Made by a program: the position numbers and the translations under genes | Origin: Candidatus Dojkabacteria bacterium | GTDB taxonomy: Bacteria; Patescibacteriota; Dojkabacteria; B142; OLB20 | Assembly: GCA_035444565.1 (NCBI GenBank) | Contig: DAOMOX010000001.1 | Span: 322,335-386,334, forward strand | DNA: 64,000 nucleotides | Direction: 5' to 3' | Shown here: piece by piece, positions 1-64,000 of the stretch | Layout of the letters: the number at the start of each line of letters is the position of its first letter | How positions within the stretch are numbered: the first letter of the stretch is position 1 | The notes under the pieces: model-generated | Seen by the model: only the letters and a program-made list of their open reading frames with translations | Told to the model about the DNA's origin: nothing | Database searches by the model: none

Positions 1-117
1 ATCAGAGCAGTTATGATTGAAGTAATATTTTACTCAATTTAACAGATATTTGCTCTAGCTGTCAATCTCAGCCTCTTAATAGCAATAGTAACAAAACAAA
101 ATGGGGAATTTATGATT

Positions 118-1338
118 TTAGACTTTTTTAGCATATTGGGTTGAAATCCAACCTTGTCCATTTGCACCTACATCAATTTTTACCCAACTGGAACCAGATC
201 TCTCCATAACAATAAATCTCTGACCTGGTGAAACCTTCGTTACCACCCTACTACTTGTATTTGCTTGTTCTCTGACATTTAAATATCCGACAGGTGTATT
301 TGCAATTTCAATAACATCCATATCTGATTTGTTGACATCTAAAGTGATTTCAAACTCCGAGCCAGCATAAGCCTCTCCCAATACGTTTACTAGTTGGAAC
401 TTCTCTGTCTGTTTGTCGAAGTGTAATGGAACTCCCACTCTCACTTGGAATGTCTTTGATTCACCGGGACGTATACTAGTGCCTTCCGCCATTATTTTGG
501 TTTGCTTAGGTCCAGACCAAACTCCGTTTACAAAGAATTTACTGAAGTCATCACTCCCAACCTTAGTCATAATTGGTTCAAAATCTGAACTTTCATAGAG
601 TGAAATCGAACTGTTATTTTTTATTGTGATTTCTGCAACAACTTGATCCCCGTATTTAACTTTTTCTGTTGGAGTTTTAACCGAAGTTATAGATAGTTCA
701 AATTTAAACTTCGCAGGGTCATACATTGCTGCAATCTCTTTAGTCATCTCAGTCAGAGACCTCTCCCATCGACCAGCGACAATATCGGGAACTCCGACTA
801 TTTGCTGTTGTTCAGTTGCCTGATAATAAAAACTTTTTACAAATATGTTTTCTAATTTAATTCGGTTTCTATTGGCAACCTCAACAATTAATGAATTCAG
901 TGCCTCTCTACCTTCAGTGGAGAAATCATCTGAGTCATTTTCAGCAAGATATCCAATTATTACTGGTTTTTCCTGCGTGTCTTTTAATGCAAATCTTTGT
1001 TCCTCCCCTTTACTATTGCCCTCTAGAACTTTTCCATCCTTAGTTACGAAGTAGTGAAACAAAAAATCGCCTTGATTCAATCGAAAAGTTTGATAGTAAT
1101 AAATACCTTTGTACCAGTCATTTGTTGTTACATATTCGTCAAACTCCAGCTTCAAAGGAACTATATAGACACTATCAGGCAGAGAAAATGCTTCTTTTTG
1201 CTCCTCGATGGATTTAGGAAATTTCAGGGAATCTTTTGTCTGATCAATAATTTGAGCGAATGTCTCAATAGATAGCAACCCAAAAACAAACAGGGAGATT
1301 AACACTACTAGAAATTTGGGCAATCGAATTCTAGACAC
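118..1338 (-). CDS. Secreted protein with N-terminal signal/TM, a possible Amidase_2/PGRP-like segment (FHYFVTKDGKV...), a CARDB-like middle and a C-terminal SH3b-like domain (putative peptidoglycan amidase-like)
   Basis: ORF track 406 aa. Hydrophobic N-terminus. Motif resemblance to Amidase_2. C-terminal GQGWISTQYAKKV resembles SH3b. Domain calls by eye only. Confidence 0.4.
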   Translation of the reverse strand: MSRIRLPKFLVVLISLFVFGLLSIETFAQIIDQTKDSLKFPKSIEEQKEAFSLPDSVYIVPLKLEFDEYVTTNDWYKGIYYYQTFRLNQGDFLFHYFVTKDGKVLEGNSKGEEQRFALKDTQEKPVIIGYLAENDSDDFSTEGREALNSLIVEVANRNRIKLENIFVKSFYYQATEQQQIVGVPDIVAGRWERSLTEMTKEIAAMYDPAKFKFELSITSVKTPTEKVKYGDQVVAEITIKNNSSISLYESSDFEPIMTKVGSDDFSKFFVNGVWSGPKQTKIMAEGTSIRPGESKTFQVRVGVPLHFDKQTEKFQLVNVLGEAYAGSEFEITLDVNKSDMDVIEIANTPVGYLNVREQANTSSRVVTKVSPGQRFIVMERSGSSWVKIDVGANGQGWISTQYAKKV

Positions 1339-2248
1339 TTGAAATTAACAATATTAAACCTAACTTAGCATTCATTTTACCTTGCTTAACTTTAAAATCC
1401 AAGTTAGTAATTTTAGCAAAAAGTAGTTTGATAAAGGATAATTCAAATTTGTAAACGTTTCTTTTAATACCTCCTATCGTGTATGGATGTATTTTAAATA
1501 CAGCTTTCATATCATCCTCAGATACCTCACCTGATTTAAGCCAGTATATTAATTTCAACTGTCTAGCCAACATAGAACTGATGTATGGGAAATCGTTGTC
1601 GTTACTGTACAAATCTTCAAAAATTCTTAAAGCATTTTTCTTGTCTCTATTTGTAAGAGCATCGAGTAATTGAAAAATTATTACATCTTTGTTCTCAGTG
1701 AGAATATCTAAATCATCTTCAGTTAATTCAGCCCTGTTCTCTGATTTTGCTAATAGAATTAATTTGTCTAATTCAGTTGACAGAACTTGTTGATCAACAC
1801 CCACCTTTTGGATGATCATTTCACAAATCCTTGAATTCAAAGTAATACCGTCCCTTTTTAACACCTGTATAATCCATTTTTGTAATATTTTGGGTTCAAG
1901 GTTCTTAGTCTCTATAACATTTCCAATTTTTTTTAATGTTTTATAAAGTTTTGTCCTTGCATCCAATTTGCCATTTTCATAGATTATCATATCAATATTA
2001 TTTACCTGCTTTTCAATATATTCAGACAAATCATTTGAGATAGTTTTCTTTCTGTTTTTGGAAATATCACGAATTATAGAAATTTTTTGTTCATTTCCAA
2101 ATATAGAAAGATTATCTGATGGAAAAATTAGTTCAGTAACTCCATTTGCTTTGTCTGCGTATGTGCTGGAGATTTGCTTACCTTTGATTAACTTCGAAAG
2201 TTCAATTCTGGATTGATAGGGATTTAGTCCATGAATCAAAGTTACCAT
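1331..2248 (-). CDS. holA: DNA polymerase III delta subunit
   Basis: 305 aa. C-terminal region IFQLLDALTNRDKKNALRIFEDLY...LARQLKLI matches the HolA C-terminal helical domain pattern. Size typical. Confidence 0.55.
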   Translation of the reverse strand: MVTLIHGLNPYQSRIELSKLIKGKQISSTYADKANGVTELIFPSDNLSIFGNEQKISIIRDISKNRKKTISNDLSEYIEKQVNNIDMIIYENGKLDARTKLYKTLKKIGNVIETKNLEPKILQKWIIQVLKRDGITLNSRICEMIIQKVGVDQQVLSTELDKLILLAKSENRAELTEDDLDILTENKDVIIFQLLDALTNRDKKNALRIFEDLYSNDNDFPYISSMLARQLKLIYWLKSGEVSEDDMKAVFKIHPYTIGGIKRNVYKFELSFIKLLFAKITNLDFKVKQGKMNAKLGLILLISSV

Positions 2249-2251
2249 TTT

Positions 2252-3976
2252 TTATACCTTGAAAAAACTTAATTTCTTGAACGTTCTGATCATAAACCTC
2301 ATGAATACATTCACTTCTTCTATGCGAAGAAGTTTACAGGTAAGAAGATAAATTAAAAATGCTGTCAATGCTGTAGTTGTAGTTAGGAAAATCAATTGAA
2401 CAGTTTTATCTGTTTGGAGAATACCTTCCCAAACCTTTGCCATTGTATATGCACTCATCATCATTACCAAAGTCGCAAAAAGTTTGATTATCATCTCTTT
2501 GCCTAAACCTCGTAAATTTGTTATCACCTTTTTGTATCTTAAGATGAATAATAGTAAGAAAAACTCTGCACTAAAGACTAGACTAGAACTCAGTGCCAAT
2601 CCCCCAACCGCTAGTGGTCCATCTGATCTGTTAAGAAAGTATGATGGATTGAAGGTGATTTTTAAAATTGAAAATTCGTAGAAATTGCTGAAGTAATTTG
2701 TTAGTAGGATACCAGTGATAACCCCAAAGATTAGAACGAAGACACTTGATATTAAGGGAACTATAGAATTATGAATCGCAAAGTAAACCCTAAATAATGT
2801 AGTACGAAGAGTTTCTAGACTTATTCCTATGGCGAAAAACATCAGAACCCAAGAAACTTGAAGTGTGTCTGCCCATGTGAAGCTTCCTCCTAAAATTCCA
2901 TATACCAACCTAACAATTGGAACTCTTAAGATGATAAATAATCCACTAACTGGCAAAGCCAAGAACAAAACTTGGTTAATAATTTTCCTAACTAATATTT
3001 CAAATTCTATCTTAGAACCATTTGACCACAACCTTGATAGTGAGGGGAATGAAGCAATTGCATAAGATGTGCCAAACAAGTTCAGAGGAATTGCAGTTAA
3101 TCGAAGTGCATACTGATAAGAAGCTAGTGAACCCACTGTCAAACTAAACGAAATCAGAGTGTCTGCAATCCTAGCTACCTCTTCTACACTAAGACCTAGA
3201 ACACGAGGCAATCCCAATTTCATTGCCTCCACGAAATTTTTATCTCGAAGGTTTACATATAGAAACCTATAACCAATTTTTAACTCTCTCCATAAAGGTA
3301 TCTGTATTAGAAGATGTAAAACTGCACCAATTAAAGTGCCCCAAACTAAAGCCCAAATCTTGTCGTCCACGATTGGGATAAGAAAGATTATTCCAATTAT
3401 CTTTCCAAGATTATAAAGTAGCGGTGCTAGTTGAGGAATAATAAACCGATGATGGATATTAAGACCAGAAGACAAGAAAGCGCTTGCCCCCAGAATTATT
3501 TGAGGAATCAAAAGAACTCTAGTCATTAAAATGACATTTTCAATATCTTCTGGTGATAAATCTCCGCTTCTCTGAGTGATTTCAACGGCGAACGGAACAG
3601 TGAATTTTGCAAAAATCATTACCAAGACAGAAAGGAAGACAAAGAGTAACATTCCTAAATTCATTATCGTGCTAAAAGACGATGAGAACTTCTCGTCTCC
3701 TTCTTTTTCTTTAATTTTGACCAAAACTGGAATTATAGAGCCGGAGATTGCCCCGAGCAAAATAATATTCGTGATTGTTTCAGGAACCGCTGATGCAAGA
3801 TAGAAAAGATCAAGTTCTGCTGATGCACCAAACTGAGAGGAGACCAGTGAAAGAAAAACCATACCAACAATTTTGGTAGCAAAAAGCAGTACCATCAGCA
3901 TTGCGGCCGCTGAGAGTATCTCATTTTGCTCCCTTGTCAGAATACTTCTGATTGAAGATATGGTCTTCTTTACCAT
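2252..3976 (-). CDS. murJ: Lipid II flippase MurJ/MviN family
   Basis: 574 aa polytopic membrane protein. N-terminal ILSAAAMLMVLLFATKIVGMV...FGASAELDLFYLASAVPETI matches the MurJ N-terminal signature. Confidence 0.7.
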   Translation of the reverse strand: MVKKTISSIRSILTREQNEILSAAAMLMVLLFATKIVGMVFLSLVSSQFGASAELDLFYLASAVPETITNIILLGAISGSIIPVLVKIKEKEGDEKFSSSFSTIMNLGMLLFVFLSVLVMIFAKFTVPFAVEITQRSGDLSPEDIENVILMTRVLLIPQIILGASAFLSSGLNIHHRFIIPQLAPLLYNLGKIIGIIFLIPIVDDKIWALVWGTLIGAVLHLLIQIPLWRELKIGYRFLYVNLRDKNFVEAMKLGLPRVLGLSVEEVARIADTLISFSLTVGSLASYQYALRLTAIPLNLFGTSYAIASFPSLSRLWSNGSKIEFEILVRKIINQVLFLALPVSGLFIILRVPIVRLVYGILGGSFTWADTLQVSWVLMFFAIGISLETLRTTLFRVYFAIHNSIVPLISSVFVLIFGVITGILLTNYFSNFYEFSILKITFNPSYFLNRSDGPLAVGGLALSSSLVFSAEFFLLLFILRYKKVITNLRGLGKEMIIKLFATLVMMMSAYTMAKVWEGILQTDKTVQLIFLTTTTALTAFLIYLLTCKLLRIEEVNVFMRFMIRTFKKLSFFKV

Positions 3977-3993
3977 AAGTCATTAGGTTTATA

Positions 3994-6084
3994 TCAATTT
4001 AAACCCTTCATGGAGAAGCTTATTCTACCATTTTCTAATTTTATTACTTTAACTTTTACAGTTTGTCCTTCTTTAACGATTTCTTCAGGATTTGAAACAA
4101 ACTTATCGCTCATTTCTGATTTGTGAACCAACCCCGAGATGTTTGGAGTTACGTCTACAAATGCTCCGTATTCTTTTACGGAAGCTACTTTACCCTCATA
4201 TACCCTGCCAATTTCAGGTTCTACCACAATATCCTCTACCATAGCTTTGGCAAGTCTTCTCTGCTCTTCATCCATCGAAGTGATCGTTACGGTTCCATCG
4301 TCTTGAATATCTATCTCTACATCACCACCTGCTTTTTCTACAATTCCTTTTATTACCTTCCCTCCTGGACCAATTAATTCACCAATTTTTTCTTGAGCAA
4401 TTTTAATAACATCAACTTTAGGTGCATATTCGCTTACCGATTTCCTAGGTTCTGCAATTACATCTGTCATTGCTTTCAAAATTTCAAGTCTAGCTTGTTT
4501 TGACTTTGTGAAAGCTTCCTTCATAATCTCTACAGGAATACCTCTGAGTTTGTTGTCTAGCTGAATTGCTGTAATTCCCTTGTCAGTACCAGTAACCTTG
4601 AAATCCATATCTCCATAGAAATCTTCAACATCTTCAAGATCAACTATTAATTTATAGGTTTTCTCGTCTTTGTCTGTTACCAATCCCACAGAAATTCCAC
4701 CAACTGGTGCTTTGATTGCAACCCCTGCATCCATCAATGCCAATGTTGTTCCGCAAGTTGCAGCCATCGAACTTGAACCCTGTTGTGACAATATTTCTGA
4801 AACTACACGAAGGGTGTAAGGGAATTTATCGACTTCAGGAATCATTTTTAGTAATGCGTTTTCACCGATATTTCCATGACCAACTTCTCGTCTACCTGGA
4901 ATATAATTAAATCTTCCAGCCAACCCTAGTGAATAGTTCGGTCCATTGTAATGGTGCATCCATCTCTTTGCATCTTCTCCTTCAAAACTTTCTAGTTGTT
5001 GTACGAGTCTAGTAGACCCTAATGTGACTACTGAGAGACATTGAGTGTTACCTCTTTGGAAAATTGCGGATCCATGAACTCTGGGTAGTACTCCAACCTC
5101 GATATAAAGTGGTCTGATTTCATCCAACTTTCTTCCAGTAACTCTTTTCTCCTCAGTAAGTATAAGATTTCGAACATATTTTTTAGCGACATATTCTAAG
5201 GCGGATGCAATAGAACCGGCATCCCAACCCTCTTCATCTTTATGACTCTCTAATACTTCATCTCTAATTGCCTGCATTAAGTTATCCCTATTTTCCTTGT
5301 CTAGCATTGCCTGCTCTAACTTCTGTATGTATTTGTCTTGAAGGTCTTTTATAATTTCTTCATTTGGTGTTTGGTCTACAAATTCAACCTTCTCCTTGCC
5401 CATTTCTTTAGTAATTTCTTCCTGAACATCAAGCAATGGTTTCATCTCTGCCAATGCGAAATCAATCAAACCAAACATTTTTTCTTCAGGATATTCATTA
5501 CCAAAACCCTCGATATTTAAGATTCTCTTGTCGTTCCTAGCCGAAATAATGAATTCAGAATCAAATTCGTCAGTTTCTGTCAAATTTGACGGATTTAAGA
5601 TCATTTCACCATCTTTTACTCCAACAACAACACTAGCAACAGGTCCCATAAATGGAACATCTGAGTTCATAAGTGCAAGTGATGCTGATGTAACAGCCAA
5701 AGTCTCTGGATCATGAACATTATCGTAAGCCAGCACTGTTACAGTAACACTAACTTCATTTTTGTAGCCGTGTGGAAATAAAGATCTTAGTGAATGGTCA
5801 ATTTGACGTGCCTTTAAGACCGCATCGTCACTTGGCCATCTTTCTCTTTTCTGAAATCTGGATCCAGAAATCCTTCCACCTGCATAGAATTTCTCAATAT
5901 ATTCTATTGATAGAGGGAAGTAATCTAAATTTGGGTTTTCTCTACCAACTGTTACGATAGTAAGAACTACAGTCTCTCCCATTTGAGCCCATACTGTAGA
6001 ATTCGCTCTTGGTGCAAGTCCGCCGAGTTTAAAAGTCAGCTTTTTGCCGTTAAAGTCTATGGATTTCGTGTATTGTTTATCCAT
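3994..6084 (-). CDS. pnp: Polynucleotide phosphorylase (PNPase)
   Basis: 696 aa. Two RNase PH-like halves, then KH (KIGELIGPGGKVIKGI) and S1 (GKVASVKEYGAFVDV) C-terminal domains. Confidence 0.9.
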   Translation of the reverse strand: MDKQYTKSIDFNGKKLTFKLGGLAPRANSTVWAQMGETVVLTIVTVGRENPNLDYFPLSIEYIEKFYAGGRISGSRFQKRERWPSDDAVLKARQIDHSLRSLFPHGYKNEVSVTVTVLAYDNVHDPETLAVTSASLALMNSDVPFMGPVASVVVGVKDGEMILNPSNLTETDEFDSEFIISARNDKRILNIEGFGNEYPEEKMFGLIDFALAEMKPLLDVQEEITKEMGKEKVEFVDQTPNEEIIKDLQDKYIQKLEQAMLDKENRDNLMQAIRDEVLESHKDEEGWDAGSIASALEYVAKKYVRNLILTEEKRVTGRKLDEIRPLYIEVGVLPRVHGSAIFQRGNTQCLSVVTLGSTRLVQQLESFEGEDAKRWMHHYNGPNYSLGLAGRFNYIPGRREVGHGNIGENALLKMIPEVDKFPYTLRVVSEILSQQGSSSMAATCGTTLALMDAGVAIKAPVGGISVGLVTDKDEKTYKLIVDLEDVEDFYGDMDFKVTGTDKGITAIQLDNKLRGIPVEIMKEAFTKSKQARLEILKAMTDVIAEPRKSVSEYAPKVDVIKIAQEKIGELIGPGGKVIKGIVEKAGGDVEIDIQDDGTVTITSMDEEQRRLAKAMVEDIVVEPEIGRVYEGKVASVKEYGAFVDVTPNISGLVHKSEMSDKFVSNPEEIVKEGQTVKVKVIKLENGRISFSMKGLN

Positions 6085-6281
6085 TTAATAAAACTAATAA
6101 GTAAATATTAGCCTCAATAATGATCAGGATTTAGGATTTGTGGAGGAATCTGTAAGAGGATTAAAATCATTTGAATACTCTTTAAATTCCTTCACCTAAC
6201 ATCCCTTTCAATTACGAAGACTTATTCATTATAACATTCATGGACTATCGGTAGAAAGCATTTGTTCACAATGTTTTGGAA

Positions 6282-8387
6282 TTATCTCGCTTTATACTGG
6301 AAATAACCATTACAGTGAAGTAAATCACGAGAATAAAATCCTCCAACACATGCTCCAGCCTCGTTACTCCAAGTGCCTGTTGAAAAGGTATCAGGATCTT
6401 CGGTCTGATAGACAGTAGTTCCAATTGTAATCTTATCTACGTATACGTCCCTCTGAGTACCATCGTTAATAAATTTAATTTTTACCTGAGTTACATCAAA
6501 CGGAACGTTGTGTGTGTATCTATAATTCCCATATGTCGTTCCCATAACATCAAAAGTATGAACTGTAGGCTGTGTTGTTGTAGGATCACCTATTTTAATT
6601 TCTAGTTTCGGCCATACTCCTGATTCACTCCTGGGATATCTAGCCTTAGCTCTCACAATTATGCGTTTTGCACTTGGGTAGGTAGTAGTCGGAACAATTG
6701 TGCCAACTGATGTTGGGATTGGTGTATTATCAGGAGCATTTTCAGAGTTTAATTCAATTGCACCAATATCTGGCATTGATACTCTGGCACTCTTCAAATA
6801 ATCCTGTGATCTAACCGATGTAGGTATACCTGTGTTATTAGAAGGACCAGCACTTGTACCTGCATTTATCGAGATACTATTACTTATTGGATAATAATTA
6901 GCAACATTTACTGCTGTTAATAGCTCACTCAGATTTAAATTGTCTGGTCCAATATTTGGATATTTAATGTTTAAAGGAATCGTAGAATTAACCAATCCTG
7001 GATTATCCTGAAAAACATTACCGGTGCCTTTTATAGAGGTTGATAGTGCCTTAGGAAAAATATTATTACGCACTGTCAGGGCATCATTACCACTTAATTT
7101 GATTGTGATTTTTGATGTTGGGTTTTTTCTTCGATCAAATATGTTATTCTCTAATATTCCACTAACTTTAGGATCCCCACTTTTAGCTGCTTCATGCTGA
7201 ACGCTCAAAAGTGTAGATAATTCATTTCCCGCAATCAATGTGTTGTTTCCAAAATATATTCGATTATTATCGCCTATATGTGATTTATTTGAGCCAGTAA
7301 TAAAAAACCCCATATTTACTATCAAATTATTGTAAATGGCAATGTTTGTATTCATTACATTTCCTGTTTTTAGATGACCCTTTTCATTTCTAAGTCCAAA
7401 CCTCCAAAATCCTGTGGCATCGGTATCCTCATCTCCACCTGCCTTAGGTTTCTTCTCTTCAGGAGCGTAGAAAAGATTATTCCTTACTACTGCATCTTCA
7501 ACCATCCCAGCATAAAAGCTATTTTTGTTTCCAACTACTGTGTTATCTTCAAACAATAAGTCTTTTGAACCGGGCTGGGGTGCTAATTCACCCTCTCCCC
7601 ATGCAAAAGTATTACCTCTAACAACAGAATTCATCCCACCTATGGCTGCACTAATATTTACACAATATTTCAATTCTAATTCACTTAGTGGGGTATCTTT
7701 TGGTTGACAAGCACCTGGTACCCGAACATGATACTCATCTCCCACAGAAGTTCTGGTCATACTATTATTAAGAAATTGAAAATTATCCATTCTTGCAGGA
7801 TAATCACTTTCAGATTCATCAGGATTTGCATACAAACCAGATGAAATCGTCCAGTCAATGATTACATTTTTTACAGTCACATTCTTCATTGTTCCACCAT
7901 TCTCTGTAGAAATTCCCAAACCTCTACCACAAGAGTTTCTTAGGAATAGGCCATCAATAGTTACATTGTTAGTATTCCTTAGTGATAGCAGTGCAGCGAA
8001 TCTTCCTTGTGATGAACACCTACTATTCCATACATTTACAATATTGTCCCAGCTATTATTTAACATTCCAGGCGCAAAACCTCCGTCTATAATAGCTTTA
8101 TGACGATTTTCAGCTTTCCAAGTCAGTCCACTTTTTTCAATTCGAGAATATGCAGGATAAATACCATCTTTGAGAATAATTGTGTCGCCAGGAGAAGCTG
8201 AAGTATCGGCTTTTTTCATGGTTTTCCACGGACTAGTATTTGTACCTGCGTTGGTATCGGACCCATTTGGCGAAAGATAATAGATCGACGCAGCAGAATT
8301 ATCTTCAGGAGCTAAATCCCCCATGAATAAAACTAAATAAACAGACAGAGAAATCACCGATAATACAAGAACTATACCAATAAACAA
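6282..8387 (-). CDS. Secreted right-handed parallel beta-helix protein (DUF1565/pectate-lyase-like) with C-terminal beta-sandwich (possible CBM); paralog 1
   Basis: 701 aa. N-terminal TM/signal. YYLSPNGSDTNAGT...PWKTMKKA...PGDTIILKDGIY start typical of DUF1565 beta-helix proteins. Repetitive N-rich beta-helix rungs. No dockerin-like tail. Confidence 0.6.
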   Translation of the reverse strand: MFIGIVLVLSVISLSVYLVLFMGDLAPEDNSAASIYYLSPNGSDTNAGTNTSPWKTMKKADTSASPGDTIILKDGIYPAYSRIEKSGLTWKAENRHKAIIDGGFAPGMLNNSWDNIVNVWNSRCSSQGRFAALLSLRNTNNVTIDGLFLRNSCGRGLGISTENGGTMKNVTVKNVIIDWTISSGLYANPDESESDYPARMDNFQFLNNSMTRTSVGDEYHVRVPGACQPKDTPLSELELKYCVNISAAIGGMNSVVRGNTFAWGEGELAPQPGSKDLLFEDNTVVGNKNSFYAGMVEDAVVRNNLFYAPEEKKPKAGGDEDTDATGFWRFGLRNEKGHLKTGNVMNTNIAIYNNLIVNMGFFITGSNKSHIGDNNRIYFGNNTLIAGNELSTLLSVQHEAAKSGDPKVSGILENNIFDRRKNPTSKITIKLSGNDALTVRNNIFPKALSTSIKGTGNVFQDNPGLVNSTIPLNIKYPNIGPDNLNLSELLTAVNVANYYPISNSISINAGTSAGPSNNTGIPTSVRSQDYLKSARVSMPDIGAIELNSENAPDNTPIPTSVGTIVPTTTYPSAKRIIVRAKARYPRSESGVWPKLEIKIGDPTTTQPTVHTFDVMGTTYGNYRYTHNVPFDVTQVKIKFINDGTQRDVYVDKITIGTTVYQTEDPDTFSTGTWSNEAGACVGGFYSRDLLHCNGYFQYKAR

Positions 8388-8455
8388 TTTCCTTTTTATT
8401 TATATTGTTTTGAATAAATAAATTATCTAAATTAAATTTTTTAGTTACTTAGTCT

Positions 8456-10537
8456 TTATAATGCACAACTAGTCTTCGGATAATACCTCTGTGCAAATCC
8501 TATTCCAGCTGCTCCAAAGTCTGCAATATTTAACTTCCCATCTCTATTTACATCTCTTCCTCCACAAGAACCATACTCAACATCTTTATCTGCACAAGTA
8601 TTTTTTCCAGTTCCATAGCTTTTAGCAAATTCTGCAAAGTCAGCAATACTGAATTTTCCATCTCCATCCACATCAGCTTTACCACAGATATTCCCTGTAA
8701 CTGGAAGTGTTGGTGTGGCACTTGGAACTGGTGTCAGTGCATTTGATGGTGTTGGTGTTGTACTTGGAGTAATTGAAGGCCCAGGTGTTCGAGTTAATGT
8801 CGGAGTTAAAGATGCACCAGGTGTTTGAGTTGGCGTCGCGGACTGTATTGGTGTTGGGGTACTGGTGTTATAGACCCCTCCGAACTCTATTGCCCCTATA
8901 TCAGGAGTTCCTGTCCTGGTATTTCTCAAAAAATCTTGCGATCTCACTAATTGTGGGATATTAGTTTGGTTAGCACCAGTCCCATTTGATCCTGTATTTA
9001 TTGCGGGACTATTTTGTTTTAATCGATAATTATTAATGTCTAAAGCAGCCCTTAATGCTGCGATATCTAGTGTCTCAGGTCCGATATTTGGATAAACAAG
9101 ATTCAATTCTATTAATGAGTTTACTAATCCAGGATCGTTAGTATAAACATCTCCTGTTCCTTTAACTGAATTGTCAACATTTGTTGGTAATATATTATTT
9201 CTGCGTAGGAATTGGTCATTTCCACTCAGTTGGACATTAATTCTAGCTGATGGATTCTTTCTTCGGTCGAAAATATTATTTTCCATGATTCCTGTTAACA
9301 CTCCATCACCTGAAGATCCTCCCCCATGCTGGATGTGTAGGAGCGAATCCAGTTCCTTTCCAGCAACCAAAGTATTATTTCCAAAGTATATTTGTCTGTT
9401 GTCCCCTATGTGACTACCATTTGTCCCTGTAATAAAGAATCCCATATTAACTATTAAATTATTATAGATAGCAATATTTGTATTCATTGTAGTGGCCTCA
9501 TCCGTATGCCCCTTTTCATTTCGTAGTCCAAGTCTCCAATACCCAGTGGCCTCACTATCTTCATCACCGCCAGCTTTGGGTTTTTTCAATTCTGGGGCAT
9601 AGAATGTATTATTTCTTGCTATAGCATCCTGTACCATTCCAGCATAAAAACTATTTTTATTTCCAACTACAACATTATTTTCAAATAAAAATCCTTTGGA
9701 CCCTGGTTGGGGAGCCAATTCACCTTCACCCCATGCAAATACATTTCCTCTTATAATTGAATTCACTCCACCAAAAGAGGCACTAATATTGACACAATAC
9801 TTTTTAATCTTTTCGTTCTCAGGAGTCGTTTTCGGCTGACAAGCACCTGCCACCCTGACATTATATTCGTCACCTATAGATGTTCTTGTCATAACGTTAT
9901 CAATAAACTGAAAATTATTCATTTTTGTTTGAAATACATCTTTTTGACTGAAAGCCGGCTCTGCATATATACCCGAGGTAGAAGTCCAATCTATCATCGA
10001 ATTTTTGATGGTAATGTTATTGGCAGTTGCACTTGTTGTAGACGTGGAAACTCCTATCCCTCTACCACAGGAATTCCGTATGAAAAGACCATCAATTGTC
10101 ACGTGATCAGCATCTCGAATAGCCAATAAGGCAGCAAACATCCCTTTGTTTGAGCATTTTGTATTCCAAACTGAAACGATATTATTCCAGTTGTTATTCA
10201 ACATCCCCGGAGCGAAGCCCCCATCAATTATAGCTTTATGCTTATTTTCAGCTCTCCAAGTAACGTTCGATTTCCTAAGGGTGATGTAACCGGAATAGAC
10301 ACCATCTTTAAGAACAACAGTATCGCCAGGAGAAGCGCTTGCATCAGCCTTCACCAAAGTTTTCCATGGACTCGAAGTTGTCCCTGGGTTGCTATCGGAT
10401 CCATTTGGAGATAAGTAGTAAATTGTTGCTGCCGAGTCATCCTCGGGTGACCACTCTTGGAACACTAATAAACTCGAAACCATAAGGACTAGTATCCCTA
10501 TTACTGCTAAAGCTAGTGTAAATACTGGTTTCCTCAT
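8456..10537 (-). CDS. Secreted parallel beta-helix protein with Thr/Pro linker and C-terminal Cys-containing dockerin-like Ca-binding module; paralog 2
   Basis: 693 aa. About 70% identical to paralog 1 in the beta-helix part. C-terminus DVDGDGKFSIADFAEF...DVNRDGKLNIADFGAA has two dockerin-type DxDxDG loops plus 4 Cys. Confidence 0.6.
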   Translation of the reverse strand: MRKPVFTLALAVIGILVLMVSSLLVFQEWSPEDDSAATIYYLSPNGSDSNPGTTSSPWKTLVKADASASPGDTVVLKDGVYSGYITLRKSNVTWRAENKHKAIIDGGFAPGMLNNNWNNIVSVWNTKCSNKGMFAALLAIRDADHVTIDGLFIRNSCGRGIGVSTSTTSATANNITIKNSMIDWTSTSGIYAEPAFSQKDVFQTKMNNFQFIDNVMTRTSIGDEYNVRVAGACQPKTTPENEKIKKYCVNISASFGGVNSIIRGNVFAWGEGELAPQPGSKGFLFENNVVVGNKNSFYAGMVQDAIARNNTFYAPELKKPKAGGDEDSEATGYWRLGLRNEKGHTDEATTMNTNIAIYNNLIVNMGFFITGTNGSHIGDNRQIYFGNNTLVAGKELDSLLHIQHGGGSSGDGVLTGIMENNIFDRRKNPSARINVQLSGNDQFLRRNNILPTNVDNSVKGTGDVYTNDPGLVNSLIELNLVYPNIGPETLDIAALRAALDINNYRLKQNSPAINTGSNGTGANQTNIPQLVRSQDFLRNTRTGTPDIGAIEFGGVYNTSTPTPIQSATPTQTPGASLTPTLTRTPGPSITPSTTPTPSNALTPVPSATPTLPVTGNICGKADVDGDGKFSIADFAEFAKSYGTGKNTCADKDVEYGSCGGRDVNRDGKLNIADFGAAGIGFAQRYYPKTSCAL

Positions 10538-10586
10538 AACTAACGATAATAATTATTAAATATCTAAATTTCTTTATACTTCAATC

Positions 10587-12566
10587 TTATATTGCGCAGC
10601 TTAATTTCGGATAATACCTCTGTGCAAATCCTATTCCGGCTGCTCCAAAATCTGCTATATTTAATTTCCCATCTCTATTTACATCTCGACCACCACAAGA
10701 TCCATATTCAACATCTTTATCTGCACATGTATTTTTTCCTGTTCCGTAACTTTTAGCAAACTCTGCAAAATCAGCAATACTAAATTTTCCGTCTCCATCG
10801 ATGTCTGCTTTCCCACATATATTTCCCGTAATTGGTGGAGTTGGAGTATTTGACGCAGCAAGAGGTGGTGTTGGCTTCAAAGTTAGAGTCGGTGTCAATG
10901 TTGGGGTGGACCCAAGACTTGTAGTAGGTGTTGGTGATGTTTGCACTTGTGTAGCTGTCACCAAAGGCGTAGGAGTACTGGTATTGTATACACCGCCGTA
11001 TTCGACTGCCCCAATATCTGGATTTCCTACTCTACTATTTTTGAAAAAATCTTGTGATTTCGCTAACTGTGGAATTTGATATGTAGTATGAGTTGTTGTA
11101 CTAATGCCTGCATTTATTGCTGGACTCGATTGTTTCAATCTGTAATTATTAAGATCCACAGCTGCACGCAAAGCAGTCATGTCAACAGTTGCAGCACCTA
11201 TTGCAGGTATTGGATAATTCAACTGAACCAATGAATTTTGCAATTCCGGATTCGTTGTATAGATATCACCAGGTCCTTTGGTATTGCTTTGAGCAGAAGC
11301 TGGTAAAATATTATTTCTGAATACCAAGTCATCATTCCCACTCAGCGCTGCTTTAATTGTTGCAGAAGGGTCTTTGCTTACATCGAAAATATTATTCTCA
11401 ATTAATCCTGTAATTTTGGAGTCAGACCCATCTCTGGGTGCAAAAACAATATTAAACAAATCATTTGTCTCTTTACCGGTCACTAATGTATTATGACCAA
11501 AATAAACGTTTGTAGTATTCGACGAATAATCTTTATGGTAACCGGAAAAAAGGAAACTGTTATTAAGTATTATATTGTTATAGTAAGCGACATTATTTAA
11601 TCCTGAGGCATAATTTCCCCAACGAGCATCTTTCTCATTACGTGACGAAATGTGCCAATCGTTCTCGTTACCGTTTTTCTTCTCCCAGTGGGTATTTGGA
11701 TTAAGTTGTGATTCAGGAGCCCAGAAGAGATTATTGCGCACAATCACACCATCGGCCCAACCATTATAAAAATTGTTTTTATTTCCAATAATAATATTAT
11801 CTTCAAATAATAGGTTTCGAGAACCCGTCATTGCAATTTCTCCACGTCCCCAAGCAATGATATTGCCTCTCACTACCATGTCCTCACCACTCATATGAAT
11901 ACTAATGTTTACATTGTAGTCATTGCTTGTATATACAGTATATTGATCGTTAAACGAAATTCTTGTAAGTTCATTATTTATCATCTGCAAACCTTTAGTC
12001 TTTCCAGAAACGTAAAATCCAGATACAAAAGTCCAATCAATTCTATTATTTAAAAACTTCGAGTAGTTAACATTCTCGGCAACTAAAACACCTCGACCAC
12101 AGGAGTTTCGCAAGAATAACCCCTCTACCTCAACATTATCAGCCGAAACCGCTACTAACGGAGACCACATCCCTATATTTTTACATTTAGAATCCCAGGC
12201 TGAAACAATATTCTTCCACTCCCCATTAAGTAAACCAGGTCCAAAACCTCCGTCGATAATCGCTTTATGTTTGTTTTCTGCTCTCCAAGTGGTATTGGGT
12301 TTATTGATATTAAAATATGCGCTATATGTACCGTCTTTCAGGATAACAGTATCTCCTGCAGAGATACTACTCATAGCCTTAGAGATAGTCTTCCAGGGAG
12401 ACGAGTTACTTCCGTTATTAGAATCATTCCCATTTGGGGAGAGATAATATACTGATGCTGCGCTATCGTCTTGTGGTGCCCTATCCTGATAAAACAAGAA
12501 TGCGGTGATTGCCAACAAAAAAATACCTAAGGAAAATAATCCTAAAACTACGGCTTTTTCTCTCAT
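10587..12566 (-). CDS. Secreted parallel beta-helix protein with C-terminal dockerin-like module; paralog 3
   Basis: 659 aa. Same N-terminal YYLSPNGNDSN signature. C-terminal 79 aa nearly identical to paralog 2. Confidence 0.6.
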   Translation of the reverse strand: MREKAVVLGLFSLGIFLLAITAFLFYQDRAPQDDSAASVYYLSPNGNDSNNGSNSSPWKTISKAMSSISAGDTVILKDGTYSAYFNINKPNTTWRAENKHKAIIDGGFGPGLLNGEWKNIVSAWDSKCKNIGMWSPLVAVSADNVEVEGLFLRNSCGRGVLVAENVNYSKFLNNRIDWTFVSGFYVSGKTKGLQMINNELTRISFNDQYTVYTSNDYNVNISIHMSGEDMVVRGNIIAWGRGEIAMTGSRNLLFEDNIIIGNKNNFYNGWADGVIVRNNLFWAPESQLNPNTHWEKKNGNENDWHISSRNEKDARWGNYASGLNNVAYYNNIILNNSFLFSGYHKDYSSNTTNVYFGHNTLVTGKETNDLFNIVFAPRDGSDSKITGLIENNIFDVSKDPSATIKAALSGNDDLVFRNNILPASAQSNTKGPGDIYTTNPELQNSLVQLNYPIPAIGAATVDMTALRAAVDLNNYRLKQSSPAINAGISTTTHTTYQIPQLAKSQDFFKNSRVGNPDIGAVEYGGVYNTSTPTPLVTATQVQTSPTPTTSLGSTPTLTPTLTLKPTPPLAASNTPTPPITGNICGKADIDGDGKFSIADFAEFAKSYGTGKNTCADKDVEYGSCGGRDVNRDGKLNIADFGAAGIGFAQRYYPKLSCAI

Positions 12567-12648
12567 TTGATAATTAGTGAATATATTCAGTTTATTATAA
12601 TATTAATAAATCATCAAATCTTAAGTTACTCTAAAAAGAATGACTCAT

Positions 12649-14976
12649 CTACAATGAACAACTCGGTGCTGGATAGTACCTCTGAGCGAACGCTGAAAAA
12701 TCAGCAATAGAGACTTTTCCATCATTATCTCGATCTATTCCCCCGCAAGGTCCGTGGTTTACACCTCTATCTGAACAACTACTTTTGTATTTTCTTGCAA
12801 AATTAGAAAAATCATACAAATCAAACCTTCCGTTACTATCCAAATCTGCTGGACCGCATACAATTGCATTTACATTTGTGGGTGTAACAGTGGATGGTGT
12901 CACAGAAATACTTGGTCGTGCTGTAGGAGTTGTAGATGTAACAGGCTTAATTGTCGGAGTAACCGAGACATTTGGACTAACCACAGGACTCGAAACAGGG
13001 GTGCTAGGCCTTGGTGTAGGAGTATTAGAAGGAGTTGTGCCCCCAGTCTGCTGAGCCTTTACCATTGCACTATGAGCATTAATTCTCTTCCCTGTTACTA
13101 TTTTTCCAGATAGCGCAGGTAAAGGATCCCCTGTTTCTAAAATAATATTTTGCACTTGTGTGGTAGTCAAACTTGGCTTATAACCCCAAATTAAACCAGC
13201 CAATCCGACGACGTGGGGAGTAGCCATAGAAGTTCCTTGAAAAAATTCATATTTATTACTCATTCCATCAGAGTAATGAGCAATATTTAAATCCTCGATG
13301 AAACAGCCCATGTATACGTTATCGGCTGCATTTGTATTCCATACAAACCGTAGTCTCATGTTCTCAGTTAAAAATTTTTGAGAAACTGGCACACTATCAA
13401 AATAATATTGAGATACTCCACTCTCGAGTGTATCCCCGGTTAACGCATCTAGAACATGTTCGTTCCATCTAAAGGCAAAGGTTGGAGCACCTGGGAAAGG
13501 TATAGACTCGAAGTTGATACCATCCGCACTCATTTGTAATTCAATATTATCCCATGGTTCAACTGAATCATATTCCGTATCACACAAGGCAACAAAACTT
13601 ATAGAAGCATTATTCTTTTTCAAGTTTGCTTTTGGAGATGTAATATAGTTATTCGCTTGATTGGTATATGGGGGTGCATCCTTCTCTGTTTTTAATAAAT
13701 TCCCAACAGATTCATCTAGGTATAAAGTTCCCCATTTAGGGTTTGTGCCTCCTGTAGTCCATCCTGTCGGCAAAGCAGGTGCTTGTGCATTATTAAAGTT
13801 TTCATCCATCAATTTCTCATGTGAGACAGAACTATAGATTGATTGTCCAGGAGCTGCTATATCAACACGGCCTAATCCATAATCAGAGAAATCCGCCAAA
13901 CTATCGTTTTGGTCTGTTGCAGCTACGCAAATAATATTCGCCGAGTCGTAGTCACAAGGATATCCACTCAAGGTGTTATGATCCCTATTTGAATTTCCAG
14001 CCGATGCAACGAATAATCCAGGGTATGCCTCTATAGCCTGTTTCATTGCATAGTCATACGAAGGACCTCCAAAACTAGCATTAATAACTTTTGCACCATT
14101 GTATTTGGCAAAATTAATAGATTTGACTATTCCTATAGATGTTAATTCTGTCTTTATTGCCATAATTTTGGCATTTGGTGCAACCCCCACTATTCCATAG
14201 TTGTTATTCTTGGCGGCAGCAATAGTACCTGCAATATGTGTTCCGTGTGAAGAATTAGTAGGCAATGGAATTTTATCGTTGTCTTCGAAATCATAACCAT
14301 ACATACATCCACCTAATGTTTGATTGTTTTCATTTTTACAATTCTGTCCATTCCACATATTTGCCTTTAAGTCAGGGTGGTTATAGGCAACACCCGTATC
14401 TATAACTGCGACAATAATTTCACCATTTATCCCTTCATTCACTGCCCAAGCCTCAGGCGCATCGATATCGGCATCCGCTACAGACGGACTCCCCTCTATC
14501 ACTTGACCAGAATTGTGTAAACCCCAAAGCTTGTCTTTATCGGGATCGTTTGTATTTATTGAAGCATACCTGTAGATATAGTTAGGCTGAACGAATTCAA
14601 CATTCTCATCTAATTTCATTTCGTTAATAATTTCATCAACATTTCTATCAGTTCTAAAGAGTTGCACATTTGAGGATAAATCAGCGTCAACATCTCTAAC
14701 TTCATGCTTATTCATAAACATCCACAGCTTAGGAGCAACCAAGGAAGATTGTAGATTGATTTTTTCCTTTTTATATTTAACAATAAATTCTCCAGGTACA
14801 ACATTTAGGTCTGTATCCTCCGAAATAGATTCTGTTGGAGCTTTTGCATTAACATCGTCAATACCTGCACTATAATTCCCAGGTGAGAAATCTCTAAATA
14901 TAAAATAAGTCGCTACACCTACTACTATTAGGAGGAATAGCCCTAGGGAGAACATTATTCGAACTGCTGTTTTCAT
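12649..14976 (-). CDS. Subtilisin-like serine protease (peptidase S8) with I9 propeptide, Pro/Thr/Ser linker and C-terminal dockerin-like module
   Basis: 775 aa. Catalytic triad motifs DTGVAYNHPDL, HGTHIAGTIAA, GTSMATPHVVGLAGL. C-terminal CGPADLDSNGRFDLYDF...DRDNDGKVSIADFSAF shows the same Cys/dockerin pattern. Confidence 0.8.
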   Translation of the reverse strand: MKTAVRIMFSLGLFLLIVVGVATYFIFRDFSPGNYSAGIDDVNAKAPTESISEDTDLNVVPGEFIVKYKKEKINLQSSLVAPKLWMFMNKHEVRDVDADLSSNVQLFRTDRNVDEIINEMKLDENVEFVQPNYIYRYASINTNDPDKDKLWGLHNSGQVIEGSPSVADADIDAPEAWAVNEGINGEIIVAVIDTGVAYNHPDLKANMWNGQNCKNENNQTLGGCMYGYDFEDNDKIPLPTNSSHGTHIAGTIAAAKNNNYGIVGVAPNAKIMAIKTELTSIGIVKSINFAKYNGAKVINASFGGPSYDYAMKQAIEAYPGLFVASAGNSNRDHNTLSGYPCDYDSANIICVAATDQNDSLADFSDYGLGRVDIAAPGQSIYSSVSHEKLMDENFNNAQAPALPTGWTTGGTNPKWGTLYLDESVGNLLKTEKDAPPYTNQANNYITSPKANLKKNNASISFVALCDTEYDSVEPWDNIELQMSADGINFESIPFPGAPTFAFRWNEHVLDALTGDTLESGVSQYYFDSVPVSQKFLTENMRLRFVWNTNAADNVYMGCFIEDLNIAHYSDGMSNKYEFFQGTSMATPHVVGLAGLIWGYKPSLTTTQVQNIILETGDPLPALSGKIVTGKRINAHSAMVKAQQTGGTTPSNTPTPRPSTPVSSPVVSPNVSVTPTIKPVTSTTPTARPSISVTPSTVTPTNVNAIVCGPADLDSNGRFDLYDFSNFARKYKSSCSDRGVNHGPCGGIDRDNDGKVSIADFSAFAQRYYPAPSCSL

Positions 14977-15092
14977 AAAAGTTTATTAATATTATTAACC
15001 TATAAATGTATCTTAAAATTAAGGTTATGACAATTAATACTATCAAGATAACCATAGGTTTTTTTAATTTATTGGTATGTTAAAATTGATCT

Positions 15093-15491
15093 ATGAAGAT
15101 ACTATCAATCGATCACGGAAACAAAAGACTTGGCATTGCTATCTCTGACGAGCTTGGAATTTCTGCCCAAGCATTACCCACTATCCAGGTGAATAACGAA
15201 GATTTCGCAATTAAACAAATCGTTAAATTATTAGACGAACACAAGTGTGACACAGTTTTGATAGGAGTTCCTATTGGGTTTGAAGGAAAAGATTCTAGCC
15301 AGACCAAAATAGTTAGAGGATTTATTAATAAACTGAAGTCTCAAATTCACTCACCAATTATAGAATGGGACGAAACATACTCCTCAAAAATTGCATCTAG
15401 GAACATCAAGGGGAAGAAAAAACGAAACATTGACAGCGAATCAGCCAAGGTAATACTGCTAGAGTACCTAAGTTCCCAATCTTCAGATTGA
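15093..15491 (+). CDS. ruvX: Holliday junction resolvase-like protein YqgF/RuvX
   Basis: 132 aa. N-terminal MKILSIDHGNKRLGIAISD is the canonical RuvX start. Confidence 0.8.
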   Translation: MKILSIDHGNKRLGIAISDELGISAQALPTIQVNNEDFAIKQIVKLLDEHKCDTVLIGVPIGFEGKDSSQTKIVRGFINKLKSQIHSPIIEWDETYSSKIASRNIKGKKKRNIDSESAKVILLEYLSSQSSD

Positions 15492-15540
15492 CCACATTAT
15501 CCACAACCGATACAATAACTCATCTCTTAATAAAACAACT

Positions 15541-16605
15541 ATGTCAAAAATCATAATATTTTTACTTTTGCTTTTATCTTTAGGGGTAATAGGAGGAATC
15601 CTAGGTTTTTCTTATTACAAAAGCACCTTGGATAATAGCTTAGGTTTGGAAGAAGATAAAATTTTCACTATCAAAGCTGGGGATAGTGTTGAAAAGATCT
15701 TAGATAACCTTGAGAAGGAAGGCATCCTGAAAAATAAACAATTATTTTTAATTTATCTCAAGCTTAACTCGGAAGAAGCTGCGAATTTCAAAGCAGGTAA
15801 ATTTATTATAGAAAAAGACTCAAATCTACTTGAGCTTACAAAAACTTTCCAAGATGCCTCCACCAACAGAGATGATATTGCGGTATTAATTCAAGAAGGG
15901 CTTCGTTACGACGAAATCGCAGATATACTAAAAGAAGCCTACACCGAAGTTCCAGAGAGTAAATTTCTTGCATCGGAGTATATTTCAATTTCGGAGAATC
16001 CAGATGATTACAAATTCACGCAAAATGTTGCGACTTTCCTAGCCGACTACAAACCTGCCAATAAAAATCTTGAAGGCTTCTTATACCCAGAAACATATTA
16101 TTTCTCTAAAACAGCAACTGCACAAGATGTAATTGAAAAGCAGATTTTAACCCTCTCGGAGAAAATTTCCACAGATGATTACAAAGAAATTGATAATAAT
16201 GATTACACATTTTACGAACACCTTGTAATTGCAAGCATGATTGAGAGAGAAGCATTTTCTTCGGACGAAAAAGCCGACATTGCAGATGTAATTTTCAAAA
16301 GATTAGAAAATGGGATTCAAGGAGTAAAGTTGTTACAAATTGATGCAACTTTGCTCTACCAAGCAAAAGATTGGAAAGCAAACCCCTTTTTAATAAAAGA
16401 TGTAGATGGACCATACAATACATACAAAAGGACAGGTTTACCACCAACCCCAATTTCAAATCCTGGTATTGACTCGCTTCTTGCCTCACTATATCCTAAT
16501 AGTAATAATTACTATTTCTATCTTCACGATTCTGATGGAAATATTCATTTCGCAGAAGACTCATCAGAGCATAACGCTAACGTGAGGAAATACATAAATA
16601 ATTAA
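15541..16605 (+). CDS. mltG: Endolytic murein transglycosylase MltG (YceG-like)
   Basis: 354 aa. N-terminal TM. Motifs FLYPETYYF, LVIASMIEREA, YNTYKRTGLPPTPISNPG are characteristic of the YceG family. Confidence 0.8.
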   Translation: MSKIIIFLLLLLSLGVIGGILGFSYYKSTLDNSLGLEEDKIFTIKAGDSVEKILDNLEKEGILKNKQLFLIYLKLNSEEAANFKAGKFIIEKDSNLLELTKTFQDASTNRDDIAVLIQEGLRYDEIADILKEAYTEVPESKFLASEYISISENPDDYKFTQNVATFLADYKPANKNLEGFLYPETYYFSKTATAQDVIEKQILTLSEKISTDDYKEIDNNDYTFYEHLVIASMIEREAFSSDEKADIADVIFKRLENGIQGVKLLQIDATLLYQAKDWKANPFLIKDVDGPYNTYKRTGLPPTPISNPGIDSLLASLYPNSNNYYFYLHDSDGNIHFAEDSSEHNANVRKYINN

Positions 16606-16964
16606 TGAAACTTAAGAAAAAGCTTGGAAAACTGAAATTTGAATTAAATTTGACACGATTTCAGGTTTTTGGCGTTATCACCTGGATTTTTTTAATTCTG
16701 GTTTTACCTATTTCAATAGATTTGTATTCAAAATATAACGCTACAGAAGCCAATGGTTCTACACAAACTCAGAACAGAGTTGCTGGAGCAGCAACAGAAA
16801 GTGATAATCCATTCACATATACAGTTAATCTAGAAGACAAAAAAGAACTCGTATCTACCCTCACCATGGTTTTTGGTGGTATTTCTACTGTGATAGCTTT
16901 GGTCAGCCTCGTTTTATTATTCAAAGAGAATAAAAAAGAACGCACAGGTGTATTTATCAACTAG
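16605..16964 (+). CDS. Small membrane protein, hypothetical
   Basis: 119 aa. Two hydrophobic segments. No recognisable family. Confidence 0.3.
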   Translation: MKLKKKLGKLKFELNLTRFQVFGVITWIFLILVLPISIDLYSKYNATEANGSTQTQNRVAGAATESDNPFTYTVNLEDKKELVSTLTMVFGGISTVIALVSLVLLFKENKKERTGVFIN

Positions 16965-17223
16965 GAAAATTCATTATTATATTGAGGCAACCGTTAGCTC
17001 CGTAGAGCCGATGGGTTCGTTTACCTTGGTAAGGTTTGGGAAGCGTCATCTCGCGAAACCTCCTTCTGAATGTTTATTACAAGAAGGACAGAAAGTAGAA
17101 GTCACTATAGATCCGTACAAGAATACACTCATTAATATTGCGTCAGTAACATGTACAAGGTGTCCGTTAAAAGGGAATGCGTGTAGATATGGGATTGAGG
17201 GTTATAAAAGTAAACCTCTATGA
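16948..17223 (+). CDS. Small Cys-motif protein (paralog A of a tandem triplet), hypothetical
   Basis: 91 aa. Shares ...C.L.EG..V.V.I......L...AS..C..CP... pattern with the two following ORFs. Confidence 0.4.
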   Translation: MYLSTRKIHYYIEATVSSVEPMGSFTLVRFGKRHLAKPPSECLLQEGQKVEVTIDPYKNTLINIASVTCTRCPLKGNACRYGIEGYKSKPL

Positions 17224-17304
17224 ATCTACCGTAACTTCAGCCTCCGATTGACCATTTGACACTGATGATGTATTATCGCAATTAATAATTAACTCTAAAT
17301 AATA

Positions 17305-17562
17305 ATGGGAGAAGATATCTATACAGTATGTTCTATAAAATTTAACCCAAATACTAGGCGAAATGATGTTGAATTTGAGGGTGGATTCACCTCGGACACA
17401 GCAGAAGGTTGTACGCTTAATCCAGGAGAGCAAGTGGGAGTACCTATTCAAATCGATGTGCGAACAGTATTATTTAAATCTGCTGCTGAAGCATGTCAGT
17501 CATGCCCTGTTTTTGATGAATGTGGGAGAGGCTTGATAGGCTCTTATCCAGAAACTGTATAA
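17305..17562 (+). CDS. Small Cys-motif protein (paralog B)
   Basis: 85 aa. GCTLNPGEQVGVPIQID...AAEACQSCP aligns with A and C. Confidence 0.4.
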   Translation: MGEDIYTVCSIKFNPNTRRNDVEFEGGFTSDTAEGCTLNPGEQVGVPIQIDVRTVLFKSAAEACQSCPVFDECGRGLIGSYPETV

Positions 17563-17611
17563 TTTAAAGATCTTAATCAGTTAATATAATTACCTTTGTT
17601 AAATTAATACT

Positions 17612-17845
17612 ATGGCTTTCGAATTTCAGACAGTAACTGCAGTGATGAGAACTCCATCGAATACGCAAGTTCAAATATTGGAAGGTTATTCAGGTGCCAC
17701 TACGCCAGACGGCTGTATCATGGAAGAGGGAAAAATTTTAAAGGTCAAGTCCCCAATAAAGCACGTACTTGTTCAATTCGCCTCAGCAGCATGTAAAAAC
17801 TGTCCATTATTGGATGATTATACAGTAGGAAGTGTTCTCAGATAA
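17612..17845 (+). CDS. Small Cys-motif protein (paralog C)
   Basis: 77 aa. GCIMEEGKILKVKSP...ASAACKNCP aligns with A and B. Confidence 0.4.
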   Translation: MAFEFQTVTAVMRTPSNTQVQILEGYSGATTPDGCIMEEGKILKVKSPIKHVLVQFASAACKNCPLLDDYTVGSVLR

Positions 17846-17965
17846 CTAACATAGTAAGTGCATCTTTTTAGATAGAAAATCGATTTCCCCTTTTCATTTG
17901 TAGTCTACTATTTATTTGCTTCTTTCGATAGAAATACTAAATTAAATTTTTTACTAAGAAAGAAT

Positions 17966-19006
17966 TCACGGATTCACGATAACCTTCCCAGGATAATCAA
18001 CTTCCCCAATACTCATTTCGTATATCAACTTGGGAAAATCTTCTAAGCTGACTTCAAGCGAAACCATCTTTTGAACAGGGAATGCCTCTGGGTATTCGGT
18101 TTTAAGTTTGAAAGCTTCCAGAAAATCATCTCTTCCACATCCATAAGCACCGGCAAGATAAAGTATTTTATTTTCAAATTGTATCTTTTGAAAATCCTCA
18201 TTTCTTCTAATTGAATCAATGTTGATTTCTGAATTTAGATAGGTGTCTGCTTTCTTGGTTCCACCATAAAGAAATACGACTCCCTCCTCTTTAACCATTT
18301 GATGTGCCACATTCAAAGTTTCATCGCTGATAATTGTGGGTACGACTACAACAATGTCAAAAGTATCTTTGTAGCTTTCATATTCTTCCAGTCTAATTAA
18401 TTTAGCTTCTGACAATAGTCCCTGTTCCTTCACAAAGCTTAGTCTCTCATCTCCTCTATTAAATACAGAAATCTGAGCTCCATAATGACTAAATAACATT
18501 GAGAATAATGTTCCGGAATTCCCTGCGCCTATTACTGCGATATTCTTTCCGTTGAATTCGTCGACTTTCATGTGATGCCTTAACACATTTACACTATGAA
18601 CGATGCACGCAAATGGTTCTGGTTGCCATTTTGGGTTTATTGCGGTCTCGGCAGGAATTTCTATCAGAGCTTCGTGTAAAGTATCTTTGTCCCCTGTTAC
18701 TTTAAAAAAGTGTGCATAACCAGTTGTCCGATTCGGAGTAATATTGGGATTAAATGTGACCATAGTTCCTCGCGTATAACCAGTATGTGAACCAGCAAAT
18801 TCTATTTCTCCAATAATCTCATGACCAAACAAAGGTCCTCTATCTTCTGGGATATCACGGGAACCAGTTAATTCTTTAACATCTGCTCTACAAATACCCA
18901 TATAGTGAAGTTTTACTATTACTTCGTTTTCATTTCCTGTCTCGAATGAGTTATCGACAATTTCTACTTTACCATTATTTAATTTAGCAGACTTAAATTT
19001 GATCAT
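17966..19006 (-). CDS. Zinc-dependent alcohol dehydrogenase family (MDR superfamily) oxidoreductase
   Basis: 346 aa. GHEIIGEIE zinc-ligand region and NIAVIGAGNSG Rossmann motif. Confidence 0.6.
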   Translation of the reverse strand: MIKFKSAKLNNGKVEIVDNSFETGNENEVIVKLHYMGICRADVKELTGSRDIPEDRGPLFGHEIIGEIEFAGSHTGYTRGTMVTFNPNITPNRTTGYAHFFKVTGDKDTLHEALIEIPAETAINPKWQPEPFACIVHSVNVLRHHMKVDEFNGKNIAVIGAGNSGTLFSMLFSHYGAQISVFNRGDERLSFVKEQGLLSEAKLIRLEEYESYKDTFDIVVVVPTIISDETLNVAHQMVKEEGVVFLYGGTKKADTYLNSEINIDSIRRNEDFQKIQFENKILYLAGAYGCGRDDFLEAFKLKTEYPEAFPVQKMVSLEVSLEDFPKLIYEMSIGEVDYPGKVIVNP

Positions 19007-19008
19007 AA

Positions 19009-19461
19009 TTATTTATTTAATAAATAAACCACCAACATTAACAGCGCACTCCACCACCCCAGAAAGGAGATAATAAAGCTAATTGTGACATTTCTTTGCC
19101 AACTTGATGGCAAAAGTTCAGCAGATTTCCCCTCTTTTTCTCTTCTTAGGAGAAATGGACTAACTTTAAATGATAGAAATAGACCGTTTAATATTAAGAC
19201 GATTGCAATTATTAGGTGATACAAAGGTATCCCTTCCAAACTTTCATTTCGATAGAAAACTGCTCCCCCTAGAACTGCCAAGGTGATACCTGCCCATATT
19301 AAAGGTTTTGTAACTTTGTGGGTACGCGTGGTGGCTTCTGTCCAATATGATGATTTCCTACCTAGGAATCCATGTAAATCGATGACTGTTACGGCACCAA
19401 GACCCAGGATAAAGCCAGCAATAAACATAAATAATGACAACACATCTAATAAAATTGGCAT
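19009..19461 (-). CDS. Membrane protein, hypothetical (4 TM)
   Basis: 150 aa. Hydrophobic helices. No family recognised. Confidence 0.35.
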   Translation of the reverse strand: MPILLDVLSLFMFIAGFILGLGAVTVIDLHGFLGRKSSYWTEATTRTHKVTKPLIWAGITLAVLGGAVFYRNESLEGIPLYHLIIAIVLILNGLFLSFKVSPFLLRREKEGKSAELLPSSWQRNVTISFIISFLGWWSALLMLVVYLLNK

Positions 19462-19653
19462 TTCATTAAGTTATGATGTAAAGAATACTTGAAACTTGCT
19501 AGGTCGTTAATAGAATGAATTATACAATTTAATTACCTCAAAATGTTAATTTCTTTATTCAACACTTTATAATACTCTATGCTAATTGGTATAATAACCA
19601 ACATTGTATAGTTTCTAAAAGTCATTTGAAAACAGTTATTTAATACTTTCGAT

Positions 19654-19725
19654 TCCGCGGTAGCTCAATGGTGGAGCGATCGGCTGTTAACCGAATGGTT
19701 AGAGGTTCGAGTCCTCTCCGCGGAG
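19654..19725 (+). tRNA. tRNA-Asn (anticodon GTT)
   Basis: Cloverleaf folded by hand: acceptor TCCGCGG/CCGCGGA, D arm GCTC-AATGGTG-GAGC, anticodon arm ATCGG-CTGTTAA-CCGAA (one A.A mismatch at 27:43), T arm AGAGG-TTCGAGT-CCTCT, discriminator G. No encoded CCA. Confidence 0.8.
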
Positions 19726-19871
19726 TTGAAGGTATTAATGCATTACTAACCAATCTCATTTTAATTAGGTTCTCCCCCTCCGCAAAAGCTTCGGGGGACT
19801 AACCAGCAGTAGCGTTCGCAAGCTCACCAACTGCTGGTTTAGGAGTCCTCTCCGCGGAGTTGAAGGTATTA
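19709..19871 (+). repeat. 29-bp perfect direct repeat of the tRNA-Asn 3' end (GAGTCCTCTCCGCGGAGTTGAAGGTATTA) at 19709-19737 and 19843-19871, flanking a 105-bp structured spacer
   Basis: Read directly from sequence. Spacer 19738-19842 contains hairpins GGTTCTCCCCC...GGGGGACTAACC and CCAGCAG...CTGCTGG. Confidence 0.85.
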
Positions 19872-19894
19872 TTTAATTACAATTCAATACCTAG

Positions 19895-20182
19895 ATGATG
19901 GCAAAAAAGGTGTGTGATAAAGGGCATAAGTTTACAAAAAGCAGCGATTGTTTGACCTGCCCTATCTGTGCAAAGGAAGAATCAGAATCAATCTACACAA
20001 ATGGATATCCAAAAGTCGGGTCTCCAGCTTTGAATGCGCTAAAACACAATGGAATTACTCCCTCGGATTTAACAAAATATTCAGAAGAAGAATTGCTTAA
20101 AATTCATGGTATTGGCCCAAAGGCTATAGACATACTACGTATATATCTTAACGAAAAAGGCTTAAAATTTAGAAATAAGTAA
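19895..20182 (+). CDS. Small zinc-ribbon plus helix-hairpin-helix protein, putative nucleic-acid binding
   Basis: 95 aa. CDKGHKF...CLTCPIC zinc ribbon. LLKIHGIGPKAIDILRIYL HhH motif. Confidence 0.4.
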   Translation: MMAKKVCDKGHKFTKSSDCLTCPICAKEESESIYTNGYPKVGSPALNALKHNGITPSDLTKYSEEELLKIHGIGPKAIDILRIYLNEKGLKFRNK

Positions 20183-20341
20183 AGTTTCTTCATCTAGTAA
20201 TCGTCAATTATGAGAGTTCTTTTCCCATTTCGAAGATACTCCACAAATTCTGACCATGAAAAGACAAAAGTTAAACTTTTTCAGAATTTCCAAATCATAC
20301 AATTAAATTATATAATTCCCTATATTTATTAACTCGTTAAT

Positions 20342-20935
20342 ATGCTGGATGAGCGATTCGTAATAATTGCAGGAATCATTAATATTTCCGGAATCTTACT
20401 ATATGTCTACGACACCATTAAAGGCCACTCAAAACCAAATCGAGTAACTTGGTTTCTATGGTCGCTTGTTCCCTTTATTGCCTTCTCCGCACAAATTAAA
20501 CAAGGCGTAGGACTTACATCTATCCTTACTTTTACATCAGGGTTTGGTCCATTTATGGTTTTGGTCGCTTCTTTGTTGAATAAAAATGCTTATTGGGAAC
20601 TTAAACGTTTTGATTTGGTTTGTGGGGCAATCGCAGTCCTCGGAGTAATCTTGTGGTTAGTGACAAAAAATCCTAATTTAGCAATCATTTTTTCAATCAC
20701 TGCAGATGGATTTGCAGCCTTACCCACATTAGTAAAGTCATTTAAATTCCCGGAGACAGAGAGTATGGTTACTTATTTATTAGCTTCGTTTGGAGCTTTA
20801 TTAACTTTATTCACCATAGACACTTGGAAACTTGAATTCTTTGCTTTTCCTTTGTACATCTTCATCTTGTGTTTAACCATAACAATATTTATAAAATTTA
20901 AAGTGGGGGCTAGATTTGGATTTAAAAAGATTTAA
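20342..20935 (+). CDS. Membrane protein, hypothetical (about 6 TM)
   Basis: 197 aa, hydrophobic throughout. Confidence 0.35.
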   Translation: MLDERFVIIAGIINISGILLYVYDTIKGHSKPNRVTWFLWSLVPFIAFSAQIKQGVGLTSILTFTSGFGPFMVLVASLLNKNAYWELKRFDLVCGAIAVLGVILWLVTKNPNLAIIFSITADGFAALPTLVKSFKFPETESMVTYLLASFGALLTLFTIDTWKLEFFAFPLYIFILCLTITIFIKFKVGARFGFKKI

Positions 20936-21008
20936 GGAAAAAACTAGATTTCACAGATATATCCAACCTCATTAAATATGCTAAAATCAAATAATTAGAG
21001 TTTCCCTG

Positions 21009-21695
21009 ATGAACAGAACTTTCAACACCCTTTTCTTACTTATTTCTGTCGACGGAAAGATTTCAACGGGAAGCGTTCCTGATAGAGATGTAGACAAAGA
21101 TTACAAAAACCTACCCGGTATTAAAGAAGGTCTTCATCAATACTACGAAATCGAGAAAACTACAGACAATTTCTCCCTGAACTCTGGCTTTGTGATGTCA
21201 AAAATAGGTGTAAATACTGACCAAAATCCAATTCATTGTCCAGGTGTAAACTTTATAATTATTGATAACAAGAACCTAAACACACAAGGGATTAGAAATC
21301 TTTGCGATAACGTAAAAACTTTATTTTTAGTAACAACCAACGAGAACCATCCAGCTTTCAAGCTTGAAAATGACAATCTAGAGATCATTTTTTACGAAAG
21401 TGAAGTAGATTTTAAAGATTTATTTGCTCGATTAAGGAATGATTACAAAGCGGAAAGAGTCACAATACAATCTGGGGGGACACTTAACTCTGTTTTCCTA
21501 AGGAAGGGATTAATCGATAGGGTTTCAATTGTAGTAGCACCTTGTTTAATAGGAGGAAAAGACACCTCCTCACTTATTGATGGGGATTCACTAATATCTG
21601 AGGCCGATTTAAAAAACATTAAATCCCTTACACTAGAAAGTGTGAAGCAATTACGAGACAATTATTTGCATATTATCTATAACGTTAATAATTAA
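21009..21695 (+). CDS. Dihydrofolate reductase family / RibD C-terminal domain protein
   Basis: 228 aa. N-terminal NTLFLLISVDGKIS...G and overall size resemble RibD_C/DHFR-like reductases. Confidence 0.5.
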   Translation: MNRTFNTLFLLISVDGKISTGSVPDRDVDKDYKNLPGIKEGLHQYYEIEKTTDNFSLNSGFVMSKIGVNTDQNPIHCPGVNFIIIDNKNLNTQGIRNLCDNVKTLFLVTTNENHPAFKLENDNLEIIFYESEVDFKDLFARLRNDYKAERVTIQSGGTLNSVFLRKGLIDRVSIVVAPCLIGGKDTSSLIDGDSLISEADLKNIKSLTLESVKQLRDNYLHIIYNVNN

Positions 21696-21697
21696 TT

Positions 21698-22273
21698 ATG
21701 AAGAATGCCATCATCCTACACGGAACCTGCTCAGAACAAGAATATCTGGATACCCAATCACCACCTTTATCGTCAAATCATTGGATTCCATGGCTACAAA
21801 AACATCTTTTAATTTCGGGTATTCATGCTAGATCTCCTCAAATACCAGAAGCTCATAAACCTGATTACCAAAAATGGAAAACCGAATTTGAAATGAATAT
21901 CGATAAAGATGTCCAAATCTTAGTGGGTCATAGTTGCGGCGGTGGTTTTTTGACAAGATGGCTTTCAGAAAATACTAGAAGCTTTGAAACAGTAGTCTTA
22001 GTAGCTCCTTGGCTCGATCCAGACAGAGTGAAAACTACCGATTTCTTCAATTTTGAAATCGATACAAACCTACCCTCTCGTATAAAAAATTTTTCATTGT
22101 TTATATCGAAAGACGACGATAAAGATATATTGGAGTCAGTAGAAATGATTAAAAGTAAGATACCTTCAATAAAGCTTTATGAGTTCGAAGACAAAGGTCA
22201 CTTCACAATTGAAGAGTCAAAAAGAAACGACTTCCCAGAATTACTCGAAGTAATAATAAGGGAAGCCGTATAG
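21698..22273 (+). CDS. Alpha/beta hydrolase (RBBP9/YdeN-like serine hydrolase)
   Basis: 191 aa. GHSCGG nucleophile elbow. Confidence 0.55.
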   Translation: MKNAIILHGTCSEQEYLDTQSPPLSSNHWIPWLQKHLLISGIHARSPQIPEAHKPDYQKWKTEFEMNIDKDVQILVGHSCGGGFLTRWLSENTRSFETVVLVAPWLDPDRVKTTDFFNFEIDTNLPSRIKNFSLFISKDDDKDILESVEMIKSKIPSIKLYEFEDKGHFTIEESKRNDFPELLEVIIREAV

Positions 22274-22291
22274 ATTCAAAAGAAGATTTAC

Positions 22292-22594
22292 TTACGCATC
22301 CATTTTCTTTTTGGCATCTTTCTTTGCTTCATTTACATCTTTTTTCAATTCTTTTTGTGCATTCTCAGCCTTTTCTTTCCATGCTTCGGCTTTTCCCTTT
22401 AATTCCTCACCTTTTTCTTTAGCTTTTACTTTTGTTTCTGCAAGTTTGGATTCAGCATCAGCTTTCATTTTCTTAGCTTTGTCTGATTTTGCGAAAACTC
22501 CTAATGCTGTACCTACAGCTAAACCTGCTGCTGCTGCACCAACTGCTAATTTCTTTCCATTGTCTTTTGACGTATTTGCCATATGAAATAACAT
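22292..22594 (-). CDS. Small Lys/Glu/Ala-rich YtxH-like protein
   Basis: 100 aa. Gly/Ala-rich hydrophobic N-terminal segment followed by charged coiled-coil-like tail. Confidence 0.35.
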   Translation of the reverse strand: MLFHMANTSKDNGKKLAVGAAAAGLAVGTALGVFAKSDKAKKMKADAESKLAETKVKAKEKGEELKGKAEAWKEKAENAQKELKKDVNEAKKDAKKKMDA

Positions 22595-22726
22595 AAAAAT
22601 TAAATTATCTGTATATATTATACCTATGAAAATCCTTGAATTGGGAATGTTTACACAATGTTGATGTAAATATTACAGACCCGAAACATAATTTCTATGT
22701 GAAAACCAATGATATTGATTGTCACT

Positions 22727-23605
22727 TCATTTGATAACCAACAGGATTAACCCTATGAAACTTAATGATGCAGCTATTAATTTCTTTGATAAATCTTTTC
22801 TTTCTTTTAACAAGACAATACCCAAAAGTACGGTAACTATACTTCCAACCTGTCCAACACCAGAGACTAGAGAGGCATTATCCGCCTGTGTTAATGCAGC
22901 AAAGAATGTTATTGCTGCGATAGCGTACAAGGTCGAGAATAGTAAAATCTTGGGTCCAAGTTTTTCTTTCAATAATTCCACTGATTCAGGGATGGATTTC
23001 GGCCTAGCAAGAAATAGAATCATTCCTGGGACTATGAAATCCACGAAGAGATAAGGGACATAATCAAACCAATCCAATAAATATTTATCACTGACTGTTG
23101 CAACACCAAATGTAACAGCCGCTAATAGAGCGTAGATTTCTCCTCGCGTGAATTTAAAGAGTCCTTTAATTGACGTTGTATTCAGGAAAACTATTGCAGA
23201 TAAAATTAACAAAGCACCAAATAATTGAATGATTGTTAATTTCTCATCTAAAAAGAGTGTGGCAACAAGAATGGTAATAACCGCTCTTAGCGAATAAATA
23301 ACAGTAAATCTAGAAACTTCCACACTTTGGAGTGCTTTGAAACCAAACACAGCATGGAGGGCATATAAAATACTTGAAAATAGTATGAACAGATAAAGAT
23401 TATTTGAGAAGATTTGTTCGATAGTGGGGAAATTCTGACTACCGATAATAAATGCTATTACCAAACAGACAATAGCACTAATTACTTGAGTCAAGGCGGA
23501 ATATGCATACGAGCCCGAAACTTTATTTTTCATGAGGACTCGTTGCAAAATCGAACCTAAAGATCCCGTTATAACCGAAAGTGTTATGAAAAACAACCAG
23601 TTCAT
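22727..23605 (-). CDS. EamA/DMT-family transporter
   Basis: 292 aa, about 10 TM. Two-repeat architecture typical of drug/metabolite transporters. Confidence 0.5.
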   Translation of the reverse strand: MNWLFFITLSVITGSLGSILQRVLMKNKVSGSYAYSALTQVISAIVCLVIAFIIGSQNFPTIEQIFSNNLYLFILFSSILYALHAVFGFKALQSVEVSRFTVIYSLRAVITILVATLFLDEKLTIIQLFGALLILSAIVFLNTTSIKGLFKFTRGEIYALLAAVTFGVATVSDKYLLDWFDYVPYLFVDFIVPGMILFLARPKSIPESVELLKEKLGPKILLFSTLYAIAAITFFAALTQADNASLVSGVGQVGSIVTVLLGIVLLKERKDLSKKLIAASLSFIGLILLVIK

Positions 23606-24447
23606 TCTACTTCCCCTTGTTTAACATACGAAAACTCAGGCTCATCCTCTTTTGACCTATCGGTGTACTCAACTTCTTTTACCATATTGTTAATCATTTT
23701 CTCTGCTAAGCCTGGGAAGAATCTGTAAACGTTTGAAAAAGTTTGACTTGATCCAGGAATAACAATTCTTCTTTTGTCAGTGAATGTTGCTTCGTAAACC
23801 TTTTCTGCCACTTCATCAACTGTAAGAGCTTTACCCATCTTGGAAATATCGATATCTGCCTTGGAAGGATCAAAGAACTCTGTTATGACTGCTCCAGGAT
23901 GTAAAGTTGTGATTCTGACATTAAATTTCTTAAGCTCTGATCTGATGGAATCAGCAAAACCTGTAATAGCCCATTTGCTAGCGACATAGACAGACCATTG
24001 AGGCATGGTAATCAGTCCAGCCAATGACGAACAGAAAATAATGTGTCCGAAATTCTGCCTCACCATCACCTCTGTTGCAAATTTCGCAACCATAATCATT
24101 CCTTTTACGTTTACATCGAGGACTTTTTCAATTTCGTCTGCTGGTAATTCATAAATATTCCCCACAAAACCGATTCCTGCATTATTAAAAACTACATCAA
24201 TTTGTCTACCGTCTTTCGTTGCATCCAAAAATAGATTTCTCACATCGTCAATTTTTGTTACATCAGTTTGGAAAACTTCTGCTTTTCCGCCAAGTTCTTC
24301 AACCTTCGCCTTTACCTCTTCTAGTTTTTCTAATCTTCGTGCAGCCAATAATACAGTGGCGCCATCCTTAGCTGCTCTTAATGCGAATCCCATTCCAATT
24401 CCGCTAGATGCTCCGGTAACTAAAACTACTTTGTCTTTAAGTTTCAT
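23602..24447 (-). CDS. Short-chain dehydrogenase/reductase (SDR) family oxidoreductase
   Basis: 281 aa. TGASSGIG cofactor motif and YxxxK (YVASK) catalytic motif. Confidence 0.8.
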   Translation of the reverse strand: MKLKDKVVLVTGASSGIGMGFALRAAKDGATVLLAARRLEKLEEVKAKVEELGGKAEVFQTDVTKIDDVRNLFLDATKDGRQIDVVFNNAGIGFVGNIYELPADEIEKVLDVNVKGMIMVAKFATEVMVRQNFGHIIFCSSLAGLITMPQWSVYVASKWAITGFADSIRSELKKFNVRITTLHPGAVITEFFDPSKADIDISKMGKALTVDEVAEKVYEATFTDKRRIVIPGSSQTFSNVYRFFPGLAEKMINNMVKEVEYTDRSKEDEPEFSYVKQGEVE

Positions 24448-24538
24448 AAATTAGTTATAAAAATTAATATATTCTCGAACACATAATAGCGGATTAATTA
24501 GTGGAATTAAACATAGGTGGATTTATTTAGTATTTTGA

Positions 24539-24829
24539 TTAATTCGGGTAAGCTGTTCCCTCTTCGTTAACAATAACTAAGTACTCTTCTAATAAGGTTT
24601 GATAGTCAACCTCTTTTGGAATATGCAAAGCTAATATTGCGAACGGGCCACCTAAATCGTGAAAATCTTTATTAAATAGAGGATATAAAGTTACAAAGTC
24701 CACACGATTTCCATCAAAGGGGCTTACATAGTAAAACAGACCGTCTGGAGACATCACAAGTGAGCCAGATATAATGTGTGTTCTTGGAATTAATTCTATT
24801 TTTCCATCGCCTTCTTCCATTGTTATCAT
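24539..24829 (-). CDS. Hypothetical protein
   Basis: 96 aa ORF, no recognised domain. Confidence 0.3.
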   Translation of the reverse strand: MITMEEGDGKIELIPRTHIISGSLVMSPDGLFYYVSPFDGNRVDFVTLYPLFNKDFHDLGGPFAILALHIPKEVDYQTLLEEYLVIVNEEGTAYPN

Positions 24830-24917
24830 TCAATACTCACGATTATACACCAAGTCATTACTAGAATAATGTCCGAATTTATGGAATAATGTATATAATA
24901 TTTATTATTGAAAATTT

Positions 24918-25214
24918 ATGGATATCAATGATTTTGCCAAATTGGTTCTAGTACTTTCTCTCTCTTTCAGTTTAGTTGGAATCGCAATACAAATCATGCG
25001 ACTACTTGGGACAACTAACGAAACTCTAAAATTGTCTCATGATATTCTAAAGAGCTTAACAAAACTTGGTGAGAAAGTTACAGAAGATTATTCAAAATTT
25101 AGTACTCACCTATTAACTCTCTCAGAATCTGTTTCAAGAATTGGTACGGATGTAATAGTGCCGGTTGTTGGCTTATTTAGTTTTCTTGATAGATTCAAGT
25201 CTTCAAAAAAATAA
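24918..25214 (+). CDS. Hypothetical small membrane protein
   Basis: 98 aa, one N-terminal TM. Confidence 0.3.
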   Translation: MDINDFAKLVLVLSLSFSLVGIAIQIMRLLGTTNETLKLSHDILKSLTKLGEKVTEDYSKFSTHLLTLSESVSRIGTDVIVPVVGLFSFLDRFKSSKK

Positions 25215-25250
25215 TAGTATTTAATTATTTCTACTTATTAAATATTTAAA

Positions 25251-25559
25251 ATGTCCGAATATTCAAAAAGGAAAGCTCAATCTTCAGGGGGATTACTCGG
25301 TGGAATAGTTCTAGGTGGATTAATTGGCGCGACTCTAGGTGTATTATTCGCTCCTAAAAAAGGTGAGGATACCAGAAAACAAATTAAGAAAACTGGAGAG
25401 AAATATTACAAAACGGGGAAAGTAAAAGTAGAAGAACTAAAAAAGAAGGAAATTGATCCTAGATTGAAAACACTCGAGAAAGAAGCGAAGAAGCGCGTTT
25501 CCGATGTCGAAAGAAGTGTAAAAAAAGTTGTTGCTGATAAAACTCCAAGCAAAAAATAG
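25251..25559 (+). CDS. YtxH-domain protein
   Basis: 102 aa. GGLLGGIVLGGLIGATLGVLFAPKKGEDTRKQI matches YtxH/DUF948. Confidence 0.5.
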   Translation: MSEYSKRKAQSSGGLLGGIVLGGLIGATLGVLFAPKKGEDTRKQIKKTGEKYYKTGKVKVEELKKKEIDPRLKTLEKEAKKRVSDVERSVKKVVADKTPSKK

Positions 25560-25699
25560 TATTTGAATATAACTAAGAATCTCAAATATACTGTCACTAG
25601 GCAATTTCTGTAAGTGATGATATAATATTAATACTTATTCTTTGGCTGTTAGTTGCCGTCTACAGCTGAGGATTCTAGTTAAATTATTAAAAACATAAA

Positions 25700-25969
25700 A
25701 TGGCACTTACAAAAGAACAAAAGTTGGATGTTATTTCCAAATACCGTACTAGTGATAGTGATACAGGATCACCACAAGTTCAAATCGCACTTCTTACTCA
25801 CGAGATAAACGATCTTATCGAGCACCTTAAAATTCACAAGAAAGACAAACACTCAAGACGTGGTCTACTTGGAATGGTTGGAAGCAGAATGAGGTTGATG
25901 AAATATCTTGAGAAAAAAGAAGGAGTGGATGCTGTGAATAAACTCAAAAAACAGCTAAAGCTTAACTAA
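25700..25969 (+). CDS. rpsO: 30S ribosomal protein S15
   Basis: 89 aa. [13 protein letters not shown]...[12 protein letters not shown] is the canonical S15 signature. Confidence 0.9.
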
Positions 25970-26021
25970 ACTTTCCTTACAACTCTTTTTCCAATACCCT
26001 CTTTTTTGGGTACAATAGGTT

Positions 26022-27074
26022 ATGGCTTACGGAAATTATAAAGCACAACCCAAATACTCAAGTCTGAGACGTAAACGTAGGATGAATGTTGTTCGTACTC
26101 CGGACATATCCGGTTCTAGAAATATTTTTTTAGGTGTAATAGCTCTTCTAATTATTGTTTTGCTGATTTTCTCATTATTAAAATTTATAACATCCGGGTA
26201 TTTCAATATAAAAGAACTTAACATTATCGGACTTAGGGGCATTGAATATAACGAGGTTGATAAAAACCTCAGTGAATACTATGAGGAAAACATATTATTT
26301 ATAAGTAGTAACGAGTTAGAAAGGAAACTTTCAGAAAGTTTCCCTTCTTTTAAGTCAGTAAAAGTGAAAAAGTTTTGGCCTAACAAAATTCAAATCTACA
26401 TTTCAGAGAAACAACCACTACTCTATTATGTTAACTTTACAGGGGTTTACATAGTTGACGAAGATGGATTAATCACCAAAATTATTTATTCTGATCAAAT
26501 CAATTTCAACGATGAACAATTAAACGTTATTACAGGTGCAGAAGGCATAAATTCCAAACTGGTCGTAGAGCGTCTTGCGTCAGAATATGCCTTGACTCAA
26601 GAGGAACTTCCTGACGGAGAAAAGGTTGATTTTGACTTTAACACCGTCCCTATTGACCGAAAATTTGAGATGTTGAATACAATAAGAGAAGAACTCATTG
26701 ATCAATCCCTAACAATTCTCCAAAACTATGCACTTCAGTTCGACCCAAGTGTATACCCCGATTTAAAAACAGTCTATGTATTTGAAAACAAGAAATACGA
26801 GATTCGCGAACCAGTAGATGAAAATAGAGTTACTCTCACAAGTGAAGTTTTGAGGTTTTTAACGCTAAAAAACATTACAATCGTTGAGGTAAACTGGGAG
26901 GGTAAATTTCTTGTCAGATTTAAGACTGATACGGGTAAACAGTATATCTTTGGAACCACCAGAGTTTTGTCAGAACAACTTGAAGATTTCGAGATTCTGC
27001 TAGCAGAATTTAGTAAAGAAAATAAAAATTATTCCGAATTTGATTTTAGCTCTCGCAAAGTTTCTGTAAAATGA
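26022..27074 (+). CDS. ftsQ: Cell division protein FtsQ/DivIB-like (POTRA)
   Basis: 350 aa. Single N-terminal TM after basic tail. Position immediately upstream of ftsA-ftsZ. Confidence 0.55.
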   Translation: MAYGNYKAQPKYSSLRRKRRMNVVRTPDISGSRNIFLGVIALLIIVLLIFSLLKFITSGYFNIKELNIIGLRGIEYNEVDKNLSEYYEENILFISSNELERKLSESFPSFKSVKVKKFWPNKIQIYISEKQPLLYYVNFTGVYIVDEDGLITKIIYSDQINFNDEQLNVITGAEGINSKLVVERLASEYALTQEELPDGEKVDFDFNTVPIDRKFEMLNTIREELIDQSLTILQNYALQFDPSVYPDLKTVYVFENKKYEIREPVDENRVTLTSEVLRFLTLKNITIVEVNWEGKFLVRFKTDTGKQYIFGTTRVLSEQLEDFEILLAEFSKENKNYSEFDFSSRKVSVK

Positions 27075-27172
27075 TATACTTTTTACTCTACTTGCGCATT
27101 GCTATGTAGTTAGATACATTTACATCGCACATCCGCTATAATAGAATATATTGATATTTCATTGAAATAACT

Positions 27173-28507
27173 ATGGCCGGTAGAATAATTACTGCGATTG
27201 ATATTGGATCTACGAAAATCTCAACTATTATCGCTTCTATGGAAGAAGGCGGAACACCTGCAGTTATTGGTGTTGCGACATCTCCTAGTCAAGGATTGAA
27301 GAAAGGCGTCATTGTGAATATTGATGATGCGATTAACTCTATTGCGAATTCTTTAGAAGCAGCCGAAAGAATGGCCGGACTCACTGTGTCCTCTATTTAC
27401 ATCTCAATCAACGGTAAACACATCACAAGTTTAAACAATAAAGGTGTTGTTGCTATTGCACAGGAAGAGATTACAACTGAAGACGTATTCCGCTCTATCG
27501 AAAGCGCTAGGACAGTTTCAATACCACCATCTAGAGACATTTTACATGTAATCCCTCGTGAGTTTATTGTGGACGCACAAGGCGACATAAAAGATCCTAT
27601 CGGAATGACTGGCACTAGACTAGAAGTAAACGCTCACATCATTTCTGCCACTACCTCTGCTCTTCATAATCTTGTGAAATGTGTTCAACAAATTGGACTA
27701 CAAGTAGACGATATTGTCTTCACAGGTTGGGCATCGTCTACAAGCGTATTGACACCTACAGAGAAAGAACTCGGAATCATGTGTTTAGATATTGGTGGTG
27801 GCACTACATCTATTACAACATTTGTGGAGGATGCCATTACTTACAGTAGCTCAGTTCCTTTTGGAGGTATTAATATCACAAGCGACTTAGCAATCGGTTT
27901 ACGTGTTTCACTAGAAGAAGCAGAAAAAATTAAACTAAACGCTGAAGAATTGATGAAAAACACATATGTAGCAGACGAAGAGAGCGAAGCAACAAAAAGA
28001 AGGAAAGCCCTTCTAGCAGGTGAATCAGAAGAGGAAGAAGACGATGATAAAAAAGAAACCAAAAAGAAAAAAGACGTTGTAGACATTTCCTCTCTAGATA
28101 TCAAAGGCATGAAAACGATGTCGAGGAAGCTATTTAACGAGATTGTCGAAGCTAGATTGAGCGAGATTTTTGATATCGTAATCAGACAGGTAGAACAGTC
28201 CGGAAACGAAACTCGCCTACCAGCTGGAATTGTTATCACTGGAGGATCAGCTCTTATACCAGGGATTGCTTCAGTTGCGAAGAAAGTTTTTGGTGTACCT
28301 GCACGAGTTGCTTATCCTAAAGGACTTGGTGGACTTGTTGATGAAATCTCATCCCCTGCATATGCTGTAGGACATGGCCTTGTACTTTACGGCTCATCTG
28401 AAGAAGGTTTTGAAACTAGCACAAAAAGAACAACAGCCAAATCGTCTAAGAAATCAGGAGGAATCGGTAATCGTATTTCCAGTTTCTTTAAGAATTTATT
28501 GCCATAG
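27173..28507 (+). CDS. ftsA: Cell division protein FtsA
   Basis: 444 aa. Actin-fold motifs IITAIDIGSTKIS, GLKKGVIVNIDDA, CLDIGGGTTSI. Confidence 0.85.
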   Translation: MAGRIITAIDIGSTKISTIIASMEEGGTPAVIGVATSPSQGLKKGVIVNIDDAINSIANSLEAAERMAGLTVSSIYISINGKHITSLNNKGVVAIAQEEITTEDVFRSIESARTVSIPPSRDILHVIPREFIVDAQGDIKDPIGMTGTRLEVNAHIISATTSALHNLVKCVQQIGLQVDDIVFTGWASSTSVLTPTEKELGIMCLDIGGGTTSITTFVEDAITYSSSVPFGGINITSDLAIGLRVSLEEAEKIKLNAEELMKNTYVADEESEATKRRKALLAGESEEEEDDDKKETKKKKDVVDISSLDIKGMKTMSRKLFNEIVEARLSEIFDIVIRQVEQSGNETRLPAGIVITGGSALIPGIASVAKKVFGVPARVAYPKGLGGLVDEISSPAYAVGHGLVLYGSSEEGFETSTKRTTAKSSKKSGGIGNRISSFFKNLLP

Positions 28508-28639
28508 TACTTGCACAAATGGCATTTATTCATTAGACTGTTGTATTGCACACTCGCCTTACTTGATTAAAGCAAAGCTTTAATCTTATGCCTCTTGTTT
28601 ATATTTTTTCAATATTTTCATTTTGGAATTATTACAATT

Positions 28640-29788
28640 ATGCTTGTTAAACCTCAATCAACCAGTTTTGCGAAAATAAAAGTAGTAGGAGTTGGTGGTG
28701 CTGGCGGAAACGCTATAAACAATATGATCAAAAATCACGAAATTGAAGGCGTTGAATTCATTGCTGTAAATACAGATGCACAGGTACTCGCAAGCAACAG
28801 CGCAGAGATCAAATTGCGAATCGGAGAAGAGATTACAAGAGGCTTGGGTAGTGGAGGAAACCCTCAAATCGGGAGAAAAGCTGCTGAAGAGTCAGTCGAT
28901 TTACTACATGAACATTTAGCTGGTGCTGATATGGTTTTCATTACCGCCGGTATGGGTGGTGGAACTGGAACTGGTGCCTCTCCAGTAATTGCCGGAATTG
29001 CAAAAAATCTAGGTGCACTTACAATTGGAATCGTAGAGAAACCCTTCAATTTCGAAGGTCGAAGAAGGATGGAGACCGCAATACAAGGTATTGCAGAAAT
29101 TAAAGACAAAGTCGACACACTAATCGTTGTTCCCAATCAAAGATTACTTGATGTAATCGAAAGAAACATTTCTTTCATGGAAGCTATGAAAAAAGTTGAT
29201 GACGTCCTTGCTATGGCTGTTAAAAGTATTTCAGAACTTATCACTCAAGGAGGAATGATCAATGTAGACTTCGCGGATATTAAATCAATTATGTTAAACG
29301 CAGGGACAGCTTTGATGGGAATGGGTGTTGCTAGTGGTGAGGACAGAGCCAAAGAAGCCGCTAAAATGGCCATGGAGAGCCCCCTTCTCGAGGCTTCGAT
29401 AGAAGGTGCCACTGGAGTGCTCTTTAACATTTTCGGAGGCGATGACCTAGCAATGTACGAGATTGATGAAATTGCGAGAACTATCTCAGAAGTGGTTCAC
29501 CCTGATGCAAATATTTTCTTTGGTGCAAATGTTGACCCGTCTATGGACGAACAGTTACAGGTAACCGTCTTGGCAACTGGATTTGATACGAACAACCAAG
29601 GTATTCCTGTGCCCGCCGCACAGCCTAAACCAGTTCAAGAAGCTCCACGTAGTCCTGTTAATCCTATTAGAACACAACCTACAAAACCATCTAAACCAAT
29701 TTTTGACGACGATGACGATGATGATGACTACGATATGGACAGTTTGGAATCTACTCCATCATATATGAGGAGGAAGAAAGAGTATTAA
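28640..29788 (+). CDS. ftsZ: Cell division GTPase FtsZ (ORF opens at 28595; likely start at MLVKPQ)
   Basis: Tubulin signature GGGTGTGASPVIA. IKVVGVGGAGGNAINNMI. Poly-Asp C-terminal linker. Confidence 0.9.
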   Translation: MLVKPQSTSFAKIKVVGVGGAGGNAINNMIKNHEIEGVEFIAVNTDAQVLASNSAEIKLRIGEEITRGLGSGGNPQIGRKAAEESVDLLHEHLAGADMVFITAGMGGGTGTGASPVIAGIAKNLGALTIGIVEKPFNFEGRRRMETAIQGIAEIKDKVDTLIVVPNQRLLDVIERNISFMEAMKKVDDVLAMAVKSISELITQGGMINVDFADIKSIMLNAGTALMGMGVASGEDRAKEAAKMAMESPLLEASIEGATGVLFNIFGGDDLAMYEIDEIARTISEVVHPDANIFFGANVDPSMDEQLQVTVLATGFDTNNQGIPVPAAQPKPVQEAPRSPVNPIRTQPTKPSKPIFDDDDDDDDYDMDSLESTPSYMRRKKEY

Positions 29789-30648
29789 ACAGGATTCGCC
29801 ACTACAACAAATCTATTCGCACTATTACCGTCAGGGTAACACGTGAAAAGTGTGAGAGTATCTTTGCCAATTTCTCCGGTAACTATTGAAACATCGTGAG
29901 GTTGTACAATCTTACTCTTTGCTACTCGATATTTGTATTCTTTTCCTTCCATCTTGACGATTACCTCATCACCAATTTTTACATTCTTTAATTCCGAGAA
30001 GGAAGCAGTTGGATCTTTTGTTCTTTCGTAATAATTTCCAGAAGCGCTATGACCATATATCACAGTATTATTTTTCATATCCGAGATTGGTAAGCCAGTA
30101 CCATTAAAATGTGCTAAACCACCTTCTAAGTAACTGTCATAAATTTCTTCTACTCCACTTTCGACATTTGCTATTACTCGAACGTCTTTAATGCCAAGTG
30201 ACGGAATTGATAATTGGAATTTACCTTTGTATTCATTACTAACTGGATCAGCTAAAAGTTGATTCGTTGCATAGGCTTCGTCTTTTAGCTCTTTAAAGTA
30301 TTCAGCTCCAGGGTTTGAAATGTACTCTGCTCTTGATACGTAGTTTTCGGAAGCAAGAGCAACATTTGTTGTATCGTAATAATCAACTTTTAGTTTTAGA
30401 TATTCTTTAAAATCAGGGAAGAATTGTTGATAAATCATTGTGAATCCCGCCACAATCAGAAAAACAGGAATCAATGCTCCAATGAATTTTGAGTTAATCA
30501 GGAATTCTTGAGTATTACCAACTACAGAAAATACAACATCACCAAGAGTAGTTTTCTTCTTTGGGAAATTATCATAATAATAGATGTTCGCCGAGGCAAC
30601 GGTGCCTACAGAGCGTACGGGGGCTTTAACGTACGAATACAGAGCCAT
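29785..30648 (-). CDS. Sortase family transpeptidase
   Basis: 287 aa. N-terminal TM. TVIYGHSAS (His) and C-terminal TLFTCYP (TLxTC catalytic Cys) motifs. Confidence 0.6.
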   Translation of the reverse strand: MALYSYVKAPVRSVGTVASANIYYYDNFPKKKTTLGDVVFSVVGNTQEFLINSKFIGALIPVFLIVAGFTMIYQQFFPDFKEYLKLKVDYYDTTNVALASENYVSRAEYISNPGAEYFKELKDEAYATNQLLADPVSNEYKGKFQLSIPSLGIKDVRVIANVESGVEEIYDSYLEGGLAHFNGTGLPISDMKNNTVIYGHSASGNYYERTKDPTASFSELKNVKIGDEVIVKMEGKEYKYRVAKSKIVQPHDVSIVTGEIGKDTLTLFTCYPDGNSANRFVVVANPV

Positions 30649-30805
30649 ATTCAGTAAAAAATAGTTAGTGCAAATAGTTTCCTAACGAAGAGTGCAAGTC
30701 CGCATTAGGTCGTAAAAATATAATACAATTTCCGTAAACAAATCTCAACAGATAAATGCATTTTATGATAGAATGATAGCAGTTTGTAACTCATAATCTT
30801 CTTCT

Positions 30806-31912
30806 ATGGCTATTAATCAAAAAATCAAAAAAGACGTAAAAGCTCTCGTCGTCAAAGGAAAAGAGCAAGGATATCTCACCCAAGATGAGGTTTTGGATGC
30901 ATTCCCTGACGTCGAGGAAGATATGAACCTTTTGGAATACATTATCTCTACCCTCCAGGAGGAAGAAGTAGAAATAATTGAACCGTTAGCAGAACTTCCC
31001 GAAGAAATTGTAGCTATTGTTCCAAACGCAAAGGGAATGACTTTTGAACAGAAAATCAAAATACTGAAGAAGATTCGATCACATGTTACAACTGATCCCA
31101 TCAGAGCATATTTACACGAAATTGGAAGAATTCCTTTATTAAACGCAGAAGAAGAAGTTATCTTAGCCAAGAGAATCGAAAAAGGTGATCAAGAAGCAAA
31201 AGACTTATTAACAACTGCCAATCTTCGTTTAGTTGTGTCCATTGCGAAGAAATATGCAAAAAGAGGTTTGGACTTACTAGATTTAATCCAAGAAGGAAAT
31301 ATCGGACTTATAAGAGCAGTAGAGAAATTCGAATACAGAAAAGGTTTCAAATTCTCTACATATGCAACTTGGTGGATTAGACAGGCTATTACCAGAGCGA
31401 TTGCAGACCAAGCTCGTACTATCCGAGTTCCCGTTCATATGATTGAAACAATCAATAAATTAAGTAAAGTCTCCAGTCAGTTAGCTGCCAAACTTGGACG
31501 CAGGCCCACCATTAAAGAAATCGCCGACGAAATGGATATTGATGTTGCAAAGGTAAACGAAATCATCCGAATCGCACAAAGACCGGCTTCCCTTGAGTCA
31601 CCTATTGGAGAAGAGAAAGATTCTAAATTAGGAGACATTATTCCTGATGAGTTTTCTGCATCCCCTACTGAAATTGCTACTTGGGCATCATTAAAAAAAC
31701 AAATCAATGAAATCCTTAGCGGATTAACAGATAGAGAAAGAAAAGTATTAGAACTCAGATTTGGATTAAAGGATGGTGTTTCAAGAACTCTAGAAGAAGT
31801 CGGCCACGAATTCAAAGTTACTAGAGAGCGTATCAGACAAATAGAAGCTAAAGCCTTAAAAAGACTCAAAAGTGAAGAAATCGCACAAGCACTCAAAGAT
31901 TATCTCAGATAA
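30806..31912 (+). CDS. rpoD: RNA polymerase sigma-70 factor (primary sigma)
   Basis: 368 aa. Regions 2-4 present ([34 protein letters not shown]...TRERIRQIE). Confidence 0.9.
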
Positions 31913-32477
31913 TCCAGACACTGATGTTACACTTCTGAAAAACCAACTCCGGCAATCTTTGTTGGATATTCGCAGTGATATCCCTAATAAAGCGGACAAA
32001 TCCAAAAGCATCGTTAATACAATTCTTCAACTCCAAGAGTTAGTCTCCGCTAAAACAGTATTACTTTATTACCCAACTAAACAGGAGGTCGATATTTCTG
32101 CATTATTTCAGATACTACAAGAAAAAGGCAAAGTCATTTTTCTACCGAAAGTAAAAAATCATAAAATTGCAAAATTCTCTGCGGGGACTCCCCTCACAAA
32201 GAAAGATAAAGGAATCTATGAACCCGACATAAGAGTTAATAGAAACCCCGAAAAAGTTGATGTTGGCATAATTCCAGGACTTGGCTTTGATTCTCAAGGT
32301 AATAGAATCGGACATGGTGGTGGCTGGTATGACAGGATTTTTCATGAAATCAAATTTATATACATAATTGGTGTTTGTTTTGACTCCCAAATCATTTCTA
32401 AAGTCCCCACGGAGACACATGATAAATCTGTCGATGTGGTCATTACCGAAAAACGGATTATTAATACAAGATATTAG
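31872..32477 (+). CDS. 5-formyltetrahydrofolate cyclo-ligase
   Basis: [24 protein letters not shown] signature. Annotated start overlaps the rpoD 3' end, so the true start is uncertain. Confidence 0.7.
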
Positions 32478-32537
32478 TGCGTTTTACTTATTTTTTTCTC
32501 GAGAACTGGTTATAATAAAATATATTTGTACCCATAG

Positions 32538-33881
32538 ATGAGGAAATTATTTAACGCACTAGTGATTGTGATTTTATTATCGCAAACTGCACTGACTGCA
32601 CACGCACAGGAAATCGAACCTTCCGCCACACCTGTCCCACAAGAGATAATTAATAAAGTGGTTAAGACTACTCCTGCAGACATACTTGTCTCGGGAGTTA
32701 ATAAATCAAACCAGCTTTCAGGTGAAATTGTTGCAGATTTTACAGAAATTCCTCCTAGTGCAGAAGTTCTTGACATTGATTTGATCTTCAATCAGGTCGG
32801 GACAAGTGAAGGCATTATTAAATTATTAAATAAGAGATCCTTTAGCATAATCGATAGCATTTCCTTGGGGAGAGAAGGTATCAAAACAACAACCCGTGTG
32901 GACACAACTGTAAAAGAGTGGATAACTAATCCAGAGAAGAATTTCGGGCTTGTATTTCAGACTAGTGAATTAGGAACTGATAGTGAAGTCACTTTTAGTG
33001 ATATCACATTCAACGTTGAGTATTACCTTCCTGATAGAACCAACCCAGAAATTACAAAACTAGACATAAAAATCGTTGATGCATTTACTACTCAAATTCA
33101 ATGGGAAACCAACGAACCTGTAATTGTGAATGTCAAATACGGAAAGACATCGAATTATGAAAAGGATGTGGCTGGTGAAATAGAGTTTGCAGATTCTGGG
33201 GTGGTGAGATTAACAGATTTGAGTGAAAACATCACCTACCATATGAAATTCTACGCAAAAGACTCTAGCGGAAATACCGCAGAAACAGCGAACACAGTTT
33301 TTACAACAAACAAAGGGACAACTACAAATGCCATCACCGAGGATCAAGCTGTACTCGCACCCAGATTATTAAATTACGAAATAGTCCCAGAAAAAAGCCA
33401 TTACAATGTTGAACTAGCCTGGTCAAAAAGTGAATCTACCAACATCACGGGTTATGTACTATTTCGAAACACTGGAGACGGAGAATATTCAGAATACTCA
33501 CGATTTGATAGTGCCGTTACTAGGTATACTGACACCAAGGCAGAATCGAACACCACTTACAGTTATTATGTTATCGCATATTCTGGTACTGTCCAATCAA
33601 GTCGTTCTCCGGTTGTACAAGTTAAAATCCCTGAGGGTTCGAACGTCTTGGGAATTGATAGTATGTTTGAGAGAGGGAATTCGAATTTAGCAATCTTCTT
33701 TATCTTGTCTGGATTCGCAATATTATTAGGAGTTAGCTACTTTGTCTGGAAAAAAGTCCGCCTCAACATGGCTTATAATGAAAAACTCAACCGACACTCT
33801 AGACTACACAATGTACTACACGACCCTGATTATTATATTAATGGGTACGAAGATTCTGTTATCGAGAAAGTAAGTGACTGA
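32538..33881 (+). CDS. Cell-surface protein with signal peptide, fibronectin type III-like domains and C-terminal TM anchor
   Basis: 447 aa. Signal peptide LTAHAQE. FN3-like segments. Hydrophobic LAIFFILSGFAILLGVSYFVW near the C-terminus. Confidence 0.45.
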   Translation: MRKLFNALVIVILLSQTALTAHAQEIEPSATPVPQEIINKVVKTTPADILVSGVNKSNQLSGEIVADFTEIPPSAEVLDIDLIFNQVGTSEGIIKLLNKRSFSIIDSISLGREGIKTTTRVDTTVKEWITNPEKNFGLVFQTSELGTDSEVTFSDITFNVEYYLPDRTNPEITKLDIKIVDAFTTQIQWETNEPVIVNVKYGKTSNYEKDVAGEIEFADSGVVRLTDLSENITYHMKFYAKDSSGNTAETANTVFTTNKGTTTNAITEDQAVLAPRLLNYEIVPEKSHYNVELAWSKSESTNITGYVLFRNTGDGEYSEYSRFDSAVTRYTDTKAESNTTYSYYVIAYSGTVQSSRSPVVQVKIPEGSNVLGIDSMFERGNSNLAIFFILSGFAILLGVSYFVWKKVRLNMAYNEKLNRHSRLHNVLHDPDYYINGYEDSVIEKVSD

Positions 33882-33949
33882 CAAGCACGAACTTTGGGCT
33901 TTGATATACGCCCAATCTATGGTAAAATTCCTTTGTTGTTTAGAAAATT

Positions 33950-34132
33950 ATGAAAAGAACTTATCAACCAAGCAAAATCAAAAGAATCAGAAAGTTCGGA
34001 TTTCGAGCTAGAATGGCTACAAAAGGTGGTCAAAATGTCTTGAAAAGCCGCAGAGCCAAAGGGAGACACTCACTTACCGCTTCAAACGAAATTATTGCAG
34101 ACAAAACAAAACGTTTTTCACGCAGTAGATAA
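33950..34132 (+). CDS. rpmH: 50S ribosomal protein L34
   Basis: [39 protein letters not shown] is the canonical L34. Confidence 0.85.
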
Positions 34133-34136
34133 TTAA

Positions 34137-34484
34137 ATGCTCAAGCAACTCCAAAGAGTCCGACTAGAATCTGACTACAAATATATCCTAAATCGTGGGA
34201 AAAAATCTTATTCTCAATTTTTCTTGTTGTCGAAAGCCTACCAAAGAGAGAATTCTCTTGTCTCGAGTAGATTTGGCTTTATCACGAGTAAGAAAGTCGG
34301 GAAAGCCCACATCAGAAATAAACTGAGGCGTCAGTTTCGGGAAGTAATCAGAGCAGAAATCGATAATATCAAACCAGGTTTCGATATAGTCATCGTCGTC
34401 TCACCAAAGGCAGTTGGTGCAACATTCTCGGAAATACAAAAAGAGCTGTTAAAACAGCTCCGTTTGAATGATTTGTTGGAATAA
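34137..34484 (+). CDS. rnpA: RNase P protein component
   Basis: 115 aa. FGFITSKKVGKAHIRNKLRRQFRE matches the RnpA RNR motif. Directly downstream of rpmH. Confidence 0.8.
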   Translation: MLKQLQRVRLESDYKYILNRGKKSYSQFFLLSKAYQRENSLVSSRFGFITSKKVGKAHIRNKLRRQFREVIRAEIDNIKPGFDIVIVVSPKAVGATFSEIQKELLKQLRLNDLLE

Positions 34485-34487
34485 TCC

Positions 34488-34958
34488 TTACCAAGTCAAA
34501 TGACCGAACGCTTTGTTTGCTTCTGCCATTTTATGTGTATCTTCTCTCTTCTTGTATGCATTACCCTGTCTATTAATCGCTGACAAGGATTCATTGTATA
34601 ATGCTTCTGCGATTGGTTTTGAGCCTCTGGTATCTCTGGCTGCACCAACCAACCATCTCAATGCAAGATCAACTTGTCTTTTCTCTGAAACTGGAACTGG
34701 AACTTGATAGTTTGCTCCTCCGACTCTTCTAGATCTAACCTCAACCTTTGGTTTTAAATTCTCCATAACTTTGTCAAAAGCGGCCTTTGGTTCTAATTTG
34801 GTCTCTTTAGAAAGTTTATCTAACATTTCATAGACGATTTTTCTAGAGACGTCTTTTTTGCCATCAACCATCACGTAGTTAATCAGTTTCCCGAAGACTT
34901 CACTTCCGTAAACAGCATCGGGGGCAATTTTTCTAACTCTTATACTTTTTCCTCTCAT
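34488..34958 (-). CDS. rpsG: 30S ribosomal protein S7
   Basis: 156 aa. Canonical S7 sequence throughout. Confidence 0.9.
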   Translation of the reverse strand: MRGKSIRVRKIAPDAVYGSEVFGKLINYVMVDGKKDVSRKIVYEMLDKLSKETKLEPKAAFDKVMENLKPKVEVRSRRVGGANYQVPVPVSEKRQVDLALRWLVGAARDTRGSKPIAEALYNESLSAINRQGNAYKKREDTHKMAEANKAFGHLTW

Positions 34959-34975
34959 TTTATAAATTCAATAAA

Positions 34976-35419
34976 TTATTTAGGTTTTTTAGCACCATAT
35001 AATGACCTTGATGTTTTGCGTCCTTCTACACCAGCAGCATCATATCGACCACGAACTATCTGATATTTAACACCAGGTAAGTCAGGTCTTCTTCCAGCCC
35101 TTACAAGCACTACAGAGTGCTCCTGAAGGTTGTGTCCTTCTCCTGGGATGTAAGCTGTGATTTCCTGTTTATTAGAAAGTCTAACTCTAGCTACTTTACG
35201 CAAAGCAGAGTTAGGTTTCCTAGGTGTTCTAGTGAATACAGCAATACATACTCCCCTTCGAAGTGGATTTGATCGTTTTGTAAATTTGTTTTGTATGCTG
35301 TTGTAGTTGAACTGCAACTGCTTGTATTTAGTTGTTTCGCTGAAATTTAGACCCTTGTAGCGAACTATACCTCGCTTTTTTGATCTTCCTTTTCTAACTA
35401 ATTGTGATACTCTTGCCAT
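34976..35419 (-). CDS. rpsL: 30S ribosomal protein S12
   Basis: [13 protein letters not shown]...[24 protein letters not shown] signature. Lineage-specific N-terminal insertion. Confidence 0.9.
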
Positions 35420-35452
35420 AATTAAATTTGCTTTTTAAATTATTCAAAATTA

Positions 35453-38400
35453 TTAACGGACTTCGTCTCCTAATGGAACAGTCCTGCCGATTATAACATT
35501 TTCTTTCAATCCTCTCAAATAGTCGACCTTCCCAATCAAACCTGCTTCGCTTAATACCCTGACCTGTTGCTCGAATGAAGCAGCTGATAGGAAACTATCA
35601 GTTTTGATTGCAGCGAAGGTAATTCCGAGTAATTGTCGTTTACTTTTCACTGTTCTCTTTCCTTCGTTCTTCAACTGTTCGTTTAATTGTCTCAACTCGA
35701 TATGATCAGCATAGTCGCCTGGTAGATATTCAGAATCCCCTGCATCAGTCACTCTTGAGAATCTTGATACCTGTCTGACCACTACCTCAACATGCTTATC
35801 ATCAATACCAATACCTTGAATACCGTATGTTTCCTGTACATTATCGATAAGATATTGTTGAGCTTGTTTGATATCGTCAATCTTCATAATCTCTTTAGGA
35901 TCTTGTGATCCACTTGTAAGAGGTGTACCTTTAATGACATTATCTCCGTCTTCTATGTTTATGATTGCGTCTTCGTCTACTTCGTATTCGACTAAAAATT
36001 CTTTGTCGATGATGTAGATAATCTTATTACCATCTTTTGTGGCTTTACCTTCCATTTCTGCATTTACTTTTTCACCACCTTTTTTAACATAGATGACTTC
36101 ACCTTCTTTAAATTTCTTAGTTCTTTTCATCTCAGTAGTATCGCCTTCTTCCAATTCGTATACTTTTTGCATTTGCTTTCGGTTTGAAAGTCGGATTTTG
36201 TCTACTTTTTCAGTTTTATCCTTGAAAATGAATTCTACTTTTCCGTCAATCTCTGCCAAAACTGCTTTTCTCTTTGGAGTTCTAACCTCGAATAGCTCTT
36301 CTACTCTAGGAAGACCCTGAGTGATATCAGTTCCCGCTCTACCTGCAAGATGCTTGGTATTTAAAGTAAGCTGTGTTGCAGCCTCTCCCATGGATTGTGC
36401 TGCAATGATACCTACTGCGATACCTTTGTTAACTACTTTACGTGTACCAAGATCATATCCATAACATTTTTGACAGACTCCGTGCTTTGTTTCACAAGTC
36501 AATACTGATCGTACTTCAACTTGTTTCAGGTCAGTCTTAGCAATTAGTTCAGCCTTTTTCTGTGTAATTTCTTCATCTTTTTTAGCAATAATTTCTCCGG
36601 TTTTTGGATCTGCGATATTCTCACCAGCAAATCGACCAGTAATTCTCTCATCAAAACTCAATCTTCGAGTATTGTCTCTAACAATTGTAAAGCTGTTTTG
36701 AGTACCACAATCTTCTTCTTTTATAATCACATCTTGAGCAACGTCAACTAACCTTCTAGTCAAGTATCCTGATTCTGCAGTTCTAAGTGCAGTATCTGCA
36801 AGACCTTTTCTTGTTCCTCTAGCTGCCACAAAATATTCTAAGTTTGATAAACCTTGTTTGTAGTTAGATCTAAGTGGCAATTCGACGATATTACCTAGAG
36901 GATCAAGAATCAAACCTCTAATTCCAGAAATCTGTCGTAGTGGGTTTTGTACTGGAAGAGCTCCAGATTCTTGAAGAATCACCAAGTTGTTATTTGGATC
37001 TTCTGCATATTTTGCCCATGTAATCTCTGCTACCTTCTCTACCAAATCCATCCAGAGTTGTTCTGAAAGTCTTCTTTTCTCCTGGAGTGTCAAAAGACCA
37101 AGATTATAATCATTGTTTAATTGATTGTCTTTGTCTTCTACTTCATTTAGGAGCACGTCTTTTTGATCATCGATAACTAACTCATCTGTTCCAACTGAAA
37201 CGCCAGATTTGGTAGCGTATTTGAATCCTAATCCTTCGATTGAATCTAATACTTGAGTAGCTGTTTTTCTCCCGTATTTTTCTAATACTTTTGCAGAAAT
37301 CTTTGCTACGTCTTTTTTGTTTAATTGTTGATTAACATATCCATAACCTTCTGGAAGAATATCATTCAATAGTAATCTTCCAACGGTTGTTTCAACAATT
37401 TCGTTACCAATCAACACTTTAATTTTATCTCTTAGGTGAAGTTGGCCGTTTTCATATTTACCAACTGCTTCGTTTTCAGAAGCGAAATATTTCACTTCTT
37501 TGTTATCGTTTACACCTGTTAAGTAGTAAATCCCCAAAGCCATATCTTTCTCTACATTTACAACTGGCTGACCATCAGCACTAAGTAGTAAATTACTTTC
37601 GGCAAACATTTTGTCTATTGCTTCTTCTATTGCTTTCTTTGACAATGGAACATGAACTGCCATTTGATCTCCATCAAAGTCAGCATTGAATCCTTTACAT
37701 ACCATAGGGTGCAGTCTGATAGCATCACCTTCAGTAAGGACAGGGAAGAATGCTTGAATACCTTGTTTGTGGAGAGTAGGAGCTCTGTTCAATAGAACTG
37801 GTCTGTTTTGAATAACTCTTTCTAGAATATCCCAAACTTCAGTACTTTTTGATTCGAAGAAGTGCTTTGCACTCTTGATATTAGGTGCCAATCCATCAGC
37901 AATAATTTCTCTCAAAACGAATGGTTTGAATAATTCCAATGCCATTGTTTTTGGAAGTCCACATTGACTGATTTTTAAGTCTGGACCTGGAATGATTACC
38001 GATCTACCAGAATAATCCACACGTTTACCTAACAAGTTTTGTCTGAATCGACCTTGTTTACCTCTCAACATATCAGAGAGGGATTTGTAAGGTTGACCTC
38101 TTGAGTTTAATACAGCATTACCAGGTCGATGATCGTTATCTACCAAGGCATCAACTGATTCTTGAAGCATTCTTTTCTCATTTCTAAGAATGATTTCAGG
38201 TGCTCCTAAATCAATAAGTCTTTTCAACCTGTTATTTCTGTTTATAACTCTTCTGTACAAGTCATTCAAATCCGATGTAGCAAATCGTCCTCCTGGAAGT
38301 TGGATAATTGGTCTTAAATCTGGCGGGATTACAGGTAACATAGAAACAATCAACCATGTAGAGTCGATTCCCGCTCGATACATGCCCTCTATTACTCTCA

Positions 38401-39304
38401 ACCTCTGAATAATTTTTCTTTTCTTTAATGCTGATTTTGTAGTTTCTTTTTCTTCTTCAAGTTTTTTCAGCTCGTCTTCTAGATTAATTTTTTCTAATAC
38501 TTTCTTTACAGCCTCTGCACCCATTTCTACGGTCATGAAACTTGTGTCGAACCCATACAATTTAGCTAAATCGTCTTCTGAAAGTGTAGATTTTTCTTCT
38601 AAATCTTTAATCAAGCTTGTAATCTCACTGTACTTGTTCTTCGTAGATTCTTCCTTCTGAGAAAAAATTGACTTCATCTTTGCTTTTTCTTTTTTGAAGT
38701 CGTTATTAATTTTCTCTAATTTGAACTCTACTTTAGATTTATCTTTAGCTTCATCCTTTACTTCTTTTACTTTTGTATCATATTCCTTTTGCAATTCATC
38801 AAGTTTGTCTTCTAATTCCTTTTTGATGCTTAGTGTTTCTTCTTCTTTTGCTTTCTTAATCTCTTCTAGAACAGTTTTCTTAGCTTCATGATCAATTTCG
38901 GTAACCAAATATCTAGCAAAGTAAATAACTGTTTCTAATTTTTTCTGAGGAATACCCAATAAAAGAGACATTTTATTTGGAACTCCATGTGAATACCAAA
39001 CGTGAGTTACAGGGGAAGCAAGTTTAATATGGCCCATTCTCTCTCTTCGAACTCTCTTGTGTGTGACTTCAACTCCGCATTTGTCGCAAATAATGCCCTT
39101 GTATCGAATTTTCTTGTACTTTCCGCAATAACATTCAAAGTTTTTGGTTGGACCAAATATTTTCTCGTCCATCAAGCCATCAACTTCAGCCCTGTGTGTT
39201 CTGTAGTTAATTGTTTCGGCTTTTCGTACTTCTCCGTGAGACCAACTCATTATCTGCTGTGGTGAAGCTACTGTTATTTTGAGTGCTTTAAAATCTTTGA
39301 TCAT
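35453..39304 (-). CDS. rpoC: DNA-directed RNA polymerase subunit beta'
   Basis: 1283 aa. Zinc-binding CYCGKY...CDKCGV. Catalytic NADFDGDQMAVH. Confidence 0.95.
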   Translation of the reverse strand: MIKDFKALKITVASPQQIMSWSHGEVRKAETINYRTHRAEVDGLMDEKIFGPTKNFECYCGKYKKIRYKGIICDKCGVEVTHKRVRRERMGHIKLASPVTHVWYSHGVPNKMSLLLGIPQKKLETVIYFARYLVTEIDHEAKKTVLEEIKKAKEEETLSIKKELEDKLDELQKEYDTKVKEVKDEAKDKSKVEFKLEKINNDFKKEKAKMKSIFSQKEESTKNKYSEITSLIKDLEEKSTLSEDDLAKLYGFDTSFMTVEMGAEAVKKVLEKINLEDELKKLEEEKETTKSALKKRKIIQRLRVIEGMYRAGIDSTWLIVSMLPVIPPDLRPIIQLPGGRFATSDLNDLYRRVINRNNRLKRLIDLGAPEIILRNEKRMLQESVDALVDNDHRPGNAVLNSRGQPYKSLSDMLRGKQGRFRQNLLGKRVDYSGRSVIIPGPDLKISQCGLPKTMALELFKPFVLREIIADGLAPNIKSAKHFFESKSTEVWDILERVIQNRPVLLNRAPTLHKQGIQAFFPVLTEGDAIRLHPMVCKGFNADFDGDQMAVHVPLSKKAIEEAIDKMFAESNLLLSADGQPVVNVEKDMALGIYYLTGVNDNKEVKYFASENEAVGKYENGQLHLRDKIKVLIGNEIVETTVGRLLLNDILPEGYGYVNQQLNKKDVAKISAKVLEKYGRKTATQVLDSIEGLGFKYATKSGVSVGTDELVIDDQKDVLLNEVEDKDNQLNNDYNLGLLTLQEKRRLSEQLWMDLVEKVAEITWAKYAEDPNNNLVILQESGALPVQNPLRQISGIRGLILDPLGNIVELPLRSNYKQGLSNLEYFVAARGTRKGLADTALRTAESGYLTRRLVDVAQDVIIKEEDCGTQNSFTIVRDNTRRLSFDERITGRFAGENIADPKTGEIIAKKDEEITQKKAELIAKTDLKQVEVRSVLTCETKHGVCQKCYGYDLGTRKVVNKGIAVGIIAAQSMGEAATQLTLNTKHLAGRAGTDITQGLPRVEELFEVRTPKRKAVLAEIDGKVEFIFKDKTEKVDKIRLSNRKQMQKVYELEEGDTTEMKRTKKFKEGEVIYVKKGGEKVNAEMEGKATKDGNKIIYIIDKEFLVEYEVDEDAIINIEDGDNVIKGTPLTSGSQDPKEIMKIDDIKQAQQYLIDNVQETYGIQGIGIDDKHVEVVVRQVSRFSRVTDAGDSEYLPGDYADHIELRQLNEQLKNEGKRTVKSKRQLLGITFAAIKTDSFLSAASFEQQVRVLSEAGLIGKVDYLRGLKENVIIGRTVPLGDEVR

Positions 39305-39338
39305 TTTTCTAATTAAGATAACTAATTAAAATATTTAA

Positions 39339-42300
39339 TTACTCCTGCATAAGCTCTTCGGCTTCTTCATCAATCACCCCAGCAGCAACTGCTGAGTCGT
39401 CTACGTAGTCTTCTTTCAATTCTAACAACTCAGGATTTAATCCCAATGCTCGAAGTTCGTTTATGAATACCTTGAATGATTCAGGAATATTTGGTGCTTC
39501 AATTTCAGTACCTTGAATGATTGATTTGTATGCAGATGCTCTTCCAACAACATCGTCAGATTTGATAGTAAGCAACTCTTGTAAGTTGTGTACAGCTGCA
39601 TGTGCTTCTAGTGCCCACACTTCCATCTCTCCAAATCTCTGACCTCCAAACTGTGCTTTTCCACCAAGTGGCTGCTGTGTAACTAATGTATACGATCCTG
39701 TAGATCTGGCATGAATCTTATCAGATGAAAGATGGTTCAATTTCACAACATATCTAGAACCAATTAAAACTTTCTTATCAAATGGTTCTCCAGTCCTTCC
39801 ATCGTAAAGTGTTCTTTTTACATCAACGCTATCTTTTGGCATTAATTTCTCAAGAATATCCATGTCCAGCTGTGCGAATGGAGGAACTTCGACTTTTACT
39901 CCAGCTTGTTTTGCTTTTTGTGCAACTTCAAGCTCTTTCAATTGACCGATGTTCATTCTTTTTACAAACATAGGAGAGAGAACGATGTCTATTTTTGTTC
40001 CGTCCTTCAAGAATGGCATATCTTCGTCAGGCAAGATTCTGGATACAACACCTTTGTCTCCGTGTAACCCTGTAAGTTTGTCGCCAACAGAAATCTTTGA
40101 AGTTCTAGCAACCCAAACCTTTACTTGTTTAATAACGCCTGGGTTTAATTTATCACCTTTTATTTTGTCTAATAATTGCACACCGATAACAATACCTTCG
40201 TCTCCATGTGGAAGTCGAAGTGAGTTATCTCTTACATCACGTGCATACTCTCCGAAAATTGCTCTTAGTAATTTCTCTTCTGCTGTTAATTCTGTTTCTC
40301 CTTTTGGTGCAATAATACCCACCAAAATGTCCTGAGAACTGACAGATGCTCCAATTCGAACAATACCCTCATCATTAAGATTTCTAAGTGCGTGTTCGCC
40401 GACGTTAGGGATGTCTCTCGTTATTTGTTCGTCTCCAAGTTTTGTTTCTCTAATATCTTGAACGTATTCTTTGATGTGAATTGAGGTTAAAATATCTTCT
40501 CTTACCAATCTCTCTGAAATTACAATTCCGTCCTCGTAGTTATATCCATCAAAAACCATTACAGCGGCTGTTAAATTTCTTCCAAGTGCTAATTCACCGT
40601 CTGCCATGGAAGGTCCGTCTACGAGAACATCACCCTTTGAAATTTTTTGGCCTTTTACAACTCTAACTTGTTGAGAGAAACATGTGTTTTGGTTCGTTTT
40701 TATGAATTTGTCTATTAAATGTACTACTGGTTTTTTGTCACCATCATATTTAATTGTCAATTTACCAGCCTCGCTAGCAACTACAACTCCTGCTTTCTCT
40801 GCTTTTATCAACCTGCCTGATGATTCTGCAACTACTTTCTCATAACCAGTTCCGACAATAGGAGTTTCTGGCTCTAGCAGAGGAACAGCTTGTCGTTGCA
40901 TGTTTGATGCCATAAGGGACCTTGTAGGGTCATCGTTCTGAGCAAAAGGCACCAAAGAGAAACCTAATCCAGCAATTTGTCCTGGATTAATATCTACAAA
41001 ATCAAGTTGTTCTGTAGGAATATTTACATAAGAACCATCATATCTAGCATACGTATTACCTGATCGAAGTCTTCCTTTCTCATCTTTTTCCAAGTCAGCT
41101 CGACCAATACGATATTCTTTTTCACCATCTGCATCAAGATAAACTACTTCGTTCGTGACTACAGGTTCGACTTTTAGTGTATCAACACCCAGATCCTTAA
41201 GTTTTGCAATATCTTCTTTTGTTAATGCTTTCCCTTTTTTGAGTACCACCTTTTCTTTTGAATCCTTGACATCCTCTCTTAGCACATGCCCTATTAGACT
41301 TCTTGTATCAATTCTGGATGGAGATACATTGCTCAATACTCTGAAGTAAGGTGCCTCTAAGAAACCAAACTCGTTCACCCTGGCATATTTTGCCATATGT
41401 GAAACGATACCGATGGAAGGACCTTCTGGAGTCGTCACTGGACATAGTTTTGAGTAATGTGAGCTATGTACGTCACGAACAGAGAAAGATGCTCTTTCTT
41501 TTGTTAATCCCCTAGGACCTCCGGCTGTAATTCTTCTCTTTGTTTCTAGCTCTGATAGGATATTCTCCTGATCCATGTATCTAGAAACTGCACTACTTCC
41601 GAAAAATTCATTTAATGATGATGAAATTGGTTTAGTGTTTACCAACAACGAAGGAGTTACTAGGTCCTCTGCTCCATAAGTACTCATACGATCTCGTGTA
41701 TTTTTCTCAACTCGTAATACTCCGATTCTCAATCGGTCTCCAATCAACTCTCCCACACCTCGAATTCTTCTATTTGCTAGCGAGTCAATATCGTCGATTT
41801 GTCTCTCGCCATTATTTAGCTGGATTAATGAGCGAACAACATGCACCAAATCCTCTTTATTTAGAAGATAATCTTCTTCTGTGATTGATGTATTTACTCC
41901 AAGTTTCTTGTTTAATTGGTATCTACCTGTTTTCCCAAGATAAAATCTCCTCTTGTTAAAGAAAATGTTATCAAGAAATACTTTTGCATTATCAATATTT
42001 AGTGAATCCTCAGGTCTTAATTTCCTGTAAATCTCTAATAAAGCTTCTTCTGTGTTTGTTGTGGTGTCTCTCCTCAATGTGTTTTCCAGCAATCTCAAAT
42101 CTCCAATACCTGACATTGCGTTTTTCAAATCTCTGTCAGTTGAGTAACCGAGCGCACGAAGCAATGTTGTAAGTAACACTCTTGGTCTTTTATCTAATAA
42201 CTTGATGGACATAACTCCATACTTGTTTACTTCAAAATCAAACCATCTTCCCCTTAGTGGCATAAGTTTTACAGCAAATAGAGGGGATTTTGATGTTGAA

Positions 42301-42734
42301 GTTTTTTGCTCAAAAAAGAGAACCCCTTCGGCTCTCATTATTTGCATTACTACTACTCTCTCGTTTCCTTTTACTACAAATGTTCCTCTTTCGCTCATTA
42401 CTGGAATATCGGAAACAAAAAGTTTTTGTTTTTTAATTTCTCCCGTCTTTTTGTTTATCAACTTAACAAAAACATACAATGGCATCTGATAAGAAAGTCC
42501 CAACCTTTGTGCCTCTTGCATTCCCATATTAACCTCTCCCCACTCTAATTCCTCAAAGTAAAGCTCCCAAGTTTCTCCTGTATAATCCAAAATTGGATTT
42601 ACTTCATGAAAAATTTCTTTTATTCCTGCTTTTATGAAGTCTTGAAAGGATTCGAGTTGAGCCTGTATTAAATTTGGCTCGATTCTTTCTAATTTATGTA
42701 TTGCGAGGTTAATTCTTTCGTTTGTATTTTTCAT
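39339..42734 (-). CDS. rpoB: DNA-directed RNA polymerase subunit beta
   Basis: 1131 aa. Conserved rpoB blocks throughout. Directly upstream of rpoC. Confidence 0.95.
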   Translation of the reverse strand: MKNTNERINLAIHKLERIEPNLIQAQLESFQDFIKAGIKEIFHEVNPILDYTGETWELYFEELEWGEVNMGMQEAQRLGLSYQMPLYVFVKLINKKTGEIKKQKLFVSDIPVMSERGTFVVKGNERVVVMQIMRAEGVLFFEQKTSTSKSPLFAVKLMPLRGRWFDFEVNKYGVMSIKLLDKRPRVLLTTLLRALGYSTDRDLKNAMSGIGDLRLLENTLRRDTTTNTEEALLEIYRKLRPEDSLNIDNAKVFLDNIFFNKRRFYLGKTGRYQLNKKLGVNTSITEEDYLLNKEDLVHVVRSLIQLNNGERQIDDIDSLANRRIRGVGELIGDRLRIGVLRVEKNTRDRMSTYGAEDLVTPSLLVNTKPISSSLNEFFGSSAVSRYMDQENILSELETKRRITAGGPRGLTKERASFSVRDVHSSHYSKLCPVTTPEGPSIGIVSHMAKYARVNEFGFLEAPYFRVLSNVSPSRIDTRSLIGHVLREDVKDSKEKVVLKKGKALTKEDIAKLKDLGVDTLKVEPVVTNEVVYLDADGEKEYRIGRADLEKDEKGRLRSGNTYARYDGSYVNIPTEQLDFVDINPGQIAGLGFSLVPFAQNDDPTRSLMASNMQRQAVPLLEPETPIVGTGYEKVVAESSGRLIKAEKAGVVVASEAGKLTIKYDGDKKPVVHLIDKFIKTNQNTCFSQQVRVVKGQKISKGDVLVDGPSMADGELALGRNLTAAVMVFDGYNYEDGIVISERLVREDILTSIHIKEYVQDIRETKLGDEQITRDIPNVGEHALRNLNDEGIVRIGASVSSQDILVGIIAPKGETELTAEEKLLRAIFGEYARDVRDNSLRLPHGDEGIVIGVQLLDKIKGDKLNPGVIKQVKVWVARTSKISVGDKLTGLHGDKGVVSRILPDEDMPFLKDGTKIDIVLSPMFVKRMNIGQLKELEVAQKAKQAGVKVEVPPFAQLDMDILEKLMPKDSVDVKRTLYDGRTGEPFDKKVLIGSRYVVKLNHLSSDKIHARSTGSYTLVTQQPLGGKAQFGGQRFGEMEVWALEAHAAVHNLQELLTIKSDDVVGRASAYKSIIQGTEIEAPNIPESFKVFINELRALGLNPELLELKEDYVDDSAVAAGVIDEEAEELMQE

Positions 42735-42847
42735 AGTTGTTGCGAAAGTAATACACTAAAAATAAAAATCTTTGAGATTTCAAAGTTTTTTGTTATGCTA
42801 AAAATTCTACAAGTTTTCTAGGCAAAATTTCGTACTAGCTACGAAAA

Positions 42848-42919
42848 CATTTAACTAAATAAAAAACACGCACTATGAAACGTGCGTCTATGTATATGTA
42901 TGTTATTTAGTTAAATAAG
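42848..42919. promoter_or_regulatory. Nested palindrome in the rpoB upstream / divergent intergenic region
   Basis: Arms CATTTAACTAAATAA (42848-42862) and TTATTTAGTTAAATAAG (42903-42919) are inverted repeats. They enclose the hairpin ACGCAC-TATGAAAC-GTGCGT (42868-42887). Confidence 0.3.
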
Positions 42920-43085
42920 CCAGAAAATTTAATAATCTTCAAGAGAATTTTTTGCTTAAGCAGCTTCCCTTATAACATAGAATTCGAATAGAAGTCAATA
43001 CTTTTGGAACGTTTTAAGGCTATTTTTTTTATTAGATAATTACTCTTTACATATGATTAATTTTTACCTATGCTATTGGTATTAA

Positions 43086-43724
43086 TTGAGAATTTTTAAT
43101 ATGAAAAAGTTATTATTTACGTTTTCACTGGTTGTACTATCTTTATTAGTCCTCCCAACTTCTGTTTATGCCTACACTGTTTCGCCTGATTCTGGATCTT
43201 ATGCTCCTGGTGACGAACAAACAATCGCTATACTTGCTTCCCCTCCAGGAGAAACGTCTACATTACAGCTTAGACTTGCCGTTGTAAATGCTACCATTGT
43301 TCCTGGTTCGATAAATACTTCTGCTGCAGAAGAAAATGGATATCTTTTTATAGGTGTTTGTCCAGACAATACTAAGTATACAACCACAACGCTTTGTATA
43401 GACGTTGCCAAAACGACAGGAATGATTGCAAATGGAGATTTGTTAGGTCAGTTTAAGATTAAATTTAACTCCGGTGTTTCTTCGGCCACACTAGTTACAA
43501 ATACTGAAAATGGTTACTTGATTGGTAGTAGTGTCCAACCAGATGAAGGTAGAGGTCTTGGATCCTACCTTGTTAGCGTAATAAATACACCAACACCTAC
43601 AGATTTGCCAGTAACAGGAATAGAGGATTACCCTGTATTAGTTGTCGCAGGAGGTGTTTTCCTAGTATTCGTTGGAATGGGCTTCTTTATCGTTAGATCA
43701 AGATCACAGAGTTTACAATCATAA
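43086..43724 (+). CDS. LPXTG-motif cell-wall-anchored surface protein (sortase substrate), possible cohesin-like beta-sandwich
   Basis: 212 aa. Signal peptide. C-terminal sorting signal LPVTG + hydrophobic stretch VLVVAGGVFLVFVGMGFFIV + basic tail RSRSQ. Confidence 0.65.
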   Translation: MRIFNMKKLLFTFSLVVLSLLVLPTSVYAYTVSPDSGSYAPGDEQTIAILASPPGETSTLQLRLAVVNATIVPGSINTSAAEENGYLFIGVCPDNTKYTTTTLCIDVAKTTGMIANGDLLGQFKIKFNSGVSSATLVTNTENGYLIGSSVQPDEGRGLGSYLVSVINTPTPTDLPVTGIEDYPVLVVAGGVFLVFVGMGFFIVRSRSQSLQS

Positions 43725-43733
43725 TTAAATAAA

Positions 43734-44345
43734 ATGTCAGAAGAAAAAGACAGAAGTATTAAATCTGCAAGAGAGGAGTTAGATGCTCTTGATACTCAAA
43801 TATTAAAAGCAAAGGCGCTAAGAGAAGCCTTAGAAGAAGAGCGGAAACCAATTTTTAGTGTATACAAGTGGGTTTCACCAGAGAGAGTCTTTGAGCCAAA
43901 GGACAAAAAGTGGTACTTGATTGTGAGTAGTATTTCGATGTTTATCATTGTTTTGTCGCTTCTCACAGAAAATTACGGACTTGTCGTGGCCATCGTAGCT
44001 TTGATTGTTCTTTTATATGCACTAAATAGTGTTCCAGCTCAAAGTGTAAACCACGAGATTACAAACAAAGGAATATCTCTAAACTCCGTCTTATATACTT
44101 GGAAAAAAATCTCTAAGTTTTGGATTTCTACTCGTGGAGAACACACATATCTGAACACTATTATAGAAGAGAAAGAAAATCAAGAAGAACAATTAATAAC
44201 TTATCTAGGAAATGCAGATGTAAAAAAAATTGTGTCTTATCTCTCCCAATATGTCGACTATATTACTGAAACTGAAACCAATAATAATTTTATAAATAGT
44301 CGCTTATTTGGGAATATCGAACCACTAAGCAAATTTATAGATTAA
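43734..44345 (+). CDS. Hypothetical membrane protein
   Basis: 203 aa. N-terminal coiled-coil. Two TM helices. Confidence 0.3.
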   Translation: MSEEKDRSIKSAREELDALDTQILKAKALREALEEERKPIFSVYKWVSPERVFEPKDKKWYLIVSSISMFIIVLSLLTENYGLVVAIVALIVLLYALNSVPAQSVNHEITNKGISLNSVLYTWKKISKFWISTRGEHTYLNTIIEEKENQEEQLITYLGNADVKKIVSYLSQYVDYITETETNNNFINSRLFGNIEPLSKFID

Positions 44346-44413
44346 GCACATCTTCCTCTAATATTTTCTCCTATAATTCATTCTAGAGTATAATACTGTT
44401 GCAAATTATTCTC

Positions 44414-44487
44414 GCACCAATAGCTCAGATGGATAGAGCGCCACTTTGCGGAAGTGGAGGTCGCAGGTTCGAATCCTGCTTGGTGCA
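44414..44487 (+). tRNA. tRNA-Arg (anticodon read as GCG; verify)
   Basis: Hand fold: acceptor GCACCAA/TTGGTGC, D arm GCTC-AGATGGATA-GAGC, anticodon arm CCACT-TTGCGGA-AGTGG, T arm GCAGG-TTCGAAT-CCTGC, discriminator A. G37 fits CGN readers. Confidence 0.75.
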
Positions 44488-44611
44488 ATCCTTGAAATAC
44501 GTTTTCACCACACAGACATAATCTCAAGGTTAGACCCTTGCTTTCGCAAGGGTAACTCATCCCTATACCTCATGCTTCTGTAAGGGCTGAGTTAATCCTG
44601 CTTGGTGCAAT
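44472..44611 (+). repeat. 18-bp direct repeat of the tRNA-Arg 3' end (AATCCTGCTTGGTGCAAT) at 44472-44489 and 44594-44611, flanking a 104-bp structured spacer
   Basis: Read directly. Spacer 44490-44593 has hairpins CCTTGA...TCAAGG and CCCTTGC-TTTC-GCAAGGG. Confidence 0.85.
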
Positions 44612-44679
44612 TAATGTTAGCTCATTTCCTTAGAAAGTGTCCTTTACCCCCTCAGCAATTCTAATGCTATAATCAAAGC

Positions 44680-45675
44680 ATGATTAAAACCGCTTTCGAA
44701 TTAAAAACTGTAAGTAAATTACTCGCTGAGAAGAGGATTGCTAAAAAGCTTTCCTATGACGAGATTTCGGAAATCGTTAAGATTAATCCAGAATATCTTG
44801 AAGCGCTCGAAAATGCGGACTACTCGAAGTTTCCTTCTGAAGTCTACGTGAAAGGTTTTCTGAAGAATTATTCCAAGTTCCTAGGGATAGATCCAGAGCA
44901 CGCACTCGCTCTTTACAGAAGAGAGAGAGAAAAAGCCATGACAAAACCGAAACTCGGAGTTAGTGAGAAAATTAAAAGCAGTAAGTTCAATTTTTCACTA
45001 TCTTCAGGAAAAGTTATTGCATTATTTGCCCTGTTAGTATCATTAATTACGGTACTCTATATAGGAAATTATGTATTTGATATTTTTCAAAACCCTACAC
45101 TAGAACTTCGAAAGCCAGTTGAAATAATAGCCAATGAAAGCGGAAACTTTGTCACCGAAGAGGACTCTGTACAACTCGAAGGTATTTCGGAAATTGGAAA
45201 CAAACTTTCAATTAACGGACAAGAATACCGAGTGAATAGCTTTGAACAATTTACTGTAGACCTGAGACTTGAAGAAGGTTTGAACGAAATCAGAATTTCT
45301 TCACAGAACCAGATTAACAGATCAAGCGAGATAGTATTAAACGTTTTGTACAACAAAAAAGAGCCTGAAGTTGTATCAGTGAATCCAGAAGTAACGGAGG
45401 AAGGACAAGTAAATATTAATTTCCCAATTATTGCTAAGATTGAAGTAACAGGCGAAGGCGCATATCTCGAAGCCAAGGTCGATGGAGAATTACAGGCATC
45501 GAAAGTCTATCCGGTAAATGAAGTTGTACTATTTAATGCACAAGAATCCTTTGAACTCTACATCCCCAGATTTGAATCTATCAATTTATTCATTAACGCA
45601 GAATTGCAAACATTGACAAATCCTCGTGTTAAATTTGCTTTGGTAGATGGTCAGGTTTCTAAGATTAATCCTTAA
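44680..45675 (+). CDS. RodZ-like helix-turn-helix cytoskeleton-associated protein
   Basis: 331 aa. N-terminal XRE-type HTH (LSYDEISEIVKINPEYLEALEN), one TM, C-terminal beta-rich domain. Confidence 0.5.
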   Translation: MIKTAFELKTVSKLLAEKRIAKKLSYDEISEIVKINPEYLEALENADYSKFPSEVYVKGFLKNYSKFLGIDPEHALALYRREREKAMTKPKLGVSEKIKSSKFNFSLSSGKVIALFALLVSLITVLYIGNYVFDIFQNPTLELRKPVEIIANESGNFVTEEDSVQLEGISEIGNKLSINGQEYRVNSFEQFTVDLRLEEGLNEIRISSQNQINRSSEIVLNVLYNKKEPEVVSVNPEVTEEGQVNINFPIIAKIEVTGEGAYLEAKVDGELQASKVYPVNEVVLFNAQESFELYIPRFESINLFINAELQTLTNPRVKFALVDGQVSKINP

Positions 45676-45676
45676 T

Positions 45677-45916
45677 TTACTTTTTGGGGACTTCGTCCAC
45701 TCCACCCTTGAAGAAAATATTACACCTAAGTAGTCTGAATAGCCCTAGACGAATACCTTTAATCAATCCAAACCGTTCAATTGCTTGATAAGTATATTCG
45801 GAGCAACTTGGGTAGTGAATGCATACTCTGAACTTGTGAGGTTGAGCCCAAAAAGCATGATCAAAGGAAAAAAGCTTCTGATAGATTCTAATACTTTTCA
45901 AAATTACTTGTTTCAT
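45677..45916 (-). CDS. yidD: Membrane protein insertion efficiency factor YidD
   Basis: 79 aa. CIHYPSCSEYTYQAIERFG matches the YidD Cys motif. Confidence 0.8.
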   Translation of the reverse strand: MKQVILKSIRIYQKLFSFDHAFWAQPHKFRVCIHYPSCSEYTYQAIERFGLIKGIRLGLFRLLRCNIFFKGGVDEVPKK

Positions 45917-45969
45917 TTTGTTCTTTAATTAAGGAATTTTAACATAATTTAGTTTTTTCCCTTGTCAAG

Positions 45970-46004
45970 TTATCCACAAATAAGCTATTCTATTTTTATC
46001 CACA
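45970..46004. promoter_or_regulatory. Two perfect DnaA boxes TTATCCACA (45970-45978, 45996-46004) upstream of dnaA
   Basis: Exact consensus 9-mers read in the sequence, 26 bp apart, same orientation. Confidence 0.6.
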
Positions 46005-46095
46005 TTTTCTTCGAGTGCGTGGTCCCTCAGAAAGCCCGACGGATGTCGCATATGTTTATACTGCCTGTTATTATTATTTATATTTTCAATTTCTA

Positions 46096-47475
46096 ATGAC
46101 AGACAATTTAACTGATATCTGGAAAATAACACTTGCTCAGATTGAAATCAAAATCGACTCCCCTGCTCATTTTAAGACATGGTTTCAAAATACTAGTTTA
46201 CTAGAACTTAGTGATAAAGAAGGCAAAATTGGTGTGAACAACTCCTATACTGCCGATTGGTTGAGAAAGCATCACTACAATACAATCACAAAAACCTTGT
46301 CTTATATAGTCGGACGAGAACTTGAAATTGATTTTAATATAGATGAGAAACTAGCCAACAAAAGAAATCCTGTAACCGATAATTCCGTATCAGCAAGTTC
46401 ACCATTATTAAATTACTCCCCTGCAGAGGAAAATATTCATGTTTTGAAAAGAGCCTCTCTAAATGAGTCATATAACTTTGACAACTATATTGTTGGACCG
46501 TCAAACAAATTAGCCCACGCAGCAGCAAAAAGTGTCTCACAGAAACCAGGATTTTCTTATAATCCGCTATTTATCTATGGAGATACTGGACTAGGGAAGA
46601 CACATCTCGCACAGGCAATCGCTAGAGAAATTCTTGAAAGAGACGCTACAAGTAAAATTCTATATATTTCAAGTGAAAGATTCTTGATAGATATGGTTAA
46701 TGCTATTAGATCGAACAGAAGTACACAGTTCCGAGAAAAATACAGAACCCTTGATTTATTAATTATAGACGACATTCAATTCATTTATAAATGGAAAGAA
46801 ACACAAACAGAATTCTTCCATACTTTCAATGTCCTCTATAACGATAAAAAGCAAATAATTCTAGTCTCTGATAGACCCCCAGAGGAAATTCAAAATCTCG
46901 AAGGCAGATTGCGTTCTAGGTTTCAAGGAGGAATGACGGTAGACATAGCAAAGCCTGACTATGAGACGAGGCTGGCTATTCTAGAAAAGAAAATTGAACA
47001 AGTTGGAGGAGATCTTCCTGACTACATACTAGACTTTATCGCAAGCAATATCTCAGACAATATTCGAGAATTAGAAGGAGCACTTCAAAAGATTGCACTC
47101 TTCAACAACATGAAGGATGGAGATTTATCTCTTGAAGAGGTGAAGCACATTTTAGGAAGAGATGACCAGAACAAAAGAAAAAAAATTAAAGCCCCTCAAG
47201 TAATTAAGCAAGTTGCAACAGAGCTAAACGTTACAGCGAAAGATATAAAAGGTCCACGAAGAACAGCAGACGTGGCATTCGCTAGACAGGTTTGTATGTA
47301 CATATTAAGAGAAGATTTCTCATACAAGCTCGAAGATGTTGCTAGTTTATTAAATAGAAAAGATCATACAACAGTTATCCATGCTGTAGATAAAATTAAA
47401 AGTAAGATAATGCTCGATGAAGGATTCAAAGATCAAGTAAATTTAATCAGAGAAAAAATTAACGAACTTTACTGA
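46096..47475 (+). CDS. dnaA: Chromosomal replication initiator DnaA (ORF opens at 46015; likely start MTDNLTDIWK at 46096)
   Basis: Walker A GDTGLGKTHLAQAIA. AAA+ and C-terminal DNA-binding domain (RTADVAFARQVCMYILRE). Confidence 0.9.
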   Translation: MTDNLTDIWKITLAQIEIKIDSPAHFKTWFQNTSLLELSDKEGKIGVNNSYTADWLRKHHYNTITKTLSYIVGRELEIDFNIDEKLANKRNPVTDNSVSASSPLLNYSPAEENIHVLKRASLNESYNFDNYIVGPSNKLAHAAAKSVSQKPGFSYNPLFIYGDTGLGKTHLAQAIAREILERDATSKILYISSERFLIDMVNAIRSNRSTQFREKYRTLDLLIIDDIQFIYKWKETQTEFFHTFNVLYNDKKQIILVSDRPPEEIQNLEGRLRSRFQGGMTVDIAKPDYETRLAILEKKIEQVGGDLPDYILDFIASNISDNIRELEGALQKIALFNNMKDGDLSLEEVKHILGRDDQNKRKKIKAPQVIKQVATELNVTAKDIKGPRRTADVAFARQVCMYILREDFSYKLEDVASLLNRKDHTTVIHAVDKIKSKIMLDEGFKDQVNLIREKINELY

Positions 47476-47684
47476 TTTTCTACACAAATTTGTCCACTTT
47501 TGGGTAATACCGAAAAAGAATAAGACACATAGATAATCAGAAATATGAAAAAAACTTATCCATAAATTATACACATCAGTTTTTTTCTATAAGAGTTCTC
47601 TGTACAATCAAATTGAAATAAATATACACTTATACACGTACACTAATATAACTACTACTATTTTTAATTAATATATATATAGTA
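47476..47684. promoter_or_regulatory. AT-rich dnaA-dnaN intergenic region with degenerate DnaA boxes; candidate oriC/DNA-unwinding element
   Basis: TTATCCATA, TTATACACA, TTATACACG variants plus a very AT-rich stretch (ttttaattaatatatatatag). Confidence 0.4.
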
Positions 47685-48815
47685 ATGAAAATCTCTTTAA
47701 TACAAGAAAATCTTGCAAAAGCTTTACTGTACATAAATAAGGCAGTTAGCTCTCGACCGAACATTCCAATTTTAGCGAACGTATTGCTGGAAACCGAGAA
47801 GGGGAAGCTAAAGCTGTCGGCTACGAATCTGGATATCGGAATTAGTACCTGGATTGGTGCAACTGTAGCGGAAGAAGGAAAGATAACAGTTTCAGCAAAA
47901 ATGCTCTCAGACTTCGTGAATTCCTTGAAGTCAGGGAAGATCGAACTTCTTCAGCAAGGACAAACACTTGTGGTTAAGTCTGTGGATAACATCGCCGAGT
48001 TTTATATTATTCCTGCAGAAGACTTTCCAAGGGTACCCCAAGTAGAAGGTGACCCATTACTGGAGATTGATTCGACGACATTGTCAGAGACTTTCACAAA
48101 GACAGCTTTTGCAGCTAGCAATGATGAGTCCAGGCCAGTATTAACAGGACTTTTGTTCAAAGGGAGTAAAAAAAGACTGACAATTGTTGGAGTTGATGGT
48201 TTTCGATTATCAAAAAAAGAAATTATGCTAGAAGAAGATTTGGGAAGTAAAGAGTTTGAAGAGATAGTTCCTGCTCGTGCCGTTTCAGAAGTAGAAAGTC
48301 TAATAAAAGACATGACAGGAAAAAACGACAAGGTTCAAGTTTATCTACTTGGAAATAAAAACCAAATGTTGTTTAAAATTGGAGATGTGGAGTTGAGCAC
48401 AAGACTTATCGAAGGTAAATTTCCAGAATATGACAATATTTTGCCAAAAGATCATAAATTCGAATGTAAAGTAGAAAAATCAGGTCTGAACGATATGTTA
48501 AAAGTTGTTAGTATCTTTGCTAGAAATGTAGTGGGAAATAAAACAAAGTTTAAAATTGATGGCTCAGAATCAAAACTCAAACTTTCCACATCTGTTGTAG
48601 ATATCGGAAACAACGAAAGTGAAATTACAGTAAAAGAGCTTGATGGTGAAGACTTTGAGACTGCCTTTAATGTCAAATTCCTTCAAGACATGGTCAATAC
48701 CATGACAAGTGAAATTATCACATTTCAGACAAACGGGCCAACAGCTCCCGGAGTTTTCCTCGATCCCAAAGACAAAAACTTCATACATGTCGTGATGCCA
48801 ATGAGAGTTGAGTAG
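47685..48815 (+). CDS. dnaN: DNA polymerase III beta sliding clamp
   Basis: 376 aa. N-terminal MKISLIQENLAKALLYINKAV...LANVLLE. Three-domain length. Confidence 0.9.
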   Translation: MKISLIQENLAKALLYINKAVSSRPNIPILANVLLETEKGKLKLSATNLDIGISTWIGATVAEEGKITVSAKMLSDFVNSLKSGKIELLQQGQTLVVKSVDNIAEFYIIPAEDFPRVPQVEGDPLLEIDSTTLSETFTKTAFAASNDESRPVLTGLLFKGSKKRLTIVGVDGFRLSKKEIMLEEDLGSKEFEEIVPARAVSEVESLIKDMTGKNDKVQVYLLGNKNQMLFKIGDVELSTRLIEGKFPEYDNILPKDHKFECKVEKSGLNDMLKVVSIFARNVVGNKTKFKIDGSESKLKLSTSVVDIGNNESEITVKELDGEDFETAFNVKFLQDMVNTMTSEIITFQTNGPTAPGVFLDPKDKNFIHVVMPMRVE

Positions 48816-48897
48816 TAAACTAAAAGTCTTCTCTTTAATCAAGTATAAATGTGCTAATAACTTTGATATTATTAAGAATAGTTATTATCATTATTTG

Positions 48898-50223
48898 ATG
48901 AAAAGTTATAAAGCAGTACTATTCCTAGCTTCCCCATTAATATTCATAATTTGTATCTTCGTCCTGTTTATAATATTTGGATCAACTTCGTCATCTGAGG
49001 GTCCAACTGTATTAATATCTACTACCCCAAAACTTCAAAAAAGTAAGTTAATCACACCTAAGCTCGTAAACGAGGCATATAAAGGAGATCTCCAATATAC
49101 TGTATTGACTTCAGAAGATAAGGTTATAACAAAAGACGTTTCGGGAAAGAGTCTGAACGAATTCCAATTAAATCTGATTTGTAATAATGGCGAAAAGGCT
49201 TTTGATTTCGAAATACTAGAATATGAACAAAAAGTAACCTTTTATACTGTTTGTTCAGAAGGTATTAGATTAATGGAAAATAATGAATTAATAAGACTTA
49301 TTGAATACTCAGAAATTGGGATTAATGAAAAATTAAACTATAAAGAGTATTATTTTACAGTAAAGTTCTCAGAAGATTTGGAGTATATGTTTTATTCTAT
49401 TAAAACTGATGACTCAGAAAGAACAGAAAATGCCTATAGAAGTGGATTATTAAACCTCGGAACAAATAAAGTTGTCTTGATTTCCCCTGATAGAACAGAT
49501 TTTACAAGAGAAGGTCTGGGGATTGTGGGCTATTTTAGTAATAATAAAATAATAATTTTTTATCAAAAAAGCCCATCAGGTGCTCTTGCAGAGGGTTTAT
49601 ATGAATATAACATTGAGAAACAATCCTATGAGAGTTTTCATAACTATGGGATTTCTCCAAGTGATGTAATACAAGGTAGAAATATCTTGGGCAATAAACT
49701 CGTCTTCCATAATGCGTACAAACCATATTCTGATGAATTATATAAGGATAAAGCATATTTAGTTGAAATTGATTTTGGGGAATATGTAAACGAACAAGAA
49801 TATGAACTCCCTACTCGATTCTACTTTCATTCTGTTGCAGATTTTGCAAATGGTTTGCAACAAGTTAGTGATGATGGAAAGATTTCAATACTAAAAACCT
49901 CTTCGCCAGAATGGGAGGGAAATTATGAAACAATTACTAAGAGTGCCTACGTCGACAGTAAAATCGTAGTGTCAAGTGAGGGGAAAATATTGAAAGAATA
50001 TTTTGTAGATCCTCGAAAGATTTTTAGATACTCGCATGTTGATAATGAAAAAATAGTATTTGCAGAACTAAAGTTAGAATACCGAGCAAGTGAAGATGGT
50101 GTAGGGGTGTATAGTGAATATGTCTACGATTCATTACATTTACTTGATATGAAAAAAGACGAAGTAAACAAAGTCACTGATTTAGGGAAAGACACAATAT
50201 CACTACTGGGAGTTAAATTTTAA
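48898..50223 (+). CDS. Hypothetical N-terminally membrane-anchored protein (ORF opens at 48808)
   Basis: One TM (AVLFLASPLIFIICIFVLFIIF) then about 400 aa with no recognisable domain. Confidence 0.3.
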   Translation: MKSYKAVLFLASPLIFIICIFVLFIIFGSTSSSEGPTVLISTTPKLQKSKLITPKLVNEAYKGDLQYTVLTSEDKVITKDVSGKSLNEFQLNLICNNGEKAFDFEILEYEQKVTFYTVCSEGIRLMENNELIRLIEYSEIGINEKLNYKEYYFTVKFSEDLEYMFYSIKTDDSERTENAYRSGLLNLGTNKVVLISPDRTDFTREGLGIVGYFSNNKIIIFYQKSPSGALAEGLYEYNIEKQSYESFHNYGISPSDVIQGRNILGNKLVFHNAYKPYSDELYKDKAYLVEIDFGEYVNEQEYELPTRFYFHSVADFANGLQQVSDDGKISILKTSSPEWEGNYETITKSAYVDSKIVVSSEGKILKEYFVDPRKIFRYSHVDNEKIVFAELKLEYRASEDGVGVYSEYVYDSLHLLDMKKDEVNKVTDLGKDTISLLGVKF

Positions 50224-50235
50224 TAGGAAGAGAAT

Positions 50236-51333
50236 ATGACTGTTGGTAGTTTTAAAGAATTTAACGAATCAGAAAAAAGCGAATGGAATTCATTTGTTGA
50301 CTCTACTCCATACGCTACTATTTTGCAGTTCTGGGAATGGGGGGAACTTAAGAGAAGCGAAGGTTGGCAACCCTATAGAATGGCTCTAGTTGATTCAGGA
50401 GAAATATTAATCTCCGCACAGTGCTTACTAAAAAAAGCTCCCGTACTAGGGAATTATTTATATGTGCCTTATGGTCCAGTATTTAGAGATATAAGCGTTT
50501 TTAAACAAAACCTACCTGATTTTTTGTCTGAACTGAAAAATTTCGCTGATTCAAAAGGCTGTTTTGTGATTGAATTTGATCCATTGATTGGAAAATTAGT
50601 CGATGAAATTGAACCCTCAGAAAACTTACTCCCCTATTTAAACACAGAAATCAAAGAGATTCTCGAGGTGAACGGATTTTCAATAAGCAAAAGGAATATG
50701 CAACCTAGACATAAACTTTTCTATGATTTAAGCAAAACAGAAGAAGAACTGCTGATGTTGATGAAGAAAAACACAAGGTATAACGTTCGGTTAGCTGCGA
50801 AGAAAGGAGTGGAGGTAACCCCTCTCGAGATTTCAGATGAAAAAATGTCAAAGAAAATTGACGAATATTATGAATTACTACTTTCAACACAGGAAAGAGC
50901 AAAAGGTTATCCAATTAGACCAAAGAGGACATTCACTACGCTACTTGAGGTTTTTAAAAACTCGAACTTACTGAAATATTTCGAAGCTAGATTCCAGGGT
51001 GATTTAATTACCGCCAATATTTCACAATTTACATCTTATTGGTCTTCATCGTTTTATGGTGCCTCAAATCGACTTCATCCAGATACAAAGGCCCCATATT
51101 TATTGAGATGGGAATCAGTTCTTGAAGCAAAGAGACGTGGATGCAAAGTTTATGATTTTTGGGGGATTATTCTCGATTCGAAACAACACAGTGGTTACTC
51201 TGAAACCAAACTTAGCTTTGGAGGAACTAGGATGGATACTTATGGATTGTTTGCCTTGCCCTTATCAGATTGGAAATATACGGTTTGGGATAAGTTGTTG
51301 CCCCTTAGAAATAAGATTCCGTTTATTAAATAA
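50236..51333 (+). CDS. FemAB-family peptidoglycan interpeptide-bridge aminoacyltransferase-like protein
   Basis: 365 aa. YATILQFWEWGELKRSEGWQP resembles the FemAB N-terminal region. Adjacent sugar aminotransferase. Confidence 0.5.
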   Translation: MTVGSFKEFNESEKSEWNSFVDSTPYATILQFWEWGELKRSEGWQPYRMALVDSGEILISAQCLLKKAPVLGNYLYVPYGPVFRDISVFKQNLPDFLSELKNFADSKGCFVIEFDPLIGKLVDEIEPSENLLPYLNTEIKEILEVNGFSISKRNMQPRHKLFYDLSKTEEELLMLMKKNTRYNVRLAAKKGVEVTPLEISDEKMSKKIDEYYELLLSTQERAKGYPIRPKRTFTTLLEVFKNSNLLKYFEARFQGDLITANISQFTSYWSSSFYGASNRLHPDTKAPYLLRWESVLEAKRRGCKVYDFWGIILDSKQHSGYSETKLSFGGTRMDTYGLFALPLSDWKYTVWDKLLPLRNKIPFIK

Positions 51334-51339
51334 TCAAAT

Positions 51340-52578
51340 ATGAGACCAGTATTTATCGGAGCTTCTCCAAATACAGAAAAAGACGATATAAAACTAGCTT
51401 TGAAGTTGCTTTTTCAGCCATGGAACTGGAGAGAAGATAAGGGAAATAGCGTAAATAAGTTCGAAGAGATGGTTAGCAAATATCACGATGGAATAAATGC
51501 TGTTGCAATGGACTCTGCCAGGTCGGCATTTTATCTGTTGTTGAAAGCATATGGAATCGGACCTGGTGACGAAGTGATTCTCCCCTCTTTTTCCTGTTTA
51601 GTTATTGCCAATCCTGTGATTTGGGTAGGCGCAAAACCAGTGTATGTAGACATTGACAAGGAAACATTTAATTTGAGCTTGGATGATTTAAAGAAAAAGT
51701 TGTCGAACAAAACAAAAGTGATTCTTGTTCAACATACTTTCGGTCTTCCAGTAGAACTCGAAAAAGTTCGTGAAATAGTCGGAAGTGATGTGAAAATTGT
51801 CGAGGATATCGCTCATTCTCTGGGTGGAATCTACAAAGGTCAGAAAATTGGCACGATAGGAGATGCCTCGGTAGCTACCTTCGGAATAGAAAAAGTAATT
51901 TCGAGTGTTCGTGGAGGGATGGTGTTAATCAAAGATGACAAAATTGCAGAGAAAATTAGAAGTGAACTCAAAACTGCCCCACATTTTTCATTAGTAAGAA
52001 TAAAAATCGCATTACTAAATCCAATTCTGTGGTGGCTTATCACGCCTGTTTATTATGTCGGAATTGGAAAAGCAACAATTGGTAGGGCTTTTAGTTTTGT
52101 AGCACATAAATTAGGAATTATGGGAATAATGATAGAGAAGTGCGAGTATGATACCCAAAAACCGAGCTGGCTTCCTGCAAGAATGCCATCGGCACTAGCA
52201 AGATTAGGAATGAACCAGTTCAAGAAATTAGACAGGTTTAATAACCATCGTAGGGAAATTGCGAAAATTTACGAAGAGATGTTTGGAGCTTACGAAGTAG
52301 ACCGAAATAGTAAACATAATTATCTTCGCTATCCACTCTTAGTTGAGCCGGAAAATAGGTCAAAAATTTATAGTTCTGCTTCTAAAAAACATTTCGTTTT
52401 AGGAAATTGGTATAAGAACATTTTATATGCGCCCGATACATCTCTGTCAAAATTAGGCTACACAAAAGGAGACACACCGAATGCTGAGTGGGTGGCTGAG
52501 AGAGTTGTTAATTTACCGACCGCGGTGAATGTGTCTACTGACGAGGCGAAGCATCTCGTTAAAATTATAGGTGTTTAA
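51340..52578 (+). CDS. DegT/DnrJ/EryC1/StrS-family PLP-dependent aminotransferase
   Basis: 412 aa. DEVILPSFSCLVIANPVIWVGAKPVYVDID and VEDIAHSLGG motifs typical of DegT sugar aminotransferases. Confidence 0.6.
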   Translation: MRPVFIGASPNTEKDDIKLALKLLFQPWNWREDKGNSVNKFEEMVSKYHDGINAVAMDSARSAFYLLLKAYGIGPGDEVILPSFSCLVIANPVIWVGAKPVYVDIDKETFNLSLDDLKKKLSNKTKVILVQHTFGLPVELEKVREIVGSDVKIVEDIAHSLGGIYKGQKIGTIGDASVATFGIEKVISSVRGGMVLIKDDKIAEKIRSELKTAPHFSLVRIKIALLNPILWWLITPVYYVGIGKATIGRAFSFVAHKLGIMGIMIEKCEYDTQKPSWLPARMPSALARLGMNQFKKLDRFNNHRREIAKIYEEMFGAYEVDRNSKHNYLRYPLLVEPENRSKIYSSASKKHFVLGNWYKNILYAPDTSLSKLGYTKGDTPNAEWVAERVVNLPTAVNVSTDEAKHLVKIIGV

Positions 52579-52588
52579 GACACACGAA

Positions 52589-53491
52589 TTATTTTATAGA
52601 AAGGTTCTTGAAAAACTCATCACACATTGCAACCGCTTTGTCCATATCATTGTCGTACTTACACGATGCATAATAAGCGTGGTCGAATAACATTCCTGTT
52701 CCACAAACATCGATATCTGTTGATTCTGATATGTATGGGTTTACATACTCAGAGCATTTCGTTGTCTCGTAACTATCCGTATAGAGGATTGACTTCGTTT
52801 CAGGACTAACAATTCTATATAAACTTAATCCGTTATTAACAACTGCTGGAATCTCCTCGTAGTAAGTATAAACCCCTTCGCTCTGAACTATTGAAATTTG
52901 AACATTGGTAACATTCGGGGAATCATAGGAATCGAAGGAGAAATTAATGGAGTTCCCTAATCCTGAACTTGTAGTCGAATCCGTACCAAATGCATGAGAG
53001 ACTGGTGCAATTCCTGAAATATTTCCACCAAAAGGTAATTCGTAGTCAAAAACCGGCCATTCGGTACCAAAGAGAGTAAGACTGGATTGTGAAGGTTGTG
53101 TAACTTGCACCTGGTCATCGGGACTATTATCAGCGACAGGATCAGTACAATATTCTTTGTAATATTCTTCATCTTTTCCACTAAAAGGCTCGTTTTTCAT
53201 GATAATTTCATTTAGGTATTCACACCTGTTGCAGATTGTTCCATTTTCTCCGTTATTTTGACAATCTTCACAACCTTGAGTATTGGGAGAATTTAGGCAT
53301 GTCTGATACAAATCAGGAGTATTTGGCCTCGGGACAAAGACAAAAACGATAAATAAAACCACTCCGATTAGGATAGTAACTACTACGAAAACAATTACCA
53401 ATAAAGCTACAACTAGATTGTTGTTATTAGACTTTGCAGATTTGGGCTCATTCTGACTAGGTACTTGGGAAGGATTATTAGGGGTTGTCAT
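52589..53491 (-). CDS. Cys-rich type-II membrane protein, hypothetical (paralog of 53605-54114)
   Basis: 300 aa. N-terminal low-complexity plus TM. Ectodomain with P..YQTCL.SP...GC..C pattern. Confidence 0.35.
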   Translation of the reverse strand: MTTPNNPSQVPSQNEPKSAKSNNNNLVVALLVIVFVVVTILIGVVLFIVFVFVPRPNTPDLYQTCLNSPNTQGCEDCQNNGENGTICNRCEYLNEIIMKNEPFSGKDEEYYKEYCTDPVADNSPDDQVQVTQPSQSSLTLFGTEWPVFDYELPFGGNISGIAPVSHAFGTDSTTSSGLGNSINFSFDSYDSPNVTNVQISIVQSEGVYTYYEEIPAVVNNGLSLYRIVSPETKSILYTDSYETTKCSEYVNPYISESTDIDVCGTGMLFDHAYYASCKYDNDMDKAVAMCDEFFKNLSIK

Positions 53492-53604
53492 TTATTAAGA
53501 ATAATATGTTAAATAATACTCTATTTATTCAGGGATTTATATAAGAATTTTCTCATTTTAGATTGCTATAACAGACAATGTAGGACTATTTTTACCAAAC
53601 TCTA

Positions 53605-54114
53605 TTAGAATGGCTTACTATCTGTTGAAAAAGGATCTATGGGTAACTCTGTATTAGAGTCTGTGCACTTCTCAATAAGAAACGAGTAATCCATATTATT
53701 CATATCCCCGGAAGAATAGTATTTTGAATACAAATCTTCACATTTCTGACACATTTCCATATCAACAGGTATTGGAGAAGGATGCGATTTCATATTAAGT
53801 GAAAACGTATCGACATAATTTTCAACACAGGATTGTCCATGATTCCATATGTACCCATAATTTTGTCCAATACATGATAGACAACCAAGACTGTGTGGAG
53901 CAGAGAGACAGACTTGATATATACCCGGTGATACACGAGTTGTATGGCATGGATCAAACAACCAGTAAAGGAACAGAATAATACAGATGAAAGGGAGACC
54001 TAAAAACATAAAAACTAGTATGATTCGATTTCTGGATAATTTTTTCATTCTAGAGTAATGATATTTTTTAATATCACTCCAGTTTGTCGGAGATTTGTAG
54101 TTAAATCTTCTCAA
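53605..54114 (-). CDS. Cys-rich type-II membrane protein, hypothetical (paralog)
   Basis: 169 aa. Same P.IYQVCLSAP...GC.SC and EKCTD motifs. Confidence 0.35.
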   Translation of the reverse strand: MRRFNYKSPTNWSDIKKYHYSRMKKLSRNRIILVFMFLGLPFICIILFLYWLFDPCHTTRVSPGIYQVCLSAPHSLGCLSCIGQNYGYIWNHGQSCVENYVDTFSLNMKSHPSPIPVDMEMCQKCEDLYSKYYSSGDMNNMDYSFLIEKCTDSNTELPIDPFSTDSKPF

Positions 54115-56239
54115 GCCTCACATATTCCAATGCCAATTCTTTCAACCCAGCGGAAAACCTAATCAACACAACGAAGTTATCAATATCAACCACCTCCCCT
54201 ACTCCGAAAATCTCGTGTTTTACAAGATCGCCTTTGCTTATGTCAGTAGTTGGTTTAAATTCATCAACTTCGTCTACATCAGACCAGCCAGAAAAAGCGT
54301 CTTTTTTCTTTTCGGCGAAGGTATTACAATATATGAGCAATTGTTCAGGTATGTCGTCTATGAACCTCGAAACAGGATTGGAGTTTCTCGATCCGAAATA
54401 CATTCTGGATTCTGCATGTGAGACGTATACTTGTTTCTTAGCTCTCGTGACGGCAACATAAGCTAGTCTCCTCTCTTCTGCAAGTTCTTGAGGATCATAT
54501 TTCGAATTCGCATGTGGGAAAAGGTTTTCTTCCATCCCGGCGATAAATACATGTTCAAATTCCAGTCCTTTGGCAGCGTGCACTGTCATAAGCGTGATGT
54601 GTTCTTCTTCGTCTTTTGTTGCCTCGTAGCTACTTTCAATGAGCGCAATTTCTTCCAAAAACTTTTCTAGACCAGTCATATAGTCAAGCTGGTCGAACTT
54701 CTTTGCAAGTGATTTCAACTCTTGGATATTTTCTAATCTCGTTTCACCCTCGGATGTTTGTTGAAGTTCCGCTTTGTAGCCTGTGAACTCGATAACATCT
54801 TCAATCAGTTCTGACACGGGTTGTTTACTACTCAAATCTATCAATTTTGCGACAATTCTCGCAAAATCTTGAAGAGATTTCGGAAGTTCGTCAGGAGAAG
54901 TCTTTTGAGTGTCTAGTAAGTATTTTAATAAACTTTTACGTTGTTCATTTGCAAGTAATGTGAATTTTTCGATTGTTTTAGCACCTACTCCACGTTTCGG
55001 AACGTTAATAATTCTTTGTAGTCCAACTGTGTCATCGGGATTAAACAAAATCCTCAAATAGCCAAGTACGTCTTTAACTTCAGCACGGTTGTAGAACCTA
55101 ACGCCTCCCACGATTCTGTAGTTCACATTGGCTGTCAGAAGAGCTTCTTCGAGATTCCTAGACATCGCATTAGTCCTATACAATACTGCGATTTCGCTTG
55201 GACTTACATTGTTCAGAATTAATTGACGTACTTCTTGGCTTATCCATTCTGCTTCGTCTTTTTCGTCCATCGCTTCATAAATCATAATTCCTTCTCCGTC
55301 TGAGTTCTCTGTCCAAAGTACTTTTTTCTTCTGTTCTGGATTTTTGCTAATAATCTGGTTCGAAGCTTCTAGGATTTTCTTGGTTGATCTGTAATTTTGC
55401 TCAAGTTTTATAATTTTCGCCTTTGGGTAATCTTTCTCAAAACTAAGAATATTAGTGATATTTGCACCTCTGAAGCTATAAATTGATTGTGCGTCATCCC
55501 CTACTACGCATATGTTTTGGTTTTTATCTGCTAACAGCTTGGAAAAAACATATTGCGCATTATTTGTGTCTTGATACTCGTCAATAAGTATAAATTTGAA
55601 TATATTCTGATATTTTTCTAAGATTTTGGGATTTTTCTGAAAAAGCTCAACAGTCTTCATTATCAAGTCGTCAAAGTCAAGTGCAGAGTTCTCACCAAGC
55701 ATGTCTTGGTAGATTGGATAAACTTCAGCAACAATTTGCTCAAAATATCCTCTTGCCATTGATTTATATGCTTCTGGGGTGATAAGTTCTGACTTTGCTG
55801 AGGAAATCATTGATAATACAGCGTTCGGATTAGTTTTTTTATCGTTAAGGTTTAATTTCTTCAATACTTTCCTTACTACATCTTTCTGATCAGTCGTATC
55901 GTAAATACTGAAATACCTGCTAATCCCAATCTCCTGACCATCTCTTTTTAATATCTGGACACAGATTGCATGGAAAGTACCTACCCAAGGAAGGAATACC
56001 TTCTCAGAACCTGGTTTGAGCTTCAAAAGCTGAACTATTCGTTCTTTCATCTCGTTGGAAGCTTTATTTGTGAAGGTCACAGCTAAAATATTGTCAGAGG
56101 TTGCGTGATGGTGTTCAATCAAGTATGCAATCCTTTGGGTAAGTGTACGCGTCTTCCCACTACCCGCTCCTGCGAGTATCAATATCGGTCCATTTACCGT
56201 TTCCACGGCGATTTTTTGTTGTTTGTTAAGGGAGTTCAT
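54101..56239 (-). CDS. pcrA: ATP-dependent DNA helicase PcrA/UvrD family
   Basis: 712 aa. Walker A AGAGSGKTRTLTQRIAYL. Helicase motifs II-VI. C-terminal Tudor-like tail. Confidence 0.85.
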   Translation of the reverse strand: MNSLNKQQKIAVETVNGPILILAGAGSGKTRTLTQRIAYLIEHHHATSDNILAVTFTNKASNEMKERIVQLLKLKPGSEKVFLPWVGTFHAICVQILKRDGQEIGISRYFSIYDTTDQKDVVRKVLKKLNLNDKKTNPNAVLSMISSAKSELITPEAYKSMARGYFEQIVAEVYPIYQDMLGENSALDFDDLIMKTVELFQKNPKILEKYQNIFKFILIDEYQDTNNAQYVFSKLLADKNQNICVVGDDAQSIYSFRGANITNILSFEKDYPKAKIIKLEQNYRSTKKILEASNQIISKNPEQKKKVLWTENSDGEGIMIYEAMDEKDEAEWISQEVRQLILNNVSPSEIAVLYRTNAMSRNLEEALLTANVNYRIVGGVRFYNRAEVKDVLGYLRILFNPDDTVGLQRIINVPKRGVGAKTIEKFTLLANEQRKSLLKYLLDTQKTSPDELPKSLQDFARIVAKLIDLSSKQPVSELIEDVIEFTGYKAELQQTSEGETRLENIQELKSLAKKFDQLDYMTGLEKFLEEIALIESSYEATKDEEEHITLMTVHAAKGLEFEHVFIAGMEENLFPHANSKYDPQELAEERRLAYVAVTRAKKQVYVSHAESRMYFGSRNSNPVSRFIDDIPEQLLIYCNTFAEKKKDAFSGWSDVDEVDEFKPTTDISKGDLVKHEIFGVGEVVDIDNFVVLIRFSAGLKELALEYVRLEKI

Positions 56240-56339
56240 AGGTATCTATTGTACTGGATAAATTCTTGTTGAGGAAATAGATTTTGACAAATTTATTCGA
56301 TTACTTGTAGAATCGGGCACATTTATTATTCTATTTCCA

Positions 56340-56714
56340 ATGTCGGAATTGTCAACAAGCATAGATGAATATCAAGAAATTGGTGAGGGGTTATTCACGA
56401 AAGTAGTGATTGATCAAACCTCAGGTGAGCACACTAGATATTTGTTAGAGGAAAAAGGAGAGATGCGCGGCCTTTTAACAAGGGCGACATATAACCCCAA
56501 TTCTGGAGACCTTTATTTCGTAACATTTACTGATTTTGGTTCAAGGAGAACGATGAGGAGAGGGGAGGACATAACTGATGTTTTACTAATTCCTGAAGAG
56601 GAAAACGGTTATGCAGTAAAAGAACAAGAACCTCCTACGGAATTTAGGCTGAATTCTATCATTAAATTTGTCCTTAATGGTGAGATTCTTCCATCTCTTA
56701 TCAAGGGAGAATAA
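56340..56714 (+). CDS. Hypothetical protein
   Basis: 124 aa, no recognised domain. Confidence 0.3.
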   Translation: MSELSTSIDEYQEIGEGLFTKVVIDQTSGEHTRYLLEEKGEMRGLLTRATYNPNSGDLYFVTFTDFGSRRTMRRGEDITDVLLIPEEENGYAVKEQEPPTEFRLNSIIKFVLNGEILPSLIKGE

Positions 56715-56869
56715 TAGAGATTCCCTCATCAATAGAGCAACAAATTAATTATGTCAGATTATATCATCTGGTGTAGAAACGTTTATTACTGTTTCAAATA
56801 ACCGAAAGTTTTCTTGACACAATTTTTAGAATATGTGATAAACTATATACTGATTATATCGTAACAATA

Positions 56870-57313
56870 ATGAAAGATTTTGAACCAATTCGAACAAATA
56901 TTAATAAAAGAATATTAGCATTGCTTCTCGTTACTAAGCTTGCGTTGGCATTGGCTGCTTGTGGGGGTGGTGACTCTGTTTCTGCCAATAATCTACCATT
57001 AAGAGTTCCTGAACCCACTGACAAAGTAGAGGTACCAGGTCCTTTTTGTGGTCTTTGGTTAAATGGAGTTCAAACAATTCCTGGTACGGGTACTACGGTT
57101 GAGAGACAGGTTCTATCATCTAGCACACGAGGAGATTTAAATACACCTGAACAATTAACTTATGACGGGCAAGAGATTGAAACTCCTGAATGCGGAACCG
57201 TAACATTCACAGGTGATACAACTTATATGAAAAATGGTTATTTAACTGAAGGTGGTGCAGGATTCGTTCTACCACCCAAGGACCTTACTCAAGGGGATAC
57301 TGTTCAGAACTAA
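56870..57313 (+). CDS. Putative lipoprotein
   Basis: 147 aa. Lipobox LALAAC|GGG after the signal peptide. Confidence 0.4.
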   Translation: MKDFEPIRTNINKRILALLLVTKLALALAACGGGDSVSANNLPLRVPEPTDKVEVPGPFCGLWLNGVQTIPGTGTTVERQVLSSSTRGDLNTPEQLTYDGQEIETPECGTVTFTGDTTYMKNGYLTEGGAGFVLPPKDLTQGDTVQN

Positions 57314-57326
57314 GTATATCCCAGTT

Positions 57327-59027
57327 CTACAACCCCCCCAATTCCTGACTCAACTCCTGCAATTTATCCAGCGCAGAATCGTCGTCAGAATTGCGAAGAG
57401 CATTAAGTTGTTTTTTGATAAATAGCTTCCTCAATCTATTCACACTGGTCTCAAGCTCTTTCTCAAATTCCTCTTTGTGGCCAAATACTTCAATATCGCT
57501 CATTTTGACATTAACAATTAAATCCTCAAATTCTGATGGAATTGTTTTGTCGTTTAAGATGAGGTTGAATAGGGTAGTGTTATCTCCATTTTGAAATAGT
57601 TTCACGGGGTCGAGGGCTTTCGCTAAGTCCTTCCATTGAACATGTTGCACCAATAGTGCCAATAGGTACGTCTCTTCATCCAACTTAAAAACTCGCTTGA
57701 TTAGAGTAGGTTTGTTCTCTTGAATATTAAAATTCTGACCTGCGGGAAGTTTCTTCAATTGTTCAAGCAAAGTATCTCTGTCAACATTTGATTTTTTGGA
57801 AAGTTTTTCAATGTAGTCGGATATCTCAATGTCGTTTTCAATTTTGGTGACGTATGTCAATATTTGTTTTACAAACTCTGATTTTTGTCGGCTATCTTCA
57901 AGATTGTAGTTTTTTGAAAGTGTTTTGATTAAAAAATCTATCACTGGTTTTGCTTTTGAAACGATTTTTTGCCAATCTCCACCACTAGTTATCATTTCGT
58001 CGACATCTTGATATTCGCCAATGTCTATCGCTAGTGTTTGAAGTCCAACTTTTTCCGCAAGTTCGAGAGATCTCAGAAGCGCTCTTTGACCAGCACTGTC
58101 TGTATCAAAAGATAGATAGATTTTCGTACAATAACGCTTTAATAGTTTTAGCTGATCTTCGGTGAGAGCGGTTCCTAGAGGTGCAACTATGTTTTTCACA
58201 CCTGCCTGATAAGACGAGATAATATCAATATTTCCCTCAACGATTATTGCGAAATCCTCTTTTCTCACAGTCTCTTTTGCTTGATACAATCCGTATAGAA
58301 GCTTACTTTTGTTGTAAACGGGAGTTTCGGGCGAATTTAGGTATTTGGGTCCTTTCTCGTCCTTATCAATCGCTCTGCCACTAAACCCGACAATTTCACC
58401 CTGATGATCCATAATCGGGAACATCAGACGATTCCTAAATTTGTCATAAATTCGGTTGTTTTTCTCAACCAATAATCCCCAATCAACAAGATCTCTAAGC
58501 TCAAAACCTCTCTTCAAAAGGAAATTCTTAAGATTTTCAAAACCAACGGGAGCGAAACCAAGTTTGTAGGTTTCGATAGAGTGAGCTGTGAGTTTCCTCT
58601 TTTTAGCATATTCGCGAGCAATTTCGCCGTTCTTGTGTTTGGTCAGAAGATAATTGAAATATTGGGCTGTTAATGTGTTTGCCTCAAGGATTTTTTGTTT
58701 TTTAGCGCGTTCTTTAGCTAATTTAGGGTTGGTATTTTTGACAAGTGTGATACCCACTCTTTTGGCAGCATTTTCCAATGCGTGTGAAAAGTCTAGTCCT
58801 TCAATCTTTTCAAGAAATTTAATCGCATCACCACCTTCGCCACAACCAAAGCACTTAAACATACCAAGCTCAGAATTTACCGAGAAAGATGGTGATTTCT
58901 CTTGATGGAATGGGCATAGTCCAAAATAGTTTCGACCGGATTTCTTGAGCGAGGGGACATATTCCTGGACAACTGAAACTATGTCCAGTCTTTCTTTTAT
59001 TTCTTCAATTTGGCTTCGATCTGACAT
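57327..59027 (-). CDS. dnaG: DNA primase
   Basis: 566 aa. Zinc finger CPFHQEKSPSF...CFGCGEGGD. TOPRIM EGNIDIIS...D.D. Confidence 0.85.
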   Translation of the reverse strand: MSDRSQIEEIKERLDIVSVVQEYVPSLKKSGRNYFGLCPFHQEKSPSFSVNSELGMFKCFGCGEGGDAIKFLEKIEGLDFSHALENAAKRVGITLVKNTNPKLAKERAKKQKILEANTLTAQYFNYLLTKHKNGEIAREYAKKRKLTAHSIETYKLGFAPVGFENLKNFLLKRGFELRDLVDWGLLVEKNNRIYDKFRNRLMFPIMDHQGEIVGFSGRAIDKDEKGPKYLNSPETPVYNKSKLLYGLYQAKETVRKEDFAIIVEGNIDIISSYQAGVKNIVAPLGTALTEDQLKLLKRYCTKIYLSFDTDSAGQRALLRSLELAEKVGLQTLAIDIGEYQDVDEMITSGGDWQKIVSKAKPVIDFLIKTLSKNYNLEDSRQKSEFVKQILTYVTKIENDIEISDYIEKLSKKSNVDRDTLLEQLKKLPAGQNFNIQENKPTLIKRVFKLDEETYLLALLVQHVQWKDLAKALDPVKLFQNGDNTTLFNLILNDKTIPSEFEDLIVNVKMSDIEVFGHKEEFEKELETSVNRLRKLFIKKQLNALRNSDDDSALDKLQELSQELGGL

Positions 59028-59130
59028 TATTCAGGCTTTAATATGCTAATTTTAGCACGTGCACAAAATGTTGGGATTAAACACAGCGAGAAATAGAATA
59101 TAAATTGATAATCAGCTATAATCTGGAGTT

Positions 59131-61041
59131 ATGGATAAAGATAATCAATCAAAAAAAGTGGCGTTCTACAAAGATTCCACACATAAATTACTTGAACCAA
59201 ATGCTTGGGATAAATCAAAGGTCGTAGAGACAGAAATCTCTCGTATTTTGTCGGATACGTTGAACAACTGGAATAATGAAATCTCAGATTCTGAAATCCA
59301 ATTATCAATCCCAACAGAGCGGACCCATGGTGACTTTATGACCAACGTGGCTTTTCAATTAGCAGGGAAATTACATAGAAATCCGAAAGAAATCGCAGGT
59401 GAGATTATTGCAGAACTAGAAAAATCTACCGAACTGAAAGAATTCGTTGAGAAGATTGAACAAGCTGGTGCAGGGTTTATTAATTTCAGAGTAAGAAAAT
59501 CAGTATTAATCGAACTTGTTAAAAATACTGTGAGTGATATTAATGGGCAACTTGGAGTTCTTAAAGGGAAGAGAATCATGTTCGAGTACGGTCATCCTAA
59601 TCCTTTCAAAATGATTCATATTGGCCATTTACGGAATTTTGTACTTGGAGAATCTTTGATTAGAACGCTTGAATATTTGGGGGCAGACGTAATTAGAACG
59701 AATTATCAAGGTGATGTGGGAATGCATGTTGCAAAATCTGTGTGGGGAATGAAAGAAAAATTAAAAAACGAAGGATTAAAAATTGAAGAAGTTTCGGAGT
59801 GGAGTTTGGATAAGCGAGTGAAATTCATAGGAGAGGCATATGTCCTGGGAGCGTCTGCATACGAAAATGACGAAGTTAAAAAAACCGAAATCCAGCAAAT
59901 CAACACTGCAGTTTATACGGTTGTTCAAGGAAATCTAATCAAGAAGACGGGTTGGGAACCTACGAAGAAATATTCCGATTTCCTCACTTCCGAAATCAAT
60001 CTCGATGAAATAAGAAATCTTTGGGAGCTTGGGAAAAAGTGGAGTTTAGACGAATTTCATAGAATATACGATATGTTGTATTCGAGCTTTGATCGTGAGT
60101 ATATGGAATCCGAGACTTTGTACGAAAGTGACATAGCTGTCAAAGAAGCTCTAGAAAAAGGCGTTTTGGAGGAAAGTGAAGGTGCTGTGGTATTCAAGGG
60201 GGAGAAGTACGGACTCGATACTCGAGTGTTTATTAACTCTTTGGGATTGCCCACATATGAAGGTAAAGAGCTCGGATTGGCAAATCTGGAATTTACAGAT
60301 TTTGGAGAGATTGATTTATGTATTCACAACGTTGCGATTGAACAAATTAGCTTCTTTAAGGTCACGTTTAAAACCGAATCATTATTAAATCCAGAAAAAT
60401 TTGCTGGGAAACAGTACCATAATGCATATGAATTCGTAGGACTGAAAAGCGGAAAAATGTCATCACGGAAGGGTAGTGTGGTTCTTGCGAAAGATATTAT
60501 CAACGAAGCGAAAGGAATGCTGAAACCTTACTTGGAAAATCGTGATATGTCAGAAAGTGAGAAGGAAGACACATTACAAAAGATAGCGGTGGGTGCTATT
60601 AAATATTCGTTCTTAAGCATAAGTGCCTTTAAATATCTAGCATTTGATTTGGAGACAAGTGTCAATATGGAAGGGAATTCTGGTCCTTATGTTATGTATA
60701 CATTCGCCCGAGCAAATAAAATCGTTAGAGATGCGAGAAGTCACTTTGAAGAAGGTGATTTATCTTTGTTGACGAATCCAGAGGAAGTCGATTTGATGAG
60801 AGTATTGGCAACTTTCCAGACACAGGTAATCGAAACAGCTAAAAACCTATCCCCGAACACGCTATGTAATTATGTTTATGACTTGGCACAAACTTTCAAT
60901 GTGTTCTACAAAAAATATCCAATTCTTACGGAGAAAGACGAAAACATTAGGGATGCAAGGATTAATCTTACAGAAAGTACAGCGAAAGTTCTTCGAAAAA
61001 GCTTAGAATTATTAGGTATCAAGACGGTAGAGAAGATGTAA
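59131..61041 (+). CDS. argS: Arginine--tRNA ligase
   Basis: 636 aa. HPNPFKMIHIGHLRN (HIGH region). GKMSSRKG (KMSK-like). C-terminal DALR anticodon-binding domain. Confidence 0.85.
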   Translation: MDKDNQSKKVAFYKDSTHKLLEPNAWDKSKVVETEISRILSDTLNNWNNEISDSEIQLSIPTERTHGDFMTNVAFQLAGKLHRNPKEIAGEIIAELEKSTELKEFVEKIEQAGAGFINFRVRKSVLIELVKNTVSDINGQLGVLKGKRIMFEYGHPNPFKMIHIGHLRNFVLGESLIRTLEYLGADVIRTNYQGDVGMHVAKSVWGMKEKLKNEGLKIEEVSEWSLDKRVKFIGEAYVLGASAYENDEVKKTEIQQINTAVYTVVQGNLIKKTGWEPTKKYSDFLTSEINLDEIRNLWELGKKWSLDEFHRIYDMLYSSFDREYMESETLYESDIAVKEALEKGVLEESEGAVVFKGEKYGLDTRVFINSLGLPTYEGKELGLANLEFTDFGEIDLCIHNVAIEQISFFKVTFKTESLLNPEKFAGKQYHNAYEFVGLKSGKMSSRKGSVVLAKDIINEAKGMLKPYLENRDMSESEKEDTLQKIAVGAIKYSFLSISAFKYLAFDLETSVNMEGNSGPYVMYTFARANKIVRDARSHFEEGDLSLLTNPEEVDLMRVLATFQTQVIETAKNLSPNTLCNYVYDLAQTFNVFYKKYPILTEKDENIRDARINLTESTAKVLRKSLELLGIKTVEKM

Positions 61042-61049
61042 GGGGCGCA

Positions 61050-62825
61050 CTAAATAGTTTTTTCCGAATGTCTATTTTTGAAAGAATTTACTATCATACC
61101 TAAGAACAGGATTCCCGCTAATCCAATCAACCCAACTCCAACATAAATAACATATTGTGCATTTTGGCTAATTACAGGTGGAATGTTTGCTGTCTGAATA
61201 CGAAGTGTTAATTCGTCAATTATCAACTCCAGTCTATTCTTATCAATTTGGGGGTATAGAATTATTAATTCTTCGTGAGTGAATAATTCTGCACTCTCGA
61301 CCATAGTTTCAATGGCGTCAATTTCGAACTGAGGTGCTTCTAGACCGACTTGTTTACCGTAACTTGTACGTTGAACTGAAGGTGGAGAATCTGGGTCGAG
61401 AGAGGCGATGTGAGTGTAAAAATGATTTAAGTCTCCTCCGATCAATGATGGTCCTGATTCACCCCATGTAACATCAACACTCAACCACTCATTCATTCCT
61501 GGAAGATAGACCTGTACCCATTGATGTGCGTCTTGTTGATTTTCTCCAATTCGAGCATCATAGCCATATCCAAAAGCTGCCCTGGCAGGGATTCCTTGGG
61601 CTCTTGCCAAAGTCAAAAACAAATCCGAATATTCCATACAAACTGCAGCGCCTCCTTGTAGAGTTTTCAACGCACCCTGTCTGTCATTAATTCCAAAGCG
61701 TTTAATATCCGAATAGTCTATAGTGTCTACAATATGCGAATAGTTGGATTCAACAATAGAATAAATATTTGTTTCTTCAGCTTTCAATTCATTTGCTTTG
61801 CTAATTATTTCTGGATTATCAACCTCCCAGAACTCAGCTGGCTGCAAATACTGTGAGAAAATCGTGGAATCGATATCTGAAATTGTACCGCTATTTTCAG
61901 GAGTTGCTTGTACTTCAACTTTGTCGACTTGGGCGTAGCCCTCGATCAGAATTGTTTTATTTTCATGACTAGGAATTTTAAATGTTGCGATTAAGTTCCC
62001 GTCTTCGTCTTCAACAATTTGCTTTGGTAGAGGATCAAAAATTGTATAGAAAACTTTTTGTGTGGTTTCAGCTTCGTCAATATTTCGAGGTATCACTAGG
62101 TGGTATTCATTGGAGTACCCTTTGTTAATGGTGTCCGAAGCCATCACTTCTTGTTTGATGTTGAATTTATAATATTGTGTCTTTCCAATCTGAATCCATA
62201 TTTTGCCTCCCACTAGACTCTCTTGTGAAATCTCATAAACAATAAACTCTCCGTCCGTGGTAGTATTGGCAGGGGAGGGGACTACAAAACCAACATCTCC
62301 GAGAGATTTATTAAGTCTTATTATAGTCTTGTAATTGTAACTAGTAGAATTGCTTTCGAATTGGTAGTTCTCACTAAAACCTGGGGCATATATATCTAAG
62401 AGAGCACCAGTTTTTTTAGTCAGTCCTGTATTGGTGTATTCGATTTTAAATTGTTTCGATTGACCAATACCTATAGATCCGTCATATGGAATGTTGAGGT
62501 CAAGAGTATCAATTCCGGCATCCCCCTTATTGTTTTGAACTAATCTGCCGTCAATAAAACTTTTTGCCGATAAAAATGAAGTAGAAAGCTGATCTGTGTT
62601 TTCACTTAGTACAATTATTTGGAAAGTTTCTGTATTGTCTGAAGATATGAGTCTATTTTGTGAAGCATTCGTGATTTTCCTAGTCTCGGTAATGAAGATT
62701 TCGTTTGGAGAATTAATCTCGTAAATCTTTTCAATTTCTACATTAAAGTCAGCAGCAAATGCTTTTGTTTGAAAGCCAAATAGAAATAATATTGAAAATG
62801 CAATTATGAAAAATGCGCGCTTCAT
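61050..62825 (-). CDS. Transglutaminase-like domain protein with N-terminal signal and C-terminal TM
   Basis: 591 aa. Core AAVCMEYSDLFLTLARAQGIPARAAFGY...DAHQWVQVY...DVTWG (Cys-His-Asp transglutaminase-like fold). Confidence 0.6.
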   Translation of the reverse strand: MKRAFFIIAFSILFLFGFQTKAFAADFNVEIEKIYEINSPNEIFITETRKITNASQNRLISSDNTETFQIIVLSENTDQLSTSFLSAKSFIDGRLVQNNKGDAGIDTLDLNIPYDGSIGIGQSKQFKIEYTNTGLTKKTGALLDIYAPGFSENYQFESNSTSYNYKTIIRLNKSLGDVGFVVPSPANTTTDGEFIVYEISQESLVGGKIWIQIGKTQYYKFNIKQEVMASDTINKGYSNEYHLVIPRNIDEAETTQKVFYTIFDPLPKQIVEDEDGNLIATFKIPSHENKTILIEGYAQVDKVEVQATPENSGTISDIDSTIFSQYLQPAEFWEVDNPEIISKANELKAEETNIYSIVESNYSHIVDTIDYSDIKRFGINDRQGALKTLQGGAAVCMEYSDLFLTLARAQGIPARAAFGYGYDARIGENQQDAHQWVQVYLPGMNEWLSVDVTWGESGPSLIGGDLNHFYTHIASLDPDSPPSVQRTSYGKQVGLEAPQFEIDAIETMVESAELFTHEELIILYPQIDKNRLELIIDELTLRIQTANIPPVISQNAQYVIYVGVGLIGLAGILFLGMIVNSFKNRHSEKTI

Positions 62826-63070
62826 TTTTTCATCTAAAGGAATATATTAAATAATATCAGGAAATCCACCCGAAGTTACAGAGAACTTAAAAAATGAAAT
62901 CTCATGATTTCTCTAAACACTCTTTTATAAGTCGTTTAGAATGGATTCTTAACAACATAAATTAATTCAGGTTTAATTGTTAATTTTCTTAAAATAGTGA
63001 ATACTTTCAGTATTTCAACTGTTATGTTAAATTTATGTACTATTAATGGCTAAATATTTTTACCAACAGC

Positions 63071-64000
63071 ATGAGAAAAAGACGCAAGCCCAAACCAACT
63101 TATGACAGTGAAGAAACAAAAGTTGTTATCGGATTAATCTTTTTGTTTATTTCGATTATTATTACTTTGAGTTACTTTTTAACCGGACCATTATTCGTAT
63201 TCGTGAAGTCACTTAGTGGGACTGGTACCGCCCTACTTTCAGGATTCTTCTTGCTATTTGCATTATATTTGTTCAAAGCGTCTATTCCTTTTGCTACAAA
63301 GCGTTCTGTCTTTGGGATGTTGCTTCTCACAGTATCCTTTTCTTCAATTATGGCTTCACTTTTCTCTTCATCTGGGGATGAAAGGGCACTAAAGTACGGT
63401 GGATTAATAGGCTTCCATGTCTATAATTTCATCAACGAACGACTTTTTTTAAATTTCACTCCGGTATTTTTGGTTTTCGTAATGGCATTCTCTTTACCAT
63501 TAGTAATGTCTGTCAGTTTTGTAGTCTTCTTTGAAAAAATCGGCCGTGGATTTAGTTGGTTAATTGAAAAAATCAGAAAAGATAAAAGTGGCGACCCAGC
63601 TACTTTGTCACCATCCACTGAAATCAATACTTTTGGTGATTTTCGTAGACAAAACAACATGCCAGCAAATAAAGTCACAAATGTTAGCGATAAAGAACAA
63701 GACAAGCCACAGTCTGTAGCTAAAATGTCTGGGGACAAACAGTCTGGGCCGAAAGTCGCAATTGTAGAAAAATCCGTAGAAGGAGCGTTTGTAAACGAAG
63801 AGTTACTTTATCCTAATTGGAAATTACCTCCTGCTGATATCTTAGATTCATTCAAAAAGAAAAAACCATCACAAGCCAACATCAATAAAAATGCAGACAT
63901 TATCGAGCAAACACTTAAAAGTTTTGGGGTAAAAGCAAGTGTGGTTGATGTTTTAATCGGGCCTACTGTTACGCAGTACGCTTTGGATATTGCATTAGGA
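63071..64000 (+). CDS. ftsK: DNA translocase FtsK/SpoIIIE (N-terminal part; continues beyond window)
   Basis: Not in ORF track (runs off edge). ATG at 63071. Four N-terminal TM. Linker then LPPADILD...IEQTLKSFGVKASVVDVLIGPTVTQYALDIALG matches the FtsK alpha-domain start. Confidence 0.75.
   Translation, partial: MRKRRKPKPTYDSEETKVVIGLIFLFISIIITLSYFLTGPLFVFVKSLSGTGTALLSGFFLLFALYLFKASIPFATKRSVFGMLLLTVSFSSIMASLFSSSGDERALKYGGLIGFHVYNFINERLFLNFTPVFLVFVMAFSLPLVMSVSFVVFFEKIGRGFSWLIEKIRKDKSGDPATLSPSTEINTFGDFRRQNNMPANKVTNVSDKEQDKPQSVAKMSGDKQSGPKVAIVEKSVEGAFVNEELLYPNWKLPPADILDSFKKKKPSQANINKNADIIEQTLKSFGVKASVVDVLIGPTVTQYALDIALG

Follow-up and report, generated by a model that had tools for sequence, protein, structure and literature searches.

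Results

The locus

The window, the 64-kb stretch of Candidatus Dojkabacteria DNA analysed here, carries three minus-strand genes, A, B and C, that share a C-terminal tail (Table 1). A preliminary description had proposed these three open reading frames, and we found them at the coordinates it gave (693, 659 and 775 aa), together with the Thr/Pro-rich linker it had placed before each tail, which spans 55–65 aa and is T/P/S-rich in all three genes. Genes A and B encode PL9/DUF1565-like beta-helix proteins. The gene A product runs from an N-terminal hydrophobic leader through a right-handed beta-helix body, with a Pel9A-like/DUF1565/PelN-like N-cap, to the T/P/S linker and the C-terminal module; gene B is its beta-helix paralog, with linker and module present. 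Gene C encodes an S8 subtilase, in which a leader is followed by a fervidolysin-like prodomain, the protease domain, a T/P/S linker and the module. The bodies of A and B are 50% identical and those of A and C 23%; the corresponding tail identities are 96% and 55%.

A further beta-helix paralog, gene D, had been described as lacking the tail. This is indeed the case, and a CBM60 domain (PF16841, 4.9e-10) occupies the same C-terminal place. In gene D, then, one C-terminal targeting domain has naturally been exchanged for another.

Table 1. Features of the window, in window coordinates.
Feature	Position	Strand	NCBI record	Description
Gene D	6282..8387	-		701 aa; beta-helix paralog, 63% identical to gene A
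CBM60 of gene D	~6381-6620	-		
Gene A	8456..10537	-	HRN85838.1 'hypothetical protein', Ca. Dojkabacteria	693 aa
Module A	8459..8701	-		Residues 613-693; dockerin-type, putatively Cys-clasped; ends SCAL-COOH
Gene A linker	8702..8875	-		~58 aa; Thr/Pro/Ser-rich
Gene B	10587..12566	-	HRN85837.1 'DUF1565 domain-containing protein'	659 aa
Module B	10590..10829	-		Residues 580-659; 96% protein identity to module A
Gene C	12649..14976	-	HRN85836.1 'S8 family serine peptidase'	775 aa
Module C	12652..12873	-		Residues 702-775; shorter variant; ends SCSL-COOH
Sortase	29785..30648	-		PF04203, 7.8e-22; TLFTC active-site motif
Candidate receptor (lead only)	43101..43724	+	HRN85804.1 'hypothetical protein'	207 aa

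A tandem repeat bounded by four cysteines

The module is a tandem duplication, ~75–80 aa in all, of a Cys-bounded F-hand (C-G-x-x-DxNxDGKhxIxDFxxFAxxY...C). As the preliminary description had noted, every tail holds two loop/helix repeats, consisting of two DxDxDG-type loops each followed by IADF or LYDF, and four conserved Cys, which lie at the same places in all three tails and lead to the common end ...RYYPxxSC(A/S)(L/I)-COOH. The predicted Ca loops are DVDGDGKFSIAD and DVNRDGKLNIAD in module A, whose four Cys fall at model positions 7, 37, 47 and 80, and DLDSNGRFDLYD and DRDNDGKVSIAD in module C. A scan of the whole window in six frames for the loop motif returned exactly six loops, all within the three tails, and the module HMM that we built matches the tails with E values of 1e-28 to 1e-30. 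Module C, which is 53–55% identical to modules A and B, measures only 74 aa because it is without two short insertions (GTG and GAAG) found in the other two.

Could a recent duplication account for the near identity of tails A and B? We ruled this out because 32 of 243 nt differ between them, almost all at synonymous positions. Omega is about 0.03, and the module is under strong purifying selection.

Distribution of the module

Word-indexed protein searches recovered only 4–7 short fragments, and a 92-sequence profile did not change this; an exhaustive HMM search was needed. The module is carried by ~280 cluster representatives, and wherever the source is named it is a Ca. Dojkabacteria MAG. 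A related-loci search gave 8 loci. Placement at the extreme C-terminus is almost universal: the module ends within one residue of the C-terminus in 98/114 proteins, and the last Cys stands exactly two residues from the end in 66/114 (the commonest spacing), commonly as CxL-COOH and often within a terminal ...SCxL-COOH. Across the family, the linkers contain 20% T, 14% P and 12% S. Module genes are often arranged in tandem arrays whose cargo is heterogeneous. Across the family, the tagged proteins include lyase-like beta-helices, subtilases, trypsins, protease inhibitors and adhesin-like proteins with FG-GAP and propeller domains. Further modules were not found in the 10-kb flanks past both window edges, and a search for a processing enzyme linked to the module arrays gave no candidate.

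Class assignment

Is the tail a type-I dockerin, as initially proposed? The repeat architecture supports this part of the proposal. The module shows the PF00404 layout of two tandem repeats of ~22 residues, each an F-hand without an entering helix, made up of a 12-residue loop and the helix after it, and column statistics over 92 tails agree with this loop-helix arrangement. The fold supports it as well: in the predicted structure (AF2, pLDDT 96), DSSP assigns loop-helix units only and the module adopts the dockerin three-dimensional fold; a Foldseek search of the model against the PDB returned nothing significant. Membership by profile score holds in part, with isolated tail A above the PF00404 gathering threshold (24.8 bits, threshold 22.9) and isolated tail C below it (15.4 bits). 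Full-length window proteins scored 18.8 and 17.8 bits, and gene C gave no match. Family-wide, PF00404 matched 66/92 isolated tails at E<=0.01 and only 15/72 full-length carriers at E<=1e-3.

Among NCBIfam models, NF041540 ('GC-type dockerin domain-anchored protein') comes closest, with 62/92 family tails matched at E<=0.01 (best 7.6e-7). The alignment opens at the first Cys and covers nearly the whole model (positions 1-56 or 1-63 of 67). Isolated window tails scored 20.6 and 18.4 bits, below the curated cutoff of 29; the module is related to this family and falls outside it by the curated score. The term 'GC-type dockerin' did not turn up in a literature search.

Other Ca-binding repeats were considered. 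The thrombospondin type 3 repeat, which had been named in advance as an example of an unrelated repeat, was rejected: with PF02412 and bacterial TSP3 profiles, none of the window tails matched at E<=1, and 1/92 family tails matched at E<=0.01. In sequence searches, EF-hand entries of both Pfam and the PDB scored about as high as dockerins, or slightly higher. Although EF-hand profiles score on the loops, a calmodulin-like EF-hand pair, with an entering helix per loop, was rejected on the predicted structure. We conclude that the module is a divergent, lineage-specific dockerin variant with four invariant Cys.

A candidate partner

One window protein, HRN85804.1, is a possible receptor. Behind a signal peptide it has an all-beta domain of ~145 aa in which two Cys are invariant; a short PT linker then leads to a sorting signal (LPVTG, a hydrophobic segment and RSRS; LPVTGIEDYPVLVVAGGVFLVFVGMGFFIVRSRSQSLQS). 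This is the layout of an LPXTG sortase substrate, with LPXTG, hydrophobic segment, basic tail and a sortase in the same window that would attach the protein to the wall. TIGR01167 scored 15.0 bits against a cutoff of 15.9, and UniRef lists a homolog under the name 'LPXTG cell wall anchor domain-containing protein'. We looked for cohesin likeness by sequence in Pfam (E<=10), in NCBIfam, by phmmer and profile searches against the PDB, and by hhalign against CipA cohesin-2, all with negative results; the likeness is a fold hint only, from a single-sequence predicted structure. No Pfam cohesin was found in ~84 kb (window plus flanks), nor any LPXTG protein or Pfam cohesin in the 10-kb flanks past both edges.

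Discussion

Dojkabacteria are uncultured, ultrasmall CPR bacteria with reduced genomes, which may live freely as polymer degraders or may be epibionts. Cellulose-degrading bacteria use a dockerin tag to hang enzymes on their surface. What could the module do at the end of Dojkabacteria enzymes? We consider it somewhat probable that a dockerin-type, Cys-reinforced tail docks the enzymes and the subtilase on a shared surface partner. The proteins would be exported by Sec via their N-terminal hydrophobic leaders, with the long T/P/S linker as an extended spacer. The C-terminal 75–80 aa, two tandem F-hand units that arose by internal duplication, would fold around two Ca2+ ions and be locked by two disulfides. 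C1, at -3 before loop 1, would bond C4, two residues from the C-terminus, and C2, after helix 1, would bond C3, at -3 before loop 2, as an inter-repeat bridge. Through their near-symmetric helix faces (IxDFxxFAxxY in both repeats), the modules could then bind a single partner common to all of them, which is most likely a surface protein. Docking would keep the beta-helix enzymes, active on pectin/hemicellulose, together with the subtilase at or near the ultrasmall cell surface.

The closest known system is that of the type I dockerins (PF00404; e.g., PDB 2vn5_B, 2ccl_B, 5nrk_B and 2ozn_B). Unlike these, the Dojkabacteria module has four invariant Cys bounding each repeat, a characteristic helix motif (DFxxFAxxY) and a conserved end (...RYxPxxSCxL-COOH), and it is missed by standard Pfam annotation of full-length proteins. 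Four such Cys in dockerins were not described in the dockerin literature searched. Dockerins have an 'intramolecular clasp': one of the three residues that precede the first Ca loop (-3 to -1) touches a C-terminal residue, and this contact stabilises both the Ca-bound fold and the face that binds cohesin (Slutzki et al. 2013, PMC3821032). C1 and C4 of the Dojkabacteria module sit at exactly these positions. In the clasps known so far the contact is non-covalent (aromatic stacking, hydrophobic contacts or a salt bridge), whereas the C1–C4 bond would be a covalent version and C2–C3 would add a symmetric second clasp. Both mentions of disulfides in a 2025 review concern engineered systems (PMC12484212).

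Single wall-anchored cohesins display dockerin-tagged enzymes directly on the cell in R. flavefaciens (ScaE) and C. thermocellum (OlpA/OlpC) (PMC12484212). By analogy with these sortase- or SLH-anchored proteins, the LPVTG beta-sandwich protein is the best candidate partner, and the logic would be the same if it is a cohesin. The Dojkabacteria case differs from cellulosome systems in that a scaffoldin carrying several cohesins or a CBM was not seen, and in that the organism belongs to the CPR and has a reduced genome, unlike the cellulolytic Firmicutes. Taken further, Dojkabacteria would run their own minimal cellulosome-like display, in which a highly divergent sortase-anchored single cohesin (the HRN85804.1 family) holds enzymes, proteases, inhibitors and adhesins on the cell surface, each tagged with a dockerin that two disulfides clasp, and the pair lies outside known types. 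Such a system would provide a handle on what Dojkabacteria cells attach to or eat; in this specific form we hold the proposal to be speculative and improbable. Within the Patescibacteria, SEML1_0315 of the Saccharibacterium Southlakia epibionticum is a dockerin-domain cell-envelope protein with a proposed surface role (PMC10633639). The likeness, compared by description, lies in a dockerin-type domain on an envelope protein, and neither a Cys clasp nor enzyme arrays are reported there.

Alternatively, the module may be an orphan that works without a cohesin, binding a non-protein ligand directly (glycan of plant or host cell walls, for instance, or the cell's own wall polymer), like a Ca-dependent CBM or adhesion module, and targeting the enzymes to substrate or host cell. 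We regard this as possible, if rather unlikely. In gene D, the Ca-dependent CBM60 stands in exactly the place of the module, after the same kind of linker, and the adhesin-like cargo and the negative Pfam cohesin search point the same way. The authors who described an essential Saccharibacteria dockerin-domain protein speculate that it targets host glycans (PMC10633639).

Strict C-terminal placement and the near-terminal Cys could also suggest a sorting or processing signal instead of a reversible plug, comparable in function to a T9SS CTD or to an exosortase/archaeosortase signal, with this Cys as the attachment or processing site. The name of the closest NCBIfam model and a sub-threshold choice-of-anchor Q match upstream of the module in genes A and B (22 bits vs 25) favour such a signal. 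However, the tail is without a transmembrane or hydrophobic segment, the proteins already carry Sec-type leaders, no processing enzyme is linked to the arrays, and the module is a compact domain with a confidently predicted fold whose invariant Cys are even in number and symmetric, as expected for intramolecular bonds. We regard a sorting signal as very unlikely. Least probable of all is a generic EF-hand pair that senses Ca2+ or stabilises the enzymes and has no part in targeting, a reading favoured by the EF-hand scores in sequence searches.

One conserved C-terminal tag marks much of the secreted arsenal of Dojkabacteria. Because full-length Pfam annotation misses most copies (15/72 detected), the tag offers a simple sequence rule for listing this arsenal, and the module is a small (~75 aa), confidently modelled bait for receptor or ligand pull-downs. 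Cellulosome research knows clasp stability as a requirement of dockerins; those with natural disulfide clasps would satisfy it in a new way and could serve as designer-scaffold parts. Should the LPVTG protein prove to be the receptor, the known range of cohesin-dockerin display would come to include the CPR, through a cohesin whose divergence puts it beyond the reach of current profiles.

Results

Three genes of the window, A, B and C, end in a common C-terminal domain (the module, or tail; the remainder is the body) of 74–80 residues, with two DxDxDG-type loops, four cysteines and the terminus ...FAQRYYPxxSC(A/S)(L/I)-COOH. The preliminary description had reported these tails and a Thr/Pro-rich linker before each, and both were recovered, the linker as a Thr/Pro/Ser-rich stretch of 55–65 residues. 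Scanned for the loop motif in all six frames, the 64-kb window contains the six loops of these modules and no others. Routine annotation names the three proteins "hypothetical protein", "DUF1565 domain-containing protein" and "S8 family serine peptidase" (NCBI), and the precomputed Pfam calls are Peptidase_S8 or Pel9A-like and nothing else. In A and B, the N-terminal cap gives matches to profiles for Pel9A-like beta-helix, DUF1565 and PelN; its matches to PDB entries of a rhamnogalacturonan lyase and of pectin methylesterases are weak. Gene D, the paralog described earlier as tailless, indeed has no module; a CBM60 takes its place. D thus shows, inside one gene cluster, a natural exchange of one C-terminal targeting domain for another, with a Ca-dependent CBM60 replacing the dockerin-type module.

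Features of the window discussed in the text
Feature	Position	Strand	Description
Gene D	6282-8387	minus	beta-helix paralog, 63% identical to A; without module
CBM60 of D	~6381-6620	minus	PF16841, 4.9e-10; after linker, C-terminal slot
Gene A	8456-10537	minus	693 aa; hydrophobic leader, right-handed beta-helix body, linker, module
Gene B	10587-12566	minus	659 aa; hydrophobic leader, right-handed beta-helix body, linker, module
Gene C	12649-14976	minus	775 aa; S8 subtilase, fervidolysin-like prodomain, linker, module
Small paralogs	16948-17845	plus	three tandem ORFs (91, 85, 77 aa), 24-29% identical; invariant Cys common to all three, C...C-x-x-C-P pattern
Sortase gene	29785-30648		PF04203, 7.8e-22
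fn3 protein	32538-33881	plus	secreted, 447 aa; signal peptide, fn3 domain
LPVTG candidate	43101-43724		signal peptide, ~145-aa all-beta domain, short PT linker, sorting signal
Transglutaminase-like protein	61050-62825	minus	secreted, 591 aa; signal peptide, transglutaminase-like core (PF01841, 1.7e-17), C-terminal TM segment

What is the tail? When isolated tails were scanned against Pfam, they matched EF-hand_1 and Dockerin_1 (A, 24.8 bits for a gathering score of 22.9; C, 15.4), Dockerin_1 being sub-threshold in the full-length proteins. The NCBIfam model NF041540, "GC-type dockerin domain-anchored protein", aligned over nearly its full length, starting at the first cysteine, with a sub-threshold 18–21 bits (cutoff 29). 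In single scans of 92 family tails (E<=0.01), Dockerin_1 was matched by 66 (best 8.1e-9), EF-hand_1 by 57 and the GC-type dockerin model by 62, and the family profile aligned over both repeats with solved dockerins (4fl4_A, 1.9e-5; 2y3n_B, 2.4e-5). Tail A was modelled with AlphaFold2 from the alignment of 92 sequences; the model was very confident (mean pLDDT 96, pTM 0.85) and consists of loop-helix units; a Foldseek search of the PDB gave no significant structural match to the module. A close relative already has the database name "dockerin type I repeat-containing protein". We conclude that the tail is, as first proposed, a dockerin-type module, of a divergent subfamily overlooked by routine annotation. 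Two other identities were considered and rejected: a thrombospondin type 3 repeat, the contrary case raised in the preliminary description (TSP_3 matched 1 of the 92 tails), and a calmodulin-type EF-hand pair (the model has no entering helices).

An exhaustive search of 1.84 billion cluster representatives with a six-sequence profile HMM returned 280 proteins at E<=1e-3, 66 of them at E<=1e-10. The 155 matches listed include 114 whose complete module ends no more than 15 residues from the C-terminus; 98 of these 114 modules lie within one residue of it and 110 have exactly four cysteines, the last most commonly two residues from the end (CxL). In the 92-tail alignment, invariance is limited to the four cysteines and to the Asp residues at loop positions 1 and 12. 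Both halves of the module obey one pattern, C-G-x-x-D-x-N-x-D-G-K-h-(N/D/T)-I-x-D-F-x-x-F-A-x-x-Y-...-C, and therefore derive from internal duplication of a Cys-bounded loop-helix unit. Six relatives (P0050, P0051, P0055, P0061, P0078 and P0094) carry 3–10 such units in tandem, separated by C-x(9-11)-CG spacers and not confined to the C-terminus. These sequences suggest that a wider Cys-stapled repeat exists, of which the module with two units is one form.

The published structures of dockerins have in common a non-covalent "intramolecular clasp", which joins one of positions -1 to -3 before the first Ca loop to a C-terminal residue and stabilises the Ca-bound fold and cohesin binding (PMC3821032). 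In the module, the first cysteine (C1) lies at -3 of loop 1 (C-G-K-A-D1) and the last (C4) two residues from the end of the chain. The two-fold pseudo-symmetry of the fold places C3 at -3 of loop 2 and C2 behind helix 1. The model of tail A has isolated beta-bridges at 9, 35-36, 49 and 74, beside the four cysteines, and the canonical loop-loop bridge at 18/57-58. From cysteine positions, pseudo-symmetry and modelled bridges we infer two disulfides, C1-C4 and C2-C3. Whereas the known clasp is non-covalent, that of the Dojkabacteria module would be a disulfide, with C2-C3 as a second bond. In the short variant C just three residues lie between helix 1 and C2, which makes the alternative of intra-repeat pairing (C1-C2 and C3-C4) sterically less likely there. 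Neither cysteines nor disulfides are mentioned in the paper on the dockerin clasp (PMC3821032), and a 2025 cellulosome review mentions disulfides solely for engineered systems (PMC12484212).

Tails are better conserved than bodies, both between A and B (96% versus 50% identity) and between A and C (55% versus 23%). Over 80 codons, the A and B tails differ by 27.2 synonymous and 4.8 nonsynonymous changes (dS 0.93, dN 0.026, omega 0.028), and thus purifying selection on the tail is very strong. The bodies show saturation at synonymous sites (pS 0.74) and a dN of 0.435; the tail was probably homogenised between the two paralogs after their bodies had diverged.

In related genomes, module-bearing genes stand in tandem arrays whose cargo is unrelated: five genes in a row in Dojkabacteria HKST-UBA15 (L006) and six in GCA_021463645.1 (L001/L007), the latter encoding an FG-GAP/VCBS protein, an unknown, a rhamnogalacturonase-type fold and a beta-helix gene with a split-off module. 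In this last gene (L001 8430-10426), the beta-helix (508 aa) is out of frame with linker and module (141-aa ORF, P0005), and the frameshift recurs in four independent assemblies, GCA_021463645.1 and three from Logan (L002-L004). Judged from sequence, this reproducible frameshift may mean that the gene is a pseudogene, that the shift is programmed or that the module stands alone. Among 72 carriers, a Pfam census found beta-helix/NosD, S8, trypsin, DPPIV, FG-GAP, beta-propellers, Kazal inhibitors, TcdB-like regions and a GH5 cellulase. Full-length carriers are enriched in T/P/S in the 40 residues N-terminal to the module, and 57 of 77 have an N-terminal hydrophobic leader.

Behind this leader, at residues ~25-40, A, B and D share the motif [SA]P-x-[DE/N]-D/x-SAA (SPEDDSAA, APQDDSAA, APEDNSAA), which is looser in protease C (SPGNYSAG) and also occurs in 6 of 82 module carriers, distant ones included. 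It may be a lineage-specific signal-peptidase site or sorting motif. Just outside the window, in L016 (19720-20964; record ERZ773355 NODE_6, the contig that contains the window; ~10 kb past window position 1), two adjoining signal peptidase I (Peptidase_S26) genes lie near parAB and may be relevant to the processing of these unusual leaders.

The cohesin-like partner anticipated in the preliminary description was sought and not recognised, though a lead emerged. Pfam Cohesin was absent from the secreted and unknown ORFs of the window and from precomputed annotation to 10 kb past each edge, and the module HMM found no further copies in these flanks. The lead, the LPVTG candidate, has two invariant cysteines in its all-beta domain, and its C-terminus, LPVTG-hydrophobic-RSRS, amounts to a full sorting signal for sortase. 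In other metagenomic Dojkabacteria the protein is conserved at 73–78% identity, together with the sorting signal and the neighbour downstream; one homolog is named "LPXTG cell wall anchor domain-containing protein" in UniRef. For a homolog (P0194), the sortase (P0215) and two module carriers (P0008, P0089) the longest contig given is in each case 457,515 bp, presumably one and the same. Sequence methods detected no relation between the candidate and cohesins, and its single-sequence model was poor (pLDDT 49.4, pTM 0.50, last 43 residues unmodelled); whether its fold is cohesin-like is an evenly balanced call. That it is the receptor of the module is a hint only, and on the whole unlikely. If it were, its closest analogues would be the sortase-anchored cohesin ScaE of R. 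flavefaciens and OlpA/OlpC of C. thermocellum. Among the typical cargo that dockerins carry in cellulosomes are PL9 lyases and S8 proteases (PMC12484212).

Discussion

What does the module do? We lean towards a Ca-dependent, disulfide-clasped dockerin acting as a putative common docking tag. An orphan dockerin that binds glycan or a host surface directly is favoured by both the CBM60 swap in D and the lack of a recognisable cohesin, and we consider it a credible if somewhat doubtful alternative. The strict C-terminal CxL end and the "choice-of-anchor" and "anchored" NCBIfam neighbours suggest a sorting or processing signal, which is very unlikely; the lack of any hydrophobic segment in the tail and the compact fold of the module speak against it. 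A plain EF-hand sensor, which the structure speaks against, is hardly credible here.

Already known are dockerins, non-cellulosomal ones included, and proteins of Patescibacteria with a dockerin domain; an envelope protein with such a domain is reported to be essential in a cultivated Saccharibacterium (PMC10633639). New here are the invariant four-Cys double clasp, with its inferred pairing, and the ...SCxL end at the extreme C-terminus. Also new are the use of the module throughout the lineage, on arrays of heterogeneous secreted proteins of Dojkabacteria, and the candidate for a receptor anchored by sortase. It is rather improbable that a CPR bacterium has a minimal display system of cohesin and dockerin in which the cohesin has diverged beyond recognition.

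Window proteins are identical to Candidatus Dojkabacteria MAG entries (including HRN85836-HRN85838), and two GTDB representative MAGs among the related loci are labelled "uncultured Candidatus Saccharibacteria". All source names obtained for module carriers, close or distant, are Ca. Dojkabacteria, and therefore the module looks like a hallmark of this lineage of CPR/Patescibacteria. Potential for polysaccharide degradation is reported for Dojkabacteria of digesters and sludge (PMC7038595, PMC10031880). As docking tags, the tails would retain and co-localise secreted enzymes on one shared cell-surface partner.

Follow-up and report, generated by a model that had tools for sequence, protein, structure and literature searches.

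Three tandem paralogs encoding small, clade-restricted proteins with a conserved cysteine motif in Candidatus Dojkabacteria

Three adjacent genes, ORF1, ORF2, and ORF3, encode diverged members of an undescribed family of small proteins in the 64-kb stretch of a Candidatus Dojkabacteria genome that we analyzed (here called the window). The explanation that we prefer, and hold as a whole with middling confidence, is that these are paralogous, clade-restricted proteins combining an OB-like barrel with a Cys4 metal center, in which the Cys, Pro, and Gly positions are mostly fixed, and that ORF1 is the core copy, linked to TM119, the gene for a small membrane protein immediately upstream. Coordinates and properties of the genes and of the promoter-like elements between them are given in Table 1.

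Table 1. Features of the TM119-ORF1-ORF2-ORF3 region; positions are those of the window.
Feature	Position	Strand	Description
TM119	16605-16964	+	119 aa; two predicted TM helices, ~residues 19-40 and 85-106 (hydropathy)
ORF1	16948-17223	+	91 aa; GTG start; pI 9.3; core copy; Cys at 42, 69, 72, 79; Gly at 82
Promoter-like element	17248-17276	+	TTGACC-17 nt-TATTAT; ORF1-ORF2 spacer; consensus 10/12
ORF2	17305-17562	+	85 aa; acidic, pI 4.3; accessory copy; Cys at 36, 64, 67, 73; spacing 27/2/5
Promoter-like element	17563-17590	+	TTTAAA-16 nt-TATAAT; ORF2-ORF3 spacer; 10/12; pattern match only
ORF3	17612-17845	+	77 aa; pI 6.5; accessory copy; Cys at 35, 61, 64; fourth Cys replaced by Tyr at residue 70

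An earlier sequence-only reading of this DNA had described three small ORFs in tandem at 16948-17845, without signal peptides. Coordinates were verified, and all three lie on the plus strand; a hydrophobic N-terminal signal sequence is not visible in any of the three, no TM segment was found in them, and the proteins are probably cytoplasmic. The same reading had allowed that the ORFs might be spurious and show no conservation. Real relatives exist, however, and coding constraint is evident, with dN/dS values of 0.16 to 0.49 among ORF1 orthologs and 0.23 to 0.45 for the accessory type; ORF1-3 are real coding genes. For comparison, mltG and TM119 together span 0.03 to 0.18 (TM119 alone, 0.03 to 0.13), and the ORF1-3 family changes several times faster than its neighbor genes: members share 35 to 78% amino acid identity where mltG shares 83 to 97%, and their net charge runs from +5.6 to -7.5.

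The relationship among the copies was examined by BLASTP and by profile. ORF3 matched both ORF1 (E = 1e-8) and ORF2 (E = 9e-9); ORF1 and ORF2 did not match each other directly by BLASTP and are connected transitively through ORF3. A leave-one-out HMM from which ORF2 had been withheld gave it 36.1 bits; the best of 2000 shuffles reached 9.9 bits. The initial description of a tandem array of three diverged paralogs is supported: ORF1-3 are true paralogs, related beyond chance. DNA-level repeats joining the three copies were not found, so the copies either arose long ago or diverged fast. The rest of the window holds no additional copy of the family.

The family profile was significant against 1.84e9 proteins, where it recovered eight real small proteins among the cluster representatives, none of them named, from Candidatus Dojkabacteria and relatives; two distant members, P0015 and P0017, are intact. 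No threshold-level match to ORF1-3 was obtained in Pfam, NCBIfam, PHROGs, PADLOC, or PDB sequences (best E value with PDB sequence profiles not below 0.18), which bears out the view that the family was unrecognized. No relatives in phages or other viruses turned up in scans of IMG/VR or by tblastn against INPHARED, a literature search on Dojkabacteria plus cysteine returned nothing relevant, and Rfam annotated only two tRNAs across the window. The family is undescribed and lineage restricted, confined to a narrow clade. Several apparent matches were rejected. The sole genome-collection match to ORF1, on an Aquabacterium parvum contig (L010, 35% identity), is a chance match, since it falls on the strand opposite a 244-aa gene, in DNA of 56 to 70% GC, and scores E = 2.3 with the family HMM. 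The large proteins P0008 (4832 aa), P0012 (1868 aa), and P0016 (1043 aa) consist of Thr/Gly/Val-rich repeats and match only the N-terminal strand region, and the eukaryote-like P0014 (583 aa) matches just the string A..AC..C, in three repeats; none is a relative.

The genes surrounding the family in the clade loci are ruvX, mltG, TM119, an ADH-like oxidoreductase, and a TM protein. The array had initially been placed between mltG and the oxidoreductase, a description that needs amending on both sides: TM119 separates mltG from ORF1, and the oxidoreductase is not a fixed neighbor: it is missing from one locus (L013), and in another (L005) an inserted gene intervenes. TM119 overlaps a gene at each end; its start codon overlaps the mltG stop in the sequence TAATG, and its last 17 nt are shared with the start of ORF1. 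ORF1 lies directly after TM119 in every clade locus examined, single-copy loci included, and TM119 is as clade restricted as the ORF1 family, with only five clusters at ≥77% identity among 5.8e9 proteins. The distant member P0017 has a different gene context with TM119 not nearby, which indicates that any partnership with TM119 is not family-wide.

Copy number varies from one to three per locus. ORF1, which has an ortholog in every related locus, the single-copy loci L005 and L027 among them, is the conserved core member of the array, and ORF2 and ORF3 are accessory. ORF2 is dispensable: one locus (L006) keeps a remnant of it, only ~60 nt of the 5' end, the second copy in another (L001) is frameshifted, and recombination mosaics are found among the family loci. 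Counterparts of ORF3, also 77 aa long, occur in L006, L013, and L020 at 35 to 48% identity. The promoter-like block in the ORF1-ORF2 spacer is conserved in the window and in these same three loci, even where the downstream gene is different; the region has no more promoter-like sites than shuffling predicts. No terminator-like structure was detected 3' of ORF3 (z = 0.42).

An alignment of 14 sequences, which takes in P0015 and P0017, gave the family pattern C-x25-28-C-x2-C-P-x(2-9)-C-x2-G, corresponding to Cys spacings of 25-28, 2, and 3-10. C42, C69, C72, and G82 (ORF1 numbering) are invariant, and S66, P73, and C79 are conserved in at least 90% of the sequences. Three conserved cysteines had been recognized at the outset and taken to suggest metal binding; the conserved set is four cysteines plus a glycine, and metal binding remains plausible. 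A C-x2-C-x5-C triplet plus one distant Cys is typical of [4Fe-4S] ligands, as in the C-x6-C-x2-C-x5-C loop of Endo III and MutY, and the CxxCP...C stretch gave repeated subthreshold matches to [4Fe-4S] motifs. The spacing before the last Cys, 3 to 10 residues, is loose for a canonical cubane motif. Residue 70 of ORF3 is encoded by TAT (Tyr) in the window and by TGT (Cys) in a 96%-identical strain (L024-L026); either the fourth ligand is replaceable or this copy of ORF3 is decaying.

One of the iron-sulfur matches was to the radical-SAM/SPASM model TIGR04269 (E = 0.0035), which covered only 37 residues and reached 16.4 bits against a cutoff of 370. Proteins of 77 to 91 aa cannot hold a radical-SAM core, and membership in the SPASM/twitch group was rejected; unlike Endo III/MutY and SPASM proteins, the ORF family stands alone, without a radical-SAM or glycosylase core.

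Structure prediction weakly suggests an OB-like N-terminal half. Two AF2 models had mean pLDDT values of 54 to 58, with the N-terminal half at ~70 and forming four or five strands, and the Cys tail below 50. The models differ in the segment ahead of CxxC, which is a strand in one and a helix in the other, that of ORF2. The best Foldseek matches of these low-confidence models were to OB, TOBE, Mop, S1, IF1, and PAN OB domains (E = 0.035 to 0.4), and every fold and profile similarity of the family falls below significance. The small OB/SH3-like metal-binding fold proposed from the sequence survives in part: AF2, Foldseek, and the Pfam TOBE_2 profile weakly suggest an OB-like N-terminal half, and a metal site is plausible, with four cysteines, not three.

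We considered whether the proteins could be WhiB-like (Wbl), that is, small [4Fe-4S] regulators sensing redox state or NO/O2. Each would use the surface near its cluster to bind a partner, for example a sigma factor, and the three copies would differ in regulatory output, as Wbl paralogs do. Cys spacings of 26-28, 2, and 5-6 resemble those of the Wbl family, and ORF2, at 27/2/5, has the spacing of WhiB1, whose cysteines are C9, C37, C40, and C46 (PMC6282962). The motif A-x-x-x-C-x-x-C-P-V-x-x-E-C is common to the ORF family and WhiB, the size of 77 to 91 aa and the presence of several paralogs per genome are similar, and the ORF2 model has a helix just ahead of CxxC. Subthreshold matches were obtained to Pfam Whib (E = 0.075; best score, 14.0 bits against a cutoff of 23.6; 1 of 14 members) and to the WhiB-like PHROGs phrog_1821 (E = 0.062), phrog_31604 (E = 0.21), and phrog_10071 (E = 0.36), the last running from the first Cys through CxxC. 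Against this, hhalign of the family with a seven-member Wbl alignment gave 29% probability over 20 columns, and the G[V/I]WGG motif of Wbl proteins is missing from all 14 aligned members, which have a single invariant Gly three residues after the last Cys. The N-terminal half is predicted to be beta, not alpha, and the last-Cys spacing is variable. PMC6282962 and PMC13013590 report Wbl proteins only from Actinobacteria and their phages; the host here is a CPR bacterium, not an actinobacterium. Membership in PF02467 was rejected on the score, the missing motif, the host, and a fold that is not all-alpha in the low-confidence models; the resemblance is at the level of the motif only, and we consider a WhiB-like function unlikely.

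A quite unlikely alternative is that the proteins are small oligomeric barrels of the TOBE/Mop (molbindin) type, comparable to the products of the tandem mop genes of clostridia. Their ligand would be an oxyanion or some other small molecule, and the Cys tail would be an appendage to the barrel. TOBE/Mop domains are beta-barrels of ~60 to 70 residues with an L.pG..V.v.I strand, and mop genes stand alone and are sometimes tandem. TOBE_2 matched residues 12 to 57 of ORF1 (E = 0.02), and Foldseek with the ORF1 model found the TOBE domains of MalK and SugC, ModE, tungbindin, and MopII (E = 0.08 to 0.4); hhalign placed family residues 8 to 56 on the ModC TOBE domain in a topologically sensible alignment (P = 0.014). 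However, the TOBE_2 match occurs in 1 of 14 members at 15.4 bits (cutoff, 21), the Foldseek query was a low-confidence model, and hhalign against the TOBE regions of E. coli ModC, ModE, MalK, UgpC, CysA, and PotA gave probabilities of 0.2 to 3%. Membership in PF08402 or PF03459 was rejected on these subthreshold scores. TOBE/Mop domains lack the Cys4 tail, and the neighborhood contains no transporter for molybdate or tungstate and no ABC gene of any kind.

RseC/MucC (PF04246) was also compared. The RseC N-terminal domain is likewise beta-rich with four cysteines and an association with two TM helices, and the string P.C.E.L.pGQKVE..I is common to both; its Cys cluster precedes the strand, however, not following it as in the ORF family, and its TM helices belong to the same polypeptide. 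ORF1-3 had no match to the Pfam model even at E = 10, and hhalign against E. coli RseC gave 0.9% over 17 columns; membership was rejected.

Fast evolution, variable copy number, and recombination mosaics in small, lineage-specific proteins could also mark an array of immunity, antitoxin, or anti-phage proteins diversifying in conflict, and an analogy to immunity proteins had been drawn from the sequence. The analogy found no support: PADLOC gave no matches at E values up to 1, no toxin is adjacent in ~25 loci, the flanks hold no nuclease, polymorphic-toxin, or secretion genes, and there are no viral relatives. The core copy has a fixed place in an operon of housekeeping genes and dN/dS is below 0.5 throughout, and we regard a conflict role as quite improbable. 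It is more doubtful still that the ORFs are spurious, or that ORF2 and ORF3 are decaying, nonfunctional duplicates. PGAP-style names and accessions are missing for ORF1-3 and present for their neighbors, ORF2 and ORF3 lack an obvious Shine-Dalgarno sequence, and the deletion in L006, the frameshift in L001, and the lost fourth Cys of ORF3 are as decay would predict; yet dN/dS is well below 1 for core and accessory types alike, frames remain intact with Cys and Gly kept in lineages where mltG dS is saturated, and the profile finds significant relatives, the intact P0015 and P0017 among them. That the ORFs are Cys-containing RiPP or bacteriocin precursors is scarcely credible: they are small, Cys-bearing, and tandemly diversified, with the weak SPASM match on the Cys motif, but no locus has, within ~10 kb, a maturase of the radical-SAM, lanthipeptide, or cyclodehydratase type, a C39 peptidase, or an ABC gene for export, called genes with Pfam labels in the flanking 4 to 6 kb of the fetched loci include no maturase, protease, or exporter, and conservation over the whole length, with a predicted beta-domain and no conserved double-glycine leader, is unlike a leader-core peptide.

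We return to the preferred reading, a barrel carrying a Cys4 metal center. Each protein would have two parts, a beta-rich, OB-like barrel that takes up ~60 residues at the N terminus and a short tail at the C terminus. The first Cys would lie in a barrel loop, just ahead of the conserved L-x-E/P-G-x-x-V-x-V strand, and the other three in the tail motif A-S-x-x-C-x-x-C-P-x(2-9)-C-x-x-G, so that the four could form one metal center, either a structural Zn2+ site or an Fe-S cluster, that pins the tail to the barrel. Because only Cys, Pro, and Gly are fixed, while the rest of the surface changes fast and charge is variable, the proteins are most likely metal-stabilized binding or regulatory modules, not enzymes. 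ORF1 would be made from the ruvX-mltG-TM119 operon via translational coupling and probably works with TM119, the clade-specific membrane protein; ORF2 and ORF3 possibly have their own promoters and are gained, exchanged, and lost between strains.

A bolder version would make this a stand-alone Fe-S mini-protein outside Actinobacteria, with a WhiB/SPASM-type C-x27-C-x2-C-x5-C [4Fe-4S] site on an OB-like barrel. In this version the core copy would bind to a clade-specific membrane protein cotranslated with MltG and couple redox or iron status to cell wall remodeling in an ultra-small CPR bacterium, and the accessory copies would be exchangeable modulators. We think this very improbable, and nothing points to an unusual mechanism or a new kind of system.

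The finding has no bearing on any long-standing question. If the Cys4 site is real, the barrel with its metal center would be a compact metal-binding scaffold, not catalogued before and restricted to a single lineage of the CPR, and one more of the many lineage-specific small proteins in the unexplained part of the CPR proteome. Its fixed linkage to mltG and to an orphan membrane protein raises the hypothesis that it is the cytoplasmic partner of a cell wall-associated membrane complex. The loci with one, two, and three copies, a deletion remnant, a frameshift, and a Cys-to-Tyr variant form a natural series for the birth, exchange, and loss of paralogs.

The sequence-only reading had taken three small same-strand ORFs for a tandem family of unrecognised paralogs. 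All three are present at exactly the positions given there, and they can be aligned across their entire length. ORF3 matched both ORF1 (E=1e-8) and ORF2 (E=9e-9) in BLASTP; a direct match between ORF1 and ORF2 was absent, and ORF2 scored 36.1 bits with a family HMM made without it, against at most 9.9 bits in 2000 shuffles of ORF2. No DNA-level repeats were found between the copies, and the GC content of the array (0.37-0.39) is close to that of the flanks (0.33-0.35). Judged by these comparisons, the paralogy is real, and it appears old. Searches of Pfam, NCBIfam, PHROGs and PADLOC gave nothing at threshold for ORF1-3 or for all 14 aligned members, and PDB sequence profiles gave no match below E 0.18; a clear match to a known housekeeping family was thus not found in these collections, and the description as an unrecognised tandem family was correct.

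Features of the array and its surroundings in the window
Feature	Position	Strand	Details
Large paralogs	8456-12566	-	run of ~660-700-aa proteins
S8 peptidase	12649-14976	-	C-terminal twin repeat
TM119	16605-16964	+	119 aa
ORF1	16948-17223	+	91 aa, GTG start
ORF2	17305-17562	+	85 aa
ORF3	17612-17845	+	77 aa
tRNA	19654-19725	+	Rfam RF00005, 66.7 bits; just past the TM-protein gene downstream of the array
Small Cys ORF	19895-20182	+	95 aa
tRNA	44414-44487	+	Rfam RF00005, 70.6 bits
dnaA	46015-47475		Pfam Bac_DnaA, E 2.6e-66
dnaN	47685-48815		Pfam DNA_pol3_beta, E 3.5e-30

Nei-Gojobori estimates between genomes gave dN/dS values of 0.16-0.49 for ORF1 orthologs (amino acid identity, 55-86%) and 0.23-0.45 for accessory genes of the 77-aa type (35-73%), compared with 0.04-0.18 for mltG (77-99%) and 0.03-0.13 for TM119, the two-TM protein gene (79-96%). 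ORF1 and the accessory genes are under constraint and therefore coding, which weakens a spurious-ORF reading; non-synonymous change in them is ∼3 to 8 times faster than in the neighbours.

Conservation was assessed in an alignment of 14 sequences, distant members included. In ORF1 numbering, C42, C69, C72, and G82 are invariant, and S66, P73, and C79 are at least 90% conserved, giving the pattern C-x25-28-C-x2-C-P-x(2-9)-C-x2-G. Three conserved cysteines had been proposed; since C79 stands beside the three invariant ones, the site has four. ORF3 of the window is the exception, with Tyr (TAT) in place of the fourth Cys, where a 96%-identical strain (loci L024-L026, protein P0003) has TGT. No N-terminal hydrophobic segment was seen when the sequences were read directly, bearing out the view that all three lack signal peptides. 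Net charge varies (pI 9.3, 4.3, and 6.5 for ORF1, ORF2, and ORF3), which argues against a common nucleic-acid-binding surface.

AlphaFold2 models of ORF1 (9 sequences; mean pLDDT, 54.5) and ORF2 (13 sequences; 58.3) both place 4 to 5 strands in the N-terminal 50 to 60 residues (pLDDT ∼70) and leave the Cys tail below 50; the segment ahead of the CxxC is a strand in one model and a helix in the other. Foldseek against the PDB returned OB-type barrels only, including the PAN N-domain, IF1, S1, the TOBE domains of MalK/SugC/ModE, and Mop/tungbindin, all at E 0.035-0.4. At these E values and low mean pLDDT, an OB-like N-terminal half, as proposed from sequence, is weakly suggested. TOBE_2 matched residues 12-57 of ORF1 at E 0.02 (15.4 bits; cutoff, 21), and profile-profile comparison of the family gave a probability of 0.2-3% over 22-51 columns for E. 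coli TOBE/Mop regions and 0.9% over 17 columns for E. coli RseC; a molbindin-like reading was weakened.

The CxxCP...C stretch showed a recurrent sub-threshold resemblance to [4Fe-4S] motifs: Pfam Whib (E 0.075), WhiB-like PHROGs (E 0.06-0.36), and rSAM/SPASM TIGR04269 (E 0.0035; 16 bits against a 370-bit cutoff). Specific tests also weakened a RiPP reading. A 7-member WhiB-like alignment reached a profile-profile probability of 29% over 20 columns, and the Cys spacing of ORF2 is exactly that of WhiB1 (PMC6282962).

A word-seeded search of 5.8e9 proteins recovered ORF1-3 themselves and four ORF1 orthologs only. When 1.84e9 cluster representatives were scanned in full with the family profile (HMMER), 12 proteins came up at E <=1e-3, eight of which are real small members of 62 to 89 aa (P0001, P0003, P0009, P0010, P0011, P0013, P0015, and P0017); the other four, large repeat or eukaryote-like proteins with partial profile coverage, were rejected. 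Among these four is P0014, a eukaryote-like protein of 583 aa from outside the window; three repeats of '...A(Q/K)(R/K)ACGRCLVKGDVVYTTVD...' account for its match to positions 38-78 of the profile (E 1e-6), which was taken as local to the Cys motif. P0018 came from a further seeded search. Among species-representative genomes the sole match was in Aquabacterium; it was antisense and due to chance. MltG and the 119-aa protein of the window are identical to NCBI proteins from 'Candidatus Dojkabacteria bacterium' MAGs, and P0011 is likewise named from Dojkabacteria. Viral contigs and phage genomes yielded no relatives; an immunity or defence reading was weakened as well. By these searches the family is a narrow orphan.

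The array had been placed between mltG and an oxidoreductase gene. TM119 in fact lies between mltG and ORF1, and the ADH-like downstream gene, absent in L013, is not a fixed partner. Every clade locus has the order ruvX, mltG, TM119, ORF1. The mltG stop and TM119 start overlap in TAATG, and TM119 and ORF1 share 17 nt, from the ORF1 GTG to the end of TM119; in L020, by contrast, ORF1 begins with '(M)YIEKTV', 12 nt beyond the stop codon of TM119. The family's core member is ORF1, which is translated together with TM119 and MltG; that ORF1 and TM119 are physical partners is something we only infer. TM119 encodes two hydrophobic helices, has no Pfam family, and is itself an orphan (5 clusters at >=77% identity in 5.8e9 proteins); as a clade-specific membrane protein in a ruvX-mltG operon, it may deserve its own look. 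P0017, a distant member, occurs as one copy in a different setting, with a GreA-C-like ORF ahead of it, a NUDIX gene behind it, and no TM119 nearby. The spacer that follows ORF1 carries TTGACC-17 nt-TATTAT, a block kept in the window, L006, L013, and L020 despite different downstream genes, and a second promoter-like site precedes ORF3; both are pattern matches in a region not enriched overall relative to shuffles.

Other features were noted nearby. The 95-aa ORF carries an N-terminal C-x11-C-x2-C-P-x-C motif; it had no Pfam match at E up to 1e-5 and was missed by the family HMM, and is therefore a separate small Cys protein. The large paralogs, also found in L013 and L014, have Pel9A-like right-handed beta-helix/DUF1565 matches and lie upstream of the S8 peptidase, which shares with the L005 Metallophos protein (544-2007, minus strand) a similar C-terminal twin repeat, D.D.NG.....DF..FA..Y ... 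C, dockerin-like by eye in translations. The chromosomal replication origin region lies ∼28 kb from the array.

Three copies occur in the window, L002/L003, and L024-L026; ORF1 plus one 77-aa accessory gene in L006-L009, L013, L014-L019, and L020; one copy and a frameshifted second in L001; and one copy in L005, where the Metallophos gene is next, and L027-L029. Because L006 retains ∼60 nt of the ORF2 5' end, followed by a ∼200-nt deletion, ORF2 was lost there, not gained in the window. Both ORF2 and ORF3 are accessory copies and can be dispensed with. L025 diverges from the window by 0-1% across ORF2, ORF3, the spacers, and the 150-aa TM gene, by 15% in ORF1 (17007-17223), mostly between C42 and C69, and by ∼14% in the middle of the ADH-like gene (18100-18500). 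Between L006 and L020, the accessory gene has a dS of 0.34, versus 1.8 for flanking mltG. The strain comparisons look like recombination mosaics, with divergent stretches resembling recombination tracts.

What the evidence supports best is a family of small proteins, specific to the clade and probably cytoplasmic, that would combine an OB-like barrel with one four-Cys metal centre, which would tie the C-terminal tail to the barrel. As to the metal, the C-x2-C-x5/6-C triplet with its remote Cys and the ORF2 spacing point more to [4Fe-4S]; a tolerant structural Zn site would more easily accommodate the Cys-to-Tyr variant and a last spacing that varies from 3 to 10. That the proteins are WhiB-type Fe-S mini-sensors coupled to a cell-wall membrane complex seems very improbable. 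The fast-changing surface and variable charge suggest that family members are binding or regulatory modules. Nothing indicates a new kind of mechanism; the family is one of the orphan small-protein families often met in CPR genomes, and what it offers is a neat Cys4 signature and an evolutionary series that is informative.

Follow-up and report, generated by a model that had tools for sequence, protein, structure and literature searches.

The 105-bp interval behind the tRNA-Asn gene of this Candidatus Dojkabacteria genome, with the copy of the tRNA 3' end that closes it, is real, conserved and structured, and is neither a one-off scar nor an artefact. The reading which we favour, at a probability of roughly 0.55, is that the interval is one unit of a module of the kind exemplified by the E. 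coli tRNA-linked repeats (TLRs), i.e., a small domain of non-coding RNA whose DNA directly follows a tRNA gene on the same strand. This reading draws on the observed architecture, exclusive linkage to tRNA genes, helix covariation, purifying selection, concerted repeats and copy-number variation, and on the parallel with the E. coli TLRs. What is new is a sequence family in a new phylum, belonging to a kind of element, with the TLR layout, that is already known. The window, by which we mean the whole stretch of 64,000 nucleotides that was analysed, is chromosomal (rpoB/rpoC, ftsQ/ftsA/ftsZ, a sigma-70 factor, dnaA/dnaN and dnaG), and the name Candidatus Dojkabacteria, a CPR lineage, is borne by close homologues of one neighbouring gene. 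Both tRNA genes of the 64-kb window carry one unit each, and the coordinates are collected in Table 1.

Table 1. Features of the two tRNA-linked units and of the sequence upstream of the tRNA-Asn gene (positions of the window).
Feature	Position	Strand	Basis
Promoter-like site TTTATA-18-TATAAT with TG, 5' of tRNA-Asn	19566..19595	+	Consensus match only
tRNA-Asn(GTT), intact, no encoded CCA	19654..19725	+	ARAGORN; Rfam tRNA 66.7 bits
Repeat copy 1: tRNA-Asn positions 57-73 (19709-19725) and 12 nt of trailer, TTGAAGGTATTA	19709..19737	+	
AT-rich trailer/linker of the Asn unit	19726..19764	+	Alignment of 14 units
Core module (three-way junction), Asn locus, 84 nt	19765..19848	+	Covariance model 95.3 bits; RNAalifold; z = -3.5
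Repeat copy 2	19843..19871	+	Repeat search; RNAalifold consensus; pair counts
tRNA-Arg(GCG), intact	44414..44487	+	70.6 bits
Trailer/linker of the Arg unit, contains TTGAAATAC	44488..44524	+	14-unit alignment
Core module, Arg locus, beta-type hairpin 2	44525..44598	+	Covariance model 44.6 bits, E = 1e-10
tRNA-Arg 3'-end copy (A58 to A73) and 2 nt	44594..44611	+	Identical to 44472-44489

The original prediction, made from the window alone, had reported a 29-bp perfect duplicate of the tRNA-Asn 3' end, and this duplicate is real. The 29-mer GAGTCCTCTCCGCGGAGTTGAAGGTATTA has exactly two perfect occurrences (repeat copies 1 and 2 of Table 1), while 0 of 100 shuffles contained even one match. Its tRNA part consists of the last 17 nt of the gene, from G57 in the T-loop to the discriminator G73; ARAGORN itself placed the tRNA ends at 19653-19726, i.e., one base wider on each side. 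In copy 2, residues 19843-19847 take part in the closing helix P0 described below, residues 19848-19859 correspond to the 3' strands of the T-stem and acceptor and the discriminator and are predicted to be single-stranded, and residues 19860-19871 are the duplicated trailer. The units begin 1 nt past the end of both tRNA-Asn and tRNA-Arg. The linker opens with the motif TTGAA, common to the units behind the Asn and Arg genes, and its length ranges from 10 to 45 nt across loci in the alignment of 14 units. An assembly duplication had been named in the original prediction as a possible source of the repeat; it is ruled out because identical loci are present in independent NCBI, ENA and Logan assemblies. 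The tRNA, spacer and repeat of the Asn locus are base-for-base identical in NCBI assembly GCA_035444845.1 and in an activated-sludge contig, the layout of the Arg locus is base-for-base identical in ENA ERZ773355, Logan SRR1763381 and ERZ747224, and four independent assemblies have the same layout.

A second tRNA, at 44414, had been said to carry the same architecture with a related spacer, and it does. The repeat at this tRNA-Arg locus measures 18 bp, of which 16 are tRNA bases, and starts at A58, and the spacer is matched by the covariance model (Table 1). The helices of the Arg core are hairpin 1 (44534-44541/44546-44553) and hairpin 2 (44554-44564/44583-44593), with a fold z of -3.9.

Analysis of a ten-sequence alignment with RNAalifold indicates that the core folds into a three-way junction, which is predicted independently of the pair counting that leads to the same structure. 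The closing helix P0 pairs GGUUCU (19768-19773) with GGAGUC (19842-19847), hairpin 1 pairs 19774-19778 with 19793-19797 together with 2 inner bp, and hairpin 2 pairs 19801-19810 with 19830-19839 together with 3 inner bp. Two strong hairpins had been described in the spacer from the sequence of the window, and both exist; the outer GGTT/AACC helix that had been drawn around hairpin 1 is unsupported. Instead, AACC (19801-19804) pairs with the downstream GGTT (19836-19839) to form the base of hairpin 2, where the helix covaries (AATC/GATT and AACT/AGTT in other copies), and the upstream GGTTCT pairs with GGAGTC, closing the junction as P0. Over the 26 pairs of the junction, 90.2% of the cells are paired, as compared with at most 52.8% when the partners are slid. 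Compensatory changes on both sides are found at 11 pairs (31 cells), and 0 of 500 shuffles reach the observed score, this support coming from only 10 distinct sequences of a few lineages. The fold z of the eight cores tested ranges from -2.4 to -4.9.

The helix P0 includes the first five bases of the tRNA-tail copy and has 17 G.U cells. Since it carries G.U pairs it would form only in RNA of the tRNA-sense strand, and this G.U content points to a structure at the RNA level. The two hairpins are nearly pure Watson-Crick (161 Watson-Crick cells, 2 G.U and 4 A.C), so that, taken alone, they fit single-stranded DNA as well as RNA, and a strand assignment based on G.U versus A.C in these hairpins was uninformative. 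On the 3' side of P0 there follows the tail of ~12 nt that is predicted to be unpaired. Hairpin 2 occurs as two conserved subtypes, alpha, whose loop contains GTTCGCAAGCTCAC, and beta, whose loop contains CCTCAT.CTTCGG. The genome of the window has both, alpha behind the Asn gene and beta behind the Arg gene, and both are found together in the arrays of two further loci (L013 and L014, described below). Two other pairings were considered and rejected. In the case of a long-range helix joining the body of the module to the tRNA tail, the best duplexes scored better than shuffled sequences in some units only (p = 0.01 for the Asn unit of the window, most others not significant). An alternative helix between the 3' strand of hairpin 1 and A(A/G)TCC was 90% pairable, with covariation not above that of shuffles (226/500).

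Both the search of related genomes and the covariance model of the spacers that the original prediction had suggested were productive. The model, designated R1, was built from ten cores and searched over the window and related DNA, ~300 kb, in which all significant matches lie directly 3' of a tRNA gene. Within the window it matches only the two cores of Table 1, and outside of it the loci L006/L007/L011/L016, L009/L010, L013, L014, L022 and L008. Units were found behind three tRNAs, tRNA-Asn, tRNA-Arg and tRNA-Gln. At every locus the tail copy starts at G57/A58, and in the window as well as at every Dojkabacteria locus the 3' end of the unit is the 3' end of the local tRNA. The duplications vary in length (18, 29 and ~50 bp) and extend into the trailer; the unit measures 122-134 bp in the window and 131-162 bp in relatives.

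Orthologous loci were retrieved by way of the flanking RodZ-like and 95-aa proteins. In the 89%-identical relative (L006, L007, L011 and L016) the tRNA-Arg gene is followed by a 162-bp unit whose hairpin 1, TTAGGGTCTCCCTCTTCGCCAAAGCTTCGAGGGATTAACC, is ~85% identical to hairpin 1 of the Asn unit in the window. Past this unit lie a second copy of the tRNA tail with 34 nt of trailer and then a decayed unit resembling the Arg unit of the window. At the Arg locus of a 77% relative (L010), 2.6 tandem units that are almost identical repeat every 131-132 bp. In the 58-66% relatives (L019, L020 and L021) the tRNA-Arg gene has no unit at all. In the comparison with relatives lacking the unit, through which the insertion boundaries were to be defined, unit-free tRNA-Arg genes were thus seen, at a divergence from the window too great for the intergenic DNA of L019-L021 to be aligned at the boundaries. 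An unoccupied Asn site was not found: the sole orthologue of the Asn locus, from an 84% relative (L022), is occupied by unit and repeat as in the window. An insertion polymorphism of another small structured element was seen in L022, with a duplication of ~32 bp at the tRNA 5' end; the end of this duplication is at position 16, close beside G18-G19, which in the elbow of the tRNA are the partners of positions 55-56 of the T-loop.

Pattern scans of public genome and metagenome contigs used a strict hairpin-1 pattern and returned 3 loci each. They revealed a tRNA-Asn gene of another uncultured bacterium (L013) with an array of ~3.6 units, in which the tail behind the alpha-type units is that of a different tRNA and bears CCA. 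A tRNA-Gln gene (L014) has two units, each closing on a copy of the Gln tail with 1 mismatch. One match of the genome scan, in a coding region of Cyclobacteriaceae, was dismissed as a chance match. The copy number ranges from 0 (L019-L021) and 1 (window) through 1 plus a decayed unit (L006), 2 (L014) and 2.6 (L010) to ~3.6 (L013), and the distal units of arrays decay (the second of L006, the third of L010 and the 1-mismatch copies in L014). No module and no additional tRNA gene turned up when the window was extended by 10 kb at each end.

When the window is compared with L022, identity is 60-62% at third codon positions of the flanking genes and 81% in the upstream intergenic region, but 94.5% from the module through to the repeat (8 differences in 146 nt). 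The whole 218 nt from the tRNA to the repeat contain the same eight differences only. The loop of hairpin 1 accounts for four of them, a further two immediately precede the core, and the last two are at 19731 and 19865. Hairpin 2, P0 and copy 2 are unchanged apart from 19865. Judged by this comparison the module is under strong purifying selection, constrained about as tightly as the tRNA. At 19731 and 19865, the corresponding positions of the two trailer copies, the G-to-A difference is identical (G/G versus A/A), and the two repeats are therefore kept identical by conversion or re-duplication. Such constraint together with concerted repeats excludes a scar in decay. From the start, a one-off deletion scar had been considered less likely than a recurring miniature element or non-coding RNA, and the family at three tRNAs, the covarying helices and the strong purifying selection bear out that preference.

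The interval of 105 bp has no ORF, as had been stated, and the equally early remark that no integrase lies nearby holds for all loci: neither an integrase nor any other recombinase was found within ~10 kb of any of them (Pfam on the neighbours in the window, precomputed annotation at the orthologous loci). The module is absent from IMG/VR (pattern scans) and from GenBank phages and PLSDB plasmids (blastn). When the window regions and related loci were compared with Rfam 15, only tRNA reached its gathering threshold. With the limit relaxed to E <= 10, the spacer matched only HCV_SLVII (minus strand, 22.7 bits against a gathering threshold of 63) and two sRNA families (12.6-15.7 bits against 50-52), all attributed to chance, and on the strength of the gathering and E-value scans, which give no family besides tRNA, a known RNA family was rejected. 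An intrinsic terminator was likewise rejected, there being no T-run and no predicted terminator, as was a degenerate copy of a full tRNA (linker against the tRNA 5' half no better than shuffles, p 0.29-0.98). A MITE or IS-derived miniature transposon does not agree with a direct repeat of 18-29 bp, rather than a target duplication of 2-14 bp, or with paired segments that are internal hairpins and a 6-bp, G.U-containing closing helix rather than terminal inverted repeats. A literature search found no report of such repeats from the CPR or Dojkabacteria.

In the TLR-type interpretation, a unit would consist of a short AT-rich linker, the ~84-nt three-way junction and the last 16-17 nt of the cognate tRNA, the first 5 nt of this tail copy closing P0 and the remaining ~12 nt forming the predicted single-stranded tail. 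Judging from the arrangement of the locus, the module is probably co-transcribed with the tRNA from the tRNA promoter and contained in the tRNA precursor. The promoter-like site upstream of tRNA-Asn is the presumed start of this transcript; no other promoter-like site was found on the + strand between it and the downstream gene, and no terminator-like site between the tRNA, the module and the next gene. Because the same sequence, a tRNA 3' end followed by its trailer, bounds the unit on both sides, we infer that the RNases which mature the tRNA 3' end may also cut out the module as a discrete RNA with a tRNA-like 3' tail; transcription, processing and any action of the released RNA are all at the level of inference only. 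To our knowledge, a 17-nt tRNA tail alone is not a substrate of RNase Z or RNase P, which makes a shared processing signal the weak step. The same repeats would provide homology for unequal recombination and gene conversion, by which arrays could expand, contract and become homogenised, and from this would follow both the variation among 0, 1, 2 and 2.6 units and the concerted substitution. What speaks against the TLR-type reading is that it leaves unexplained how the same core came to stand behind different tRNAs, each time with the local tail, and gives no account of how the first repeat arose exactly at position 56/57.

The original prediction had seen in the repeats the classic attL/attR signature of integration into a tRNA 3' end. 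In an explanation of this type, which we consider unlikely and less well supported than the TLR-type module, the unit would be a non-autonomous miniature integrative element, its repeats the attL/attR cores left by a tyrosine integrase acting in trans at the T-loop, its attP a mimic of the tRNA 3' end, its tandem units successive integrations, and its hairpins sites for the recombinase or accessory proteins. A repeat which runs from the T-loop past the tRNA end is indeed that of the class II tRNA-targeting integrases (PMC1762012). The occurrence of the same core behind three different tRNAs, the unit-free sites in the more distant L019-L021 and the difference in unit content at the Arg locus between close relatives are all in its favour, as are the L006 array, whose proximal unit with the Asn-like hairpin 1 looks newer than its decayed distal one, and the clean insertion polymorphism of the other structured element in L022 with its ~32-bp duplication at the tRNA 5' end. 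Integration was nevertheless not demonstrated: no locus has an integrase within ~10 kb, no copy, and no free or donor form (attP), was found in the IMG/VR, phage or plasmid collections, and the units form tandem arrays with fractional copy numbers. The persistence length of duplex DNA is ~150 bp, and for a unit of ~122-134 bp, which is shorter, circularisation would be very unfavourable. Moreover, an element fitted to one tRNA tail cannot restore another, and yet the copies in the window and at the Dojkabacteria loci match the local tRNA. Both the helix covariation and P0, a helix dependent on G.U pairs in which the first bases of the supposed core site take part, point to RNA, and an att scar would not call for the strong sequence conservation seen in hairpin 2 and its loop. 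Finally, E. coli TLRs of the same layout also follow 5S rRNA genes (PMC8144298).

Some of the same observations could be accommodated by a self-propagating element that acts at the RNA level or through template switching, targets the T-loop or 3' end of tRNA genes, and copies the tail of its target on insertion, so generating variable target duplications of 18-32 bp with neither a classical integrase nor a transposase; such an element seems to us decidedly improbable. It would account for a breakpoint which, in E. coli as well as at all loci here, lies at 56/57 or 57/58, and for duplications of 18, 29 and ~50 bp that reach into the trailer. The foreign CCA-bearing tail behind the alpha-type units of L013, which looks as if taken from a mature tRNA, and the mirror-image event at the tRNA 5' end in L022, which ends at position 16 by G18-G19, hint at a mechanism of this sort, in which the target tail is copied on insertion. 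The copies in the window, however, have the genomic trailer and no CCA, and were therefore copied from DNA or precursor RNA rather than from mature tRNA; neither a reverse transcriptase nor another candidate enzyme lies nearby, and periodic tandem arrays are explained more simply by unequal crossing-over. We know of no such mechanism in bacteria. Very improbable, in our view, is a cis-acting leader or attenuator of the downstream protein gene, which at the Asn locus encodes a 95-aa HhH/zinc-ribbon protein and begins at 19895, 24 nt after the repeat. There is no promoter-like site from the module to 19895, and this gene is therefore probably read from the tRNA promoter through the module; but the genes downstream differ from locus to locus (one for the 95-aa protein, one for a RodZ-like protein and, in L013, one that lies on the opposite strand), it is with the tRNA and not with these genes that the module is linked, and no terminator/anti-terminator arrangement is present. 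Scarcely credible is a functionless, neutral relic, whether the decaying tandem duplicate of a tRNA or the deletion scar of a larger island. The distal units of the arrays in L006, L010 and L014 do decay, yet the module keeps 94.5% identity between genomes that have ~60% at third codon positions, the helices show compensatory changes, the two subtypes of hairpin 2 are conserved across lineages, and the linker has no significant similarity to the tRNA 5' half. The most interesting point is the way in which a unit comes by the tail of a new tRNA. Neither the TLR-type nor the integrase reading accounts for it, and room is left for a mechanism that would copy the tail of the target on insertion.

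Here the same architecture is present in a CPR bacterium with a reduced genome, in a phylum very distant from that of E. coli. Taken together, the same T-loop breakpoint, the unrelated sequence and the covarying junction under strong purifying selection speak for a functional, recurrent layout and against a peculiarity of the enterobacteria. The Dojkabacteria also offer a second, independent TLR-type system, with polymorphism of presence/absence and copy number among relatives, in which comparative tests are possible. There is also a practical consequence, in that units of this type give rise to attL/attR-like repeats which software for finding islands or prophages could misread as integration scars. 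One may speculate further, although we hold it to be rather doubtful, that the Dojkabacteria modules and the E. coli TLRs are outcomes of one general and hitherto unrecognised process, by which small genes for structured RNAs settle at tRNA genes and take up the 3' tail of the local tRNA, with the tail as the working part and with movement between tRNA loci by target duplications of 18-32 bp without a classical integrase. Were this so, the captured single-stranded tail might base-pair in trans with the 5' part of the cognate tRNA or of its precursor; conceivable roles include those of a spare 3' half, a natural external guide for RNase P, and a sensor or decoy for nucleases directed at tRNA.

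The E. coli TLRs are reportedly the subject of work by Egan & Landy in 1978 and by Rudd in 1999. They were first described in 1978, and those associated with tRNA genes are without known function or origin (PMC8144298). They comprise 22 units at ten loci, with one to five units per locus, and go by the names RtT/rttR at tyrT and RrA/RrB/RrF behind rrn operons (Stenum et al. 2021, PMC8144298). The 3' end of each unit is a stretch of ~18-19 bp identical to the 3' end of the upstream tRNA; other TLRs lie behind 5S rRNA genes, and three behind rRNA operons are read-through products with a processing site adjacent to the repeat, and they bind Hfq and CsrA (PMC8144298). Inspection of the tyrT/tyrV locus of E. 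coli K-12 revealed the 19-mer AATCCTTCCCCCACCACCA, which starts at A58 of the T-loop, and four more copies of it with a period of 178 bp in the distal array. The Dojkabacteria module shares with these repeats a position directly downstream of a tRNA gene on the same strand, a unit that ends in 16-19 nt identical to the 3' end of that tRNA, a copy that begins at T-loop position 57/58 (verified for tyrT/tyrV), and tandem units in fractional copy number (3.14 x 178 bp in E. coli and 2.6 x 131 bp in L010). In both cases several loci are found per genome, and the units are non-coding, rich in hairpins and of no known function. Both have, in addition, an AGGTTC motif resembling the 5' half of the T-arm ~80 nt upstream of the A(A/G)TCC with which the tail copy begins; in the E. 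coli units, AAGGTTC stands ~80 nt before the ...GAGT|AATCC junction, in the same frame as in the Dojkabacteria core.

The differences are nonetheless considerable. There is no detectable sequence homology: the model R1 places four units of the E. coli tyrT locus in register, with only 5.7-8.7 bits (E value 0.07-0.6, not significant), and the Rfam family RtT (RF00391) has no match to the Dojkabacteria modules even at E <= 10. The host is a member of Candidatus Dojkabacteria (CPR) and not of the Enterobacteriaceae, the tail copy is without CCA since these tRNA genes encode none, and at two loci the repeat runs 12-34 nt into the trailer. The Dojkabacteria unit is a three-way junction closed by bases of the tail copy, for which we found no such description from E. 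coli, and it contains no small ORF like tpr. On these sequence comparisons the module is filed as the same kind of architecture as the E. coli TLRs and not as a homologue.

The name class II for the integrases discussed above reportedly comes from the classification of Williams 2002. The tRNA-targeting members of this class cross over in the T-loop, as exemplified by mycobacteriophage Ms6 with its 26-bp core (PMC1762012). Their attL/attR sites resemble the loci described here in the direct repeat of a 3' segment of the tRNA from the T-loop on, the intact tRNA kept on the left, the possibility of tandem occupation and, for tRNA-Arg, sites without a unit in more distant relatives. In contrast to them, the module comes with no integrase and no cargo, its unit is only 122-134 bp long in the window, and its repeat belongs to an RNA structure that covaries; one and the same core, moreover, stands behind different tRNAs with local tails that match. 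Whereas the core of Ms6 covers the whole T-arm, the identity of the module repeat starts at position 57. A further comparison is with the sRNAs derived from the 3' external transcribed spacers of tRNAs, of which 3'ETS-leuZ is an example (cited in PMC8144298). Like the module as we propose it, these are functional small RNAs from the trailer of a tRNA precursor, released by the RNases of tRNA processing; unlike the module, they are single trailers with no copy of the tRNA tail, are not tandemly repeated, and do not form a family across tRNA genes.

The tRNA-Asn array of another uncultured bacterium (L013) contains a 19-20 nt palindrome, CCTGTCTGCCGACAGGCAGG, which interrupts every tRNA-tail copy. 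The insertion point is constant across the copies, after GA(A/G)TC, and the functional tRNA-Asn of the locus is itself free of the palindrome. In this array, the alpha-type units, i.e., those carrying one of the two hairpin 2 subtypes, have a terminal tail that belongs to a different tRNA, AATCC..CTGCTCGAC(T/C)AG, followed by CCA, and the next unit begins directly after this CCA. This arrangement suggests that units can travel along with a tail they have captured, which may derive from a mature tRNA.

Coordinates of the features described in the text
Feature	Locus	Positions	Strand
Palindrome in tail copies	L013	1633-1651, 1784-1802, 1909-1927	
Foreign tRNA tails ending alpha-type units	L013	1628-1668, 1904-1944	
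Insertion at 5' part of tRNA-Asn locus	L022	9506-9775	
Empty site orthologous to L022 insertion	Window	19620-19670	
Upstream non-coding family	L022	9560-9640	
Upstream non-coding family	L013	1229-1300, 1339-1412	
Upstream non-coding family	L014	4400-4450	minus
Units behind tRNA-Gly(TCC)	L014	3328-3530	
Three paralogues	Window	6282-12566	minus
Region of E. coli K-12 TLR units	L018 (NC_000913.3)	1286200-1287900	minus

At the tRNA-Asn locus of the 84% relative (L022), a structured insertion of ~200-230 bp lies within the 5' part; the orthologous stretch of the window represents the empty site. The insertion is bounded on both sides by a ~32-bp direct repeat, composed of ATTTAGTACTTTCGAT and tRNA positions 1-16, whose end falls in the D-loop. 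This 5' insertion is the mirror image of the 3' units.

A second non-coding family is positioned upstream of tRNA genes in L022, L013 and L014, the last being a locus with tRNA-Gln and two units. Its members include the conserved hairpin CCCG(C/T)AAA..AGC..GCG.AGTT(A/G)T(G/A)CGGG, which exhibits C-G/T-A covariation. In L013 the family occurs twice in tandem, with a TATAAT-like box ahead of each copy. An Rfam search with this family returned no match, and the window contains no copy of it. Behind the tRNA-Gly(TCC) of L014 there are three copies of another hairpin-containing unit, each of which opens with the T-arm-like GGTTCG(A/G)TG; a tRNA-Gly tail copy is absent from all three.

Within the window, the tRNA-Arg unit is located ~1.4 kb upstream of dnaA/dnaN (region 43000-47500) and coincides with the cumulative GC skew minimum (-1.74 at 44-46 kb); it adjoins the probable replication origin. 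Elsewhere, three paralogues of ~660-700 aa each are encoded in succession. Based on the domain annotation of the identical contig L024, all three contain Pel9A-like beta-helix domains, and one contains a CBM60.

In the tRNA-linked repeat (TLR) of the E. coli K-12 tyrT/tyrV locus, every unit includes an internal GGGGAAGGAT complementary to ATCCTTCCCC of the tRNA-Tyr tail copy, with a duplex energy of -20 kcal/mol (p about 0.03 versus shuffles). The unit also contains AAGGTTCGA, which in tRNA-Tyr forms the 5' half of the T-arm. Given this complementarity and the T-arm 5' half, the E. coli TLR unit looks like a T-arm interrupted by a ~70-nt insertion.

Follow-up and report, generated by a model that had tools for sequence, protein, structure and literature searches.

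Within the 64,000-nucleotide stretch of the Candidatus Dojkabacteria contig analyzed here (the window), the forward strand carries a gene for a predicted cohesin-like sortase substrate (Table 1). The listed open reading frame opens at a TTG codon at 43086 and encodes 212 amino acids, which is the protein that the first-pass annotation described. That reading frame exists, but its start lies further downstream. The homologues all begin at the MKK encoded from the ATG at 43101 (MKKLL...), and an identical 207-amino acid protein has been deposited in the databases (HRN85804.1/HRP51038.1, a "hypothetical protein" of Ca. Dojkabacteria), so this ATG was taken as the true start. As the sorting signal is kept in seven close homologues and the family comprises 217 cluster representatives (50% identity, E ≤ 1e-3), a chance ORF was rejected as an explanation.

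Table 1. Features of the window discussed in the text, with coordinates, strand and supporting evidence.
Feature	Coordinates	Strand	Evidence
Cohesin-like sortase substrate gene (207 aa, stop codon 43722-43724)	43101..43724	+	ORF and translation
Signal peptide, residues 1-24, predicted cleavage VYA/Y	43101..43172	+	Sequence; AF2 model helix 2-16
Predicted cohesin-like beta-sandwich domain, residues 25-160 (~135 aa), invariant Cys87 and Cys99	43173..43580	+	AF2, Foldseek
LPVTG sortase recognition motif, residues 169-173	43605..43619	+	Sequence; conservation
Hydrophobic membrane-spanning stretch (residues 179-198, 20 residues) and positive tail RSRSQSLQS	43635..43721	+	Sequence; AF2 helix 178-206
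Conserved neighbouring gene 9 bp downstream, encoding a 203-aa membrane protein that matches DUF5673 weakly	43734..44345	+	ORF list, Pfam
Sortase, presumed wall-anchoring transpeptidase	29785..30648	-	Pfam Sortase 7.8e-22; TIGR01076
S8 subtilase, C-terminal dockerin-like module (~12652-12861), candidate cargo	12649..14976	-	Peptidase_S8 1.1e-48; dockerin-module HMM 2.2e-27
Pel9A-like/DUF1565 beta-helix protein, C-terminal dockerin-like module (~10590-10820), candidate cargo	10587..12566	-	Module HMM 8.8e-26
Pel9A-like/DUF1565 beta-helix protein, C-terminal dockerin-like module (~8459-8689), candidate cargo	8456..10537	-	Module HMM 4.5e-26

The protein has the layout of a sortase substrate, i.e., an N-terminal signal peptide and, at the C-terminus, an LPXTG motif, a hydrophobic stretch and a positively charged tail. 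Residue A24 at the predicted cleavage site never varies within the close family, and its conservation is at least 90% across an alignment of 109 sequences. The signal peptide and single beta-rich domain reported at first pass were both seen, and a Pro/Thr linker (NTPTPTD) joins the domain to the sorting motif. In the close homologues the motif is conserved as LP[VI]TG, with LPxTG, LPxTA and LPxTS variants in the wider family, and R199 is invariant across the close family. The earlier description of a sortase-type surface protein with LPVTG, a hydrophobic helix and an RSRSQ tail therefore stands, these elements being conserved in the homologues, and the sequence strings quoted with it were all found in the protein. 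Pfam Gram_pos_anchor matches 17 of the 109 family members at E ≤ 1, and the window protein itself gives a sub-threshold match to the NCBIfam LPXTG-tail model. Among the six-frame ORFs of the entire window, this is the only canonical sorting signal.

The sortase with a TLxTC motif that had been reported in the window is likewise present, and its IYGHS, TLFTC and NRFVV motifs provide the catalytic His/Cys/Arg triad. It scores 71.9 bits with TIGR01076 (cut-off 39.35) and stays under the cut-off of every NCBIfam class, the nearest being class C with 78 bits against a cut-off of 160. The gene is located 12.5 kb from the cohesin-like gene and is not adjacent to it. Judged from these motifs, the cohesin-like protein would be processed by a sortase and linked covalently through the threonine to peptidoglycan.

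The downstream gene for the 203-amino acid membrane protein is probably co-transcribed with the cohesin-like gene. The order rpoB, cohesin-like gene, 203-amino acid protein gene and RodZ-like gene is kept at the loci L001-L004, L007, L008, L047 and L048. A promoter and terminator scan around the gene performed no better than with shuffled sequence. Rfam detected two tRNAs only.

An AF2 run on eight close homologues was discarded at a pLDDT of 43.9. The run on the 109-sequence alignment gave a pLDDT of 93.3; each of the five models exceeded 92, and residues 25-160 were at 94-98. A Foldseek search with an AlphaFold model was the check set beforehand for the proposed cohesin-like fold, and against the PDB it returned cohesins at ranks 1-9 (E 2e-5, TM ~0.6) and at most of the top 50; a pilin fold was not seen. 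The cohesins at ranks 1-9 include 6kge_A (E 2.4e-5, target-normalised TM 0.64), 5nrm_A, 2vn6_A, 4uyp_C and 4fl4; ScaE 2zf9 (ranks 18 and 27), the autonomous cohesin ScaG 4n2o, Archaeoglobus fulgidus 2xdh and Clostridium perfringens 2jh2/2vo8 followed lower down. The cohesin matches span types I, II and III and the non-cellulosomal cohesins of Archaeoglobus and C. perfringens. According to the model, the ~135-residue domain has a cohesin-like fold, in agreement with the definition of a cohesin module as a nine-stranded jelly-roll beta-sandwich of about 140-150 residues that can be superposed on solved cohesins. In the 109 sequences, only A24, C87, C99, Y139 and P170 are at least 90% conserved, and Cys87 and Cys99 are the sole invariant columns.

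Reeler, YcnI and CLIPPER domains share the fold class and were found further down the Foldseek list. With YcnI (8um6, 7me6) and reeler (3coo, 2zot) entries at E ~1e-3, the protein might instead be a metal- or small-ligand-binding wall protein that shares the sandwich, but these entries rank under more than ten cohesin entries, and we regard this as extremely unlikely. In YcnI (DUF1775), copper is bound by a histidine at the N-terminus. The predicted mature N-terminus here is Tyr25 and the family has no conserved His column; with this metal site missing, a YcnI/DUF1775 copper domain was rejected. Being small, with an LPXTG motif and a beta-sandwich, the protein could also be a building block of a pilus or fibre assembled by sortase, in which the threonine of LPVTG would be joined to a lysine of the next subunit, and the class C affinity of the sortase, far under its cut-off as it is, would fit such a role. 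However, the 109 sequences contain no conserved lysine, pilin-motif or E-box column, the fold matches are cohesins and not CnaA/CnaB pilins, and there is neither an adjacent class C sortase nor a second pilin-like substrate in the window. A sortase-assembled pilin is therefore very unlikely and was also rejected.

At the sequence level, Pfam matched no family to the window protein at E ≤ 10 and listed no Cohesin among 25 families for the 109 family members; PF00963 was matched neither by sequence nor by profile. No NCBIfam model matched the domain, and phmmer and hmmsearch against the PDB, including a profile search, returned no cohesin. In hhalign, comparison with a CipA-type cohesin profile gave a probability of 0.15. 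This negative result is weak, as the profile was narrow (Neff 1.7, 11 close CipA relatives) and, as a calibration showed, type II and III cohesins are missed by sequence even when a type I cohesin is the query. A third homologue search with the 109-sequence profile, among candidates preselected by shared words, returned essentially the known close set again, and a scan of the genome collection with a narrower alignment found two loci only. Weak Ig-like Pfam matches fell on the N-terminal strands of some members (Ig_CFAP65_4th in 13 members; Cep192, BACON_2 and fn3_5 in few). These matches favour another reading, in which the protein would be a generic sortase-anchored adhesin or wall coat whose sandwich binds some other partner, e.g., a host-surface glycan or protein.

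The partners proposed at first pass were three dockerin-bearing hydrolases. Three proteins with such modules are indeed encoded in the window, but not all are hydrolases, as one is an S8 subtilase and two are Pel9A-like/DUF1565 beta-helix proteins; a fourth paralogue (6282-8387) has CBM60 in place of the dockerin-like module. The three modules, 70-77 amino acids in size, contain the loops DxDGDGKxxxxD and DxNRDGKxxxxD with a helix after each. An alignment of 19 modules displays the features of dockerins, namely two repeats of a 12-residue Ca-loop and a helix within ~70 amino acids, placed C-terminally after a Pro/Thr linker. Four cysteines are invariant, and we refer to the modules as Cys-stapled; no X-module was identified beside them. 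Dockerin_1 (PF00404) was matched by 16 of the 19 modules, at best with 3.8e-7. The isolated module of 8456-10537, the one window module for which a passing score is tabulated, reached 24.4 bits against the Pfam gathering cut-off of 22.9, and the Dockerin_1 match was sub-threshold in whole-protein scans. In the PDB, the module profile found the solved dockerins 2y3n_B (4.4e-5, full length), 4fl4_A and 5nrm_B, and EF-hand proteins as well; generic EF-hand families score similarly on the modules. On their loop and helix pattern, the enzyme tails are dockerin-like.

Domain content was examined in 156 of the family representatives. The cohesin-like domain and the Cys-stapled dockerin-like module occurred on one chain in 16 of these, which is 16 of the 34 that are longer than 245 amino acids. 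The usual order is SP-COH-(LPxTG)-TM-TM-X-DOC, with an LPxTG/LPxSG sorting signal in about half of the fusions and one or two, mostly two, predicted membrane helices after COH. In addition, the domain and a dockerin-like gene are fused or adjacent at eight independent loci (L005, L009, L012, L013, L019, L020, L021 and L049), and the suggested co-occurrence of the two families was thus borne out. At L005, L009, L012, L019 and L020, a standalone cohesin-like gene lies directly upstream of a COH...DOC fusion, while at L021 a dockerin-ended ORF is followed by two cohesin-like ORFs. L019-L021 were retrieved by the dockerin pattern alone, and the cohesin-like proteins P0032 (L013) and P0017 (L049) were chosen without regard to dockerins. 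The gene after P0032 encodes a paralogue with a similar N-terminus and a downstream dockerin-like module. P0017 is one of three tandem cohesin-like genes with a Pel9A-like beta-helix gene directly after them, the product of which shares an N-terminal APDDSAA motif and a dockerin-like tail with the window enzymes and is orthologous to them. The cassettes of L005, L009, L019 and L020 are located upstream of PNPase-MurJ, and in the window the array of dockerin-tagged enzymes holds that same position. As in cohesin systems, the domain shares its organism and loci with dockerin-bearing proteins, by way of the three window modules, the fusions and these loci.

If the protein were a generic adhesin, the link to dockerin genes would reflect only a shared neighbourhood of surface-protein genes. 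In agreement with this, the cohesin-like gene of the window and its counterparts in close relatives lie beside rpoB. The dockerin-tagged genes of the window are ~28 kb away, and in the close Dojkabacteria relatives no dockerin gene was found within 10 kb of the cohesin-like gene. Cohesin-fold modules for which no dockerin partner is known exist, and cohesin-like modules associated with C. perfringens GH enzymes were among the Foldseek matches. CPR bacteria are also believed to rely on contact between cells (PMC6744442, PMC10633639). On the other hand, nearly half of the multidomain family proteins carry the Cys-stapled dockerin-like module and no other partner recurs; the adjacency is found again in loci collected from the cohesin-like side as well as from the dockerin side; and the L013 paralogues are complementary, as they have similar N-termini and one ends cohesin-like while the other has the dockerin-like module. 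We therefore consider the generic adhesin doubtful.

The reading that we prefer, with a probability of roughly 50%, is that the 43101-43724 product is a minimal surface anchoring scaffoldin, in which one cohesin-fold module captures dockerin-tagged enzymes. The predicted cohesin-like fold, the sortase signal and the repeated fusion or adjacency of the family to dockerin-tagged enzymes suggest that the protein is probably the docking site, missing so far, by which secreted enzymes stay attached to the cell. The protein would be exported via Sec, and the signal peptide would be removed after VYA. The C-terminal helix and the positive tail may then retain it in the membrane until the window sortase cuts LPVTG between Thr and Gly and links it to the wall. 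The exposed beta-sandwich could capture the disulfide-stapled dockerin-like modules of secreted enzymes through a cohesin-dockerin contact that is presumably Ca2+-dependent, and in this genome the candidate cargo would be at least the S8 protease and the two Pel9A-like beta-helix proteins. Capture would keep the enzymes at the surface of a very small cell instead of letting them diffuse away. Overall, the analysis supports the first-pass interpretation and points to a sequence-divergent, sortase-anchored cohesin-like anchor. The proposed "cellulosome-like" system holds in its architecture but not in its cargo: in place of cellulases there are a protease and pectate-lyase-like proteins, and the term applies in the architectural sense only.

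The closest described counterparts are ScaE of Ruminococcus flavefaciens (type III cohesin, 2zf9) and Sca2 of the R. bromii amylosome, single-cohesin proteins with a sortase signal whose ligands include the dockerins of peptidases; sortase joins ScaE covalently to the cell envelope and is predicted to do so for Sca2 as well (PMC5301203, PMC4611034). The window protein shares with them the signal peptide, one cohesin-fold module and the C-terminal LPXTG, and its proposed role, based on sequence and model, is also that of a docking site for dockerin-bearing proteins including peptidases. In contrast to ScaE and Sca2, it has an invariant Cys pair and no detectable sequence similarity to any cohesin; its putative partners have four invariant cysteines in the module and no identified X-module; its cargo would be protease and pectate-lyase-like proteins instead of cellulases or amylases, with no multi-cohesin primary scaffoldin seen; and its host is a small-genome CPR bacterium and not a fibrolytic Firmicute. 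The non-cellulosomal cohesins of A. fulgidus (2xdh) and of the C. perfringens toxin complex (2jh2, 2vo8, 2w1n), all of them Foldseek matches, resemble it as single modules outside cellulose degradation. These are recognized by the Pfam cohesin model and form part of larger enzymes or of soluble proteins, whereas the window protein is free-standing, predicted to be wall-anchored and lacks a Pfam match.

The relatives that carry both modules (COH...enzyme...DOC) can be compared with Amy4/Sca1 and with the adaptor scaffoldins ScaA and ScaB; in Amy4 of R. bromii, a cohesin is followed by a dockerin (PMC4611034). Unlike in these proteins, COH of the family relatives is N-terminal and is set off by a sorting signal and one or two predicted membrane helices. 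Because these elements lie between COH and the rest of the chain, a sortase could split the fusions into anchor and cargo. We know of no described cellulosomal protein with the layout SP-COH-LPxTG-TM-TM-enzyme-DOC. In a wider and more tentative proposal, Dojkabacteria and related ultra-small bacteria might have a cryptic cohesin-dockerin system of their own that today's domain models do not see. Its anchor would be a disulfide-bonded cohesin-fold protein, fixed to the cell by sortase or by a membrane helix, and its other half would be Cys-stapled dockerins on lytic enzymes; in some lineages an SP-cohesin-LPxTG-TM-TM-enzyme-dockerin precursor might be cut by sortase to give anchor and cargo in 1:1 stoichiometry.

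Dockerin-domain proteins have been annotated in CPR/Patescibacteria genomes, one of them being essential in a cultivated Saccharibacterium (PMC10633639), and sortases occur widely among CPR bacteria (PMC6744442); in the literature that we searched, no cohesin partner or anchoring scheme was described for this group. The 135-residue domain and the 70-residue tails supply a concrete candidate pair that can be cloned, and the 217 representatives form a family without a matching Pfam or NCBIfam model. Should the binding turn out to be false, the family would still represent a widespread class of surface proteins, anchored to the wall of these bacteria and so far unannotated. If it is true, the cohesin-dockerin principle would reach a superphylum whose members have small genomes and are believed to rely on other cells, domain models would be overlooking a whole branch of cohesins, and small disulfide-stabilised cohesin-dockerin pairs would become available for the protein-assembly toolbox. 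Should other CPR lineages also have the family, it may lead to the partner that the 'orphan' dockerin-domain proteins of this group bind. A cryptic system of this kind would account for the retention of degradative enzymes, possibly used against the envelope of a host, on the surface of cells with minimal genomes.

The open reading frame at 43086-43724 (+), in which the first-pass annotation saw a sortase-anchored, cohesin-like surface protein, was confirmed by ORF listing and translation. TTG 43086 is merely the first possible start, and the ATG at 43101 was taken as the start because all homologues begin likewise at MKKLL. Accessions HRN85804.1/HRP51038.1 hold the identical 207-aa sequence, listed as a "hypothetical protein" from the CPR lineage Candidatus Dojkabacteria. 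No other six-frame ORF of the window has a sorting signal of this type. The sortase named in the same annotation proved genuine (Pfam Sortase 7.8e-22; TIGR01076 over its cut-off), with the motifs IYGHS, TLFTC, and NRFVV present, and it fell short of all class-specific cut-offs. Another probable surface protein of the window is a 447-aa product with one fn3 domain, which has neither a sorting signal nor a dockerin-like tail.

Features of the cohesin-like protein and of related genes in the window
Feature	Position	Strand	Remarks
Cohesin-like gene	43101-43724	+	207 aa
Signal peptide			residues 1-24, ends VYA
Domain			~135 residues, after signal peptide
C87	43359-43361	+	
C99	43395-43397	+	
Pro/Thr linker			NTPTPTD
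LPVTG	43605-43619	+	
Hydrophobic stretch			20 residues, after LPVTG
C-terminal tail			RSRSQSLQS
203-aa membrane protein	43734-44345	+	two membrane helices, weak DUF5673 match
Terminator-like hairpin + T-run	42866-42887	-	
447-aa protein	32538-33881	+	classical signal peptide (…ALTAHA↓QE)
Sortase	29785-30648	-	
S8 subtilase + dockerin-like module	12649-14976	-	module 12652-12861
Pel9A-like/DUF1565 beta-helix protein + dockerin-like module	10587-12566	-	module 10590-10820
Pel9A-like/DUF1565 beta-helix protein + dockerin-like module	8456-10537	-	module 8459-8689
Pel9A-like beta-helix paralogue + CBM60	6282-8387	-	listed start TTG, true N-terminus uncertain

The gene order rpoB, cohesin-like gene, 203-aa membrane protein, RodZ-like HTH gene, dnaA, dnaN is retained in relatives as distant as 46% identity. 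The 203-aa neighbour begins 9 bp past the cohesin-like gene and is the better conserved of the two (301 bits in locus L008, against 46% identity for the cohesin-like protein there). This locus (MAG contig CAZZFI010000083.1) is titled "uncultured Candidatus Saccharibacteria", yet it has Dojkabacteria-type synteny and its rpoB fragment closely resembles that of the window (545 bits over 300 aa); it may carry a wrong taxonomic label or reflect mixed binning. The 365-bp region between rpoB and the cohesin-like gene contains a minus-strand hairpin ~130 nt upstream of the rpoB start, which has no Rfam match. No minus-strand gene further upstream terminates at this hairpin, which may belong to an rpoB leader or attenuator or may have arisen by chance.

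A word-indexed search returned only 7 close homologues. The exhaustive profile search, covering 1.84 billion cluster representatives, gave 217 family matches (E≤1e-3), of which 107 passed the stricter E≤1e-10; most members are ~200 aa in size with the layout of the window protein. Across the 109 aligned members, C87 and C99 alone are invariant, and A24, Y139, and P170 reach at least 90% conservation. The domain is not covered by any Pfam or NCBIfam model, and the weak matches that recur are confined to the LPXTG anchor and to first strands of a generic Ig-like kind. The C-terminal tails differ between members: LPxTG, LPxTA (in many cases LPNTA), and LPxTS all occur, and about a quarter of the short members have a membrane helix but no motif that can be recognised. 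LPNTA, LPxTA, and LPxTS are as frequent as LPXTG, and the sorting signals are mostly non-LPXTG family-wide, as also in three retrieved loci (L005 7391-7990, L009 9439-10017, L049 10001-10606). This hints at sortases of LPNTA-type specificity in these lineages.

The cohesin-like fold had been the weakest claim of the first-pass annotation and turned out to be the one best supported by computation. AlphaFold2 reached a pLDDT of 43.9 from 8 sequences and of 93.3 (pTM 0.71; all five models above 92) from the 109-sequence alignment, predicting a compact, all-beta domain at residues 25-158. When the model was compared with the PDB by Foldseek, cohesins occupied ranks 1-9 and most of the top 50. C. 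acetobutylicum CohA2 (6kge_A) was matched with an E-value of 2.4e-5, a target-normalised TM of 0.64, and an rmsd of 3.7 Å over 151 columns. Other leading cohesins included A. cellulolyticus ScaB Coh6 (5nrm_A), C. cellulolyticum 2vn6_A, ScaC (4uyp_C), and CipA/SdbA (4fl4). At lower ranks we found the autonomous cohesin ScaG (4n2o, 4wkz), the sortase-anchored ScaE cohesin (2zf9), the Archaeoglobus cohesin 2xdh, and the C. perfringens cohesin-like modules 2jh2, 2vo8, and 2w1n. The related sandwiches CLIPPER, reeler, and YcnI were also matched, at lower ranks. Normalised to the query, TM values are lower, ~0.45, since signal peptide and anchor make up 70 of the 207 residues modelled. We consider it very likely, at a probability of about 0.9, that the gene encodes a sortase-dependent surface protein with a cohesin-type fold.

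Membership of the cohesins failed at the sequence level, a weak test. The family profile gave no cohesin signal against PDB sequences, nor did hhalign against a cohesin profile built from five close CipA relatives only, which was narrow (Neff 1.7) because the cohesin search returned little. As a calibration, a verified CipA cohesin sequence matched only 16 PDB cohesin sequences at E≤1e-3 and found none of the type II/III, archaeal, or C. perfringens cohesins from the Foldseek list. We therefore describe the domain as cohesin-like on the basis of its fold and leave it outside PF00963. No window gene scanned had a Pfam cohesin.

The three dockerin-bearing enzymes proposed earlier do carry C-terminal dockerin-like modules of 70-77 aa, each following a Pro/Thr-rich linker. 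The first half of the module reads C-G-x-x-D-[VIL]-D-[GS]-[DN]-G-[KR]-F-x-[IL]-x-D-F...Y...C and the second C-G-G-x-D-[VR]-[ND]-[RN]-D-G-K-[LV]-x-I-A-D-F...Y-Y-P-x-x-S-C. Each half contains a 12-residue Ca loop (acidic or amide residues at positions 1, 3, 5, and 12) and then a helix, and this predicted loop and helix, present twice, is the dockerin arrangement. Dockerin_1 stayed sub-threshold in whole-protein scans (~18 bits), reached 24.4 bits against a cut-off of 22.9 with the isolated module of 8456-10537, and was matched by 16 of 19 such modules (best 3.8e-7). The module profile matches solved dockerins over their whole length (2y3n_B, 4.4e-5; 4fl4_A; 5nrm_B), and EF-hand proteins too. Four invariant cysteines flank the two repeats, suggesting two disulfide staples, and together with those of the cohesin-like domain they imply extracellular oxidative folding. 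In locus L013 a DsbA/thioredoxin-like gene (4038-5003) is located close to the cohesin-like gene.

The fourth beta-helix paralogue has a CBM60 (4.9e-10), a Ca-dependent xylan-binding module, in the module's place, which looks like a putative swap of cell tethering versus substrate targeting. All four genes in 6282-14976 begin with a hydrophobic helix followed 4-7 residues on by [AS]P[EQ]D[DN]SAA (SPGNYSAG in the subtilase), a motif absent from all other window proteins. It may represent a signal-peptide cleavage region of unusual type, or else an N-terminal sorting motif specific to the lineage. The same helix and an xAPE/D..SA motif follow the second membrane helix of proteins combining both module types (L005 8001-10241), and the N-terminal motif is also present at L049 11286-13559.

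Co-occurrence of the two module families, set as a test beforehand, was found both as fusions and as shared neighbourhoods. A dockerin-like module occurs in the same chain in 16 of 156 family representatives, i.e., in 16 of the 34 that exceed 245 aa. These chains usually run from signal peptide through cohesin-like domain, sorting motif, membrane helix or helices (one or two, two in most), and large ectodomain to the dockerin-like tail, with LPLTG, LPMTG, or LPVSG present in about half. Representatives with an internal LPxTG/LPxSG, located between the N-terminal cohesin-like domain and the C-terminal enzyme-dockerin part, are P0079 (L005 8001-10241), P0053, P0085, P0107, P0114, P0127, and P0154 (L012 10001-12601). 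In P0027 and P0066, tandem cohesin-like domains precede the dockerin-like tail; a membrane helix, a Cys-rich Kazal-like region, and two or three such domains form a layout that resembles a small adaptor scaffoldin, as judged from sequence.

In loci L005, L009, and L012, a standalone 190-200-aa cohesin-like gene (LPNTA-/IPPTA-type anchor) stands immediately before the fusion, of which L012 has two in succession. When metagenomes were scanned with the dockerin pattern only, strong modules turned up in 9 loci, four of which are short enzyme arrays from Dojkabacteria resembling the window. Among the other five, L019 and L020 carry the standalone-plus-fusion cassette, and on the 2-kb contig L021 two cohesin-like ORFs come after an ORF that ends in a dockerin. 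The cassettes of L005, L009, L019, and L020 lie just upstream of PNPase...MurJ (PNPase 47-53% identical to the window's), the slot that holds the dockerin-tagged enzyme array in the window. Two blind picks from the cohesin-like side had dockerin-like genes next to them. In P0032 (L013) the cohesin-like domain is C-terminal, preceded by a membrane helix and an unknown region, and the downstream neighbour is a paralogue with a similar N-terminus, a dockerin-like module, and a Pro/Thr-rich tail; the two adjacent genes (10001-11338 and 11477-12679) are a complementary pair. P0017 (L049/L050) belongs to a tandem of three cohesin-like genes directly followed by a 757-aa Pel9A-like beta-helix protein with an ...APDDSAA... 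N-terminus and a dockerin-like tail as in the window enzymes; a 133-aa dockerin-like protein comes next. The remaining five blind picks, on short or one-sided contigs or in rpoB-type synteny, had no dockerin-like link. Such fusions and neighbourhoods are classical evidence for a functional link, here a predicted one, between the module families.

Among described proteins, R. flavefaciens ScaE and R. bromii Sca2 come closest; they likewise combine a single cohesin with a sortase signal, and the dockerins that they bind are those of scaffoldins, enzymes, and peptidases (PMC5301203, PMC4611034). R. bromii Amy4 is an enzyme with cohesin and dockerin together (PMC4611034). Unlike these, the present family lacks sequence similarity to known cohesins, has conserved disulfide cysteines in both module types, LPNTA-type signal variants, and fusions with an internal sorting signal, and belongs to a different host lineage (CPR) with non-cellulolytic cargo. 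Sortases are widespread in CPR bacteria (PMC6744442), and dockerin-domain proteins occur in them, one being essential in a Saccharibacterium (PMC10633639). The literature searched, of incomplete coverage, reports no cohesin partner for CPR bacteria, and an earlier mention elsewhere is possible.

Following established knowledge of sorting signals, the protein would be exported by Sec with cleavage of its signal peptide, retained by the C-terminal helix, cut by the sortase at LPVT↓G, and transferred to the wall. MurJ and a FemAB-family protein, likewise encoded in the window, fit a peptidoglycan wall that may have interpeptide bridges. The exposed sandwich would then capture dockerin-tagged enzymes, a step that we infer from fold and gene association; we give even odds to the cohesin-like domain docking the dockerin-like tails. 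As far as tested, the proposal of a sortase-anchored cohesin displaying the three enzymes is supported, the physical interaction being a prediction. The internal signals suggest that sortase may split a single fusion precursor into anchor and cargo, making it an anchor-plus-cargo polyprotein if cut, and fusions that lack a sorting motif would stay in the membrane and present both modules from there. Should the N-terminal helix of the enzymes be cleaved off as a signal peptide, they would be tethered to the cell by the dockerin alone.
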